From Armatimonadota bacterium (GTDB lineage: Bacteria; Sysuimicrobiota; Sysuimicrobiia; Sysuimicrobiales; Humicultoraceae): a stretch of DNA of 27,137 bases. The stretch's first letter is position 1; every line of letters starts with the position of its first letter. The stretch spans positions 1 through 27,137 of the forward strand of contig JBQTJP010000035.1 of assembly GCA_052386995.1 (NCBI GenBank). Direction: 5' to 3'. Shown in pieces: positions 1 to 27,137 of this stretch. The position numbers were made by a program, and so were the translations under genes. Under the pieces are notes generated by a model that worked only from the letters and a program-made list of their open reading frames with translations, made no database searches and was not told where the DNA came from.

Positions 1-567
1 GACGCGCATCCCCATGGCCCGGCTGATCCGCGCGACCTGGCGACCGATCGTGCCCAGGCCGATGAGGCCAACCGTCGCCCCGCGGACGTCCCGGCCGCAG
101 TACCGCTCCCACCGGCGCGCCGTCTGACCGCTCACCATGCGGAAGCCGTCCTTCGCGAACCAGAGAATCGCCATCACGACGAAGTCGGCGAGCGGCTTCG
201 CGTGGATGCCCCTGGCGGTCGTGAACGTAATTGGAGTGTGGATCAGGCCGGTGCGAAGGACAAACTGCCCAATGCCGGTGCTGGTGCCCTGGATCCATCG
301 CGCGTTGGGGACAAGATCCTTGAGCGTCTCGACGTTTGTGTGGTCAAAGTCGAACAGCACCTCGGCGTCGGCGAGATAGCGTCGCCATTGCCGCTCTTCC
401 TCAGGGGTTCGCTGCAGCGGATGACCGACGTGATCGCAGAGATATCGCGGGCGAGGGAGCAGCGCCGGCTCGTAGATGACACGGACGCCGCCAACTCGGC
501 GGATCTGCTCGACGTATTCAGGCTCCAAGAATGAGGCAATGAGCACCACGCGCCCGGGATCATCCAC
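1..567 (-). CDS. D-isomer-specific 2-hydroxyacid dehydrogenase, NAD(P)-binding (5' part; runs off the window)
   Basis: Not in the ORF track. Manual translation from GTG at 567 (GAGGG upstream): MDDPGRVVLIASFLEPEY...WIQGTSTGIG...FTTARGIHAKPLADFVVMAILWFAK...WERYCGRDVRGATVGLIGLGTIGRQVARISRAMGMRV, with the GxGxxG Rossmann motif in typical family context. Confidence 0.88.
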   Translation of the reverse strand, partial: MDDPGRVVLIASFLEPEYVEQIRRVGGVRVIYEPALLPRPRYLCDHVGHPLQRTPEEERQWRRYLADAEVLFDFDHTNVETLKDLVPNARWIQGTSTGIGQFVLRTGLIHTPITFTTARGIHAKPLADFVVMAILWFAKDGFRMVSGQTARRWERYCGRDVRGATVGLIGLGTIGRQVARISRAMGMRV

Positions 568-600
568 CTATGCGGCCCTCGAGGCCGACGCGCATCGGTG

Positions 601-1944
601 TCATGCGGGGGCAGTGTCCTGGGCGTCGCCGCAGCCGCAGGCCGGGGCAAAGTCGCAGAATCGCGACAGCCACCCGGGCTGGCAGCTGGGCAGCTCCGAT
701 GGCGGCGCGCCGGCTTCGAGGAGATCAAGGCGCCTCTGCATCTCCGCTTTGATGGCGTCCAGATCTCGAAACCAGATGTCGTACACCATGAACTTGTCAT
801 CGGGGAGAGCCGCGTAGTAGAGGATCAGCCTGCCGCGCTCCGACCCGGCCAGCGCGCATTCGAAGCCGAGCCGCTCGATGTAGTGCGGCGCATCGGCGAC
901 CAGGCGCTCGCGGCGGAACATCTCGCGGCGCTTGCTCACGCGCAGGATCGCCGGCACGTCACGGTGGAGCAGGATCGAGGCGCGCACCGATCCAAACGGC
1001 ACCCGTACGCGACGGCAGGCTCCCGGCGTGCCGTACCAGATGGCGTCCTCAAGGACGTCTGCAAACCCCCGGCGCTCCCTGGACGCCATCACGGACTCGG
1101 CGTCTTCTTCCGGACCCTCGCCCGGCTCGCCCTGCGCCGCCATCCGCGACGCGGCCTTCCGTGGGAAGACCAGGTCGTTCAGCAGAATTCGACGCCGATC
1201 GGCAGGCGGAAGCGCGCCCATGCGCTCCCGCATCAACGCCTCGAGCCCAGGGTTGCCTCGCACGACGACGGCGCCGCCCGACCCCATGCGCGCGAGCGTC
1301 ACCGCGGTCTCGCAGCCGCAGAAGCCTTCGTAGTCGCACCGTCCCCCGGTCCACTCGCAGCGCGGCAAGCCCGCGGGATCGCGGCGCTCCAACGCCTCGC
1401 GCAGGAGATCGCGGCGGCGCAGCATTTCCGCTGTGACGCGGTCCGGAGCCGTCACCTCGAGATCAAAAGCGCGCAGCATCGGCGTGCGGCCGTACTCGGC
1501 ACGCTGGTAGTAGACGAGCTGGCCGGCCGACCGGCCGACCATCACGCAGTACATGGCGATCTGCTCGACGTGGCTCGCGCGGGTGGCGATGATGTCCGAC
1601 GGGAGCGATCCCGTGGTCTTGAGCTCGATGGGCGCCTGCTCGAAGATGTCGATCTTGCCGACGATCCCCTCGTACTCCACCAGCTGTTCGACGAACTCCT
1701 CGGTGGACATCACGCGTTCGAACACGTCATGAAATCCCGTGCCGGCCATCATCGCCTGGAGGCGGCCCGGAGACGTCGCGATGTCGGGCCGCACGCGCTG
1801 GAAGTACGCCTGGCGCGGATTGATCAGATCGGTCACCGAGATCCGCCGGCGGCCGGATCGGCGGGTGATCGCGGCCACCACTTCGTCCTTGATGGACCGG
1901 TTGGCGTCGATACCCCCTGCGTAGGGACCACAAAATGCTGGCAT
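601..1944 (-). CDS. Cas4-like / PD-(D/E)XK nuclease family protein with two tandem domains
   Basis: Domain 1: ISVTDLINPRQAYF, GTGFH, GKID..ELKT, QIAMY, CEWTGGRCDYEGFCGC. Domain 2 repeats the layout (ILLNDLVFPRKA ... CQPGWLSRFCDFAPACGC) without the catalytic residues. Start uncertain (ATG 1944 or GTG 1968). Confidence 0.8.
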   Translation of the reverse strand: MPAFCGPYAGGIDANRSIKDEVVAAITRRSGRRRISVTDLINPRQAYFQRVRPDIATSPGRLQAMMAGTGFHDVFERVMSTEEFVEQLVEYEGIVGKIDIFEQAPIELKTTGSLPSDIIATRASHVEQIAMYCVMVGRSAGQLVYYQRAEYGRTPMLRAFDLEVTAPDRVTAEMLRRRDLLREALERRDPAGLPRCEWTGGRCDYEGFCGCETAVTLARMGSGGAVVVRGNPGLEALMRERMGALPPADRRRILLNDLVFPRKAASRMAAQGEPGEGPEEDAESVMASRERRGFADVLEDAIWYGTPGACRRVRVPFGSVRASILLHRDVPAILRVSKRREMFRRERLVADAPHYIERLGFECALAGSERGRLILYYAALPDDKFMVYDIWFRDLDAIKAEMQRRLDLLEAGAPPSELPSCQPGWLSRFCDFAPACGCGDAQDTAPA

Positions 1945-1997
1945 AATGGGAGATGGTGCGCCGGGCACCCCGGCGCGGGGCAGGCCTGTTTCCTCTC

Positions 1998-2027
1998 AGC
2001 CTACCGGTGGGCCCCTCCGCTTGTCAA
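1998..2027 (-). promoter_or_regulatory. Candidate sigma70-type promoter for the Cas4-like gene
   Basis: Minus strand TTGACA (2027-2022), 18-nt spacer, TAGGCT (2003-1998). Confidence 0.55.
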
Positions 2028-2063
2028 ACACCGCGTGTTTTCCCCCGTCCCCGGCGGGGAAAA
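2026..2063. repeat. Overlapping inverted repeats in the divergent intergenic region
   Basis: AAACAC-cgc-GTGTTT (2026-2040) and TTTTCCCC (2038-2045) / GGGGAAAA (2056-2063). Confidence 0.5.
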
Positions 2064-2084
2064 AGTGATCCGGAGGTGGATGCG

Positions 2085-2228
2085 ATGTTGGCATGGCTGG
2101 AAGCATGGCTCCACACGATCGTGTATGAGTACATCGACAATGAGAGCGGGCAGGATGTCATCGTCTGGCTGATCATTCTCCTGGTGATCTGGCTGATCGT
2201 CTCAGGACGGCGTCTGCTGGTCCAGTAA
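2085..2228 (+). CDS. 47-aa single-TM micropeptide A (prepilin/Flp-like leader)
   Basis: GGAGGTG SD at 2072-2078, ATG at 2085. MLAWLEAWLHTIVYEYIDNESGQDVIVWLIILLVIWLIVSGRRLLVQ. Paralogous to the next ORF. Confidence 0.8.
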   Translation: MLAWLEAWLHTIVYEYIDNESGQDVIVWLIILLVIWLIVSGRRLLVQ

Positions 2229-2299
2229 GCGCGCCGGATCTCCCGACACGCCATGATTTCTGTCTGCGTACTCCTGACATAGAAGGAGGTGAATCGGGC

Positions 2300-2443
2300 A
2301 TGCACATGCTCTTTGAGACCGCGCGTCGCGCGATCGTGCGGCACGTCGGCGACGAGGATGGTCAGGTGGATGCGCTGGTCATCGCCATCTTGATCTTCCT
2401 GTTCATCCTGATCGTCTCGGGCCGCCGCCTGTTCGTGCAGTAA
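2300..2443 (+). CDS. 47-aa single-TM micropeptide B (paralog of A)
   Basis: Not in the ORF track. AAGGAGGTGA SD at 2283-2292, ATG at 2300. MHMLFETARRAIVRHVGDEDGQVDALVIAILIFLFILIVSGRRLFVQ. Confidence 0.82.
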   Translation: MHMLFETARRAIVRHVGDEDGQVDALVIAILIFLFILIVSGRRLFVQ

Positions 2444-2489
2444 GTCAAGCATGCCGCTTGGCCGCTCTCCCTCGTCGTGCAGAAGAGGG

Positions 2490-3617
2490 CTAGTCGATCC
2501 TCTTTTGGAATCGGCGGATGGCCAGGCCGAAGACGATGAGCGCCAGCACGACCAGTGGGACGATCTGGCGCCAGAGAAACGCAAAGCCCACGCCCTTGAT
2601 CAGGATGCCGCGCACGACATTGACGTAGTACGTCAACGGGAGCGCAAGGCCAACCCACTGGAGCACGACCGGCAGCGATTCGCGCGGAAAAAGGAATCCT
2701 GAGATCAAGATGCTCGGCAGCAGCGTGAGCTGCGACAGCTGCAGCGCCTGCTGCAAGTTCTTGGAGACCGTGGAGATCAGTGTCCCAATGCCGAGCGACG
2801 TGAAAAAGAATGCCAGGGTCATCGCGTAGAGCAACAGCAGGCTGCCCTTCACCGCCACCCCGAACCACACCCATGACAGCAGCAGAATGAACGTGAGGTT
2901 GATGTACCCCAGGCCCATGAGCGGGATGATTTTCCCCAGCATCAGCTCGATCGGTTGGATCGGGGTGACGACGAGCTGCTCCAGGGTTCCCATCTCACGC
3001 TCACGTACGATCACGGTGACGCTCAAGAAGGTCGTGGTGAACTGCATGATCACGGCCAGCACGCCCGGGACGATGAACACCTGGGCCTTCAGGTCGGGGT
3101 TGTACCATGCGCGAGTCCTGACATCCACGGGCACGGGTGGAGGACGCTGCCCGCGCCGGTGGATCATCTCGACGTTGAGATCCTGGGAGAGGCGGCTGCC
3201 GATCCCCGATGCCACCGACAGCACAACCTGCGCGCTGGTCGCATCGGAGGCATCGACGACCACCATCACCGCCGTCTGCCGCCCCGAGCGAAGCCGCGTC
3301 GCATAGTCGGGAGGGATGACGACGCCGATCTTCGCCTGGCCGCCGTCCAGTCGCTGCTCGATCTCTTTCATGTTGCGGGCGTTAGTGCGGACGGTAAAGT
3401 ATCGGGTGTTCTCGAATGCCCGGATCAGGGACCGGCTCTCGGCGGTGATGGATTGGTCCCAGACAATGGTCGGTTGGTGCAGCACCTCGTTGGACAGATA
3501 CCCGTAGAGAACGAGTTGAATGATCGGCAGGCTGATCATCGTCCCCAGCGTCCGGCGGTCCCTGAGGATCTGAATAATCTCCTTCCGCATGATGCTCCAC
3601 AGACGCTGCAGGCTCAT
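2490..3617 (-). CDS. ABC-2 type exporter permease (YbhS/YbhR-like)
   Basis: MRKEIIQILRDRRTL, large extracytoplasmic loop, WYNPDL, VREREMGTLEQLVVTP, LISGFLFP, multiple TM segments. Confidence 0.93.
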   Translation of the reverse strand: MSLQRLWSIMRKEIIQILRDRRTLGTMISLPIIQLVLYGYLSNEVLHQPTIVWDQSITAESRSLIRAFENTRYFTVRTNARNMKEIEQRLDGGQAKIGVVIPPDYATRLRSGRQTAVMVVVDASDATSAQVVLSVASGIGSRLSQDLNVEMIHRRGQRPPPVPVDVRTRAWYNPDLKAQVFIVPGVLAVIMQFTTTFLSVTVIVREREMGTLEQLVVTPIQPIELMLGKIIPLMGLGYINLTFILLLSWVWFGVAVKGSLLLLYAMTLAFFFTSLGIGTLISTVSKNLQQALQLSQLTLLPSILISGFLFPRESLPVVLQWVGLALPLTYYVNVVRGILIKGVGFAFLWRQIVPLVVLALIVFGLAIRRFQKRID

Positions 3618-4573
3618 CGCACCCCATCCCCGAGGCGTGGCGCGACAGTCTCCCGCGCCTCCACCAGCGCGACGAAGACATCTTCGAGCGACGGCTCGAT
3701 CGGCTCAACCGACTCCACCGTGAAGCCTTTCGCCACCAGGTCTGCGATCAACGCGGCGGCGACTTCGGCCGATTCCACGGTCGCGTGGATCGTGGCCCCG
3801 TGCAGGGCGGCATCCCGCACCTGGGGATGGTCTTCCACAGCGGCCAGCGCCTCGACGACGGGATGAGCACGGATCTCGAGCACCTGACCGGGCATATGCT
3901 CCCGCTTGATCGCCTTTGGCGTCCCCTGCGCGACGATCCGCCCTTCATAAATGAAGGCCAGCCCGTCACAGTGCTCGGCTTCGTCCATATAGTGCGTGGT
4001 CACCATCGTCGTCGTGCCTTCCGCGGAGAAGCGATCAATCAGATCCCAGAACTCGCGACGCGAGACGGGGTCCACCCCCGCGGTCGGCTCGTCGAGAAAG
4101 AGCATCTGCGGATGGTGCAGAATCGCACAGCCCAATGCCAGACGTTGGCGGAAGCCGCCGGACAGTTCGCGGGCCGGAGCGTGCTGGCGGTCTGCGAGCC
4201 CGGAACGCGCCAGCCATGCGTCGACCTGCATGTGGAACGCGGGGCCGGCCAGGCCGTAGACGCCCGCGTAGAACTCCAGATTGTCCCGCACCGTCAAGTC
4301 GGGATACAGGCTGAATCGCTGCGACATGTAGCCGATGCGGGCCTTGATCTCCTCGGGATGCCGGCGGATGTCGAAGCCCAGCACTTCGGCCGTGCCCTCT
4401 GTGGGGTCGAGGATCCCGCACAGCATCCGGATCGTGGTGGATTTGCCGGAGCCGTTGGGCCCCAGGAAGCCCCAGACTTCACCCGGCCTGATGTCGAACG
4501 ACACATGGTCCACGGCCACGAAATCGCCGAACTTGCGTGTGAGACCCTGGGCGCGGACGGAGAATTGCATCAT
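3614..4573 (-). CDS. ABC transporter ATP-binding protein (like the C-terminal half of YbhF)
   Basis: Walker A GPNGSGKST, signature LSGG, Walker B LFLDEPTAG, TTHYMDEA, C-terminal PSLEDVF. Confidence 0.95.
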   Translation of the reverse strand: MMQFSVRAQGLTRKFGDFVAVDHVSFDIRPGEVWGFLGPNGSGKSTTIRMLCGILDPTEGTAEVLGFDIRRHPEEIKARIGYMSQRFSLYPDLTVRDNLEFYAGVYGLAGPAFHMQVDAWLARSGLADRQHAPARELSGGFRQRLALGCAILHHPQMLFLDEPTAGVDPVSRREFWDLIDRFSAEGTTTMVTTHYMDEAEHCDGLAFIYEGRIVAQGTPKAIKREHMPGQVLEIRAHPVVEALAAVEDHPQVRDAALHGATIHATVESAEVAAALIADLVAKGFTVESVEPIEPSLEDVFVALVEARETVAPRLGDGVR

Positions 4574-5529
4574 GCGCGGCCCGTCTTTGAAACGAAGACG
4601 TCTTCCAGGGACGGCGGAACCCGACGGACGCTGGAGACCCGCACGCCACCCTGGGCGAGCAGCGTTTGTAGAGTCGGCCCCACATCGGCTGATGGCACGA
4701 GCACGTGCAGGCGGTCGCCGAAGACCTCCAGGCTGCGCACCATCGGATGCCCGCGGAGAACGCTCTTCGCGGCTTCCCGCGGCTCGGCGACGACCTCTAC
4801 AATCTCGCCCTCCATCTGCGATTTCAGCGAGGCCGGATCGCCCATCGCGATGATGCGGCCCCGATTCATCAGTCCGACGCGAGAGGCGCGCTCTGCCTCA
4901 TCCATGTACGGGGTGCTGACGAAGATGGCGATCCCCTGCCGGTTGAGACCATACAGGATCCTCCAGAACTGCCGGCGCGATACTGGATCGACACCCGTAC
5001 TCGGCTCGTCCAGGATGAGCAGTTCAGGATCGTGCATGAGCGTGCAGGCCAGTGCCAGCTTCTGCTTCATCCCGCCCGAGAGAACCTGTGCCAGGCGGCC
5101 GCCGAACGGCGACAGGCGGAAGTCGGCCAGGAGACGCTCGGCGCGCCGCGGGAATTCGCCCGGCGGCACGTGGTAGAGGTCGGCATAGAGGCGGAGGTTT
5201 TCCATCGCGGACAGATCGCCGTACAGGCTGAAGCGCTGGGGCATGTAGCCGATGCGGGGTTTGACCGCCTCCGGATCGGCGACGATGTCGCGGCCCGCGA
5301 CCATCGCCTCGCCTGAGTCGGGCGCGAGTGCACCGCAGAGCATCCGGATCAACGTCGTCTTGCCGGCGCCGTCGGGCCCGACGAGGGCGAAGATCTCTCC
5401 CTCACGGACCTCGAGGTCGAGACCGTCGACGGCCACCAGACCCTCGAAGCGCTTGGTCAGCCCTTTGCAACGGATCGCCGTGCCGTTGCGCGTGGCGGCC
5501 GTGACGGCGCCTGCGTGTGCGCTCCGCAT
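4570..5529 (-). CDS. ABC transporter ATP-binding protein (like the N-terminal half of YbhF)
   Basis: GPDGAGKTT, LSGGMKQK, LILDEPSTG, STPYMDEAE, PSLEDVF. Confidence 0.95.
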   Translation of the reverse strand: MRSAHAGAVTAATRNGTAIRCKGLTKRFEGLVAVDGLDLEVREGEIFALVGPDGAGKTTLIRMLCGALAPDSGEAMVAGRDIVADPEAVKPRIGYMPQRFSLYGDLSAMENLRLYADLYHVPPGEFPRRAERLLADFRLSPFGGRLAQVLSGGMKQKLALACTLMHDPELLILDEPSTGVDPVSRRQFWRILYGLNRQGIAIFVSTPYMDEAERASRVGLMNRGRIIAMGDPASLKSQMEGEIVEVVAEPREAAKSVLRGHPMVRSLEVFGDRLHVLVPSADVGPTLQTLLAQGGVRVSSVRRVPPSLEDVFVSKTGRA

Positions 5530-6899
5530 CAGGGCGAAGCGAGCGAGTTGACGAGGATCGCCGCGTCTGCCGGCAAGCCCGGCTTCAGGATCCCGTCGGA
5601 ATTCGGAAGCACCACCTTGACCCCGAAGACGAGTTTGACGCGCGCTTCTTTCGTCTGGACGTTGCCCGGCGTGAACTCTGCACGACTGCTGATCTCCCGC
5701 ACCGTGCCCCGGATCACGCGCTCGGGAAACGCGTCCACGCGCACCTCAGCGACCTGCCCGAGCTTCACCCGGGCCAGGTCGGTCTCGGCGACGAAGATGC
5801 GCAGGTACGGATCGCTCAGGTCGCCGATGGTCATGACCGGCGAGCCGGCCGTGACCAGATCGCCGATCTCGACGTTCCTGGAGAGCACCGTCCCGGCGAT
5901 CGGGGCGCGCAGGACGGCGTTGTTGCGTGAGGTCACGGCCAGATCGAGCGACGCCTGCGCCTGCGCCACCGCGGCTCGAGCGGCGTCGACTTCTCGCGCT
6001 CGCTGGGCCACGAGGCCGGCCGCCGACTGCGCGCCGCGCAACGCCGCCTCGGCCTGATCCACCTGGGCGCGCGAGGCCGCCACGTCGAGCCGACGGATGG
6101 GCACGGTGCGGCGGTTGGCGAGTGCCACGTTCAGCGCGGCCTCGGCGTGCTGCAACGCGGACCCGGCCGCCTCGTCCTGGGAGCGTGTCGCATCCCGTTG
6201 CGCGCGGACTGCGTCGCGTTGGGCGATCGCCGTCGCCAGCGCCGTGCGTGCGATGTCAACCTGCTGCGCGGCCACCGCGCCGTCGCGGAAGAGGGCTTCG
6301 GCACGCGCCGCATCGGCCTGCGCGCGGCTCAGGGCCGCCTCGGCCGCCTGGAGCGTGGCGTCGGCCGCCCGCAGGGCGGCTTGGGCCGCCGTTCTCTGGG
6401 CAGCGGCGGCCTTCACCTGCGCCCGCGCCTGCTCGATCTGGGCGTTCACGGACGCCTGCTGCAATTCGGCCGTCTCGCTCGCCTGCGGAACCCGCGTGCG
6501 GCTGGCGTCCACCGCGGCACGGGCCTGCTGCACCGACGCGGTCGCCTGCGCCTGCTGCACCGAGAGCGCAACCTCAGCCTGCGCCAACCGGGATTGCGCG
6601 ACGGCTACGCCCGCGCGCGCTTGCGCGACCTGGGCGTCTAATTCGTCATGATCGAGCTCGGCGATCACCTGGCCCGGCGTGACACGGTCGCCGTCGCGCA
6701 CGTTGAGCCTCACCACGCGCCCGGCCACCTTGGGCGCGATGTCGACCTGGGTTACCTCGATGGTGCCGGAGCCCTCGATCCGGTCCAGGTCACCGCGGCT
6801 GCGTGGCAGGACGACGTAGAGAGCGATCGCCGCGAGGATCGCGACCGGCACGAGCGCCCGGAGGCGCCTTGAATTGCGTCGTCCCTGCTTCGTGGCCAT
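5529..6899 (-). CDS. HlyD/YbhG-family periplasmic adaptor (membrane fusion protein)
   Basis: N-terminal TM, lipoyl-like halves (VRDGDRVTPGQ; LRAPIAGTV), long Ala/Gln coiled coil, AEFTPGNVQT, LKPGLPAD. GGAGG 8 nt before ATG 6899 (alternative start 6905). Confidence 0.93.
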   Translation of the reverse strand: MATKQGRRNSRRLRALVPVAILAAIALYVVLPRSRGDLDRIEGSGTIEVTQVDIAPKVAGRVVRLNVRDGDRVTPGQVIAELDHDELDAQVAQARAGVAVAQSRLAQAEVALSVQQAQATASVQQARAAVDASRTRVPQASETAELQQASVNAQIEQARAQVKAAAAQRTAAQAALRAADATLQAAEAALSRAQADAARAEALFRDGAVAAQQVDIARTALATAIAQRDAVRAQRDATRSQDEAAGSALQHAEAALNVALANRRTVPIRRLDVAASRAQVDQAEAALRGAQSAAGLVAQRAREVDAARAAVAQAQASLDLAVTSRNNAVLRAPIAGTVLSRNVEIGDLVTAGSPVMTIGDLSDPYLRIFVAETDLARVKLGQVAEVRVDAFPERVIRGTVREISSRAEFTPGNVQTKEARVKLVFGVKVVLPNSDGILKPGLPADAAILVNSLASP

Positions 6900-6941
6900 G
6901 ACCATTCCCTCCGCCCGAGTGCGACGCCGGTGGAGCGGCGT

Positions 6942-8345
6942 CTATTCGACCGGGCCACCCGCGGCGCGCTCGAGCTGCGCACGCGCCACGCTCACAGTGA
7001 ACAGCGCCTGGATGCGGTTCGCTTCTGCCTGGGAGAGCGACGCCTGCGCGGTGACCACTTCGAGGTTCGTCGAGACCCCGGCCGCAAATCGCACGTTTGC
7101 GATCCGCAGTCCTTCCTGAGCCTGCTCGACGGTCTTGTCGGCTGTGGCCAGTTCCTCCACGGCCGAGGCGACGTTGAGCAACGCGCGGCGCACATCCAAC
7201 TCGATACCCTGTCGCAGCTGCGCTTCGACGACACGCAACTGCTCCACCCGCACCTCGGCCTCGCGGATGCGCTCGGCGGTGACGCCTCCGTCGAACAGCG
7301 GCACCGTTGCCGACAGGGTGACGCTCCATCCCGCGGTTGCCGAGGGGCCGCCAGCGGCCCCGCCGGCCGTGTTCCCAAAACTGGGCCCGCCGGAGAGAAT
7401 CAGAGCCGGCCGGCCGTTGGCCCTTGCGATCTCGATCGCGGCGATGGCCGCGGCCACTCGGGCCTGGTGCTCCGCCATCTCGGGACGGCCCTCCAGCGCA
7501 CGGCGGACGAGCGCGACGACCTCCGTGCGCACCGGTATCACGGTCATCGTCTCACGCGGCGCGAGCGCGGTGTCGAGCGGCAGGGCCAGAACGGCGCTCA
7601 GGCCGTGCTGCGCCAGGGCTGCGGAATTGCGTGCCCGGATCAGGCTCTGGCGCGCACTGGCCTGGCTCACCTCGGCCTGCACCTCATCGAAGCGGGGGGA
7701 CACTCCGGCGGCGACGCGTGCGCGGGCCACCCGAAGATTCTCTTCGGCGGAGGCCAGCGTGCGTACCGCGACATCGATCCCGGCCTGCGCGAGGAGCAGT
7801 TGATAGTAGGCTAGCTTGACGTCCAGGACCACTTGCTGTTTCACGCGTTCCAGCGCGGCTTCCGCGCCCCTGAGATTCGCCTGCGCCAGCGCGATTGCGG
7901 ACTCGATCCGACCGCCGGTGAAGACCGGATACTCATAGTTCAGGGCCGCGCTGTAGAGGTTGGGCGTGGGCGGCGGCAGCGGCACCGTAATCGTGGTGGT
8001 AATCCCCGGAATGGTCCCAGGCGGAAAGACGATCGCGCCGCCGTCGCGGTCATTGATCCGCGTATAGGAGGCGGTCAACACGAGCTGTCCGGCCCGGACG
8101 TTTTCGGCCTGGGCGAGCTGCGAGCGCGCGACGGTGACCTCGAAAGCGGCCACCCGCAGGTTCAGGTTGTTCTGCGCGGCGACCGTCAGAGCTTCCGCGA
8201 GCGTGATGGGCCGCTGGGCGGGAGCCCCTTGAGGGGGGACCTGGGCTGCGGCGCCTGGCACCTGTGCCGCGAAGCCCGTGGCGAAGAGGACGCCGGCGCA
8301 GACACCGGCCACCATGCGCGCCACCGCGGTCGGTCGGTTCGTCAC
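6942..8345 (-). CDS. TolC-family outer membrane efflux protein
   Basis: Signal peptide and two OEP repeats (PVFTGG / PLFDGG; RVAAGVS / RFAAGVSTNLEV). Confidence 0.92.
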   Translation of the reverse strand: MTNRPTAVARMVAGVCAGVLFATGFAAQVPGAAAQVPPQGAPAQRPITLAEALTVAAQNNLNLRVAAFEVTVARSQLAQAENVRAGQLVLTASYTRINDRDGGAIVFPPGTIPGITTTITVPLPPPTPNLYSAALNYEYPVFTGGRIESAIALAQANLRGAEAALERVKQQVVLDVKLAYYQLLLAQAGIDVAVRTLASAEENLRVARARVAAGVSPRFDEVQAEVSQASARQSLIRARNSAALAQHGLSAVLALPLDTALAPRETMTVIPVRTEVVALVRRALEGRPEMAEHQARVAAAIAAIEIARANGRPALILSGGPSFGNTAGGAAGGPSATAGWSVTLSATVPLFDGGVTAERIREAEVRVEQLRVVEAQLRQGIELDVRRALLNVASAVEELATADKTVEQAQEGLRIANVRFAAGVSTNLEVVTAQASLSQAEANRIQALFTVSVARAQLERAAGGPVE

Positions 8346-9013
8346 TGGGATCTCCCCTTTGATGATGGTGCCGGTACCGAACGTTCGAGGACGCCGTACA
8401 CGAAGAGCCTGACCGTCTCGCGGATGATGGTCTCGTAGCTATGCGGCACCATCCGCCTGCCAAGCAACACCTCTTGCAGCAACACGAACATCAGCATGAC
8501 GCCGGGGAGCGCTCGGGCCACGACGGCCGGTTCCAGGTTGCGGCGGTAGAGCCCTGCGGCCATGCCCCGGCGAAGGTGGGCCTCCAGCACCTCTGCCGCT
8601 GCCAGCGGAATCAGCCGCGTGTACTCCTGGCGTGCCTTCCGGCTCAGGTACGGCAACGCCGAAAAGAAGACTTTGATGAAGCGCAGGTTGCCGGTGATGC
8701 GGGCCAGCATGGCGTGTCCCATCGTCATGAGGACCCGCTCGGCGTCCGCGGCCGTGGTCACGTCAGGCAGCCGGGCGGCGAGCTCGGCGAACACCGGCGC
8801 AACGACATAGCCGGGAATGTGAATCAAAAGGTCCTCTTTGCTGCGAAAGTAATTGTAGATCGTCCCTTCCGCGACGCGGGCGACACGGGCAATGTCCTCG
8901 ATGGTTGCGGTCGCGTAGCCTTTGCGCGCGAACACCCCGACCGCGGCCTCCAAGATCTGCCGCCGGCGCTCCTCGCTGAGCGCTTCCTTGCGTCGCGTCG
9001 TGAGGTGAGGCAT
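8342..9013 (-). CDS. TetR/AcrR family transcriptional regulator
   Basis: RRQILEAAVGVFARKGYATATIEDIARVARVAEGTIYNYFRSKEDL HTH. ATG at 9013 preferred because the longer ORF runs through the promoter and operator. Confidence 0.93.
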   Translation of the reverse strand: MPHLTTRRKEALSEERRRQILEAAVGVFARKGYATATIEDIARVARVAEGTIYNYFRSKEDLLIHIPGYVVAPVFAELAARLPDVTTAADAERVLMTMGHAMLARITGNLRFIKVFFSALPYLSRKARQEYTRLIPLAAAEVLEAHLRRGMAAGLYRRNLEPAVVARALPGVMLMFVLLQEVLLGRRMVPHSYETIIRETVRLFVYGVLERSVPAPSSKGRSQ

Positions 9014-9026
9014 GATCTCGCGCGTA

Positions 9027-9052
9027 TTATTGAGTGAGGGCTCACTCAATAA
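9027..9052. promoter_or_regulatory. Putative TetR operator (perfect 12-bp inverted repeat)
   Basis: TTATTGAGTGAG-GG-CTCACTCAATAA, AT-rich, between the predicted promoter and the tetR start. Confidence 0.8.
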
Positions 9053-9068
9053 CGTCGGGCGCTTTTTT

Positions 9069-9097
9069 ACCCTATCGCCTCGGGCCGATCCTGTCAA
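9069..9097 (-). promoter_or_regulatory. Candidate sigma70 promoter of the efflux operon
   Basis: TTGACA (9097-9092), 17-nt spacer, TAGGGT (9074-9069). Confidence 0.65.
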
Positions 9098-9128
9098 CTC
9101 AGCGGGTGTGGTTTGGGCCGGGGGGGAA

Positions 9129-9737
9129 TCAGCGCCAGCGGGCCAGCCCGGGATCGTGGGCCAGCATCCAGGCCTCGTTGAAGCGCCAAGGCGACAGCGC
9201 CTCCGGCTCGAGGACGGCCGCCTGGCGCGTCCAACGCACAGGCTCGCGCGGATACGGCGCCCCGTTGGCCTGATGGCGCCACTTGACGTCCTGTATCAAG
9301 AACCACAGATAGAAGAGGTATGAGGAGGCGACGACCTCCGTCACTTCCATGACGCCGCCGTCGAACAGCCCAACCGGGGATTCGCCCCGGCTATCGCGTC
9401 GGTCCAACAGGAGCACGTAGGGATTGCCGGCGCCGTCGTTCCCGACTTCCACATATGATGGCAACCAGCCGATCGGTCCCCAGTAGGTCCGAGCCTGACG
9501 AGTCGCGACGACCAGATCGAGCCCGGACGGCACGGGGGGCACACCGAGGACAGGCTCGTTGACCACGAAGCCGCCATCGAAGGCGTCGAGAACGAGCCGC
9601 ATGGCTGGGGGAAACCTGACGTCGAGTTCAAACTCGGCAAGGGTGATGTCGCGGCCCGCCGCCGGCGCATTCAGCCGGACGACGCCCGCCGCGAAGAAGT
9701 CCATCTCTTTCCAGATGTCGTCGATTGTCACCGACAC
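9129..9737 (-). CDS. SMI1/KNR4 (SUKH) family protein
   Basis: PAAGRDITLAEFELDVRFPPAMRLVLDAFDGG, VGNDGAGNPYVL, VASSYLFYL match the SUKH pattern. Confidence 0.75.
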   Translation of the reverse strand: MSVTIDDIWKEMDFFAAGVVRLNAPAAGRDITLAEFELDVRFPPAMRLVLDAFDGGFVVNEPVLGVPPVPSGLDLVVATRQARTYWGPIGWLPSYVEVGNDGAGNPYVLLLDRRDSRGESPVGLFDGGVMEVTEVVASSYLFYLWFLIQDVKWRHQANGAPYPREPVRWTRQAAVLEPEALSPWRFNEAWMLAHDPGLARWR

Positions 9738-9742
9738 GCTCC

Positions 9743-10639
9743 CTACGCATCCCGCCCTCCCTCGTCGCGCGCCAGCACCAGCGTCGGACTCTGGACGACC
9801 GTGACCTCGCTGTCCGCGCCGGTCCCCCGATAAGTGACCAGCGCGACGTAACGATCGATCATCTTGTCGGCGGGATGTTCCGTCTCCACTAATACCCCAA
9901 TCCCCACTACTTCAGCCCGGAACTCCCGCATGAGGTCGTAGACCCCTCGCGCGGTCCCGCCGCCGCGGAGGAAGTCGTCAATGAACAGGACCCGCGCCCC
10001 GGCAGCAATCGCCCGCAGCGGCAGCGTCATCGACTGGACCAGCCGGGAAGAGCCCGACACATAGTTGACACTGACCGAGGGCCCTTCGATGACTCCCGCG
10101 CCGCGACGCACGGTCACGAGCGGGACATTGAACGCGCGTGCCGTCATCAACGCGACCGGAATGCCTTTGACCTCCATGGTCAGGACGACGTCCGGGCGGG
10201 CCTCGTGAAAAAGCGTTGCGAAGACTTCTCCGATCGCGGCGGCCGTCTGGGGAGTAGAGATCAGGTCGGTCGTGTGGAGGAACCCGCCGGCCAGCACCCG
10301 CCCCGGATCGCTGAGCTTCACGCGGATCTCGTCCACGAGCGCGCGGATCTGGCCGGGCGTGCGATGGGGGAGGTACCGCACGCCGCCGGCGGCGCCGGTG
10401 ACGGTCTCGACGCGGCCGAGGCCGAACCGTTCACTGGCGCGCCGCAGGAAGGCCAGATCTTCGCTGACCGTCGACTTCGCAGCGCCGAGCAGAGCGGTGA
10501 ACGCCGAGAGCGGGATCAAGCGGTGCGGCTCGGTCCACAGGCGGTGGGCAATGACGACCATGCGCTCGCCACGGCGGAGGCGCAGGCGGGGGCCGGCGTC
10601 CCCGGCCCCGGCGCGTTCCTCGGCGCGGACCCTGCGCAC
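9743..10639 (-). CDS. purR: Bacillus-type pur operon repressor (wHTH + PRTase domain)
   Basis: RRGERMV..PHRLIPL..AKSTVSEDL, ETVTGAAGGVRY, KGIP, EGPSVSVNYVSGSS, PRPP loop FIDDFLRGGGT. Start uncertain. Confidence 0.93.
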   Translation of the reverse strand: MRRVRAEERAGAGDAGPRLRLRRGERMVVIAHRLWTEPHRLIPLSAFTALLGAAKSTVSEDLAFLRRASERFGLGRVETVTGAAGGVRYLPHRTPGQIRALVDEIRVKLSDPGRVLAGGFLHTTDLISTPQTAAAIGEVFATLFHEARPDVVLTMEVKGIPVALMTARAFNVPLVTVRRGAGVIEGPSVSVNYVSGSSRLVQSMTLPLRAIAAGARVLFIDDFLRGGGTARGVYDLMREFRAEVVGIGVLVETEHPADKMIDRYVALVTYRGTGADSEVTVVQSPTLVLARDEGGRDA

Positions 10640-10640
10640 G

Positions 10641-11405
10641 CTAGGCGCCCGGTCCGCTGTGCGGCTCCAGCGCCGCTCGGAGGATTTTCATGTTCTCCGG
10701 CCGCTCGGCGTCGATGTCGAGCGCGAGTTCAGGAGATTCGACGATCACGGCCTTGGCGCGGATACCCGTCACCTCGTGCACCCGCGCCTCCGCGTCGGCG
10801 ATCGACAGGGTGCCGGCAATAAGCCTGGTCGCGAGCGACCATCCGAAGAGCTGTGCCAGCAGCCACGGCTTCTTGCGTCCGGCCATGATCCGCTCGACGA
10901 GCGGCCTGACTTTCTCGATGATTCCCGGATCGAACAGCAGGACGCTCCCGCCGGTGAAGACGCCATCGGTCACACGCACGTACGTCTTGCGCGCGCCCGG
11001 GTACCGACGCTCGACCGCCGCCTCCGGCACGATCGCGTAATAGAGGCCCGCATCGCCGGAACACAATCCCAGAAAAGCCTCAATGGCCTCGGCTGTGATG
11101 AGCGGTAAATCCGAGGCGACCGCCAGCACGCGCGGCTCGCCCGAGAGGCGTGCGACAGCGGCCCCGATATTGTCGACGAGCGTGCCCTGCTCTGGGACGA
11201 TCTCGAAGGACGGATCGAGCAACGAGCCCAGCGGCCGCTCGGGTCCCACGACCACAATGCGACCCATCGAGCGCACGCCGCGCAGGGCGTCGGTGACCCG
11301 GACGACGAGCGGACGGCCGCCGAGGACGAGGAACGCCTTGCTGGGAAGATCGGGCGCCAGGTGCGGCTCGGGGCCGCCCCCGGCCAGCACGATCGCGGCC
11401 GGCAC
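10641..11405 (-). CDS. Nucleotidyltransferase (MobA-like NTP transferase) family protein
   Basis: AIVLAGG, SKAFLVLGGRPL, SDLPL, LDID. Start codon overlaps the ispE stop. Confidence 0.8.
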   Translation of the reverse strand: MPAAIVLAGGGPEPHLAPDLPSKAFLVLGGRPLVVRVTDALRGVRSMGRIVVVGPERPLGSLLDPSFEIVPEQGTLVDNIGAAVARLSGEPRVLAVASDLPLITAEAIEAFLGLCSGDAGLYYAIVPEAAVERRYPGARKTYVRVTDGVFTGGSVLLFDPGIIEKVRPLVERIMAGRKKPWLLAQLFGWSLATRLIAGTLSIADAEARVHEVTGIRAKAVIVESPELALDIDAERPENMKILRAALEPHSGPGA

Positions 11406-12271
11406 TACCGCTGCTCCGCGAACGTTCGCGTGACCAGAACGTCGAGATCTGTGATCGTGCCGAGGTCGTCCGCGACGCGCCGTGCGGCCGCTTCGTTTGC
11501 CATTAACCCGAACACGGTGGGACCGGTGCCGGTCATCGCAGCCCCGTAGGCCTCGCCTCCGAGGATGCGGGCCTTGACCTCGGCAACGACCGGATGCCGT
11601 CCGGCGATGAACTCCTCGAAGACGTTGCCGAGCAGCCGGCCAACCGCGGGCACGTCCCGGCGGCGCACCGCCTCCACGAGGCTAGGCACGTCGGGCCGCC
11701 GGGTGATGTCCAGGGGCTGGAGATGACGGTAGGCCCACTCGGTCAGCACCGACACGCGCGGCCGCGCGAGCACGACCCACGTCGTAGGCAGGGGGGGCAG
11801 TGGCTGTACCCGCTCGCCGCGGCCCCGGGCCACGGCCGACCCTCCGTCGAGGAAAAACGGCACGTCCGAACCCAGACGGGCCGCCAGCGCGTGCAGCTCG
11901 CGCCCGTCGAGCCGGAGCTTCCACATCTGCGCAAGGCCCATCAGCGTGATCGCGGCGTCAGCGCTTCCACCGCCCAGGCCCGCGGCGACGGGGATGCGCT
12001 TCTTGACCTCGATATCCACGGGGCGCGGCACGCTGTACTGCTCGCGCAGCAGCGTGGCCGCCCGATAGACGAGATTCGCCGCGCCCGAGGGAAGCGCTTC
12101 CCCATCGGTGGTGACGTTGATCCCCTCGCCGGCCTCACGCAGGGTGATCAGATCGTGCAGCGCAATGGTGTGGAGAACGGTCTCGACTTCATGGTACCCG
12201 TCCTCGCGTTTGTCCAGGACGTTGAGGGCAAGATTGACCTTCGCGTACGCGTTGAGATGCAGCTCTTTCAC
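11405..12271 (-). CDS. ispE: 4-diphosphocytidyl-2-C-methyl-D-erythritol kinase
   Basis: AYAKVNLAL, DGYHEVET, KRIPVAAGLGGGSADAA, LGSDVPFF, GRGE. GGAGG SD before GTG 12271. Confidence 0.95.
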   Translation of the reverse strand: MKELHLNAYAKVNLALNVLDKREDGYHEVETVLHTIALHDLITLREAGEGINVTTDGEALPSGAANLVYRAATLLREQYSVPRPVDIEVKKRIPVAAGLGGGSADAAITLMGLAQMWKLRLDGRELHALAARLGSDVPFFLDGGSAVARGRGERVQPLPPLPTTWVVLARPRVSVLTEWAYRHLQPLDITRRPDVPSLVEAVRRRDVPAVGRLLGNVFEEFIAGRHPVVAEVKARILGGEAYGAAMTGTGPTVFGLMANEAAARRVADDLGTITDLDVLVTRTFAEQR

Positions 12272-12383
12272 GAACGCCTCCAAGGGCTTGCGTGCGGCAG
12301 TGTACAGGTTAGGTGCGGCCGCATCGAAGTCCTCTCGCCGGCCCGCGTTGCGCCGCGTGACCGCTTGCGGGTAAGATATTGAC

Positions 12384-13718
12384 GTGAACGACCGCGAAAC
12401 GCACGGCATGTCGCCATCGGACGCCGGGGCCCAGCCGGTGCCCGAACATGCTCCGTCGGCCCCCCCGACCGCTTCCCTACCCCCGCCGGTCTATCCTCGA
12501 CGCCGGTGGTGGCTGGTGGTGGCCTGGGCGATCCCCGTGGTGGTGCTGTTCGCCGGCGGCCTGGCCCTCGGGCTCTATCTGTACACGCTGAGCCAGATCA
12601 CCGTGGGCACGGGCGAGGCGACGGCGCGCCGGCAGCGGAGCGAGGCGTTCGGCTGGCCCCTGCGGCTCGCCGACCGGGTCAACATTCTCATCATCGGCGT
12701 CGATGTCACGCTCGACAACCGGCGGCGGGTCCTCAACGTCGCCCGAGCCGACAGCCTGCTGCTCGTCTCCTTCGACCCCGAGCGCCGCCGGATCTCCGCC
12801 GTGTCCATCCCGCGTGACACGCGCGTCCAGATCCCCGGCTACGGCGAGACCAAGGTCAACGCCTCGTACGCTTACGGCGGCCCGCGCCTCACGATCAAGA
12901 CCGTCGAAAAGCTGCTCGGCGTGACCGTCGATCACTACGTCAAACTGGGAGCCGAGTCGTTTTCGCACATCATCGACGCCGTCGGCGGGATCGAGATCGA
13001 CGTCGAGAAGGACATGAAGTACACCGACACCTGGGCGGGATTCAGCGTCGACCTCAAGAAAGGCCGCCAGCATCTCGATGGCCAGCAGGCGACCGGGTAC
13101 ATCCGGTTCAGACACGACGCCACCGGGGACATCGGCCGCGTGGAGCGTCAGCATAAGGTGATGATGACGCTGGTCAGGCAGCTGCGCCAGCCGTCGACCA
13201 TCCTGGCCGGACCCCGGCTGCTGCGGGTCTTCGCCGAGAACACCGAGACCACGCTCACGCCGGCCGAGCTGGCCACGCTCGGCCTCTTCGCGCTGCGGAC
13301 GAAAGAGGCCCCTCTGCGGATCGAGACGCTGCCCGGGGGGTTTGCGCCGGAGTATTGGGATCCGGATACGCCAAGAGTGCGTGCGCTGGTCGCCGACATA
13401 ATCTACGGCGTATCGCGGGACGAGCTCACGAAGACCGTCGTCGACGTTCAGAATGCCAGCGGCTCACCGGCCCTCGGCCGGCGCATCGCCGAGCGGATGA
13501 CCGCCCTCGGTTTCCGTACGGTGAAGGTCAGGACAGCGGCTCCAACGGACCGGACGGTGATCATCGATCGCAGCGCGAACCCGCGCACGGCCCGCATGGT
13601 CGCCGCGGCTCTGGGCAAGGCGAAGATCCGCCGCGAGCCGGGGTCCGTGGAATCCATCACGGTCGTCGTGGGTCGCGACGCGGCCCGCCCACCGGCCACG
13701 TCCCGCAACGGCTTGTAG
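12384..13718 (+). CDS. LCP (LytR-CpsA-Psr) family protein with LytR C-terminal domain
   Basis: Single TM, NILIIGVD, RADS, SIPRDT, KVNASY, YIRFRHD, GDIGRVERQ, C-terminal VQNASG..VVVGRD. Start 12384 or 12408. Confidence 0.93.
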   Translation: MNDRETHGMSPSDAGAQPVPEHAPSAPPTASLPPPVYPRRRWWLVVAWAIPVVVLFAGGLALGLYLYTLSQITVGTGEATARRQRSEAFGWPLRLADRVNILIIGVDVTLDNRRRVLNVARADSLLLVSFDPERRRISAVSIPRDTRVQIPGYGETKVNASYAYGGPRLTIKTVEKLLGVTVDHYVKLGAESFSHIIDAVGGIEIDVEKDMKYTDTWAGFSVDLKKGRQHLDGQQATGYIRFRHDATGDIGRVERQHKVMMTLVRQLRQPSTILAGPRLLRVFAENTETTLTPAELATLGLFALRTKEAPLRIETLPGGFAPEYWDPDTPRVRALVADIIYGVSRDELTKTVVDVQNASGSPALGRRIAERMTALGFRTVKVRTAAPTDRTVIIDRSANPRTARMVAAALGKAKIRREPGSVESITVVVGRDAARPPATSRNGL

Positions 13719-13731
13719 GAGCGTTGGCCCC

Positions 13732-13823
13732 AAGAAGATCAGCGGTCGCCGGCTACGGAGTTAGGCCGGGTTGCTCCCGAAGGAGTACCTCCTCCCACCT
13801 CGTATAGCCGACAAACCGCTGAC
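13732..13823 (-). ncRNA. Candidate small RNA (long irregular hairpin with UUCG loop)
   Basis: Own promoter-like element, ~19-bp basal stem with G-U pairs only on the minus strand, C(UUCG)G cap, UCUUCUU tail. Not recognised as a known family. Confidence 0.6.
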
Positions 13824-13830
13824 GAAATGC

Positions 13831-13859
13831 ACGTTAACATCCGACCGCGAAAGCGTCAA
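13831..13859 (-). promoter_or_regulatory. Candidate sigma70 promoter of the putative sRNA
   Basis: TTGACG (13859-13854), 17-nt spacer ending in TGn, TAACGT (13836-13831). Predicted +1 at about 13823. Confidence 0.65.
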
Positions 13860-15109
13860 TCCGAAACGCTCGTTCCCCTCCTGTGGATAATATGAACAGC
13901 CGCGGGTTCTTGACGGCGCACGAGGCGCGCGAGACGCGCGATCCCTTCGCGAATCTCCTCGACTGACGGATAGGAAAAATTCAATCGCATCGTGTTGCGC
14001 CCGCTTCCATCGGCGTGGAAGGGCTGACCGGGCACATACATGATCCCCTCCTCCACCGCCTGACGGAGCATTGTGCCGCAATCCACGCCTTCGGGAAGAC
14101 GCACCCAGAGGAATAGACCGCCTTCGGGTCGAGTCCAGGTCACGCCGCCGGGCATCTCGGCTTTCAGCGCCTCCAGCATGACATCGCGTTTGCGGCGATA
14201 GAGATCGATGGTGGCCGGCAATCGCCGGAGCAGATCGCCCCGGCGCAACAGCCCCGCGGTGATCGCCTGTGTGAAGGATGGACTGCACAGATCCATCGCC
14301 TGCTTCAGCGTGACACATTGCGCGATCACGGGCTCCGGTCCGGCGATCCAGCCGATGCGCAGCCCTGGGGCCATGGTCTTGCTGAATGTCGACAGGTAGA
14401 TCGTCCTGCCGCTCGGGTCGAGCGCGAGGATTGGGGGCGGTGCGGTCCCGGAGAATCGCATCTCGCGATATGGATTGTCTTCGACGATCAGACACTCCGC
14501 GTCGGCGGCGAGGGTCAGCAGGCGCTCGCGCCGCTCGCGTGTCCAGGTGACGCCGGAGGGGTTCTGAAAATCCGGGACCGCGTAGATGAACTTCGGTCGC
14601 CTGCCTTCCCGCTTCAACCGGCGGAGGACATCGGCGAGCCGGTCGACGTCCATTCCCTCATCGTCCTGGGGCACGCCGGTCATCTCGGCCCCGTAGGCCC
14701 GAAACACCTGGAGTCCACCCAGATACGAAGGAAGTTCCACGACAACCACGTCGCCTGGATCGAGGAAGGCCTTCCCGATGACGTCCAGGGCCTGCTGCGA
14801 ACTCGTCGTGACGAGGATGCCCTCCCTGCCGACCGTGATGCCGTCCTTGGCCATCCACCGGATCAGCTCGTCCCGCAGGACGGGATCGCCCTCGGTGGGG
14901 CCGTACTGAAGGGCGAGAGCCGCGCCGCTCGCCAGGACGTCGCGGGTCACTTCCTGGAGCTCGGCCACCGGGAAGGTGGCGGGGTCAGGGAATCCACCGG
15001 CGAACGAGATGAGGCCCTTGCCGGCCTGCGAGACCTTGAGGAGTTCGCGGATCAGTGACCGTTCGGCTCCCCGGGCGTGCCTGGCGTAGAACGCCTGATA
15101 GTCAAGCAT
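13856..15109 (-). CDS. PLP-dependent class I/II aminotransferase (LysN/ARO8/MocR-like, no HTH)
   Basis: ISFAGGFPDP, ALQYGPTEG, SQQALD, PDFQNPSG, EDNPY, STFSKTMAPGLRIGW, MRLNFS. GGGAGG SD. Confidence 0.93.
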   Translation of the reverse strand: MLDYQAFYARHARGAERSLIRELLKVSQAGKGLISFAGGFPDPATFPVAELQEVTRDVLASGAALALQYGPTEGDPVLRDELIRWMAKDGITVGREGILVTTSSQQALDVIGKAFLDPGDVVVVELPSYLGGLQVFRAYGAEMTGVPQDDEGMDVDRLADVLRRLKREGRRPKFIYAVPDFQNPSGVTWTRERRERLLTLAADAECLIVEDNPYREMRFSGTAPPPILALDPSGRTIYLSTFSKTMAPGLRIGWIAGPEPVIAQCVTLKQAMDLCSPSFTQAITAGLLRRGDLLRRLPATIDLYRRKRDVMLEALKAEMPGGVTWTRPEGGLFLWVRLPEGVDCGTMLRQAVEEGIMYVPGQPFHADGSGRNTMRLNFSYPSVEEIREGIARLARLVRRQEPAAVHIIHRRGTSVSD

Positions 15110-15169
15110 GCGTCCCTCCCCGGAGTCTTCCTCGGCGGGTTATCGCCGACGTGTTTCCCCTCGCACAGC

Positions 15170-16027
15170 TCATTCCCTGTCGAACGCCAATGCAAGACGC
15201 GCAAACTCTTGTATAGAGAGAGTTTCCCCGCGCCGGCGCGGGTCAATCCCGGCCCGGGCGCACCGGGCCTCAACGGCCGCCGCCGGGAGGCGCCACGTGT
15301 CGATGCGCTGCAGTGCTGTGCGCAGCATCTTGCGCCTCTGCCCGAAGGCCGCCCGCGCCACGGCCATGAAGACCGGCATTTTGGGTCGCGGTAACGGAGG
15401 CTGCTCCCGAACTTCGAGCCGGACGATCGCGGATCGGACCTCTGGTGGCGGGAAGAAGGCCGTGCGCGGAACCCGGGCGACGATAGTCGGCGTCGCATAG
15501 GCCTGGACCGCCACCGACAGCAGACCAAACGTCTTGCCGCCGGGGAGCGCGGCGATGCGCGCGGCGACCTCGTCCTGGACCATGACGACGAGGCGCCGCC
15601 CGATACCGGCCTGCAACAGCCGGATCAGTATCGGAGATGCGATGGAGTACGGCAGGTTGGCAACGACCTTCGACGGCGGGAACGGCAGCGCCGCGGGATC
15701 CAGGCGCATTGCGTCGGCATGGACGATATCGACGCCGGGATAGGGCGCACACGCCGCCTGCAGCAGCGGAATGAAGCGCGCGTCCACCTCGACGGCCGCG
15801 ACGCGTGCGCCGGTGCGTGCGAGCGCGACGGTGAGGGTACCGATGCCGGCCCCGATCTCCAGGATACCGTCGCGTGCGTCGACCTGCGCCGCGTCGAGCA
15901 CCCGCTCGAGAACATGGCGGCTGATCAGGAAATGCTGCCCCCGCGAGGGCCGGAGGCGCAGCCCGAACGCCGAGAGCGCCGCGCGGACGCCGCCCGGCGT
16001 GGCAAGATCGAGTTCGGAGGATGCCAC
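15170..16027 (-). CDS. rsmA: 16S rRNA m6,2A dimethyltransferase KsgA
   Basis: GQHFL, LEIGAGIGTLT, VEVD, VVANLPY, MVQDEVA, FFPPPEVRS, FGQRRKML, RGETLS. Confidence 0.95.
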   Translation of the reverse strand: MASSELDLATPGGVRAALSAFGLRLRPSRGQHFLISRHVLERVLDAAQVDARDGILEIGAGIGTLTVALARTGARVAAVEVDARFIPLLQAACAPYPGVDIVHADAMRLDPAALPFPPSKVVANLPYSIASPILIRLLQAGIGRRLVVMVQDEVAARIAALPGGKTFGLLSVAVQAYATPTIVARVPRTAFFPPPEVRSAIVRLEVREQPPLPRPKMPVFMAVARAAFGQRRKMLRTALQRIDTWRLPAAAVEARCARAGIDPRRRGETLSIQEFARLALAFDRE

Positions 16028-16070
16028 GGCGTGGCTAGGACGCAGGCTTCTCTCTGCCGTGCGATCGCCT

Positions 16071-17090
16071 CTATGAGCGCCTGCGCGGAGGTGGCGTCGA
16101 CAGAATGTACACCCTCACCGGCCGGCGGCCAAATTTGTACGCTTCCCGAACGGTATCGTAGCAGAGATCGATCCGGTGTCCCTTGATCGCGCCGCCGGTG
16201 TCCCCGGCGATCGCCCGCCCGTAGCCTTCGACGAACACCACCGATCGCAGCGGAATGACCTTCGGGTCGACGGCGACGACACCGTAGCGCGCTTTGAGCC
16301 CGATCGCGGTGATGTCGTTCACGCCTTCGCCATGCCACGGTGCGTACGCCGTGGCCTCCATCTGCACGACTTCTTTGCCGGCGAACTCCCCGCGGTCCGC
16401 GAACATCCGGCGCGTACCGACCTGAACGACATGATCCTGCGGCGGCGCGGTGATGACCGGCGCAAGTTCCCGGCGATCGACGACTTCGCCGTCGGCGGTC
16501 GTCACCGACGTGGCGTAGGTTCGGACACCCAGGCGGCCGCGCTGGACGACGCGGGGCACACCGCTCGGCAACGTCACCGTCGGCTGGATGATGCGCGCGA
16601 ACGGTACGGGCTCGGTCTTCTCGATGATGCGCGTCTCGATGCGGACGATTCGCACAATGTCCCCAGACACGAGCGGCGTTGCCGCCGAAGGATAGACGCG
16701 GTCACGCGGCCGGACCGCGAGCCCATGTGCCGCATCGCCGATGAGCTCGTCGACGGTCGCGGCCGCCGTCATCACCACGCGCCTGCTCCCATCCACCATG
16801 ACGAGCACGGGAAACGCACGACGTATCTCGATGATCGTGCGAGGCGCCAGGCGCACGCCTGCCGCCGGAATCAGACGATCGTGGGGACCCACGGTGATTG
16901 CGGCTTCTCTAAGAACGTCACGTACGGTCGCGCCATAGGTCAAGCGGCGCTGCTTGACGACGCGGTGAGATTCGTCCTCGATGCGGAATATGACAGCGTT
17001 GGGGAGATGCGCGAGGACGGCGGGGCTGATGGCCGAGATCAGGGCTCCAAGCACGTACACACCCAGCCACCTTCGCATGGGAAAGGGCAT
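16071..17090 (-). CDS. YabE/RpfB-like cell wall protein (DUF348 repeats, G5, 3D domain)
   Basis: N-terminal signal/TM, two ubiquitin-like DUF348 repeats, G5, 3D domain (MEATAY, VAVDPKVIPL, AGDTGGAIKGHRIDL). AGGAGGTGA SD before ATG 17090. Confidence 0.9.
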   Translation of the reverse strand: MPFPMRRWLGVYVLGALISAISPAVLAHLPNAVIFRIEDESHRVVKQRRLTYGATVRDVLREAAITVGPHDRLIPAAGVRLAPRTIIEIRRAFPVLVMVDGSRRVVMTAAATVDELIGDAAHGLAVRPRDRVYPSAATPLVSGDIVRIVRIETRIIEKTEPVPFARIIQPTVTLPSGVPRVVQRGRLGVRTYATSVTTADGEVVDRRELAPVITAPPQDHVVQVGTRRMFADRGEFAGKEVVQMEATAYAPWHGEGVNDITAIGLKARYGVVAVDPKVIPLRSVVFVEGYGRAIAGDTGGAIKGHRIDLCYDTVREAYKFGRRPVRVYILSTPPPRRRS

Positions 17091-17248
17091 CCCGTCACCT
17101 CCTGTCCGTCGGAAGATCACGGCCGTGCGAACACGCCGGGCGTCATGGCGAGGAAACGGTGAGCGGGAAGGGCGACCCTCCGGCGCAGAGCCGGCCCTTT
17201 GAGCACTTTGGGGGCGGAACCGTTCTACGTCCTAATGGAAACATACCC

Positions 17249-17277
17249 AATATACAGGCTGCACGACCCGTGCGCAA
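17249..17277 (-). promoter_or_regulatory. Candidate promoter upstream of the yabE-like gene
   Basis: TTGCGC (17277-17272), 17-nt spacer, TATATT (17254-17249). Confidence 0.55.
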
Positions 17278-17331
17278 TCGCCAAACGCGGCCGAGATCAT
17301 GCCGGCGTAGCGGCTCGCGACACCCTCTGCG

Positions 17332-17751
17332 CTACGGCGTCGTGGTCTGGACCAGCTCGATGAGCATGCCGTGCGTGTCTTTGGGATGCAAAAAGATGAT
17401 GCGGCTGTTGTGCGCGCCCGCGCGGGGCACCTCACTGATGGGAGTGAAGCCGGAGCGGCGCGCGTGCGCCAGAGCCTCGGCGATGTCCTCGACGGCAAAC
17501 GCGATGTGGTGGATGGCTTCACCGCGGCGCGCGAGGTGGCGTGCGATCGGGCCCTGCGATCCCAGCGGCTCGAGAAGCTCAATCCGCACGCCGCCCAGCG
17601 TGACAAACGCCACGGTCACGCCCTCACTCGGCAGCGCCTCCGGCGCACCGACACTCAGGCCCAGGTTCTCGTAGAGCCGGCTCGCCTCGGCGATACTCCG
17701 CACCGCCACGCCGATATGATCGATTCGGGTCGGACGCCAGCGCGAGGCCAT
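17332..17751 (-). CDS. mce: Methylmalonyl-CoA epimerase
   Basis: IDHIGVAV, IELLEP, IHHIAFAV, FLHPKDTHGMLIELVQ, plus gene context. Confidence 0.93.
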   Translation of the reverse strand: MASRWRPTRIDHIGVAVRSIAEASRLYENLGLSVGAPEALPSEGVTVAFVTLGGVRIELLEPLGSQGPIARHLARRGEAIHHIAFAVEDIAEALAHARRSGFTPISEVPRAGAHNSRIIFLHPKDTHGMLIELVQTTTP

Positions 17752-18696
17752 TCACATGTGAGCGAGCAGCCGGTCGGCGGCGGTATGCGGGTCGAGGTCA
17801 CCGGCCGCCACGCGCTCGACGAGCGCATCGAGTGAGGCTGCGTGGGCCCCGGCCAACACCCGCGCGCGCAGCCGCTCCTCGGCGATGCGGATGATCTCGC
17901 GCCGCCACCGCGAACGCCGCCGTGCGTCGTGGCCCCCGGTCGTTTCTTGGTGGCGCCGGTGGGCGTCGATGGCCGCCATCATCTCCACCACTCCCTGCCC
18001 GGATGTCGCCACCGTGGTGAGCACGGGCGGGTGCCACGCGCCGGCGGGGAGCGCGGCCAGCGTCATCTTCACATCCGTGACCGTCCGATCGACCTCGGGA
18101 CGGTCGGCCTTGTTGACGACGAACACATCGGCGATCTCCATCACGCCGGCCTTGAGCGTCTGGATGCCATCCCCCATGCCCGGCATGGTGACGACCACGA
18201 CCGTGTCGGACGCAGTGATCACATCGACTTCGGCCTGACCCGTGCCCACCGTCTCGATGAGGATGGTCGTGGCTCCCCAGGCGTCAAGCACTGCGCTGGC
18301 GTCCGCGGTCGCCGGCGCAAGGCCGCCGAGACTGCCGCGCGTGGCCATCGAGCGCACGAACACCTCTGGATCGGTGCTGTGATCCTGCATCCGGATGCGA
18401 TCGCCGAGCAGGGCGCCCCCGGTGAATGGGCTCGTGGGATCGACCGCGATCACGCCGACGCGGGCCCCGCGTTCTCGCAGCAGCCGGATCGCCGCATTGA
18501 CCAACGTGCTCTTCCCCGAGCCCGGCGGTCCGGTGATCCCAACGATGTGCGCGCGGCCGGTGTGGCGAAAGAGGGCGCGCAGGGCACCCGACGCCGCCGC
18601 GCTGTCATTCTCGGCGAGAGAGATCAGGCGCGCCGCGGCCTGCGGCGTGCCGGCGACAACGGCGGAGACGAGTTGCTCGACGAGGTCTGACAGCAT
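17752..18696 (-). CDS. meaB: Methylmalonyl-CoA mutase-associated GTPase
   Basis: GITGPPGSGKST, AVDPTSPFTGGALLGDRIRM, ETVGTGQ, NKAD. Confidence 0.95.
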   Translation of the reverse strand: MLSDLVEQLVSAVVAGTPQAAARLISLAENDSAAASGALRALFRHTGRAHIVGITGPPGSGKSTLVNAAIRLLRERGARVGVIAVDPTSPFTGGALLGDRIRMQDHSTDPEVFVRSMATRGSLGGLAPATADASAVLDAWGATTILIETVGTGQAEVDVITASDTVVVVTMPGMGDGIQTLKAGVMEIADVFVVNKADRPEVDRTVTDVKMTLAALPAGAWHPPVLTTVATSGQGVVEMMAAIDAHRRHQETTGGHDARRRSRWRREIIRIAEERLRARVLAGAHAASLDALVERVAAGDLDPHTAADRLLAHM

Positions 18697-18704
18697 CCAA
18701 CGAG

Positions 18705-19148
18705 CTACCGAAAGTACTCCAGCCTATCGATCGTCTTCACCATGACCGGGCCGTCCGTCAGCGCATCGGTGACGCGTAGGAGCGCGCCGTTGGTCATCGG
18801 CCTGGGGAGCGCATCCGGAGGAAAGTACCGCGCCTCCAGGATCTCTTTCCCGTCGGGCGCGAGCGCTCCGCCGACTACCCGGCAGCGAAATGCAAAGACG
18901 ATCTGCTCATTGTCGCGGCGCCAGTACACGCCGTACAGTGCTTCGATCTCGACGTCGAGCCCGGTCTCTTCGCGCGCTTCGCGTACGGCGGCCTCCGCGG
19001 GTGACTCGCCAGGATCGATACCGCCGCCCGGCGTCGTCCACTGGCGCTGATCATACGACAGGCGCACGAGCAGCACGTCACCGACCTCGTTGAAGATCGC
19101 CGCGCTCGCCGCGAGCGGCCGGGGAAGCTGCGCATTGGAAACGGCCAT
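18705..19148 (-). CDS. NUDIX hydrolase
   Basis: Nudix box PGGGIDPGESPAEAAVREAREETG. ATG 19148 overlaps the mutase stop (TGATG). Confidence 0.9.
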   Translation of the reverse strand: MAVSNAQLPRPLAASAAIFNEVGDVLLVRLSYDQRQWTTPGGGIDPGESPAEAAVREAREETGLDVEIEALYGVYWRRDNEQIVFAFRCRVVGGALAPDGKEILEARYFPPDALPRPMTNGALLRVTDALTDGPVMVKTIDRLEYFR

Positions 19149-20743
19149 CACACCACGACCGGTGGGCGGTAGGTCGAGAAGACTCCGCGGAGGACGTCGC
19201 AAATCTCGCCGACCGTCGCGTACGCACGCACGGCGTCGAGGATCGGGAGCAGCAGGTTGTCGGTCCCTCGCGCGGCATCGCTCAGGTGCGCGAGGGCACG
19301 CGTGACCTGGGCCCCATCGCGTTCGGCCCGTACCCGAGCCAGTCGCGCCTGTTGCCGGGCCACCGTCTGGGAGTCGATGCGCAGCGTCTCCGCCCGGACG
19401 CCGCTGTCGCTGTGGAACCGGTTGACGCCGACCACGACCATGTCGCCGCGTTCGATCGCCTGCGCTTCTCGGAACGCGCTCTCTGCGATCTCGCGCTGGA
19501 TCAGTCCGGTCTCGATCGCGCGCAGCTGACCGCCGGCGGCTTCGATCTGCTCGACCTTTTCCCGCGCCCGCCGCTCGATCTCGTCGGTCAGGTGCTCGAT
19601 CATGTAGGCGCCCGCGAGTGGATCGGCCGTCGAGGCCACGCCGCTCTCGTGGGCGATGATCTGCTGGGTGCGCAGTGCGAGCAGCGCCGACCCTTCGGTC
19701 GGGAGCGCAAGAGCCTCATCGCGGGCGTTCGTATGGAGAGATTGCGTGCCACCCAGAATCGCCGCCAGCGCCTGGATCGCCACACGCACCGCGTTGTTGT
19801 CGGGTTGCTGCGCGGTCAGCGCCGCACCGGCGGTCTGCGTGTGGAACCGCAGCATCATCGATCTGGGATCCTGCGGCCGGAAGCGCTCGGTCACCAGGCG
19901 CGCCCACAGGCGCCGCGCCGCGCGAAACTTGGCCACCTCTTCGAGCAGCCGCATCTGCGCGGCAAAGAAGAACGAGAGCGACGGTGCCACCCGATCAACC
20001 GGGAGGCCCGTCTCAACCGCGGCCCGGAGATAGGTCAGGCCGTTGCCGAGGGTAAACGCGACCTCCTGCACGGCGGTCGCACCCGCCTCCCGGATGTGGT
20101 ATCCGCTGACGCTGATGGGGTTCCACCGAGGCAGGCGCTCCGCGCAGAAGGCAAAGGTGTCCGTGACGAGCCGCAGCGATGGTCTGGGGGGGTAAATGTA
20201 TGTCCCCCGGGCGATGTACTCTTTGAGGATATCGTTTTGCGTCGTGCCGTCGATGCGGTCGAGGGGCACGCCCTGACGCTCGGCCACAGCGATGTACATG
20301 GCGAGCAGGATGGCCGCGGTGGCATTGATTGTCATCGAGGTCGAGACGCGATCGAGGGGGATGCCATCGAACAAGACTTCCATATCTGCAAGGGAGTCTA
20401 TGGCCACGCCGACCTTGCCGACCTCGGGCTCGGCGAGCGGATGGTCGGAGTCGTAACCCATCTGCGTGGGGAGATCAAAGGCGATCGATAGTCCGGTCTG
20501 CCCGCGGTCGAGCAGATAGCGGTAGCGACGGTTCGACTCTTCCGCGGTCCCGTAGCCGGCGTACTGCCGCATCGTCCACAGACGGCCGCGGTACATCGTC
20601 GGATGAATGCCGCGCGTGTAGGGAAACACGCCGGGCGCGTGGAGATTACCGTCGTCGGTGGTGTCGACGGCCTCCGGGCCGTATACCGCATCCAGCGGGA
20701 TGCCGTCGGTCGTGGCGAAGGTCTTGGGCCGCTCGTCGGTCAT
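19148..20743 (-). CDS. mcmA: Methylmalonyl-CoA mutase, large substrate-binding subunit (no B12-binding domain)
   Basis: [54 protein letters not shown]. Ends after TVGEI, with no DxHxxG. ATG 20743 overlaps the upstream stop. Confidence 0.93.
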
Positions 20744-21300
20744 CCGTCGGACCCTTCCACGTCGACCGGGGCAGAGACCTGGACGATGACCAGCACCTGG
20801 CCGCCGGCAACTTCCTGACCGGGCCGCACCCGGACGTCCTCGATCGTACCCGATGAGGGCGCCCGGACCTCCATGTGCATCTTCATGGCCTCGACGATCA
20901 CGACGGCGCTCCCGGCCGTCACGCTCTCGCCGGGAGCCAGTGGCGTGGCGGTCACAAGTCCCGGCATCGGCGCGCGTATTTCTATTCGATGCTCGACGCC
21001 GGCGGCCGCAGACCGCTTCGATTGCACGGGGAGCCAGCGCCGTACCTCGAGCGGCACGCGCGTTGCGCCGACGGTCGCAAGGAGCGCCACGTCGCGGCCG
21101 TGCTCGCCCTCCGCGCGCAGCCGTACGGGTACGCCGAGACCATCGATCTGAAGACGCCACCACTCCGAGCCGGCCAGGGGATGAAGCCGAACCGCGGCGG
21201 CCGACCCATCGAGCGTGATGCGGAGCGCGTCGCCTGCCGGCTGAACAGCGGAGACTTCCACCCGCCGTCGGTTCCCGCGCGTCCCGATCTCTAGAATCAT
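20740..21300 (-). CDS. Biotin carboxyl carrier protein with N-terminal BT-like region
   Basis: IRAPMPG, biotinylation motif EAMKM, VRAPSSG. ATG 21300 overlaps the biotin carboxylase stop (ATGA). Confidence 0.9.
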
Positions 21301-22790
21301 CGCAGGCCTTCTTCGCGGGCGACCGCGATCCATCGAGGCGAGGTCCCGTCGGTGGGGAACGAGGGCGACTGAGCCCTTCGATACGCCCACGCCGCGGCGG
21401 CGAGCATTGCGATGCGATCGGCGTCCGGCGACGCAGGGCCGTGCCCCCATCCGTCCGCAAACCGCACATCGTAGTGGCCGCGCACGAACTCGGGTTGCTC
21501 TAGCGCCCAGCGATAAAACGGGATCGTCGTGTGCACACCCGAGATCAGGTACTCGGCCAGCGCCCGGCGCATGCGGGCAATCGCGACCTCGCGCGTCGGG
21601 CCACCGGCGATGACTTTTGCCAGCAGGGGATCGAAATGGCGGGAAACGGTTTGCCCAACCCAGGCGCCGCTCTCGATCCTGATGCCGGGGCCGGCCGGCT
21701 CAACAATGCCGTCGATGGCGCCCAGTGACGGCAGAAACCCGCCGTGGGGATCTTCGGCGCTGATCCGGCACTCGATCGCACAGCCGCTCCAGCGGATGTC
21801 ATCCTGGCGGACCGCCAGCGAATCGCCGCCGGCGATAGTCAGCTGCGCGACCACCAGGTCGAGGCCCGTCACCACCTCGGTCACGGGATGCTCCACCTGA
21901 ATCCGTGCGTTGACTTCAAGAAAGTAAAACCCGCTGTCGTCAACGAGGAACTCGACGGTCCCGGCGTTTCGGTAGCCGATCGCCCTGGCGACGGCGAGCG
22001 CCGCGCGTCCCAGCGCATGCCGGACCTCGGGATCCAGACCCGGGGCCGGGGCTTCCTCAATCAACTTCTGATGACGCCGCTGCACCGAGCATCCACGCTC
22101 GCCGAGGTGGACGACCTCGCCGGCGGCGTCCGCGAGAATCTGCACCTCGACGTGCTGCGAGCGCTCGACCCATCGCTCGAGGTACACGCGTGGGTCGCCA
22201 AACGCGGCCTGCGCCTCGCCTCGGGCCAGACGCAGCGCGGCCGGGAGCTCGTCGGCAGCGCGCACCAGATGAATCCCTTTGCCGCCGCCTCCGCCTACGG
22301 CCTTGATGAGCACCGGGAATCCGATACTGCGCGCGCCGCAGATCGCGCCCTCGTCGTCGACAGGGCCAACTCCCTGCAGCACCGGCACGCCCGCGGCCTC
22401 GGCGGCCGCACGGGCGGCTGCCTTGTCGCCGCAATACCGCAACGCGGGCGCCGGAGGACCGACGAAGATCACGCCCGCCGCGTCACAGTCGGCGGCGAAC
22501 GCCGGATTCTCGGCGAGGAAGCCGTACCCGGGGTGGATCGCGTCGGCGCCCATCCGGCGCGCCAGATCGATGAGCAGGGGACCGTTCAGGTAGCCCTCGG
22601 ACGGCGCGTCACCGGGAAGGGGATGAGCCGAGTCCGCGAGCCGAACATGCGGCGCGCCGGCGTCGATCGGCGAGAACACGGCCAGCGGTGTGATGCCCAG
22701 ATCGCGGCAGGCGCGGATGATGCGCACGGCGATCTCACCGCGGTTGGCGATGAGGAGGCGGCGGATGGGCGAGGCCGAGACCCTACTCGT
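21297..22790 (-). CDS. accC: Acetyl/propionyl-CoA carboxylase, biotin carboxylase subunit
   Basis: [56 protein letters not shown]. No canonical start near the N-terminus; ACG 22790 is proposed. Confidence 0.9.
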
Positions 22791-23256
22791 CCTCGTCTTC
22801 CTCCCGCGGACGGTCAGGCCGGTAGACGAGAGAGTACCGCGCGATCTGAAACCCCACGGATTCGTAGAAGCGCAGGCCGCGGAGATTGCCTGCCACGACC
22901 CCGGACTGAATCTCATCCGCGCCGTTCGCTTTGATCCAATCGATGAGCGCCTGCGCAAACCGCCGGCCCACACCCTCTCGACGGTACTCCGGATAGATGA
23001 AGAACTCACCGATCTGAGCCTGGGTGCGGGCCTGATCAGCCCAGTGCTTGAGCAGCACCACGACGCCAAATCCAACCCGGCGTCCGCTATCGATGGCCCA
23101 CCAGATGTACCGGCGCTTGCCCTGATCGGCGAACAGCGCGTCGAGATAGTGATCGAGCGCGCTCTCGGAAGGGGGTTCGCCGGCAGTCTCCTCGCGGTAC
23201 CGCCGCATCCAGTCCCGGAAACGGGAGTCGCCTGCGCTGACGAGCTCAAGCTTCAT
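22783..23256 (-). CDS. GNAT family N-acetyltransferase
   Basis: FFIYPEYRREGVG acetyl-CoA motif, NLRGLRFYESVGF. ATG 23256 with AGGGA upstream. Confidence 0.9.
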   Translation of the reverse strand: MKLELVSAGDSRFRDWMRRYREETAGEPPSESALDHYLDALFADQGKRRYIWWAIDSGRRVGFGVVVLLKHWADQARTQAQIGEFFIYPEYRREGVGRRFAQALIDWIKANGADEIQSGVVAGNLRGLRFYESVGFQIARYSLVYRPDRPREEDEDE

Positions 23257-23355
23257 TGCGTGTCCCTGTCGATCGACGGCTCTATGTCGGGAATTCAACC
23301 TCATGATAGGCGAACCGTATGAAAATCGCCAGCGGCGAGGCTCATTGCGCCGCCG

Positions 23356-23868
23356 TCACCGCCGCCCCTCTTTCACCGCCTCGGCGGTCAGCAGCAGAAA
23401 GTCCACGGTCTCGATCGGGGCGCCCAACTGTCGGAGCATGGCCATGACCTGCGCGCGATGGTGGATCTCATGGTAGCAGAACTGCGTGAAGACCTTGATG
23501 GCCGTCGTCTTCACCGCGAACGTCTGCCGCGACGGGATGATCACCGTGATCTCGACGGGGCGGGACCAGTCCGGCTCGCCTTCAATGATCTCGACGGTCC
23601 GGGGTTCGAACTGCCGCCACGCGCCTTCCAGGCTCGAGGCATCAGGGTGGCGCGCATAGGAGAACGGGTTGTCGGTGCCAGGGCTCCCACGGAGTTGTCC
23701 GAGCACGAACCATTCTGCTCCGGCCATGTGATGCACGGTGCGGCGCACCGACTTCAGCCCAAATGGGAACTCCTGCTGGTACTGCTCGGCAGACAGGCTT
23801 CGGACCCGTTCCATCCACCGGCGCCGCGCATCGGTCAGGTACTGATAGTGATCCAGCGGGCTCAGCAT
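23356..23868 (-). CDS. DinB family protein
   Basis: SVRRTVHHMAGAE and HEIHHRAQVMAMLRQLG His-triad motifs. GGAGG 8 nt before ATG 23868. Confidence 0.88.
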   Translation of the reverse strand: MLSPLDHYQYLTDARRRWMERVRSLSAEQYQQEFPFGLKSVRRTVHHMAGAEWFVLGQLRGSPGTDNPFSYARHPDASSLEGAWRQFEPRTVEIIEGEPDWSRPVEITVIIPSRQTFAVKTTAIKVFTQFCYHEIHHRAQVMAMLRQLGAPIETVDFLLLTAEAVKEGRR

Positions 23869-23899
23869 CGCGTTGGCCTCCACCGAGGGACGTGTGTCG

Positions 23900-25447
23900 C
23901 TAGAGCGGAATATTGCCGTGCTTGCGCCGAGGGTTCGCGGCGCGCTTGCGGTGCAGGACCTCGAGCGCCGCGATCAGCCGGCGGCGTGTCTCCCGCGGGG
24001 CGATGACATCGTCCACGTAGCCCCGGGCCGCGGCGACGTAGGGATTTGCAAACTGCCCGCGGTAGTCGGCGACCAGCTCGCGGCGGCGCGCGTCGGGGTT
24101 GGGAGCATCGGCCAGCTCCTTGCGGAAGATGATGTCGATGGCGCCTTCCGGGCCCATCACCGCGATCTCGGCCGTCGGCCAGGCCAGGTTGAGGTCGCCG
24201 CGGATGTGCTTGCTCGCCATCACGTCGTATGCGCCGCCGTAGGCCTTTCGGGTGATCACCGTCAGCTTCGGCACGGTCGCCTCACAGTACGCATACAGCA
24301 ACTTCGCGCCGTGCCGGATGATCCCGCCGTGCTCCTGCGCCACGCCGGGGAGAAACCCCGGCACGTCCACGAACGTTAGCAGCGGGATGTTGAACGCGTC
24401 GCAGAATCGGACGAACCGCGCGCCCTTCACCGAGGCATCGATGTCGAGCACGCCGGCGAGGACGGCGGGTTGCTGCGCGAGCACCCCGACCGGTCGGCCG
24501 TGGAGCCGCGCGAACCCGACGATCAGGTTGCGGGCGAACGCCGCGTGGACCTCGAGGAACTCCGCGTCGTCAACCACGCGCGAGATGATCTCGTGCATGT
24601 CGTACGGCTTCGCAGGATCCTCCGGCACCAGCGCATCGAGGGCGGGGTCGGCGCGCGAGGGCTCATCGGCCGGCGTTCGACGGGGTGGATCTTCGAGGTT
24701 GTTTGACGGAAGAAACCCGATCAGCCGGCGAATGAGGGCCAGGCAGCCCTCGTCGTCGTCGACGACGAAGTGGGCGATGCCGCTGCGGCCGGCATGAACG
24801 TCGGCACCTCCAAGATCCTCGAACGATACCTCCTCACGCGTCACCGCCTTGACGACTTGGGGGCCGGTGACGAACATGTACGCGGTGCCCCGCACCATGA
24901 TCGTGAAATCGGTGATCGCCGGCGAGTACACGGCGCCCCCGGCGCACGGGCCCATGATCGCGGAGATCTGCGGCACGACGCCGCTGGCCAGCGTGTTGCG
25001 CAGAAAGATGTCGGCGTAGCCGCCCAGGCTGACGACGCCTTCCTGAATGCGCGCGCCGCCGGAGTCGTTGAGGCCGATGACCGGCGTCCCCGTGCGCATC
25101 GCGAGGTCTTGGATTTTACAGATCTTCTCGGCATGTCCTTCGCCGAGCGATCCCCCGAGGACCGTAAAGTCCTGTGAGAACACGTGCACCGGCCGGCCGT
25201 CGATCGTGCCGTGACCGGTCACGACGCCGTCGGCGGGCGCCTCCGCCCGGTCCATGCCGAAATCGCGGCTGCGCGGTATGACAAACGGATCGAGCTCTAC
25301 GAACGATCCCGGATCGAGGAGGATGTCGAGCCGTTCGCGCGCCGTCAGCTTGCCCGCCTGGTGCTGACGGTCGATGCGCTCCTCGCCGCCCATCGCCAAC
25401 AGCCGCTCGCGGCGGCGGCGCAGGTCGTCCAGGCGATCGGGCGGCAC
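23900..25447 (-). CDS. pccB: Acyl-CoA (propionyl-CoA) carboxylase, carboxyltransferase subunit
   Basis: [54 protein letters not shown]-terminus, plus context. Confidence 0.93.
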
Positions 25448-25452
25448 GAGCT

Positions 25453-25731
25453 CTAGGACGGCGCCCCGGACTCCGGCGGCAGTGGGCCGTACGGACGGAT
25501 GGCGATGATCCCGTGTTTGAAGAGAAGTTCCTGCGTTCCGTTGTTTTCGATCAGGAGGCTGTAGGTGCCGAAATCCTTGACGATCGCCGACGGGATCTCG
25601 TACCCATCGCGGCAGCGGATGTACACGGGCGTGGCAGCGCCGACGAGTCTGCGGTAGAAGGCATCTTCGAGCGACGGCCGCGGCGGGGCCTTCGTCCCTG
25701 TCGGCCCGTCCGTTCGGATCTCTTCGCGCAT
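25453..25731 (-). CDS. Possible in-frame internal product: stand-alone 92-aa Hfq-like protein
   Basis: Internal GGAGGTG (25746-25740) lies 5 nt before GTG 25734 and 8 nt before ATG 25731, just ahead of the Hfq domain. Confidence 0.55.
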
Positions 25732-26676
25732 CACGGTTGCACCTCCCTGACGCTCCGGTCGAATCTCACTCATGTCGTGAATGACGTCCTCAGCGGCCGC
25801 GCCCACCGCATGGGCTTGCCAGGACTCGCCCCGCAGTGGCTCGTGCCCGGGACTTCTTGACGGTTCTTCCGTCGCCGGAGGCTCGTCCTGCGCGGCACCC
25901 GTGGGCGGAGCTTCCTCCGGGCTCGCCGGGGACCCAGCGCCCGCCTCGGCGCGGATGAGCCGCTCATAGTGCGCGCGCAAACCTTCAAACTGCTGGCGGC
26001 GATCCAACCGCACCTTGCCTGCACCTTCAATCCGGCGCGGCGGCTTTTGCGCGGCATCCATGACCGCGCCGACGACCGCTTCGGCCTCACTGGACGTCAC
26101 CGCCTCCGCACCCACGTGCAGCAGGCTCGTCCGTTCCGAAGTCAGGGTGAGGGCGGCCAGCGCCACGGCAGCGCCGGCGAATTGCATCACCGACAGGGCC
26201 TCCAGCGACGGCCGGTAGCCGCTCCGTTCGATGAGCGGACGCAGCGCCTCGACGGCCGCCAGGGCCACGGTGCGCAGGCGTTGCGACTGTCCGGGCGGCG
26301 CCTGCGCCGTCCCGGTCAAGGTCTTCTGGGCGCCTTCGCGCTCATACCGCAGCTCGACGATGACGTTGGTCATCGTCTCCGTCATCGTTTCTTCGAGCCG
26401 GACGAGCTGAGAGGCCGGGATGCGCTCGGTGTCGGGCGTAGGCTGCAGGTGGGCGATCTGAACGCGCCAGCCATCAACGGGCAGGTTGAACTGACTCATC
26501 AGCGCGGACGTAATGGCACGCCTGATCCCGCCGTCATCGCGCGCCGACTCGGTCGTGACATAGATGCGCTCGATGTCGCCGGCCTCATTCGCCACGACGC
26601 GCACCGCCGCGACGGCATCGAGCCGTTCGAGGAAGGCTTCGATCTCTTCTGCGAAAACTTCCCGGGGCACCGGCAT
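25453..26676 (-). CDS. Hypothetical protein with a C-terminal Hfq (Sm-like) domain
   Basis: C-terminal [61 protein letters not shown] aligns by eye with the Hfq helix-Sm1-Sm2 ([YF]KH) core. GGAG before ATG 26676. Confidence 0.8.
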
Positions 26677-26832
26677 TGCTCCGAGTGGGATGATTGAATG
26701 AGCCCCTCTTCTGCGGCCCGCGGAAGGTCTCCTTCCCTTACACATGACTGGTGACGCGATTCATTCAGCACGCTAATCTACTTGTGATGCGCGGGACCAC
26801 GCGCAGGTTCGGCTCCCGAAAGGAGACGGCCA

Positions 26833-27120
26833 ATGAACGCACGCGCAGTCGCGACGTGGGTAGACCGATATGTCCGGGCCTGGAAAACGAACGATCCTGA
26901 CGATATCAAAGAGTTGTTTACCGAGAATGCGAGGTATTACACTGCCCCACACCGCAGGCCGTGGAAGGGACGCAAGCAGATCGTTCAGGGATGGTTAGGC
27001 AGAAAAGACCAGCAGGGCCAGTGGAAGTTTCGCAACAAAGTCCTGGCAGTTACCCCGAAGATGGGTTTCGTCAGGGGATGGACGCGAGCGCGCTCAGCTG
27101 TGGAACCAGCGCCATCTTGA
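26833..27120 (+). pseudogene. NTF2/SnoaL-like protein, probably C-terminally truncated
   Basis: AAGGAG SD; WVDRYVRAWKTNDPDDIKELFTENARY..P..GR..I typical N-terminus. Family-like sequence appears to stop after GFVRGWT. Lower GC than the flanks. Confidence 0.55.
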
Positions 27121-27137
27121 CGGCATCCTCGGGGATG

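Follow-up and report, generated by a model that had tools for sequence, protein, structure and literature searches.

What would a Cas4-like protein do outside a CRISPR locus, and why should it carry two nuclease-like domains in one chain? The question is raised by a single gene in the 27,137-nucleotide stretch of DNA analysed here (hereafter the window). An earlier note, made from the sequence alone, had described its product as a solo tandem Cas4-like protein with one intact and one catalytically degenerate domain, and had proposed a role in repair or defence rather than in CRISPR immunity.

The features of the gene are collected in Table 1. In the ORF listing, the longest reading of the frame covers 601-1968 on the minus strand and starts at a GTG (455 aa); we chose the ATG at 1944 as the start because the homologues in alignment A1 begin there, and the coordinates given earlier, 601-1944, agree with this choice. 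Residue numbers nevertheless follow the P0001 numbering, counted from the GTG at 1968. The short segment ahead of the nuclease core is predicted in the model to form a strand (residues 17-22) and a helix (24-36), and D21, A22, N23, R24, K27 and D28 are each at least 90% conserved in alignment A1. The promoter-like element upstream of the gene scores under the threshold of the consensus scan and is a lead only: that scan found zero promoter or terminator sites in positions 1-2700, and an Rfam search of positions 1-3000 gave zero matches.

Table 1. Positions in the window of the tandem Cas4-like gene and its features
Feature	Positions	Strand	Details	Basis
Tandem Cas4-like protein gene	601..1944	-	447 aa from ATG at 1944; stop codon 601-603	
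N-terminal strand and helix ahead of the nuclease core	1861..1944	-	residues 9-36; GIDANRxxKDE motif	
N-terminal Cas4-like PD-(D/E)XK domain, predicted catalytically intact	1288..1860	-	residues 37-227	structure and profile matches, conservation
Four-Cys motif 1, putative metal (Fe-S or Zn) site	1312..1359	-	C204-x6-C211-x5-C217-x-C219	
C-terminal Cas4-like domain, predicted catalytically dead	604..1287	-	residues 228-455	self-alignment, model, column counts
Four-Cys motif 2	631..684	-	C429-x8-C438-x5-C444-x-C446	column counts
Weak promoter-like element upstream of the gene	1998..2027	-	TTGACA, 18 nt, TAGGCT	by eye

The two halves of the protein are related to each other. When residues 1-236 are compared with residues 237-455 by BLASTP, 206 aa align at 27% identity (E 1e-12), far beyond chance, as expected from the internal duplication claimed earlier; the motif pairs cited in its support, RISVTDLINPRQ/RILLNDLVFPRK, HVEQIAMYC/HYIERLGFEC, GQLVYY/GRLILYY and AEMLRRRDLL/AEMQRRLDLL, are all present as given. 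In a phylogenetic tree, all N halves form one clade (SH-aLRT 94) and all C halves another (SH-aLRT 95), and the sub-clades of the two run in parallel, which argues for a single duplication. The two-domain protein would thus have originated in one ancient tandem duplication. We searched for departures from this architecture. No fused form was seen among 7999 long candidates (proteins of 798-2275 aa), which is weak evidence on this point. Stand-alone genes for the C half were considered and rejected: the 17 short matches are 37-66% identical pieces, fragments rather than split genes, two of them labelled partial and all but two (which are without a contig record) lying on short contigs.

In predicted models (pLDDT 90.0 and, for the C half folded alone, 90.4), both halves share the Cas4 fold, in agreement with the earlier assignment to the Cas4/PD-(D/E)XK class. 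Structure searches run for each half place Cas4 SSO0001 (4ic1_A) at Z 16.0 for the N half (model residues 36-222; rmsd 2.7 A over 167 residues) and at Z 11.4 for the C half alone (rmsd 3.6 A over 163 residues); by Foldseek, the C half matches 4ic1_B with E 8e-7. The fold is of the restriction-endonuclease-like kind, and the models of both halves also match lambda exonuclease, RecE and MGME1. For the N half, matches at Z 9-10 are to the DNA end-processing nucleases MGME1, Exo5, AdnA, lambda exonuclease and RecE, and every structural match at Z of at least 9 is to a DNA nuclease.

Sequence profiles point to the same relationship from farther away. A search of solved structures with the single sequence returned a chance match alone (E 0.38), and a family profile was needed: profile A2 found 4ic1 with E 2.8e-5 and 4r5q with E 3.2e-4. 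In the N half only, the PADLOC Cas4 model matches with E 1.4e-5 and TIGR00372 with E 4.4e-4, the latter at 20.1 bits against a cut-off of 65, so that the protein falls outside the Cas4 family as that model defines it. PF01930 gave zero matches at E <= 10, and the C half zero matches in NCBIfam and Pfam. Against Pfam PDDEXK_1 (PF12705; gathering cut-off 22 bits), the whole protein scores 15.2 bits and the N half alone 16.7, and the cut-off is passed by 7 of the 22 divergent relatives scanned, 15 of which have two domains and 7 of which are shorter (P0150, 32.7 bits; P0223, 30.6; P0236, 28.1; P0270, 26.4; P0159, 24.6; P0219, 24.2; P0259, 22.5).

Conservation was counted in 82 relatives with identities down to 22%. 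The motifs noted earlier in repeat 1 are all present and can be numbered as G76xGFH80, G104-K-I-D107, E115-L-K117 and Q136xxxY140. E94, D107, E115, K117, Q136 and Y140 are kept in 82/82 relatives and H80 in 80/82, so that the N half has both the D...(D/E)xK motif of PD-(D/E)XK nucleases and the RecB motifs including QxxxY. The reported loss of these residues from repeat 2 is borne out by the self-alignment, in which D107 corresponds to L333, E115 to I341, K117 to R343, Q136 to R366 and Y140 to E370. Moreover, it extends to the whole family: hydrophobic residues stand at the C-half equivalents of the acidic positions, and the five commonest residues at the counterparts of D107 and E115 in the 82 sequences include no acidic one. 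The pattern of one intact and one dead centre is thus not a peculiarity of this protein. Mean pairwise identity is 0.36 in the N half and 0.30 in the C half versus 0.16 in the linker, from which we conclude that the C half is still constrained. Basic residues are among those retained there, with an invariant R270, R or K at position 343, and R413.

The cysteines set the family apart from Cas4. Canonical Cas4 proteins bind their Fe-S cluster through one N-terminal Cys and a C-terminal CX2CX5C motif, a one-plus-three pattern also visible in the relative P0270 and in the 4ic1 alignment. In the tandem protein, the N-terminal position is occupied by N50 in repeat 1 and F268 in repeat 2, and the halves end in C204-C219 and C429-C446, matching the C-x6/8-C-x5-CGC endings described before. 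The N-terminal Cys is found in 0/82 N halves, which have N, D, A, E or S instead, and in 0/82 C halves, which have Y, F and others. The C-terminal cysteines are almost invariant: in motif 1, C204 is present in 81/82 and C211, C217 and C219 in 82/82; in motif 2, C429, C438 and C444 are present in 82/82 and C446 in 61/82. Spacing varies around Cx6Cx7CxC (54/82) or Cx6Cx5CxC (21/82) in motif 1 and Cx7Cx5CxC (50/82) or Cx8Cx5CxC (9/82) in motif 2, that is, Cx6Cx5-7CxC and Cx7-8Cx5CxC in place of the canonical ligand arrangement. At the level of sequence, these counts favour the rewired metal site suggested by the earlier note. By homology, the four-Cys site of each half, with all its ligands in the C-terminal segment, is probably an Fe-S cluster in which the canonical N-terminal ligand would have been replaced. 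Single-domain relatives show both patterns, the canonical 1+3 in P0270 and 0+4 in P0223 and P0236.

How does this architecture compare with known systems? Cas4 (SSO0001, 4ic1; Pyrobaculum Pcal_0546, 4r5q; type I-C, 8d3l) heads the structural matches of both halves as well as the profile matches. It shares with the tandem protein the PD-(D/E)XK core, the RecB-type motifs D, ExK and QxxxY, an N-terminal VTDL..PR helix and a C-terminal Cys-rich module. The tandem protein differs in having two domains per chain, the second predicted to be dead, in having four C-terminal cysteines instead of CX2CX5C and no N-terminal one, in lacking cas1 and cas2 as companions, and in falling under the cut-offs of Cas4 models. 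The nuclease domains of AddB, AdnA, AdnB and RecB, together with RecC, have the same fold, with an Fe-S-type module likewise placed (N-half matches: AdnA 7sjr_A, Z 10.2; RecC 7mr1_C, Z 6.1); however, they are joined to helicase motors, in chains of at least 1000 aa, whereas the tandem protein is motor-less. The source genome encodes a separate 1081-aa PDDEXK_1 protein of that helicase-nuclease kind.

Solo-Cas4 and Cas4-like PF12705 proteins of environmental bacteria and archaea are likewise encoded away from CRISPR loci, and defence or repair roles have been proposed for them (Hudaiberdiev et al. 2017, PMC5704561). As presented in the main text of that study, they are single-domain, unlike the tandem protein, and neither 'tandem' nor 'duplicat' occurs in that main text. 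According to a recent preprint, the cytoplasmic-incompatibility factors CinB and CidB likewise have two PD-(D/E)XK domains per polypeptide (10.1101/2025.03.04.641471). They belong to toxin-antidote operons of Wolbachia, and the structural match is weak (7esy_B, Foldseek E 2.1e-2, probability 0.41). To our knowledge they have no Cys clusters, and we see no sign of kinship with the tandem protein. Literature searches returned no published description of a tandem Cas4-like architecture, and we therefore know of no characterised family to which the protein could be assigned.

We propose, with a probability only a little better than even (about 0.55), that the protein is a stand-alone member of the Cas4/RecB branch of the PD-(D/E)XK superfamily and works in DNA repair as a metal-dependent, structure-specific nuclease whose dead half positions the DNA. 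Cutting would fall to the N half, with H80, E94, D107, E115, K117, Q136 and Y140. In the C half, the fold, the Cys module and basic residues are retained, but the metal-binding acidic ones are gone; this half would most likely act as a built-in, non-catalytic partner that holds a second strand, a duplex or a DNA end. The suggestion that the dead half binds substrate or a partner is a reasonable inference. RecBCD pairs an active nuclease with the inactive nuclease-like domain of RecC, which guides a strand; by analogy, the hold exerted by the C half may make the enzyme selective for particular DNA structures, for instance overhangs, flaps or forks. The cellular role would then lie in DNA repair or end processing rather than in CRISPR adaptation.

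The family is large and unnamed, with 295 homologues at E <= 0.001 and 377 cluster representatives, and belongs to uncultured soil bacteria and archaea. Its bacterial distribution is patchy: the gene is present in 27/94 genomes of the source phylum (8/33 in family f1, 16/22 in f3, 2/23 in f4 and 0/12 in f5) and in 6/251 sampled Gemmatimonadota, a pattern that would equally suit an accessory or defence gene. Records under the names ANGP1, CSP1-3 and Calidihabitans fall in the same phylum as the source organism.

This distribution is one reason to consider a stand-alone defence nuclease directed against phages or plasmids; such a solo Cas4-like effector would degrade the ends of invading DNA alone or with an unlinked partner. 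PADLOC matches are solely to Cas4 models, an AbiEi-like regulator is among the next two downstream genes in 3/41 genome loci (L001, L003 and L020), a PIN gene lies near the gene in L023, and viruses account for part of the nearest single-domain relatives and Atlas clusters. Other Cas4-family enzymes do defend, such as ACE1 with Argonaute, as reported in PMC12094033. Nevertheless, we consider a defence function unlikely. No conserved defence partner or island appears in the 41 genome loci or in 80 metagenome loci (gathered with subfamily alignment A4), and the neighbours in the window are an ABC efflux operon and a dehydrogenase. The gene is single-copy, and its two halves have diverged along parallel lines, showing no sign of rapid turnover. 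Gene context differs between lineages. In the archaeal subfamily the gene forms a unit by itself and is surrounded by a constant set of housekeeping genes (NadB-like oxidoreductase, GNAT, PRPP synthase, aIF2-gamma and S6e), as would suit a cellular function inherited vertically.

A repair role is favoured by the gene context in family f3 of the source phylum, which also suggests a candidate pathway. Of the 16 f3 genomes with the gene, 9 have it downstream of mrfA and mrfB or no farther than about 6 kb from them; mrfA encodes a DEAD and MZB helicase, and mrfB an RNase_H_2 (DnaQ-like) exonuclease with TPR. At some loci the gene follows mrfA-mrfB directly, and in L035, L018 and L126 the gap is 4-12 bp or the genes overlap. 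MrfAB (YprAB) is a helicase-exonuclease pair for the repair of mitomycin C damage, according to two reports (PMC11194089, PMC7797055). The tandem protein is homologous to neither MrfA nor MrfB, and the word 'Cas4' is absent from the text of a survey of the YprA family (10.1101/2025.09.15.676423). The linkage does not extend beyond this one family of a single phylum, and the family's members are kin rather than independent cases; no such linkage was seen in three f3 genomes with enough flanking sequence (G044, G050 and G053), and it is absent from other phyla. In the source genome, mrfAB lies on another contig (C72), not adjacent to the gene. Co-presence says little, because MZB helicases occur in 88/94 genomes of the phylum versus 27/94 for the gene. 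An obligate dependence on MrfA was rejected, since the gene also occurs in two genomes devoid of MZB helicases, one from Gemmatimonadales and one from Dehalococcoidia.

A bolder form of the repair hypothesis can nonetheless be stated. The protein may be a self-contained pseudo-heterodimeric nuclease with two all-C-terminal four-Cys Fe-S modules, in which a single strand is threaded and cut by one half, with the other, dead half gripping its complement or a 5'-phosphate end. It would then serve as an unrecognised third component of the MrfA-MrfB pathway, unlinked from mrfAB in lineages like that of the source organism, and would provide an endonucleolytic or 5' incision beyond what the 3'-5' exonuclease MrfB can do. 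Taken as a whole, we hold this version to be rather improbable.

Two further explanations fare worse. The protein could act on RNA, or could be a non-enzymatic nucleic-acid-binding or redox-sensing protein with a leftover nuclease fold: DXO/Rai1, which are RNA 5'-end enzymes, and the cap-binding eIF3d are among its weaker structural matches (Z about 5), and two metal clusters could serve as sensors. We think this very unlikely, as the completeness of the D/E/K/Q/Y set across the relatives argues for catalysis and the strongest structural matches are all to nucleases that act on DNA. Finally, the possibility of a Cas4 working for CRISPR adaptation in trans, with cas1-cas2 encoded elsewhere, has the identity of the best structural and profile matches in its favour, but it is scarcely credible and was rejected, because the source genome, 93% complete, contains no Cas1, no cas gene was found among the 26 window ORFs scanned against Pfam or at the other loci with scanned neighbours, the score is far under the Cas4 equivalog cut-off, and the Cys ligand pattern is non-canonical. 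The same absences bear out the earlier view that the gene has no CRISPR context and support the role of another kind proposed for it.

Cas4-family nucleases encoded away from CRISPR loci are frequent in uncultured microbes. The family described here represents a clean, ancient duplication followed by the loss of catalysis in one copy that is still under constraint. It also offers a case in which the ligands of the Cas4 metal cluster have migrated, with intermediate patterns surviving in single-domain relatives. If structure specificity does come from the dead half, the active-plus-dead nuclease pairing of RecBCD would have a minimal, motor-less equivalent in this protein. Should the link to mrfAB hold, a poorly understood pathway of adduct or crosslink repair would gain a nuclease so far missing from it. 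The protein is small, is predicted with high confidence and can easily be tested biochemically.

The ORF listing gives a 455-aa frame that opens with a GTG at 1968, from which the residues of the protein (P0001) are numbered here. Since 28 aligned homologues begin at the Met encoded at 1944, the gene itself runs from 601 to 1944, as the earlier note had placed it. That note described an internal duplication with one intact and one degenerate Cas4-like repeat. Comparison of residues 1-236 with 237-455 by BLASTP establishes the duplication (27% identity over 206 residues, E 1e-12), and all the motif pairs quoted for the two repeats are present. The N half carries G76-x-G-F-H80, E94, G104-K-I-D107, E115-L-K117 and Q136-x3-Y140; the C-half equivalents of H80, E94, D107, E115, K117, Q136 and Y140 in the self-alignment are A303, R319, L333, I341, R343, R366 and E370, so that the catalytic D, ExK and QxxxY are indeed missing from the second repeat.

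Conservation was counted in an alignment of 82 family members (22-76% identity to the query). E94, D107, E115, K117, Q136 and Y140 are each found in 82/82 sequences and H80 in 80. The five commonest residues at the C-half position of D107 are L, V, P, G and T, and at that of E115 L, I, V, A and W; the lysine is replaced by R in 51/82 and kept as K in 24/82, while R270 occurs in all 82. The alignment shows an intact RecB-type active site in the N half only. Mean pairwise identity reaches 0.30 in the C half and 0.36 in the N half versus 0.16 in the linker, so the dead half is still constrained, and it keeps conserved basic residues.

Sequence models recognize the protein only faintly: with PDDEXK_1 the whole protein scores 15.2 bits and its N half 16.7, below the cut-off of 22; Cas4 TIGR00372 gives 20.1 bits against 65, and the PADLOC Cas4 model E 1.4e-5. 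None of the three matches the C half. The PDDEXK_1 cut-off is passed by 7 of 22 divergent relatives, and a profile of the 82 members matches the solved Cas4 proteins 4ic1 (E 2.8e-5) and 4r5q (E 3.2e-4). A confident AlphaFold2 model from the 82-row alignment (pLDDT 90.0, pTM 0.78) places residues 36-222 on SSO0001 with Z 16.0 and rmsd 2.7 A over 167 residues, followed at Z 9-11 by Cas4 of Cas4-Cas1-Cas2 complexes, MGME1, Exo5, AdnA, lambda exonuclease and RecE. Because the alignment rows covered only the N half, residues 228-455 were folded alone (pLDDT 90.4). SSO0001 is again the best match (Foldseek E 8e-7; VIA-align against all PDB representatives, Z 11.4, rmsd 3.6 A, 163 residues), and the aligned range reaches the end of the Cas4 chain and thus includes the Cys module. 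With the same best match for each half, both share the Cas4-type fold, contrary to the first condition that would have refuted the earlier note, halves without a common Cas4/PD-(D/E)XK fold.

Each half ends in four cysteines, C204-x6-C211-x5-C217-x-C219 and C429-x8-C438-x5-C444-x-C446. C204 is kept in 81/82 sequences, C446 in 61/82, and the other six in all 82. The commonest spacings are Cx6Cx7CxC (54/82) and Cx6Cx5CxC (21/82) in the N half, and Cx7Cx5CxC (50/82) and Cx8Cx5CxC (9/82) in the C half. The first Cas4 Fe-S ligand, the C of 'CPR', has N50 and F268 at its position, a substitution that had been read from this one sequence and that extends to the whole family, with Cys in 0/82 sequences in either half. 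The profile alignment to SSO0001 shows the Cas4 cysteine as an insertion relative to the tandem family. Single-domain relatives (about 225-240 aa) offer possible intermediates: P0270 has the canonical Cas4 pattern, with a Cys in the N-terminal helix and CX2CX5C, while P0223 and P0236 have no N-terminal Cys and show CX4CX2CX5C, their extra Cys lying in a 'PPC' motif that aligns with the 'LP(R/A)C' of the tandem family. From these spacings we infer that a Cys shortly before the C-terminal triad first took over from the N-terminal ligand and that, in the tandem family, a Cys of the final CxC then replaced the first Cys of CX2C. The comparison supports a rewired putative metal site, Fe-S or Zn, with all four cysteines C-terminal in each half. 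A further 0+4-type relative of 230 aa (no N-terminal Cys, CX4CX2CX5C), from a genome of the window's phylum, directly adjoins a RecA/DnaB-like ATPase gene; the pair recurs in G006:C49 and may represent a mobile-element context.

A word-indexed search retrieved 295 proteins at E <= 0.001 among 8000 scored candidates. Among the 120 matches listed, lengths are 332-472 aa and identities 48-92%, and nearly all those named by their source are 'hypothetical'. Exhaustive HMMER on 50%-identity representatives gave 377 matches at E <= 0.001, 189 at <= 1e-10 and 84 at <= 1e-30, with full-length two-domain proteins of about 420-500 aa down to 26% identity. We built a tree (IQ-TREE quick, LG+G4) from the N and C halves of 27 of the 82 members, chosen to span sequence clusters, and six single-domain relatives. 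The N halves group in one clade (SH-aLRT 94), the C halves in another (95), and the sub-clades of the two run in parallel; the three-way split between these and the single-domain group has no clear order. The pattern fits a single duplication that preceded the radiation of the family. No fused form was seen among 7999 long candidates, which is weak evidence. A split gene or stand-alone C half was rejected: the 17 short matches to the C half are fragments, 37-66% identical, two of them annotated as partial, and all sit on short contigs except two that have no contig record.

A genome scan found 41 loci carrying the family, in MAGs labelled Armatimonadetes/CSP1-3, 'Bacillati bacterium ANGP1', Candidatus Calidihabitans, Gemmatimonadales, Dehalococcoidia/Chloroflexota, one Acidobacteria and unclassified 'bacterium'. 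In the window's phylum, 27/94 genomes have a match at E <= 1e-10 (15/54 of those at least 90% complete; unpublished G017 and G025 included), divided among families f1 (8/33), f3 (16/22), f4 (2/23) and f5 (0/12). The Gemmatimonadota sample gave 6/251 (six candidates scored per genome; unpublished G371 included). A divergent subfamily, A4, whose members are 35-47% identical to the first, occurs on 126 metagenome stretches. In the best 80 of 126, aIF2-gamma, ribosomal protein S6e, archaeal phosphopantothenate synthetase, PurP and archaeal A24 peptidase are neighbours, so these contigs are archaeal. The nearest ESM Atlas clusters (456-465 aa) are mostly Thermoplasmatota.

Coordinates of the gene, its surroundings and related features
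Feature	Location	Strand	Remark
Tandem nuclease gene	window 601-1944	-	447 aa
Open frame from GTG	window 601-1968	-	455 aa
2-hydroxyacid dehydrogenase gene	starts 33 bases downstream of nuclease gene	-	same strand as nuclease gene
47-codon ORF, first	window 2088-2228	+	starts at internal Met of 91-aa ORF 1953-2228
47-codon ORF, second	window 2300-2443	+	
ABC-2 permease gene	window, ends at 2490		beyond 545-base upstream stretch
202-aa ORF	window 9129-9737	-	between purR and TetR-efflux operon
430-aa ORF	window 25453-26745	-	
mrfA, own genome	G000:C72 (L211) 4281-6542	+	
mrfB, own genome	G000:C72 (L211) 6478-7638	+	
RecA/DnaB-like ATPase gene	L128:5629-6750	-	373 aa
Single-domain relative	L128:6761-7453	-	230 aa

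The remaining scanned genes of the window are housekeeping, including a TetR-OEP-HlyD-ABC efflux operon, PurR, an IspE-like kinase, KsgA, MeaB, methylmalonyl-CoA mutase and carboxylase subunits. None is a cas gene, in agreement with the earlier note, and no Cas1 was found in the whole genome (completeness 93.16%). One strong PDDEXK_1 match in this genome, a 1081-aa frame on contig C23, is an AddB/AdnA-type protein. The 545 bases upstream of the nuclease gene are lower in G+C (0.60 for 2001-3000). This 'intergenic' stretch holds, on the opposite strand, two paralogous 47-codon ORFs, each preceded by a Shine-Dalgarno-like GGAGGTG and ending in a hydrophobic segment and SGRRL(L/F)VQ; their products could be small membrane peptides. 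Elsewhere, the 430-aa ORF has a single Pfam signal, a weak match to Hfq at the C terminus (residues 361-419; 23.6 bits, cut-off 27). It may encode an Hfq-like domain preceded by a long extension, or the ORF may be over-extended. The 202-aa ORF has a weak, below cut-off match to SUKH-1 (SMI1/KNR4; E 6.4e-4). SUKH domains are frequently immunity proteins.

Across the 41 loci, no neighbour is common to different lineages. Genes for two-component regulators, a Ser/Thr kinase, acyl-CoA synthetases, an M23 peptidase and sugar transporters are among those nearby, as is an AbiEi-like regulator in three loci. In the related loci L001, L003 and L020, an AbiEi-antitoxin-like regulator (209 aa) lies one or two genes downstream and precedes a glucose/sorbosone dehydrogenase. 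The one exception lies within family f3, where the nuclease gene is downstream of mrfA (DEAD, Helicase_C, WHD_HRQ1 and MrfA Zn-binding domains) and mrfB (RNase_H_2 exonuclease and TPR). Flanks and tblastn show this linkage in 9/16 target-bearing f3 genomes (G035, G037, G038, G039, G046, G047, G049, G055, G056). The gene overlaps mrfB in L126 and is separated from it by 4 bp in L035, 12 bp in L018, roughly 100 bp in L019 and some 600 bp in each of L017, L123 and L124; in L023 three other genes stand between the two, and L115 shows a distance of about 6 kb. The linkage is absent from G044, G050 and G053, which have enough flank, and from the f1 and f4 loci examined; G036, G040, G051 and G052, on short contigs, fall outside this judgement. 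As the nine genomes are kin, they amount to one evolutionary observation. The genome of the window carries mrfA and mrfB as a pair on another contig, C72, where the nuclease gene does not follow them within the remaining 1 kb. This genome also has a second MZB helicase, on C67. MZB helicases occur in 88/94 genomes of the phylum. Outside it, one Gemmatimonadales and one Dehalococcoidia genome bear the target but no MZB helicase. MrfAB is described as a helicase paired with a DEDDh 3'-5' exonuclease, which together repair the damage done by mitomycin C in Bacillus subtilis (PMC11194089, PMC7797055, 10.1101/2025.09.15.676423).

The archaeal subfamily has a conserved order: a NadB-like oxidoreductase (-), the nuclease (+), GNAT (-), PRPP synthase (-) and, further on, aIF2-gamma and S6e. 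In the best 80 of 126 loci, these clusters count 66 for the oxidoreductase, 52 for GNAT, 50 for the nuclease and 45 for PRPP synthase; the nuclease count is lower partly because the ORF caller took opposite-strand frames in some loci. The archaeal gene is thus a transcription unit of its own within a stable stretch of housekeeping genes.

In Cas4, AddB, Exo5 and lambda exonuclease, a DNA end or a single strand is led past the cluster module to reach the active site, and in RecBCD the guiding of one strand falls to RecC, through its dead nuclease-like domain. With these precedents, the fold, the single active site, the constrained dead half with its basic residues and the Cys motifs point to a motor-less, structure-specific DNA nuclease. 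The N half would cut one strand, while the C half would hold the other strand, the duplex or a phosphorylated end.

The feature described in the earlier note is real, and the interpretation given there is supported. The protein is Cas4-like, but models, ligand pattern and cas context set it outside that family, and it fits the wider PDDEXK_1 group. CinB/CidB carry known tandem PD-(D/E)XK domains (10.1101/2025.03.04.641471), but their structural match to this protein is weak. We found no description of a tandem Cas4-like architecture, and hence no characterised family that holds it, in full-text searches of the literature; 'tandem' and 'duplicat' have no occurrence in the main text, supplements aside, of a Cas4 phylogenomics paper (PMC5704561), nor has 'Cas4' in that of a YprA-family survey (10.1101/2025.09.15.676423).

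The patchy bacterial distribution leaves room for a role in defence. DNA repair is the likelier role, given the f3 operon context, the archaeal housekeeping context and the kinds of enzyme among the best matches. The tandem protein is a new architecture within a known enzyme kind, for which we infer a function in DNA repair.

Follow-up and report, generated by a model that had tools for sequence, protein, structure and literature searches.

The window, a stretch of 27,137 nucleotides from contig JBQTJP010000035.1 of an Armatimonadota bacterium (assembly GCA_052386995.1), contains two paralogous 47-aa genes in tandem, ORF A and ORF B (Table 1). A sequence-only reading had described twin 47-aa ORFs with strong SDs, and we indeed observed GGAGGTG ahead of each. 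ORF B is called as given in the list of open reading frames, and ORF A sits within a 91-aa frame opening at 1953; we placed the start of ORF A at 2085 rather than at 1953 because the SD serves 2085 and this start is common to the orthologues. All residues said to be shared by the two peptides were found (E6, I12-V13, D/N-E-x-G-Q and LIVSGRRL[L/F]VQ-stop), and the hydrophobic stretch, put at about 16 residues, comprises 17 uncharged residues in both. BLASTP comparison of A with B gave 16/36 identical residues (E 6e-9), and at the DNA level their tails make up a direct repeat of 58 nt (71% identity). The synonymous differences reported within the shared tail are correct (TCA/TCG, GGA/GGC, CGG/CGC, CGT/CGC and GTC/GTG), the single replacement being CTG/TTC (L/F). 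The AF2 model of ORF A (pLDDT 71.6) shows a helix at residues 2-17, a loop at 18-23 and a helix at 24-46. Consensus scans revealed no promoter-like or terminator-like site in 1850-2650, the locus had no Rfam match, and a search of public runs found no RNA run containing 1900-2600.

Table 1 Features of the micropeptide locus and its surroundings in the window. Coordinates of ORF A and ORF B include the stop codons.
Feature	Position	Strand	Remarks and basis
SD of ORF A, GGAGGTG	2072..2078	+	6 nt ahead of ATG; sequence
ORF A, 47 aa, A-type, first of pair: MLAWLEAW..DNESGQD..VIVWLIILLVIWLIV..SGRRLLVQ	2085..2228	+	sequence, orthologues, tree split
ORF A leader, residues 1-22	2085..2150	+	amphipathic helix 2-17, loop D18-N-E-S-G22; AF2 and hhalign
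ORF A D24, then 17-residue uncharged transmembrane stretch (residues 25-41)	2154..2207	+	
ORF A C-terminal tail GRRLLVQ, family signature	2205..2225	+	most conserved region of family
A-B spacer, 71 nt, holding SD of B	2229..2299	.	all 3 strain indels here
SD of ORF B, GGAGGTG	2285-2291		within A-B spacer; 8 nt ahead of ATG
ORF B, 47 aa, B-type, second of pair: MHMLFETARRAIVRHVGDEDGQVDALVIAILIFLFILIVSGRRLFVQ	2300..2443	+	sequence, orthologues, tree split
ORF B junction D18-E-D-G21-Q22	2351..2365	+	sequence, family alignment
ORF B tail GRRLFVQ	2420..2440	+	sequence, family alignment
TetR-TolC-HlyD-ABC efflux operon, context	2490..9097	-	convergent with pair; ORFs and domain matches
ABC-2 permease	2490-3617	-	
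Two ABC ATPases	4570-5529, 3614-4573	-	
HlyD-type adaptor	5529-6905	-	
TolC	6942-8345	-	
TetR	8342-9097	-	
455-aa divergent gene, weak PD-(D/E)XK nuclease match, context	601..1968	-	not a conserved neighbour of pair

A search for homologues and copy number, suggested by the earlier reading, placed both ORFs in a family of peptides of 40-56 aa that is carried by 52 of the 94 genomes of the window's phylum. Profile matches were obtained in 53 of these 94 genomes, one of which was dropped as an Flp cross-hit; the family was also represented by 19 database clusters and by 45 short representatives among 1.84 billion, and a third paralogue is present in the window's genome besides A and B, so the likeness between A and B exceeds chance. 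We propose a new family defined by a leader, an E-x-G junction, an acidic residue, a helix of ~17 residues and the motif [G/N/H]-R-[R/K]-[VIL]-x-[VI]-Q at the extreme C-terminal end. Both window ORFs show all of these features and match the family profile with E-values of 2e-22 and 6e-21. An SD-like motif stands ahead of 44/50 called family genes, and GGAGG ahead of 37/50. Within the 44 peptides aligned, the tail is the most conserved region (mean pairwise identity 0.68) and the leader the least conserved part (0.28). The family is limited to the window's phylum and uncultured relatives, and it carries no annotation beyond 'hypothetical' in any source searched. The best match in the ESM Atlas was an unnamed cluster (0.85), followed by Flp1_like (0.82), DUF6133 (0.79) and Class_IIIsignal (0.78), scores that all lie below the 0.9 guide and were used as leads only; ORF A had no named match there. 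A full-text literature search found neither truncated Flp-like micropeptides nor an SRPBCC-micropeptide pair.

ORF A and ORF B are real, conserved genes under purifying selection, as had been suggested from the synonymous differences in their tails. The pooled within-genus pN/pS was 0.23 (28 non-independent pairs); within-genus pairs were used instead of between-genus ones, whose values of 0.57-0.70 are saturated. In related-strain contigs from three other public runs, 7 of the 11 ORF substitutions were synonymous, the 4 replacements all fell in the leader or junction, and the 3 indels lay in the A-B spacer and none in the ORFs. Frame, length, SD and C-terminal motif are kept across four families of the phylum.

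Type IV filament subunits are defined by an N-terminal class III signal and a helix, and the D/N-E-x-G-Q junction of the micropeptides had been called prepilin-like. We compared the family with the phylum's own Flp prepilins, using an alignment (A4) of seven Flp-type genes from five genomes (G001, G005, G014, G022 and G057). Tad context was checked in two of these loci, G001 and G057, and both are true Tad loci, with the gene order DUF5658-flp-TadE-RcpC-TadG-like-TadZ in G001 and no TadG-like match in G057. As a positive control, the A4 genes matched Class_IIIsignal (4/7), DUF4244 (4/7) and Flp1_like (3/7). hhalign of the 44 micropeptides against the seven genes gave 80.6% probability and an E-value of 1.3e-5 over 33 columns, which span the leader, the junction and the helix start and are half hydrophobic. 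The observed profile-profile score of 29.1 was reached by 0/200 column-shuffled comparisons (9.5 +/- 2.1, maximum 19.2), and shuffling of the opposite side likewise gave 0/200. A second Flp group showed a weaker match, with a score of 21.9 versus a shuffled maximum of 15.9 (150 shuffles, one without a score). The junction is thus prepilin-like, as had been claimed, and the phylum's Flp prepilins in Tad loci have the same leader, ..AWLxxKLxRDERG/QGTVEY.. (slash at the junction); the R-D-E-R-G-Q wording is common to micropeptides and Flp prepilins within one phylum. In ORF A, the part that resembles the Flp prepilin leader by hhalign is the leader up to Gly(-1). This Gly, on whose conservation the earlier reading had made its prepilin model depend, is the best-conserved residue (43/44; E(-3) 37/44, Q(+1) 38/44), and it is missing altogether from the syntenic orthologue G092. 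Cross-matches were also obtained in both directions: the family HMM retrieved true flp genes in G005 and G057, and tblastn with an operon-type peptide returned 4 loci, two of them true members and two TadG-like N-termini from two other phyla, in Thermoleophilia MAG L063 (70% over 20 residues) and Granulicella MAG L064, within reading frames of 541 and 647 codons, respectively.

The similarity of the family to Flp prepilins is therefore real. The phylum's Flp/Fap (type IVc, Tad) prepilins, which are 65-70 aa long, have the same amphipathic leader of ~20 residues, [DN]-E-x-G, Q and hydrophobic helix, and in both groups conservation is lowest in the leader. In contrast to Flp, the micropeptides lack E(+5)Y(+6) and have an acidic residue at +2 or +3, their GRR(V/L)xVQ tail replaces the C-terminal ~25-30 residues, and their genes lie outside tad loci, mostly in genomes without tad markers. 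TadE/TadF pseudopilins and TadG-like anchors (PF07811, PF13400) also have ..RDERGQA.. ahead of a hydrophobic helix; however, these are the N-termini of proteins of ~150 to several hundred residues with large extracytoplasmic domains, whereas in the micropeptides the module stands alone.

The order-specific profile match and the cross-matches suggest that homology with Flp prepilins, rather than convergence, underlies this similarity. Convergence would mean that the micropeptides are unrelated small bitopic proteins in which E-x-G-Q is a helix-breaking hinge at the membrane surface, with no tie to prepilins. We consider this unlikely, although it would account for the missing Pfam or NCBIfam match, for ESM Atlas scores of 0.78-0.82 for Flp1_like and class III that fall short of 0.9, for the acidic residue at +2 or +3 instead of +5 and for the G092 orthologue without Gly. 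Also in its favour, the hhalign likeness stands below 95%, is seen by no Pfam model and covers columns such as a shared helix-hinge-helix design might produce. In addition, no A24 peptidase was found in three g29 genomes (94-96% complete) and in a fourth (83%), where the peptide is nevertheless under strong constraint. On the other hand, convergence does not readily explain why both Flp groups score above every shuffled profile, why the family HMM retrieves flp genes and tblastn the N-termini of TadG-like proteins, or why both families spell out R-D-E-R-G-Q identically within one phylum.

Homology would not make the micropeptides pilins. An earlier suggestion was that they are minimal Flp-type pilins: a prepilin peptidase would cleave them after Gly, and products of ~25 residues would then be assembled into filaments by a Tad or type IV pilus machine. 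The prepilin-like leader and junction, the conservation of Gly(-1), E(-3) and Q(+1) next to a poorly conserved leader, and the occurrence of an A24 peptidase in 45/52 carriers, including the window's genome, in which a single A24 gene and two genes for PilC-type platform proteins are present, all fit such a role. It is nonetheless very unlikely. None of the 44 peptides matched PF04964 Flp_Fap, PF16982 Flp1_like, PF04021 Class_IIIsignal or PF14029 DUF4244 at E<=1, nor PF13400 or PF07811 at the same threshold. According to the available text of PMC10934763, the Flp motif is GXXXXEY, which puts Glu at +5 and Tyr at +6. E(+5) or Y(+6) was found in 0/44 peptides, and all 44 have I, L, F or V at +5, so the absence of the usual Glu noted for A and B extends to every member aligned; an acidic residue is present at aligned +3 (or +2) in 42/44. 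The combination of short leader, Gly(-1) and hydrophobic helix is present (G in 43/44, median uncharged stretch 17 residues), but the helix is followed by only 7 residues, where the Flp genes of the phylum encode ~25-30. Cleavage would leave a bare hydrophobic helix plus these 7 residues, with nothing to build a filament surface, which also speaks against the more general suggestion of a filament subunit.

The genomic distribution points the same way. The neighbours scanned at 42 loci included no tad family and no pil gene. TadE was detected in 8/52 carrier genomes versus 15/42 non-carriers (0/22 carriers in family f3 and 1/12 in f5), and Flp_Fap in 1/52 versus 12/42. Where a phylum genome does have a Tad locus, that locus contains ordinary flp genes of 65-70 aa, and the window's genome (93% complete) gave no Flp, TadE, Tad/TadG-like or RcpC match. 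Peptide and A24 peptidase are unassociated, since the latter is present in 45/52 carriers versus 35/42 non-carriers. Co-occurrence with a TadV/PilD peptidase or with tad genes had been named as a check by the sequence-only reading; carriers show no association with the A24 peptidase and mostly lack TadE, and membership in the Flp/Tad pilins is not supported. Other classes fared no better. PF07963 (N_methyl), which would indicate a type IVa/IVb pilin, was not among the matches at E<=1; +1 is Q in 38/44 and never F or M, and with no E at +5 the N-methylation motif is absent. Nor do the peptides fit class II bacteriocins and similar substrates of peptidase-containing ABC transporters: a double-glycine leader end (GG/GA/GS) is absent, the junction being x-G-Q without a second small residue ahead of G (R, S, D, E or Q at -2 in 43/44). 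By charge, the N flank is more positive in 11 of the 44 peptides, equal in 14 and less positive in 19, so topology is ambiguous family-wide; in the window, the N flanks of A and B carry charges of -4 and -2 and the C flanks +1, which points to an N-out orientation, opposite to that of a prepilin.

A third possibility is that A and B belong functionally to the neighbouring TolC-HlyD-ABC-2 exporter, as its cargo or its partners: they would be either a secreted two-peptide bacteriocin or signal or small regulatory pump subunits. The pair does abut the exporter in the window, converging on its minus-strand operon as had been reported, and in G016, a genome of another genus, the pair lies directly downstream of an orthologous exporter, whose permease is 71% identical and whose strand it shares. 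However, no such exporter lies beside the solo pairs of G001, G002, G003 and G022 or at the 29 operon-type loci, and the neighbours of solo loci include no recurring partner gene. Moreover, the window pair is convergent with the exporter and not co-transcribed, the neighbouring transporter is of the ABC-2/DrrA type with separate ATPases and lacks a C39 peptidase domain, and a transmembrane stretch with a conserved C-terminal tail suits resident membrane proteins. Exporter partnership is therefore highly improbable, and the link of the pair to the exporter is weak; the earlier reading had rightly called it speculative, as it recurs in one other genus only and in a different orientation. Finally, chance ORFs or a non-coding element, to which the very short length, the bare label 'hypothetical' and the lack of RNA evidence might point, are effectively refuted by the conservation across four families, the pN/pS value, the confinement of indels to the spacer and the lack of an Rfam match.

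In 29 of the 42 loci, the order is SRPBCC, peptide(s), DegT and GFO (11 in family f1, 9 in f3, 8 in f5 and 1 in f6), with a median of 11.5 nt from the SRPBCC stop to the peptide start (n=28) and ~129 nt from the peptide to DegT. The START protein of this operon is of the TTHA0849 type (PDB 2D4R, E 4.1e-45). The ancestral gene is a single one, placed closely downstream of this START-like (SRPBCC) gene, and genes for a sugar aminotransferase and a dehydrogenase follow it. In the tree, one branch (support 95/83, present in 100% of bootstrap trees) separates the first genes of pairs from the second genes. Three genomes of genus g5 have the pair inside the operon, and six genomes from four genera have it at other sites. 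The A-then-B pair is an old duplication that was later relocated; the window's own pair does not adjoin SRPBCC. The SRPBCC link is not obligatory: in f1 genomes with peptide genes elsewhere, the SRPBCC-DegT-GFO operon persists without the peptide in 5/5 checked, and it is likewise present in 5/5 genomes of family f4, which has no peptide. Two further candidates were considered and rejected, namely a type I toxin or holin, a misfit with the housekeeping operon position and broad vertical conservation, and a leader-peptide/uORF regulator of DegT, which would not explain why conservation extends to the peptide's own sequence and why relocated genes persist.

With moderate confidence, we propose that ORF A and ORF B encode a pair of pilin-derived, single-pass membrane micropeptides that do not serve a pilus, with a START-like partner and a heteromeric state as set out below. 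They would share ancestry with the N-terminal module of Tad/Flp-type prepilins. The amphipathic leader, the E-x-G-Q junction, the acidic residue and the hydrophobic helix would have been kept; the C-terminal half that forms the surface would have been lost together with the GXXXXEY motif and the tad genes, and the short basic tail GRR(V/L)xVQ-COOH gained. The peptides are predicted to insert in the cytoplasmic membrane and to remain there as small subunits. Because the family occurs mostly in bacteria without a Flp pilus, they probably do a different membrane job than the Flp pilus does. The ancestral single gene would be translated directly after the cytoplasmic START-like (SRPBCC, TTHA0849-type) protein, in an operon shared with a sugar-nucleotide 3-dehydrogenase-like gene and a DegT aminotransferase, and this position directly behind the START-like gene makes a membrane partner or anchor for the START/sugar-enzyme module its most likely ancestral role. 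A and B may work together as a heteromer, a proposal based on the A-then-B order being kept wherever the pair moves; gene order is likewise what suggests the START partnership.

Membrane-tethered START/SRPBCC proteins offer a parallel in which the START fold and one transmembrane helix are joined in cis, such as the CoxG-type Rv0369c of mycobacteria, for which the available text of PMC13525633 lists a C-terminal TMD. The micropeptide would give the START protein its helix in trans, as judged from gene order. A very small cavity is reported for the START homologue TTHA0849 in the same text, so a lipid-carrier role of the START partner is uncertain. The leader may still be removed at G-Q by the genome's PilD-type A24 peptidase, at odds somewhat below even. 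The fuller prediction is rather doubtful: that the peptides are still A24 substrates, yielding a product of ~25 residues ending in GRRVxVQ that would work with the START-fold protein and the amino-sugar enzymes in envelope glycolipid/glycan biogenesis, with A/B as a specialised heteromeric version.

Of the pilin, the family appears to keep only the N-terminal module, which purifying selection maintains in four families of a little-known phylum that is uncultured and for the most part has no matching pilus machinery. Its gene is wired into a housekeeping-looking operon with a TTHA0849-type START-fold protein and sugar-nucleotide enzymes, and annotation pipelines have missed it, leaving it 'hypothetical' or uncalled. 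If our proposal is true, it would show clearly how a micropeptide gene can arise when a larger structural protein is truncated, it would put forward a non-pilin protein as a possible target of prepilin peptidases, and it would open a first genetic route to what a widespread bacterial START protein does; if the A24-substrate reading also holds, bacteria would be seen to use class III signal processing for something other than filaments.

AcrZ, KdpF and CydX are small bitopic accessory subunits of bacterial membrane complexes. The micropeptides are similar to them in size, in having one transmembrane helix, in being encoded in or beside the operon of a presumed partner and in their narrow taxonomic range. 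There is no sequence relation to these subunits, and the prepilin-like leader and the strictly conserved C-terminal tail are the micropeptides' own.

The two tandem ORFs, their strong Shine-Dalgarno sequences and the shared residues and tail reported by a sequence-only reading of the window were all found in place. ORF A and ORF B have in common E6, I12-V13, a [D/N]-E-x-G-Q junction, a 17-residue uncharged stretch and the tail LIVSGRRL[L/F]VQ. The peptides are identical at 16/36 positions (BLASTP, E 6e-9), and their tails form a 58-nt direct DNA repeat of 71% identity that indeed differs synonymously at all five sites named earlier. A longer frame listed for ORF A, opening at 1953, was rejected: this start has no Shine-Dalgarno sequence and overlaps a divergent gene, and orthologues use another start. 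That divergent gene (601-1968, minus strand) encodes a 455-aa protein with cysteine clusters near both termini, a weak PD-(D/E)XK nuclease match (PF12705, E 0.02) and no NCBIfam name, and it is not conserved as a neighbour of the peptide pair. A palindrome, AAACAC-CGC-GTGTTT, lies 45 nt 5' of ORF A (2026-2040); since one arm is altered (T2036C) in related strains, it is probably not an operator.

Positions of the peptide genes, their Shine-Dalgarno sequences and the adjacent efflux operon in the window
Feature	Position	Strand	Remark
Shine-Dalgarno GGAGGTG of ORF A	2072-2078	+	sequence
ORF A	2085-2228	+	47 codons + stop
Shine-Dalgarno GGAGGTG of ORF B	2285-2291	+	sequence
ORF B	2300-2443	+	47 codons + stop
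Efflux operon: TetR, TolC, HlyD-type adaptor, two DrrA-type ATPases, ABC-2 permease	2490-9097	-	convergent with A-B

Neither ORF matched a Pfam or NCBIfam model at E<=1, and the locus had no Rfam match. A third paralogue, of the operon type and preceded by GGAGGTG, is encoded elsewhere in the genome (contig C223:3869-4012, 48 aa). A profile of the three paralogues retrieved 19 clusters, all of 46-49 aa and unnamed or 'hypothetical', from a collection of 5.8 billion proteins, and 48 representatives at E<=0.001 among 1.84 billion, 45 of them 40-56 aa long; the other three, long repeat proteins matched only via a short E-H-G-Q stretch, were left out. The family profile matched 53 of the 94 genomes of the phylum (family f1, 21/33 plus the window's genome; f3, 17/22; f5, 12/12; f6, 1/1; f4, 1/23). 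The sole f4 match and one weak extra match in genome G005 turned out to be genuine flp genes, so that the search for family members and copy number proposed earlier yields 52 carriers, including two genomes marked as unpublished (G025 and G017), whose sequences were not used, and three members in the window's genome.

An SD-like motif precedes 44/50 family genes from 39 genomes (GGAGG at -18..-4 in 37/50), the start call being doubtful in the six without one. Pooled within genera, pN/pS was 0.23 over 28 non-independent pairs. Of 11 substitutions in ORF A and ORF B in contigs of three other public runs (95-99% alike), seven are synonymous, and the remaining four each change a residue of the leader or junction (A, E15K and S21R; B, T7S and H15R). 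The three indels of these contigs all lie inside the 71-nt A-B spacer. The low pN/pS and the confinement of indels to the spacer bear out the claim of selection on the peptides, which are very probably real, translated membrane micropeptides.

Among 44 aligned family members, E(-3) occurs in 37, G(-1) in 43 and Q(+1) in 38, an acidic residue occupies the aligned +3 position (+2 where the column is gapped) in 42, and the residue at +5 is hydrophobic in all. Mean pairwise identity is 0.28 in the leader, 0.63 at the junction, 0.44 in the helix and 0.68 in the tail. An AF2 model based on this alignment consists of helix 2-17, loop 18-23 and helix 24-46 (mean pLDDT 71.6).

We further searched the phylum genomes with the Flp_Fap and TadE models and read the matches. 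Ordinary Flp genes here encode 58-70 aa, and a group of seven (G001, G005, G014, G022, G057) reads M..(A/R)AWLxxKLxRDERG/QGTVEYVLLILGVV.., the slash marking the junction, a leader wording that is the same in the micropeptides, e.g. MLIWLHTWLRLAVGKTLRDERGQAEL.. in the operon type. The seven match Class_IIIsignal (4/7), DUF4244 (4/7) and Flp1_like (3/7). Alignment of the 44 micropeptides with these seven genes by hhalign gave 80.6% probability (E 1.3e-5) over 33 columns covering the leader, junction and helix start. The score of 29.1 exceeded every value obtained with shuffled Flp columns (n=200; 9.5 +/- 2.1, maximum 19.2), shuffled micropeptide columns (n=200; maximum 17.7) or a reversed Flp profile (10.2), indicating that the resemblance to prepilins noticed earlier is real and specific. 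A second group of 10 Flp_Fap-type genes scored 21.9 (31.8% probability) against a maximum of 15.9 in 150 shuffles, one of which errored; compared with each other, the two Flp groups reach 95.7%. In an independent search, tblastn queried with the operon-type peptide hit the N-termini of TadG-like proteins in MAGs of two other phyla (loci L063, 70% over 20 residues, and L064). Together, the profile match above the nulls and the tblastn hits favour a shared origin with the Tad/Flp N-terminal module, which we consider the likelier case, over convergence, to which we give a smaller, still appreciable chance.

The Tad loci themselves show some further features. The order in G001 is DUF5658-flp-TadE-RcpC/CpaB-TadG-like-TadZ, and G057 has the same order without a TadG-like match and with three tandem flp genes. 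The DUF5658 membrane-protein gene lies directly upstream of flp (L115:3336-4091 in G057; L116:4719-5762 in G001), and the Flp genes of both loci are missed by Pfam Flp_Fap, reaching only Class_IIIsignal, DUF4244 and Flp1_like.

The suggestion of a minimal pilin-like peptide stands for the leader and junction and falls for Flp membership: 0/44 members match any Flp or class III model at E<=1, the helix is followed by just seven residues, and a scan of the neighbours at 42 loci revealed no tad gene. The Flp motif is given as GXXXXEY in PMC10934763; neither E(+5) nor Y(+6) occurs in any of the 44 members, in agreement with the earlier remark that Glu +5 is absent. Nor did the co-occurrences proposed as checks emerge, TadE being rarer in carriers (8/52) than in non-carriers (15/42) and A24 prepilin peptidase being found in 45/52 compared with 35/42; Flp_Fap was found in 1/52 compared with 12/42. 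The window's genome (93% complete) encodes a single A24 peptidase and two PilC-type platform proteins with a double domain, and has no match to Flp, TadE, TadG-like or RcpC. Five genomes with a Tad locus (G001, G002, G005, G014, G022) have normal flp genes in that locus, their micropeptide genes lying elsewhere. These placements and marker counts imply that the peptide is kept where a Tad pilus cannot be made, with the caveat that gene absences in MAGs include gaps, as in G092, which has Flp and TadE and no detected A24. Judged from sequence, the peptides are not Flp pilins, and they very likely act outside any pilus. The class III signal and helix module of Tad/Flp proteins would here be a free-standing micropeptide, distinguished by a new C-terminal motif and its non-pilus context. 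A full-text literature search brought up no account of truncated Flp-like micropeptides of this kind or of an SRPBCC-micropeptide gene pair.

The leader might still be removed at the Gly-Gln junction by an A24 peptidase, a step we regard as possible and somewhat doubtful. It is favoured by the strong conservation of the junction, above all Gly(-1), while the leader drifts, as in real Flp genes. In a wider set, the Gln is substituted in several representatives, and the Gly is absent in representative P0065 and a syntenic orthologue in G092. Cleavage is disfavoured because charge counts around the helix give no clear family topology and hint at N-out for A and B, and because A24 was not detected in four genomes of genus g29 (83-96% complete), G012, G050 and G092.

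Pairs are confined to family f1. Three genomes of genus g5 have the pair within the operon (SRPBCC-A-B-DegT), a fourth g5 contig stopping there, and six genomes of four genera (g1, to which the window belongs; g2; g6; g10) have it elsewhere. The first gene is always of the A type, GQ[DE]xxxWL..LW.., and the second of the B type, GQx[DE]AxVxAL..ILIL. In a maximum-likelihood tree of 48 columns, in which most other forks are not resolved, a branch with 95/83 support, present in 100% of bootstrap trees, splits first from second genes. This split and the constant order mark the pair as a single old duplication that stayed together, in unchanged order, when it moved; the window's genome retains the operon type behind SRPBCC on C223 and the relocated pair. 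From the retained order we infer that A and B work together, and the chances that they do so as a heteromer appear about even.

Neighbours were assigned, with local HMMs built from Pfam-verified neighbours, at 42 loci from 39 of the 52 carriers, the remaining 13 (including G025 and G017) being left out. At 29/42 loci (f1 11, f3 9, f5 8, f6 1) the order is SRPBCC, peptide(s), DegT aminotransferase and GFO/IDH/MocA oxidoreductase, with a median of 11.5 nt between SRPBCC stop and peptide start (range -17 to 130, n=28) and about 129 nt between peptide and DegT; at the remaining 13, solo loci, the neighbours differ from case to case. The SRPBCC protein resembles TTHA0849 (PDB 2D4R, E 4.1e-45) and has a confidently predicted helix-grip fold (pLDDT 91.4). 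A recent review (PMC13525633) lists TTHA0849 as a START protein without a known function whose cavity is very small, and mentions one mycobacterial START protein that carries a C-terminal TM domain of its own. The DegT product is a sugar aminotransferase of generic type; for the GFO gene, UDP-GlcNAc 3-dehydrogenase is the top NCBIfam name, under the cut-off. This gene content suggests a function of the TTHA0849-like protein in amino-sugar metabolism. The operon persists without a peptide gene in 5/5 checked f1 genomes having peptide genes elsewhere and in 5/5 genomes of f4, a family without the peptide, so the SRPBCC link is not obligatory. SRPBCC may have been the ancestral partner, though the odds are against it. 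Conserved at C223 (L002:165-3143) and 28 related loci, the cluster is found in five families of the phylum, in some cases with the micropeptide gene and in others without, and often follows the tRNA m1A methyltransferase gene TrmI; further upstream of SRPBCC, gene content varies (TrmI, HTH regulators, HflX or SelB).

A functional link of the pair to the neighbouring exporter is very improbable. An orthologous exporter (permease 71% identical) adjoins the pair in G016, of a different genus; there the two are co-directional, and the pair comes downstream of HlyD-ATPase-ATPase-permease-TolC and one more frame. This adjacency may reflect synteny inherited within one family, and no such exporter borders the solo pairs of G001, G002, G003 and G022. 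The efflux operon of the window is complete; its adaptor's best NCBIfam name is PRK03598, and its layout resembles E. coli ybiH-ybhGFSR.

Elsewhere in the window, five genes without an NCBIfam match at E<=1e-10 are well-formed by their GC3 pattern: 9129-9737 (-), 10641-11405 (-), 21744-22934 (+), 23356-23883 (-) and 25453-26745 (-). At 9743-12409 (-), genes for a Bacillus-type PurR (TIGR01743, scoring above the cut-off), a 254-aa protein without a name and IspE stand in a row, a type of arrangement familiar from Firmicutes and found here within a diderm-looking genome with TolC. A methylmalonyl-CoA cluster at 17332-21469 (-) comprises an epimerase, a MeaB GTPase, a Nudix hydrolase and a mutase of 773 aa. 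The mutase has a long N-terminal extension without a match, its catalytic domain beginning only at about residue 245. In the relatives G009 and G014, the B12-binding mutase subunit is encoded just upstream of TrmI-SRPBCC-peptide.

Follow-up and report, generated by a model that had tools for sequence, protein, structure and literature searches.

Structure of the locus

The stretch of DNA analysed here (the window; 27,137 nt, GenBank assembly GCA_052386995.1, contig JBQTJP010000035.1) contains, between two convergent genes of a bacterium of the phylum CSP1-3/Sysuimicrobiota, some 90 nucleotides that can fold into one long hairpin. Is this hairpin the end of a neighbouring transcript, is it the leader of another gene, or is it a gene in its own right? 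To our knowledge, almost nothing is known about regulation in this phylum, and a literature search returned nothing on noncoding RNA in CSP1-3, nor on covariation-supported RNA motifs in Armatimonadetes. The available text of PMC11604079 describes the phylum as widespread and uncultured, with members in soils, aquifers and hot springs. The locus is a genuine and hitherto undescribed gene that encodes a structured RNA and has a promoter of its own. Its features and those of its surroundings are the following:

12384 to 13718, plus strand: LCP gene (LytR_cpsA_psr and LytR_C domains; PF03816, E 3.8e-49), ending 14 nt from the end of the RNA
13732 to 13823, minus strand: the RNA, a 92-nt rod according to its fold, with a covariance-model match at 13730-13823 (82.3 bits)
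13732 to 13737, minus strand: U-rich tail CUUCUU, which together with helix P1 makes an intrinsic-terminator-like end
13738 to 13745, minus strand: 3′ half of the outer helix P1, CCGCUGAU, assigned from covariation and fold
13758 to 13772, minus strand: 3′ strand of the core, AACCCGGCCUAACUC, with nine near-invariant columns
13773 to 13786, minus strand: apical hairpin A-CUCC-UUCG-GGAG-C, replaceable and closed by A.C or G.U
13787 to 13801, minus strand: 5′ strand of the core, GAGGUGGGAGGAGGU, with helix P2 and its invariant G.U, then the loop A-G-(N)-G-A
13816 to 13823, minus strand: 5′ half of P1, GUCAGCGG, pairing with 13738-13745; seven of the eight outer pairs have changed on both sides
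13831 to 13839, minus strand: extended −10 element, TGT plus TAACGT, read from the sequence
13854 to 13859, minus strand: −35 hexamer TTGACG, containing the TGA stop codon (13856-13858) of the aminotransferase gene
13863 to 13876, minus strand: operator-like palindrome GGAACGAGCGTTTC with a GAAC-N4-GTTY core, 3 nt upstream of the −35 hexamer, in the 3′-terminal part of the aminotransferase gene
13856 to 15109, minus strand: class I/II aminotransferase gene (PF00155, E 1e-40), upstream of the RNA

The initial annotation had described a minus-strand structure of about 92 nt, and all of its parts are found in the sequence: a 19-bp lower stem with one bulged U, a purine-rich irregular middle, a C(UUCG)G cap and the U-rich tail. 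The predicted free energy of this rod is −48.9 kcal/mol against a mean of −31.7 for shuffled sequences (z −4.57), and none of 200 shuffles was as good, whereas the plus strand of the same locus has a weaker fold (−38.0 kcal/mol, z −2.96). The minus strand is favoured by this difference as well as by the pair G30.U104 (columns of the alignment A3 described below), which is present in 88 of 90 rows. The predicted start of the RNA lies within 1-2 nt of 13823 at most, and its end falls within the U-rich tail.

Read on the minus strand, TTGACG (13859-13854) is followed by a 17-nt spacer ending in TGT, by TAACGT (13836-13831), by 7 bases and then by GUCAGCGG from 13823. This is the promoter that had been claimed for the RNA, and its layout is kept among homologues: TTGNNN-N16-18-TANNNN-N5-9 stands immediately before base 1 in 84 of 91 copies, and 64 of these 84 also have the TGn extension. 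Five copies, all from one genus of family f4 (families are referred to as f1, f2, f4 and f5), are without the usual promoter. At the other end of the RNA, 72 of the 91 copies have a U-rich tail, defined as four or more U among the final 8 nt; the tail of the window's copy has 4 U in 6. As a simple consensus scan of positions 12000-16000 gave no promoter-like and no terminator-like sites, and as TAACGT agrees with TATAAT at just three of six positions, the case for promoter and terminator rests on conservation and not on consensus strength. A sigma-70-type promoter of this kind (TTGACG, 17 nt, extended −10) would place the start, at a fixed distance, at the first base of the outer helix, and the outer helix followed by the U-rich tail would act as the RNA's own terminator, with both RNA ends then locked in one helix. 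The whole would amount to a self-contained transcription unit of about 145 bp that yields a stable, rod-shaped RNA of 92 nt.

The flanking genes are convergent as had been noted, with the correction that the aminotransferase gene lies upstream on the RNA's own strand, its stop codon falling inside the −35 hexamer. In loci from relatives, the aminotransferase gene is upstream of the RNA in 29 of 29 cases and the LCP gene is present in 28, the remaining locus being cut by the end of a contig.

Distribution and genomic neighbourhoods

A BLAST search found the RNA in 43 of 61 relatives. With the covariance model R1, 84 of the phylum's 94 genomes gave a match, as did 52 of the 54 that are at least 90% complete. 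This puts the conservation of the RNA on a level with that of the housekeeping SRP and 6S RNAs, neither of which it matches. The same model matches 45 of 56 metagenome loci chosen by pattern. Altogether, roughly 130 copies are known. The carriers include MAGs named Geohabitans tengchongensis, Fervidifonticultor tertius and Tepidifontimicrobium thermophilum, species present in the chemoautotrophic enrichment culture of PMC11604079, for which an rRNA-depleted metatranscriptome exists. Three fairly complete f4 genomes (89-96% complete) gave no match. Across the phylum there are one to three copies per genome, and some genomes contain diverged paralogues.

The window's own genome holds a single full match; the other eight matches are 14-21 nt long with E values of 0.8-5. 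The initial annotation had proposed a copy count as a way to recognise a REP/MITE-like repeat, and since the element is single-copy it is not a repeat. A mobile element was likewise rejected, given the one full copy here, the one to three copies elsewhere and the fact that viral contigs contained no match to a degenerate pattern of the RNA.

The RNA occurs in at least six different neighbourhoods. In f1 it lies between the aminotransferase and LCP genes with no gene downstream. It precedes nadE in all seven f2 loci and ispG (gcpE) in all seven f5 loci, these same-strand genes beginning about 25-110 nt beyond the RNA, and in f4 it is found beside genes for an M20 peptidase, alaDH, tilS or ligD. 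Second copies follow a ctaA-ctaB fusion or lie beside a LonC-type protease. Among the contexts scanned, no protein family recurs as a neighbour of the RNA across families.

Conservation and covariation

Covariation among homologues had been named as a further way to judge the structure, and two alignments address it. The structure-fitted alignment A3 holds 92 model-aligned matches in 90 distinct rows; it is biased in the model's favour, and one of the 92 entries comes from the reverse strand. In A3, 93.4% of cells pair, compared to 26-46% when the partners are slid, and 18 of 25 pairs have changed on both sides (258 cells), values reached by none of 500 shuffles. The MAFFT alignment A1, which is not structure-fitted, has 95.9% of cells paired against 26-48% in slid registers. 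Here, six pairs have changed on both sides, a count that is not above that of shuffles (309 of 500), but the number of such cells does exceed shuffles. In addition, 46 of 47 copies fold unaided into the same long hairpin, and 39 show the same core pairing too. From these sequence comparisons we conclude that compensatory changes maintain the helices, among them P2, whose pairs 29/105, 31/103 and 32/102 covary.

Between the covarying helices lie loop, wobble and mismatch nucleotides that hardly change; in the core, about 17 positions are identical, or almost identical, throughout the phylum. On the 5′ side, G27, G30, G32, A33, G34, G36 and G39 (A3 columns) each show a single letter in no fewer than 90 of the 91 copies; for A37 the figure is 88. 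On the 3′ side, the same holds for C96, C97, C99, G100, G101, C102, U104, A106 and C107 in at least 90 of 91 copies. The block that they form combines a purine.A mismatch and a G.U wobble with a bulged A and the internal loop A-G-(N)-G-A / C-C-G-G.

The apex can be replaced freely. Its loop may be UUCG, GAAA, GCAA or GGAA, and the apical closing position is A.C in 32, G.U in 11 and A.U in two of 46 rows. About 30 nt are inserted at the apex in one family, and the f2 apex insertions fold as one irregular hairpin. The purine run is not conserved, reading GAGAGAGAGG without any GGA in f4 copies.

Comparison with known RNA families

The locus had been reported as matching neither SRP RNA, 6S RNA, tRNA nor a riboswitch, with a search of Rfam recommended, and no family reaches its gathering score. 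Rfam 15 gave no match in the whole window. When positions 13600-14000 were searched at E values up to 10, only istR appeared, with 12.4 bits where its gathering score is 45 (E 5.6); this match falls in the coding end of the aminotransferase gene and is noise. Among 18 homologous loci, the only matches were to cold-seep-1 (17.5-20.3 against 125.8 bits) and CC3664 (18.6 against 60). Housekeeping-level conservation together with the lack of a family match makes the RNA a candidate for a new Rfam family.

SRP RNA and 6S RNA can be rejected as identities because both sit elsewhere in the genome. SRP RNA (RF00169/RF01854) fails to match the locus even when E values up to 10 are allowed, and the genome's own copy is on contig C30 (67.6 bits with the small model, 177 bits with the large one); 6S RNA (RF00013) has no match at the locus, and the genome's own copy is on contig C160 (53.1 bits). 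Nevertheless, there are likenesses to both. The small SRP (4.5S) RNA, RF00169, is likewise a rod of roughly 100 nt whose two ends pair with each other. It is near-universal in its lineage, proteins dock on it, and its irregular internal loops, also invariant, lie a few base pairs beneath an apex that a tetraloop caps. The two RNAs differ in their loop sequences, and the apex loop of the new one is not restricted to GNRA. Like 6S RNA, the new RNA stands alone, is mostly double-stranded with conserved irregularities, is predicted to be stable and has paralogues in some genomes, but it is half as long and is without the large central bubble.

Several smaller resemblances do not hold up. ANTAR-target RNAs consist of two tandem hairpins whose hexaloops have a conserved A1 and G4; the new RNA is a single rod with a tetraloop in which tandem hexaloop hairpins are not seen. 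The sequence CCUAAC / GAUGG looks like the 11-nt GAAA tetraloop receptor CCUAAG/UAUGG, which is built on a U.A reverse-Hoogsteen pair and an AA platform. Here, the covarying pairs point to ordinary Watson-Crick pairing in a different register (31/103 is G-C in 74 and A-U in 16 copies, 29/105 is U-A in 84 and C-G in six), and 44 of 91 copies have G in place of the A that the receptor would need. A mimic of the Shine-Dalgarno or anti-Shine-Dalgarno sequence was rejected because the GGAGG run is not conserved. The 3′ strand of the window's copy presumably resembles the 500 region of 16S rRNA, a likeness limited to the variable part of this genus.

Possible functions

To judge from conservation and predicted structure, there is about an even chance that the locus encodes a stand-alone, regulated and stable small RNA that binds a protein through its invariant internal loop. 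The invariant irregular helix would be the docking site, and the RNA would act in trans as the scaffold of a ribonucleoprotein or as a decoy, much like 4.5S, 6S or Y RNAs, and neither by base-pairing nor as a leader. This reading draws on the invariant loop, wobble and mismatch positions between covarying helices, on an apex that tolerates any stable tetraloop or an insertion of about 30 nt, and on the diverged paralogues of some genomes. If so, the RNA is a handle on a candidate RNA-protein machine, and as the product of a tiny self-contained unit it could be transcribed in vitro to serve as bait, with no need to culture the organism.

A cis-acting leader or attenuator is an unlikely alternative that would make use of the same parts, with the rod as sensor and the closing helix as terminator, so that a ligand or protein gates read-through into nadE, ispG or tilS. 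The conserved internal loop has roughly the dimensions of a small aptamer, and a same-strand gene does follow in the f2 and f5 loci, where a role in cis is conceivable, and in two f4 loci with tilS. In five of the seven f2 loci, moreover, a GAF histidine kinase and a REC-ANTAR RNA-binding regulator are encoded directly upstream on the same strand; the REC-ANTAR gene adjoins the RNA in these loci only and lies on another contig in the window's own genome, and the two hexaloop hairpins of an ANTAR target are missing from the RNA. Against a leader, the RNA is equally conserved in f1, where no same-strand gene follows and the LCP gene is convergent (28 of 29 loci), and likewise in the f4 copies that are convergent with the M20 peptidase gene. 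The downstream genes vary by family, and since such a gene is present in f2 and f5 but absent in f1, a regulated downstream gene is not a general feature. Five f5 loci share CCGGTG-N-TAT about 20-30 nt past the tail, apparently an extended −10 element of ispG's own. Finally, transcription is predicted to begin with the very first nucleotide of the closing helix, which would leave no upstream sequence to serve as an anti-terminator partner. For this genome, the initial annotation had already argued that the RNA is not a leader, as no downstream gene lies on its strand, and this view is upheld.

It is also improbable that the RNA regulates mRNAs by base-pairing through a short conserved seed, with or without Hfq. 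A promoter of its own and a terminator hairpin with a U tail are what classical trans-acting small RNAs have, and the genome contains a marginal Hfq-like domain. The RNA, however, is almost wholly paired; the invariant positions that stay unpaired are dispersed, singly or in twos, no conserved single-stranded stretch exceeds 2 nt, and the purine run, the sole long candidate for a seed, is not conserved. A genome search gave no convincing trans-target sites for either the purine run or the invariant 13-mer, whose complements served as queries, the 13-mer complement having five sequence matches genome-wide at one mismatch or fewer, of which one is the RNA itself. The Hfq-like domain (25489-25665) scores 23.6-27.7 bits against a cut-off of 27 and lies 11.6 kb from the RNA, and as nothing ties the domain to the RNA, the earlier suggestion of an Hfq-domain partner is not supported.

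A long, possibly bidirectional terminator, or a 3′-end stabiliser for the aminotransferase and LCP genes, is very unlikely. In this genome, the RNA does share with intrinsic terminators its position between convergent genes and a G+C-rich helix followed by a U-rich run, and it begins right past the aminotransferase stop codon. Unlike them, it has its own promoter at a fixed −35/−10 distance, an invariant internal loop with about 17 nucleotides kept phylum-wide, and covariation, and the same sequence with its promoter is conserved in at least five other, unrelated neighbourhoods. The promoter and the phylum-wide conservation with covariation agree with the earlier proposal of a stand-alone structured RNA as opposed to a plain terminator. 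Hardly credible is the earlier idea of a protein sponge of the CsrA/RsmA type acting through GGA motifs: the window's copy does contain GGGAGGAGG and GGGAGC, but these motifs are in a helical context and not in hairpin loops, GGA is absent from the f4 purine run, and the window's own genome (93% complete) has no match to CsrA (PF02599) in a search that was positive in three named control genomes.

An operator-like palindrome

The region upstream of the promoter may show when the RNA is made. A conserved palindrome, GGAAC-N4-GTTYC, abuts the −35 hexamer, and a dimeric DNA-binding protein at this site would control transcription. A site with at most three mismatches to CGAAC-N4-GTTCG begins at −54 to −52 in 84 of 91 copies; 49 of the 91 have at most two mismatches, and the window's copy has three. 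Within the own genome, the upstream element and the −35 hexamer are combined only at this locus, three other places being without the layout, and seven near-matches to a 13-mer variant of the upstream element look unrelated. In the available text of PMC3323433, GAAC-N4-GTTC is given as the LexA motif of Gram-positive bacteria. Within the phylum, the LexA box C[G/A]AAC-N4-GTTTG is present in 30 of 30 recA promoters, and it is also found at recA and lexA of the window's own genome, which encodes LexA on contig C209 and a second paralogue on C110. The likeness of the palindrome to these boxes hints at SOS control of the RNA.

There are differences as well. The palindrome is flanked by G/T...C as opposed to C...G in the verified LexA boxes, and it lies upstream of the −35 hexamer, as opposed to the recA box between −35 and −10; the verified boxes (recA, and lexA of the own genome) are within or overlap the core promoter. 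In f5 the palindrome is degenerate (CGCAC-N4-TTTCC), and in f1 the encoded C-terminus of the aminotransferase could explain part of its conservation.

It is possible, though on the sequence evidence somewhat doubtful, that the controlling protein is LexA, which would make the RNA inducible by DNA damage. More speculative, and rather unlikely as a whole, is a model in which the RNA would be a subunit of a new, phylum-specific and near-universal ribonucleoprotein that is repressed by LexA and released by DNA damage. If true, this would be a structured, protein-binding SOS RNA, and we know of no description in bacteria of an SOS effector of this kind. In either case, the LexA-like operator provides a concrete and testable hypothesis on the timing of RNA synthesis.

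Two known systems can be compared with such an arrangement. IstR-2 of E. coli is a LexA-controlled small RNA with a LexA-box-like palindrome at its promoter, as in the gene described here, but no toxin gene lies next to the new RNA, whose structure and conservation are also much stronger. In bacterial Y RNAs (Rsr/Ro), the ends pair into a conserved bulged helix that is the protein site, and the paired ends of the new RNA are similar. Y RNA genes adjoin rsr, unlike the new RNA, which has no rsr neighbour in any context scanned. The Y RNAs of Deinococcus are induced after UV, and this would parallel the LexA-type operator found here.

The locus and its predicted transcript

The space between two convergent genes of the window holds what is very probably a real stand-alone RNA gene, with the following features (those of the promoter and the 5' end being read from the sequence):

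13876-13863, minus: operator-like palindrome GGAACGAGCGTTTC, conserved as GGAAC-N4-GTTYC, immediately upstream of the -35
13859-13854, minus: -35 hexamer TTGACG
between TTGACG and TAACGT, minus: spacer of 17 nt ending in TGT
13836-13831, minus: -10 hexamer TAACGT
from 13823, minus: predicted 5' end of the RNA, GUCAGCGG, seven bases past TAACGT
13856-15109, minus: class I/II aminotransferase gene, convergent with the LCP-family gene
12384-13718, plus: LCP-family gene, convergent with the aminotransferase gene

The stop codon of the aminotransferase gene is located within the -35 hexamer. The 92 nt at 13823-13732 fold into a single rod of -48.9 kcal/mol (shuffle mean -31.7, z -4.57, equalled by 0 of 200 shuffles) in which a single bulged U interrupts the lower stem of 19 bp, the middle is irregular and rich in purines, C(UUCG)G caps the top and CUUCUU forms the tail; the fold of the opposite, plus strand is weaker (-38.0 kcal/mol, z -2.96). 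Promoter layout, minus-strand rod and convergent flanking genes, all described in the initial annotation, are thus borne out. As a simple consensus scan of positions 12000-16000 called neither a promoter nor a terminator, the sequence of the locus by itself is suggestive, not conclusive.

The gene order on the minus strand of 9746-17231 is G5/3D (yabE-like), ksgA, aminotransferase, the RNA, LCP (opposite strand), ispE, NTP-transferase and purR. We take this to recall the yabE-ksgA...ispE-purR region of Bacillus, with the RNA and the LCP gene at the place of yabG-veg-sspF.

Conservation and genomic neighbourhoods

Comparison across the phylum shows that promoter, rod and tail form a conserved, self-contained unit whose structure is under selection and which contains a block of invariant irregular nucleotides. 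BLAST with the 136-nt region finds a match in 43 of 61 genomes (the window's own and 60 relatives), including 31 of 33 from the window's own family and 8/8 from another, with the hairpin core as the best conserved part. The exact core pattern, searched in one genome per prokaryote species, occurs at 39 loci, every one in a metagenome-assembled genome. Their titles name Candidatus Sysuimicrobiota or Sysuimicrobium, Fervidifonticultor, Tepidifontimicrobium, Geohabitans and Thermofontivivens as well as Armatimonadetes bacterium CSP1-3, Armatimonadota bacterium, Candidatus Nitrosymbiomonas sp. and plain "bacterium". The available text of PMC11604079 assigns Sysuimicrobium, Tepidifontimicrobium, Geohabitans and Fervidifonticultor to phylum CSP1-3 (= Sysuimicrobiota), does not contain the name Thermofontivivens, and reports an enrichment metatranscriptome for species with the RNA.

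Within the phylum, a covariance model (R1) built from 46 copies aligned with MAFFT (A1) matches 84/94 genomes, 52/54 of those with completeness >=90% and contamination <=5%, and 27 of 31 genera, with one to three copies per genome. A repeat search of five genomes without a hit gave one weak match (29.8 bits) and none in three f4 genomes that are 89-96% complete. A looser pattern picks out 56 stretches of metagenome sequence, 45 of them scoring >=48 bits with R1, and a degenerate pattern has 0 matches in viral contigs. A1, and hence part of R1, includes three rows (G001: L009; G010: L037, L052) whose two source genomes are flagged as unpublished; the model-aligned matches (A3) lack these rows but were produced with R1, the genome counts include both genomes, and the conclusions are independent of them.

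Neighbourhoods of the RNA by family of the phylum (f1 has the arrangement of the window)
f1: aminotransferase -> RNA <- LCP; aminotransferase at 29/29 and LCP at 28/29 relatives' loci
loci in named genomes: aminotransferase in 26/39, other contexts in the remaining 13
f1, second copies in three genomes: ctaA-ctaB fusion -> RNA; 3 loci
f2, main copies: RNA -> nadE, 7/7; GAF kinase and REC-ANTAR regulator upstream, 5/7
f2, second copies: adjoining a LonC-type protease, 4/5
f4: adjoining M20 peptidase, alaDH, tilS or ligD; mixed
f5: divergent flavoprotein, RNA -> gcpE/ispG, 7/7; eighth locus cut
f7: metallo-beta-lactamase-fold gene -> RNA <- thyX; 1 locus

The RNA retains its own promoter in all these contexts, and no neighbouring protein family is common to different families in the contexts scanned. 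The GAF-HisKA_2 kinase and REC-ANTAR regulator, PdtaS/PdtaR-like in architecture, immediately precede the RNA and nadE at L126 and L128-L131; the pair of the window's genome lies elsewhere, on contig C206 (L146), adjoining GNAT and metallo-beta-lactamase genes. In f5 (L041-L046), a conserved CCGGTG-N-TAT stands 20-30 nt past the RNA tail, immediately after the terminator, and resembles a distinct extended -10 promoter of ispG.

Structure and covariation

Compensatory pairs are already visible in A1 with RNAalifold. The 25-pair structure was counted on A3 (92 model-aligned matches, 90 distinct rows, one of them a reverse-strand match), where 93.4% of cells are paired versus 26-46% after sliding the partners by 1-3 columns. 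Both sides change at 18 of the 25 pairs (258 cells), and the observed pairing, double-change and covariation values are matched by 0/500 shuffles. Because A3 was fitted to the model, the count was repeated on the unfitted A1: 95.9% of cells are paired versus 26-48% slid, and 51 cells show double changes (0/500 shuffles), but such changes fall on only six pairs, a number that shuffles reach as well (309/500). The covariation proposed as a check in the initial annotation is present on A3, and on A1 in cells though not in pair number.

In A3 the decisive core changes come from the more divergent families: pair 31/103 goes from G-C (74 rows) to A-U (16), pair 29/105 from U-A (84) to C-G (6) and pair 26/108 from A-U (72) to G-C (13). 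In 88 of 90 rows G30.U104 is still a wobble pair. Folded individually, 46 of 47 copies give the same long hairpin, 39 of them with the same core pairing too. At least 90 of 91 copies share the same letter at G27, G30, G32, A33, G34, G36 and G39 on the 5' side and at C96, C97, C99, G100, G101, C102, U104, A106 and C107 on the 3' side; A37 is unchanged in 88/91. The apex is free to vary, with UUCG, GAAA, GCAA and GGAA loops and an insertion of ~30 nt in one family. Over 46 rows its closing position is A.C (32), G.U (11) or A.U (2), as a wobble geometry would allow.

Promoter and upstream palindrome

In 84 of 91 copies the outer helix begins directly after the layout TTGNNN-N16-18-TANNNN-N5-9, which in 64 of these 84 includes a TGn extension, and a U-rich end (>=4 U in 8 nt) is found in 72/91. 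Spacer and discriminator vary without constraint, as expected for a promoter and not for RNA. Seven copies depart from the layout, five of them from one f4 genus. These five (L106, L107, L112, L113, L166), which also lack the palindrome, share GACGGTGGAAAGCCAG...GCGAGCGCCTCCCGA upstream instead, which may be a different promoter or part of a longer transcript.

A site starting between -54 and -52 matches CGAAC-N4-GTTCG with <=3 mismatches in 84/91 copies; 49/91 have <=2 mismatches and 10 only one. The background per position in the window's genome is 0.6% (<=3) and 0.08% (<=2), and the upstream element combined with the -35 occurs there at the RNA locus only. In f5 the palindrome is degenerate (CGCAC-N4-TTTCC). 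From its sequence, we read it as the putative operator of a dimeric regulator.

The most obvious candidate for this regulator, if a tentative one, is LexA. GAAC-N4-GTTC is the LexA motif in Gram-positive bacteria according to the available text of PMC3323433, and the SOS box of the phylum can be read directly from its recA and lexA promoters. C[G/A]AAC-N4-GTTTG lies between the -35 and -10 of recA at 30/30 loci (L182-L211) in four families; the window's genome has TTGACA-AG-CGAACACGTGTTTG-GTATCGT at recA (contig C23:25408-26196) and CGAACACATGTTTG overlapping the -35 at lexA (C209:15063-15254). The palindrome of the RNA has its core in common with these boxes. However, its flanks are G/T...C instead of C...G, and it lies upstream of the -35, whereas LexA boxes lie within the core promoter.

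Two further observations concern these genes. A second LexA_DNA_bind gene (C110:72520-72708) has two CGTACATATGTTCG boxes in front of it, pointing to a paralogue under an operator of its own. The recA matches in G011, G069, G038, G010 (an unpublished genome), G013, G089 and G066 cover only positions 1-198 of the RecA profile (2-197 in one) within open frames of 632-748 aa, as would be expected if recA of some members of the phylum carried an intein or other insertion.

Identity and possible function

None of the Rfam 15 families reaches its gathering score across the whole window, the RNA locus included, and the genome has a single copy of the element; both checks had been suggested in the initial annotation. 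Relaxed thresholds near the locus return istR alone (12.4 bits versus a gathering score of 45), within the aminotransferase coding end, and 18 homologous loci give only cold-seep-1 (17.5-20.3 versus 125.8) and CC3664 (18.6 versus 60). No earlier description was found in Rfam or in the literature on CSP1-3 noncoding RNA and Armatimonadetes RNA motifs. This is a new RNA family of an already known general kind. Identity with SRP RNA or 6S RNA was rejected, the genome having both elsewhere: an ordinary large SRP RNA (contig C30, 177 bits) and its 6S RNA (contig C160, 53.1 bits).

The stand-alone structured RNA with its own promoter that was originally proposed stands, given the conserved unit, the several neighbourhoods and the covarying helices. 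It could well serve as a protein-binding platform. Both RNA ends would be locked within one helix and the apex would be dispensable, while the invariant G.U, the purine.A mismatch, the A-G-(N)-G-A / C-C-G-G loop and the bulged A would create a surface on which, most likely, a protein docks. With such a surface the RNA would be a trans-acting scaffold or decoy like the 4.5S, 6S and Y RNAs, a class that the diverged paralogues in some genomes fit. Regulation in cis, as an attenuator of the nadE or ispG that follows it in f2 and f5, is unlikely: in f1 and some f4 arrangements no gene lies downstream, and the predicted transcript has no sequence 5' of its closing helix. Improbable, too, is a small RNA that works by base-pairing, since a conserved single-stranded stretch is absent and the complement of the invariant 13-mer and purine run gave no convincing targets in the window's genome. 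That the element is a mere terminator is very improbable, and least probable of all is a CsrA sponge; the protein sponge acting through GGA motifs, put forward in the initial annotation, is likewise unsupported, as these motifs are not conserved and CsrA was not found in the window's genome.

The suggested partnership with the Hfq-domain protein has nothing behind it, the domain being marginal and 11.6 kb from the RNA. This Hfq-like (Sm) domain (25456-25800, minus) lies at the C-terminal end of a 430-aa frame (ORF 25453-26745), scores 23.6-27.7 bits against a Pfam cut-off of 27, and is the sole Hfq-like match of the genome.

Follow-up and report, generated by a model that had tools for sequence, protein, structure and literature searches.

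In many bacteria, Hfq acts as the main matchmaker between RNAs. To our knowledge, it has been described as a small protein, and nothing other than its own tail and the competition among RNAs is known to tune its activity. Long C-terminal tails are present in the Hfq proteins of Acinetobacter and Moraxella, and the Hfq of E. coli has an acidic C-terminal tip. The formation of two protein sizes by means of an in-frame internal start is known for ClpB, IF2 and CheA. In those portions of the literature that were covered on Hfq in connection with Armatimonadetes, LeuA and N-terminal extensions or Sm domains, no description of the fused family reported here was found, and the portions covered on Hfq and internal translation initiation similarly do not describe two Hfq sizes from an internal start. 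Further, the main text of the paper on Sysuimicrobiota (PMC11604079) contains 0 occurrences of Hfq, 'RNA chaperone' and sRNA.

The present analysis concerns one gene on the minus strand of the window (viz. the whole stretch of 27,137 nucleotides that was analysed), whose features are listed in Table 1. The 407-aa reading frame of the original prediction is confirmed as a single open frame. A longer reading from an alternative ATG at 26745 gives 430 aa; however, comparison with relatives makes the GTG at 26670-26668 the probable conserved start, giving a protein of 405 aa that begins with MPREVF. This start is preceded by GGAG at 26682-26679, the database copy of the window protein (P0002) is also 405 aa long, and members of the close clade begin the full-length protein at a GTG or TTG with only GGAG ahead of it. 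The protein is made up of four parts, viz. an alpha-beta-beta-alpha-beta domain, a (beta-beta-beta-alpha)x2 domain, a disordered linker and an Hfq (Sm) core. In its AlphaFold2 model (mean pLDDT 77.6; 206 residues reach at least 90), the order helix-strand-strand-helix-strand is seen at aa 9-76, three strands and a helix occur twice at aa 89-210, and a helix and five strands are formed by aa 336-395, while the pLDDT is below 50 at aa 248-299 and 309-329, which bears out the disordered, acidic and Pro-rich linker that had been described earlier. The same model (pTM 0.42) gives no confident contact between the N-terminal module, i.e. the first two domains, and the Hfq core.

Table 1. Positions of the fusion gene, its parts and its downstream neighbour in the window.
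Feature	Position	Strand	Details
Whole ORF	25453..26676	-	407 aa from ATG at 26676; stop TAG at 25455-25453
Domain 1	26440..26664	-	aa ~3-79; helix-strand-strand-helix-strand, generic ferredoxin-like; pLDDT about 80-93
Domain 2	26035..26424	-	aa 85-214; (strand-strand-strand-helix) x2, LeuA/citramalate synthase regulatory-domain fold; pLDDT 87-97
Conserved helix	25939..26004	-	aa 225-246; [15 protein letters not shown]
Linker	25765..25938	-	aa 247-304; variable, disordered, acidic, Pro/Ala-rich; pLDDT <50
Peptide motif I-R-P-E-x-x-G-G-A	25738..25764	-	aa 305-313
Shine-Dalgarno-like GGAGGTG	25740..25746	-	codons GGA GGT G of Gly311-Gly312-Ala313
In-frame internal starts	25729..25734	-	GTG 25734-25732 (aa 315), ATG 25731-25729 (aa 316)
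Predicted Hfq-only nested ORF	25453..25734	-	93 aa from GTG, 92 aa from ATG
Hfq (Sm) core	25486..25680	-	aa 333-~400; N-terminal helix, five strands, RCRDGYEIP and [10 protein letters not shown]
Carboxyltransferase (beta) subunit, propionyl-/acyl-CoA carboxylase	23900..25447	-	5 nt after fusion stop

An Hfq core with an Sm fold had been proposed for the C-terminal end of this protein, and the search with an Hfq model that was suggested along with it gives a match of Pfam PF17209 to aa 338-396, which at 23.7 bits lies below the cut-off of 27 on the protein, the same domain scoring 27.7 bits in a six-frame search of the genome. The NCBIfam equivalog model TIGR02383 gives 22.5 bits, far under its cut-off of 61.7, and the closest sequence match in the PDB is the Hfq of B. 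subtilis (3ahu, E 4e-4). The profile of the fused family aligns with E. coli Hfq over 74 columns (hhalign probability 93.9%, E 1.6e-7), and the fold searches agree with it, as Foldseek places the core on Hfq chains with TM values of 0.86-0.91 (by target) and an rmsd of 1.0-1.2 A over 66 columns, and VIA-align gives Z scores of 11-12. The Sm fold, whose absence had been named as a result that would speak against the original prediction, is present in the model as a helix at 336-347 and strands within 350-395 (pLDDT 92-95). Based on these profile and model comparisons, the C-terminal core is a divergent but clear Hfq. In the hhalign mapping, the four residue correspondences that had been read from the sequence earlier all hold: the FKH motif is kept (Y55-K56-H57 of E. 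coli correspond to F386-K387-H388, all invariant), and Q8 is replaced by E337 (invariant), Y25 by R354 and D40 by G370 (invariant). In an alignment of 36 sequences, F386, K387, H388 and I390 are invariant, position 389 is either G or A (G389 in the window), and Y372, which occupies the F42 position, is likewise invariant. At the rim, R16/R17/R19 have become V345/G346/A348, with R342 and R343 lying one turn earlier, and further changes in comparison to E. coli Hfq are seen at I30 (to Y) and K31 (to E). Of these E. coli residues, we take Q8 to belong to the proximal face, Y25 to the distal face and R16/R17/R19 to the rim. A working uridine pocket on the proximal face is suggested by the retention of Y372, K387 and H388, and an altered specificity of the distal face and rim by the changes at Q8, Y25, I30, K31 and the rim arginines. 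Since Q8, Y25 and the rim arginines are not kept, RNA chaperone activity of the core is not assured. These same replacements, to which D40 is to be added, and the low sequence scores against the Hfq models would also suit a reading in which the Sm domain is mainly a ring-forming oligomerisation handle, the N-terminal module, which in other phyla would work together with MASE9-HD-GYP signalling enzymes, does the real work, and RNA chaperoning is reduced or lost. However, the invariance of the FKH pore motif and of Y372 speaks against this reading, to which we return below.

With regard to the distribution of the fusion, a database search gives 190 proteins that match at E <= 1e-3, and among the 120 of these that were listed, 116 cover at least 96% of the query. 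The fused relatives span 36-83% identity and come from many independent assemblies and habitats. The N-terminal module and the Hfq domain lie in one stop-free frame in all 44 of the 44 loci that are uncut by contig ends (seven further matching loci that are cut by contig ends, and one locus too short to score, are left out of this number), and all 44 belong to the phylum CSP1-3 (Sysuimicrobiota). The original prediction had named, as the result that would speak against it, relatives encoding two separate genes; the relatives instead keep one frame. It could be argued that the fusion is an artefact, resulting from a lost stop codon, a misassembly or the reading of two adjacent genes as one, and the window does come from a draft genome of 326 contigs (93% complete), beyond which nothing was found in favour of this argument. 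However, because the same continuous frame is seen in every uncut locus, and in view of the near-complete coverage of the query by the listed database proteins and of a linker whose length is highly variable across the relatives while the frame is never broken, the probability of an artefact is practically negligible. The original prediction had also suggested looking for a separate hfq, and none was found in this genome. The six-frame Hfq search gave this locus and one match of 13.1 bits on contig C107, and the latter was rejected as a second Hfq, as it falls in a 401-aa ORF that by eye resembles a trypsin-type protease with a PDZ tail. In a sample of the phylum, 60 of 81 genomes have an Hfq match at E <= 0.01 and 39 of 81 have one over the Pfam cut-off; 37 of these 39 are located within frames measuring 367-908 aa. 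In one family of the phylum, neither search gave any copy (0/12 genomes by Pfam, 0/5 by the family profile). As judged from these sequences, the gene is real and has been retained throughout an uncultivated phylum, and it joins Hfq to a sensor-like module.

The N-terminal alpha/beta domain that had been noted earlier is seen in the model and in the VIA-align search. For domain 1, the VIA-align matches (Z 7.4-9.1) are to the C-terminal domains of cation-diffusion-facilitator transporters and the C-terminal subdomains of adenylate-forming enzymes, and these matches of the modelled fold are middling and not specific. The second region, with two strand-helix repeats, had been likened to the allosteric domain of LeuA, and both structural searches support this likeness. 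In the model, domain 2 consists of strands within 89-126 followed by a helix at 130-151, and then strands within 155-192 followed by a helix at 197-210. Foldseek matches it to LeuA of M. tuberculosis (3hps/1sr9/3fig) at E values of 6.6e-5 to 1.6e-4, and VIA-align superposes 109 residues (model 85-213) on the LeuA regulatory domain 3fig with a Z score of 9.4 and an rmsd of 2.6, the Z score against the regulatory domain of citramalate synthase (3f6g) being 8.6. PF08502 (LeuA_dimer) has no match on the window protein at E <= 1. Among 14 stand-alone relatives of the module, 3 have a PF08502 match below the cut-off (best 21.4 bits vs 24.9), and the profile of these relatives aligns with the C-terminal domain of this genome's own LeuA (hhalign 88%, E 3e-6), the two having the ..LDAVNR.L end in common. 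Since PF08502 gives no match to the window protein and the profile match is at this level, the relation to the LeuA domain is a distant one. A Pfam scan of the window protein found no synthase domain.

Outside CSP1-3, the N-terminal module occurs as a free-standing protein of about 215 aa, annotated 'hypothetical protein', in Bacillota, Gemmatimonadota, Eiseniibacteriota and other phyla. A phmmer search gives 284 representatives at E <= 1e-3 (down to 1e-15), most of them 206-265 aa long and covering aa 3-211. The stand-alone family has both domains, in the same order and at full length as in the fusion, and the two profiles align over 205 columns (hhalign 99.9%, E 1.2e-36). The helix at aa 225-246 occurs in the fused family but not in the stand-alone proteins. 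A sequence search of the PDB with the stand-alone profile gave nothing significant (best E 0.32, a tautomerase), and in NCBIfam nothing came near the cut-off for the N-terminal module and nine stand-alone relatives. In 16 of the 21 loci tested, a gene for an HD-GYP protein (HD_5) lies directly downstream of the stand-alone gene; 9 of these 16 HD_5 genes also have MASE9, and in 6 cases DUF5317 follows, a domain that is not mentioned in the MASE9 passages of a preprint on HD-GYP proteins (10.1101/2021.11.05.467447). The placement of stand-alone module genes beside HD-GYP genes, together with 10 HD_5 matches over the cut-off in this genome, could be taken to favour the reading of the Sm domain as a mere handle. 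However, no HD-GYP gene is found beside the fusion, either in the window or within 2.6 kb in 32 related loci, as judged by the sizes of neighbouring ORFs and the Pfam checks made. Further, no other Hfq was found in the genome, and a separately translated Hfq-only form, for which the evidence is given below, makes little sense for such a handle. Based on these considerations, we regard the handle reading as markedly unlikely. A link of the fusion to HD-GYP in this genome was also considered and rejected, as there is no HD_5 match in the window and DUF5317 was not found in the genome. For the stand-alone proteins, the fusion provides a first functional hint to a widespread, unannotated 215-aa family that is encoded beside HD-GYP enzymes.

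The segment between the linker and the Hfq core contains the peptide motif I-R-P-E-x-x-G-G-A, of which I305, R306, P307, E308 and G311 are invariant in the alignment of 36 sequences and G312 and A313 are conserved in at least 90%. The codons of its end spell a Shine-Dalgarno-like sequence, with the in-frame GTG and ATG located 7 and 10 nt, respectively, after GGAGG. An internal ribosome-binding site and start were absent from the claims of the original prediction. The mere presence of GGAGGTG means nothing by itself, as the genome holds 703 copies, most of them not at gene starts, and the window holds 6 vs 4.23 expected, a number that was reached in 24 of 100 shuffles; the argument therefore rests on conservation. 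In this genome, GGAGG precedes the frame-opening start of a long ORF in 4.7% of cases vs 1.0-1.3% for three control motifs, and GGAGGTG does so in 8.5% vs 1.2% for GGCGGTG. In the 37 full-length relatives compared, Gly311 has a third-position A in 25 of 36 and Gly312 a third-position T in 30 of 37, whereas in each of the six other conserved Gly columns A occurs no more than 10 times and T no more than 5 times among the 37, and conserved four-fold sites elsewhere are mostly G/C. No second pair of adjacent Gly codons ending in A/T occurs among the 66 conserved codon columns examined. GGAGG is spelled in 25 of the 34 motif-bearing sequences, and an in-frame ATG, GTG or TTG follows 4-13 nt later in 25 of 25, against a background of 6.9% per codon for in-frame start codons; due to shared ancestry, these 25 are not independent events. 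The type and position of the internal start codon vary by clade, including a Val-to-Leu change which keeps a start (TTG), and the predicted short product measures 91-96 aa in 22 of the 25 GGAGG-bearing relatives. Based on this pattern, a second product, viz. a 92-93-aa Hfq alone, is probably made from the internal start. It would not be universal in the family, as GGAGG is missing from 9 of the 34 motif-bearing relatives, and a start codon is kept there in just 3 of these 9. Gene callers have placed proteins of 91-93 aa (MREE...) at this very start on other contigs, and as these contigs are short, the calls lend weak support. A set of 21 non-redundant motif sequences (GGA in 21/21, GGT in 20/21) was rejected as evidence, as the sequences had been chosen by the motif and the argument would be circular. 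No RNA run carrying this sequence was listed, and the fraction of its sampled words that occurs in one run of unknown kind, in the form of contigs, from which RNA ends cannot be read, is 0.39.

The alternative explanation of this conservation is that only the full-length fusion is made, and that GGAGGT is kept for a translational pause aiding the folding of the N-terminal module ahead of the emergence of the Hfq core, for an RNA element or by local codon choice, so that the downstream Val and Met would have no role beyond that of residues in a conserved peptide. Protein-level constraint certainly exists, since both IRPE..GGA and the REE stretch are conserved: the peptide is universal in the family and persists in the clades without the internal ribosome-binding site, so that part of the local conservation is of this kind, and the stretch after the internal start is conserved too, with REE in many relatives. 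The frequency of GGAGGTG inside the genes of this genome also agrees with this alternative. However, it does not account for the A/T-ending Gly codons at two adjacent sites, nor for a start that is kept in every GGAGG-bearing relative though its type and place shift (+4 to +13), as residue conservation predicts no such thing, and the spacing as well as the size of the product fit a normal Hfq. We therefore consider it somewhat unlikely that the fusion is the only product.

The carboxyltransferase gene that follows the fusion heads a cluster encoding also a biotin carboxylase, methylmalonyl-CoA mutase, MeaB and an epimerase-like glyoxalase, and the fusion gene and this gene probably form one transcript. 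A downstream neighbour of the same size is present in 23 of 32 related loci (Pfam-checked in L007), and the neighbours in the related loci include ligA, the GerMN gene and pccB. Taking the different lines of evidence together, we lean slightly towards the explanation that the sole Hfq of this bacterium is a multidomain fusion with a sensor module, read from two starts, whose mixed rings couple RNA control to a metabolite. Beyond the domain make-up, the homology of each part, the intact frame in the uncut relatives and the detection of no other hfq, this explanation includes ligand sensing, ring assembly and a second isoform, which we infer. According to it, one mRNA would be read from two starts, the upstream GTG behind a weak GGAG giving the 405-aa fusion and the strong internal GGAGGTG with its GTG/ATG giving the short Hfq. 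The Hfq cores would form the usual six-membered ring, possibly from long and short chains, and due to such mixing a ring could carry from none to six N-terminal modules. The LeuA-type domain would bind a small molecule or pair with a second copy, as in LeuA, and the module or the acidic linker would alter the access of RNA to the ring, so that RNA control may be coupled to a metabolic signal. The ligand-sensing or scaffolded RNA chaperone with altered RNA-binding faces that was originally proposed is a reasonable, if hypothetical, interpretation of the sequence and model. A more detailed proposal, which we consider rather unlikely, is that of a metabolite-gated chaperone made from one frame, in which short and sensor-bearing long Hfq chains share mixed rings, and the ligand is a branched-chain amino acid, a 2-oxo acid or a compound related to acyl-CoA. 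If this were true, RNA control would be tied to the propionyl-CoA carboxylase/methylmalonyl-CoA mutase operon, at whose head the fusion gene lies in most of the phylum, and the acidic linker together with the invariant IRPE..GGA peptide would be a movable plug on the ring. It would then be the first case both of direct regulation of an Hfq by a small molecule via a fused sensor and of an Hfq with two isoforms. If both the folded allosteric-type module and the plain Hfq from the same frame hold, they would provide a direct, phylum-wide route from metabolism to post-transcriptional control. The claims on the fusion can be tested with recombinant protein, and this is of importance because, according to PMC11604079, CSP1-3 has no member in pure culture.

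In comparison to the known systems, the regulatory domain of LeuA and CimA (PF08502; 3fig, 1sr9, 3f6g) shares with domain 2 the (strand-strand-strand-helix) x2 fold, and with the module the G-x-[AG]-x-[AG]-P loop ahead of helix 1, which is the site where feedback-resistant LeuA mutations cluster. However, in LeuA and CimA this domain is C-terminal to a TIM-barrel synthase, whereas the fusion module is without a synthase and has an extra alpha-beta-beta-alpha-beta domain ahead of the regulatory-type domain, and while Leu or Ile is bound at the dimer interface in these enzymes, ligand binding and pairing in the fusion are only putative, by analogy. The stand-alone family of the module differs from the fusion in being without the linker and Hfq, and in its ..LDAVNRRL end, where the fused family has diverged. 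The ClpB, IF2 and CheA genes resemble the fusion gene in having an in-frame Shine-Dalgarno sequence and start inside the ORF, and as in cases of this type, the short form would be without the N-terminal domain and could join the long form in a common ring; for the Hfq fusion, the two sizes are predicted from sequence comparison. Canonical Hfq proteins (E. coli, YmaH of B. subtilis, Caulobacter 6gwk, Aquifex 5szd and Thermotoga 4y91) have the Sm fold in common with the fusion core, which retains the [YF]KH[AG]I pore motif, an aromatic residue at 42 and D9. However, they are without the approximately 330 residues found N-terminal to the fusion core, in which the Arg-Arg pair is shifted to positions 13-14, and the fusion gene does not lie beside miaA or hflX, but between a GerMN-domain gene and pccB. 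Lastly, the extended or duplicated Hfq variants (viz. the tailed forms and tandem Hfq, NF010691) likewise consist of a core and extra sequence, which may tune RNA binding, and by analogy with the acidic tip of E. coli Hfq, the acidic disordered segment of the fusion could act alike. However, the additions in these variants are C-terminal and are either disordered or a second Sm domain, whereas that of the fusion is N-terminal and consists of two folded domains of the sensor type.

Pfam places an Hfq domain at aa 338-396 of the window protein with 23.7 bits against a cut-off of 27, the same domain reaches 27.7 bits with the Pfam model in a six-frame search of the genome, and NCBIfam TIGR02383 gives 22.5 bits on the window protein against a cut-off of 61.7; among solved structures, the closest match by sequence is to 3ahu, the Hfq of B. 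subtilis (E 4e-4). The AlphaFold2 model of the fused protein, which was built with 36 relatives, has a mean pLDDT of 77.6, with pLDDT of at least 90 at 206 residues. The Hfq core that the original prediction had assigned to the C-terminus is borne out by this model, as the top Foldseek matches in the PDB are Hfq chains (Caulobacter Hfq 6gwk, E 3e-5, TM 0.86 by target, rmsd 1.1 Å over 66 columns; E. coli Hfq 4jli, TM 0.91, rmsd 1.0) and VIA-align, run against 48,161 representative chains, gives Z 11-12 for Hfq chains. Further, the hfq sequence in the annotated record of E. coli K-12 was aligned by hhalign to the fused-family profile (93.9%, E 1.6e-7, 74 columns). The resulting residue pairs (see table) confirm all of the replacements read earlier from the sequence, viz. 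Q8 by E, Y25 by R and D40 by G, with FKH kept, and E337, D338, G370, Y372, F386, K387 and H388 are invariant across the 36-sequence alignment. In E. coli Hfq the aligned positions belong to the proximal, distal and rim faces. Based on the aligned residues and these E. coli roles, the uridine pocket looks largely retained in the fused Hfq, and its distal face and rim look remodelled.

Coordinates and sequence features of the fused gene, its protein and related loci
Feature	Position or state	Strand	Details
Fused ORF	ATG at 26676, stop at 25453-25455	-	one open frame, 407 aa
Window counterpart of relatives' start	GTG 26670-26668	-	eight bases after GGAG at 26682-26679
Internal GGAGGTG	25746-25740	-	GTG 7 nt, ATG 10 nt after GGAGG
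Peptide IRPE..GGA	aa 305-313, 25738-25764	-	
Same-strand cluster behind fused gene	17332-25447	-	
Domain 1	aa 9-76		helix-strand-strand-helix-strand (AlphaFold2)
Domain 2	aa 89-210		three strands + helix, twice (AlphaFold2)
Solitary conserved helix	aa 225-246		then ~85 residues with pLDDT <50 (AlphaFold2)
Hfq part of model	aa 336-395		helix + five strands (AlphaFold2)
E. coli Q8	E337		hhalign
E. coli D9	D338		hhalign
E. coli N13 / A14	R342 / R343		hhalign
E. coli R16 / R17 / R19	V345 / G346 / A348		hhalign
E. coli Y25	R354		hhalign
E. coli I30	Y359		hhalign
E. coli K31	E360		hhalign
E. coli D40	G370		hhalign
E. coli F42	Y372		hhalign
E. coli Y55-K56-H57	F386-K387-H388		hhalign
Gly311 third base	A 25/36, T 1/36		
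Gly312 third base	A 1/37, T 30/37		
Six other conserved Gly columns, third base	A at most 10/37, T at most 5/37		
Loci with ligase + GerMN	L007, L012, L017, L024, L025, L047, L051		GerMN protein 166-188 aa

In a large protein database, 190 proteins match the window protein at E <= 1e-3, and among the 120 matches listed 116 cover at least 96% of the query (lengths 355-473 aa); those with a name are annotated as hypothetical, as 'RNA chaperone Hfq' or as 'sRNA-binding regulator protein Hfq'. When a single genome was scanned for each species, 51 related loci with 36-83% identity were obtained, in MAGs labelled Armatimonadota/CSP1-3, Candidatus Fervidifonticultor, Geohabitans, Calidihabitans, Thermofontivivens, ANGP1 and, once, 'Bacillota', the phylum being named Sysuimicrobiota in PMC11604079. 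Using local HMMs of the N-module (domains 1 and 2 together) and of the Hfq core, both parts were found in a single stop-free frame in 44/44 sources where the gene is uncut by a contig end, and no two-gene arrangement was seen, so that the fusion does recur in relatives. Seven further sources are cut by a contig end, four having only the N part (running off the right end), two only the Hfq part (off the left end) and one the Hfq part together with the N tail; a further locus was excluded from scoring by its short length. Since the length of the linker is highly variable among relatives and the reading frame is never broken, the two parts are held together by selection. We regard the multidomain architecture of the fused Hfq as established.

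From ligA through gerMN and the hfq fusion to pccB, gene order is conserved throughout the phylum, which may be simple inheritance. An ORF of 513-520 aa lies directly downstream in 23 of 32 related loci (confirmed as carboxyltransferase in locus L007), and in 7/7 loci tested for both, the upstream genes encode an NAD-dependent DNA ligase and, after it, a GerMN ('Germane') protein; the GerMN protein is also present in an eighth locus, tested for it alone. Only 460 nt of the window lie upstream of the fused gene, so that nothing but a SnoaL-like ORF, on the opposite strand, is visible there. On the downstream side the gene for an acyl-CoA carboxylase carboxyltransferase subunit starts 5 nt past the fused gene's stop, a spacing which suggests that the fused gene and pccB are on one transcript, and it is followed by DinB, GNAT, biotin carboxylase, methylmalonyl-CoA mutase, NUDIX, MeaB and a glyoxalase-fold (epimerase-like) protein. 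The mutase ORF (773 aa), as called from ATG, overlaps the biotin carboxylase ORF (650 aa) called in the same way; both calls are probably too long, the mutase call being so judged because the mutase is 535-576 aa in three relatives checked. Also in the window, an ORF at 16071-17120 (-) carries DUF348, G5 and 3D domains, arranged as in RpfB-like resuscitation-promoting or cell-wall factors, and a GGAGGTG at 17102-17096 suggests that its start is downstream of the first GTG.

A separate hfq was also looked for. The Pfam model, run on the 3.47-Mb genome of the window (326 contigs, 93% complete), detects the fused gene and one other match, of 13 bits, on contig C107; the latter was rejected as a second Hfq, being inside a 401-aa ORF that by eye resembles a trypsin-type protease. 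The 81 phylum genomes sampled include the window's own and G072, which is flagged unpublished and is not needed for any of the results. An Hfq match at E <= 0.01 is present in 60 of the 81; the cut-off is exceeded in 39, and 37 of these 39 matches lie in frames of 367-908 aa. The first exception, in genome G050 (G050:C156:1965-2150, -), is a canonical-looking 81-aa frame scoring 103.9 bits; this genome also carries the fused form, on contig C133, and the canonical-scoring Hfq may stem from contamination (stated as 3%) or represent a genuine second hfq. The second exception is a 106-aa frame close to a contig start. In one family of the phylum, f2 (G001, G002, G004, G008, G009 and the rest), the Pfam model finds Hfq in 0/12 genomes and the whole fused-protein profile has no match in the five best genomes (96-100% complete), apparently reflecting clean loss of the sole Hfq.

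Regarding the limits of the fused gene, an alternative ATG further upstream at 26745 would give 430 aa. The N-terminus in relatives is MPREVF, and the start in close relatives is GTG or TTG, six to seven bases 3' of GGAG. Based on this start and on the database copy of the window protein, which has 405 aa, the ORF as originally drawn is correct to within two codons.

A second start is predicted within the frame, where the window reads ATT CGA CCG GAG CGT CAG GGA GGT GCA ACC GTG ATG CGC. In a codon alignment of 37 full-length relatives, with 66 conserved codon columns having free third positions, the third base is mostly G/C at other conserved columns, and Gly311 and Gly312, which spell the motif, depart from this (see table); the only other column that approaches these two is Arg306 (codon CGT, T in 18/37). 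GGAGG is spelled in 25 of the 34 sequences carrying the IRPE..GG motif, and all 25, which share common ancestry and are not independent, have an in-frame ATG, GTG or TTG 4-13 nt 3' of it, against a background of 6.9% start codons among in-frame codons of these genes. Start type and place vary by clade (GTG +7/+10; ATG +7/+10/+13; TTG +10 where Val is replaced by Leu), and the predicted product is 91-96 aa in 22/25, 81 aa in two and 107 aa in one. The 9 motif-bearing sequences without GGAGG are from more distant clades, and only 3/9 have ATG at the site. GGAGGTG by itself is common in the window and genome, and a second copy is seen at 24805-24811 (-), within the carboxyltransferase gene. In the genome, GGAGG precedes a start that opens the frame of a long ORF with high GC3 in 4.7% of cases, versus 1.0-1.3% for the control motifs GGTGG, GGCGG and CCTCC, and GGAGGTG does so in 8.5% versus 1.2% for GGCGGTG; the window's genome uses GGAGG-type sites at gene starts. 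The peptide IRPE..GGA also has a role as a peptide, because it is conserved even in clades without the internal ribosome-binding site. Short database proteins of 91-93 aa start exactly at MREE..., and since their contigs are short they show only that a gene caller accepts this start. On balance, it is more probable than not that a large part of the family, including the window, produces a short Hfq in addition to the long one.

The likeness of the second N-terminal region to the LeuA allosteric domain, suggested earlier, holds in the model. Foldseek lists M. tuberculosis LeuA (3hps, 1sr9, 3fig; E 6.6e-5 to 1.2e-4) alongside the Hfq chains, and VIA-align matches the leucine-bound LeuA regulatory domain 3fig (Z 9.4, 109 residues, rmsd 2.6, model 85-213) and the isoleucine-bound citramalate synthase regulatory domain 3f6g (Z 8.6). 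For aa 3-79 the matches are middling (Z 7.4-9.1), viz. C-terminal domains of cation-diffusion-facilitator transporters and C-terminal subdomains of adenylate-forming enzymes, and we take domain 1 to be a generic ferredoxin-like unit with no family assignment.

The N-module also exists as a stand-alone protein. A phmmer search with aa 1-230 against 1.84 billion representatives found 284 proteins at E <= 1e-3, and, fused forms aside, nearly all are 206-265 aa and align to aa 3-211 with 24-32% identity; a profile built from 40 of these proteins was matched to that of the fused family (99.9%, E 1.2e-36, 205 columns). None of 14 scanned reached a Pfam cut-off, LeuA_dimer being weakly matched in three (best 21.4 bits versus 24.9), and NCBIfam gave nothing near a cut-off on the N-module or on nine stand-alone relatives. 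The profile of 40 proteins also matches the C-terminal domain of the genome's own LeuA (88%, E 3e-6, 114 columns), the ..LDAVNR.L ending being nearly identical. The ESM Atlas labels the stand-alone family 'hypothetical protein' in Gemmatimonadota, Bacillota and Eiseniibacteriota, and connects it by structure with a cluster from Sysuimicrobiota, 19% of whose members have Hfq. From 588 metagenome loci encoding a relative, 80 were kept (L054-L133); ORFs were listed around 37 stand-alone loci with usable flanks, and neighbours of 21 were scanned by Pfam. The gene immediately downstream has an HD_5 (HD-GYP type) domain in 16/21 loci, with MASE9 also present in 9 of these 16; DUF5317 comes next in 6 loci, and a hibernation factor or PheT lies upstream in 3 loci each. 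This string (stand-alone 215-aa relative, MASE9-HD-GYP, DUF5317) is conserved, often between the hibernation factor or PheT and SecA. The widespread unannotated protein may act in cyclic-dinucleotide signalling. T. maritima TM1467 is the protein on which MASE9-HD-GYP was defined (10.1101/2021.11.05.467447), and the MASE9 passages of that work do not mention the 215-aa neighbour.

In the portions of the literature searched, neither a folded N-terminal sensor module nor an internal start was found for any Hfq, and the main text of the Sysuimicrobiota paper (PMC11604079) does not mention Hfq. Based on the role of the same fold in LeuA and CimA, the LeuA-type domain of the fusion would sense a small molecule or pair up. 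Further, E. coli Hfq has an acidic tail, and by analogy to it the acidic linker or the N-module of the fused protein may gate the Hfq ring.
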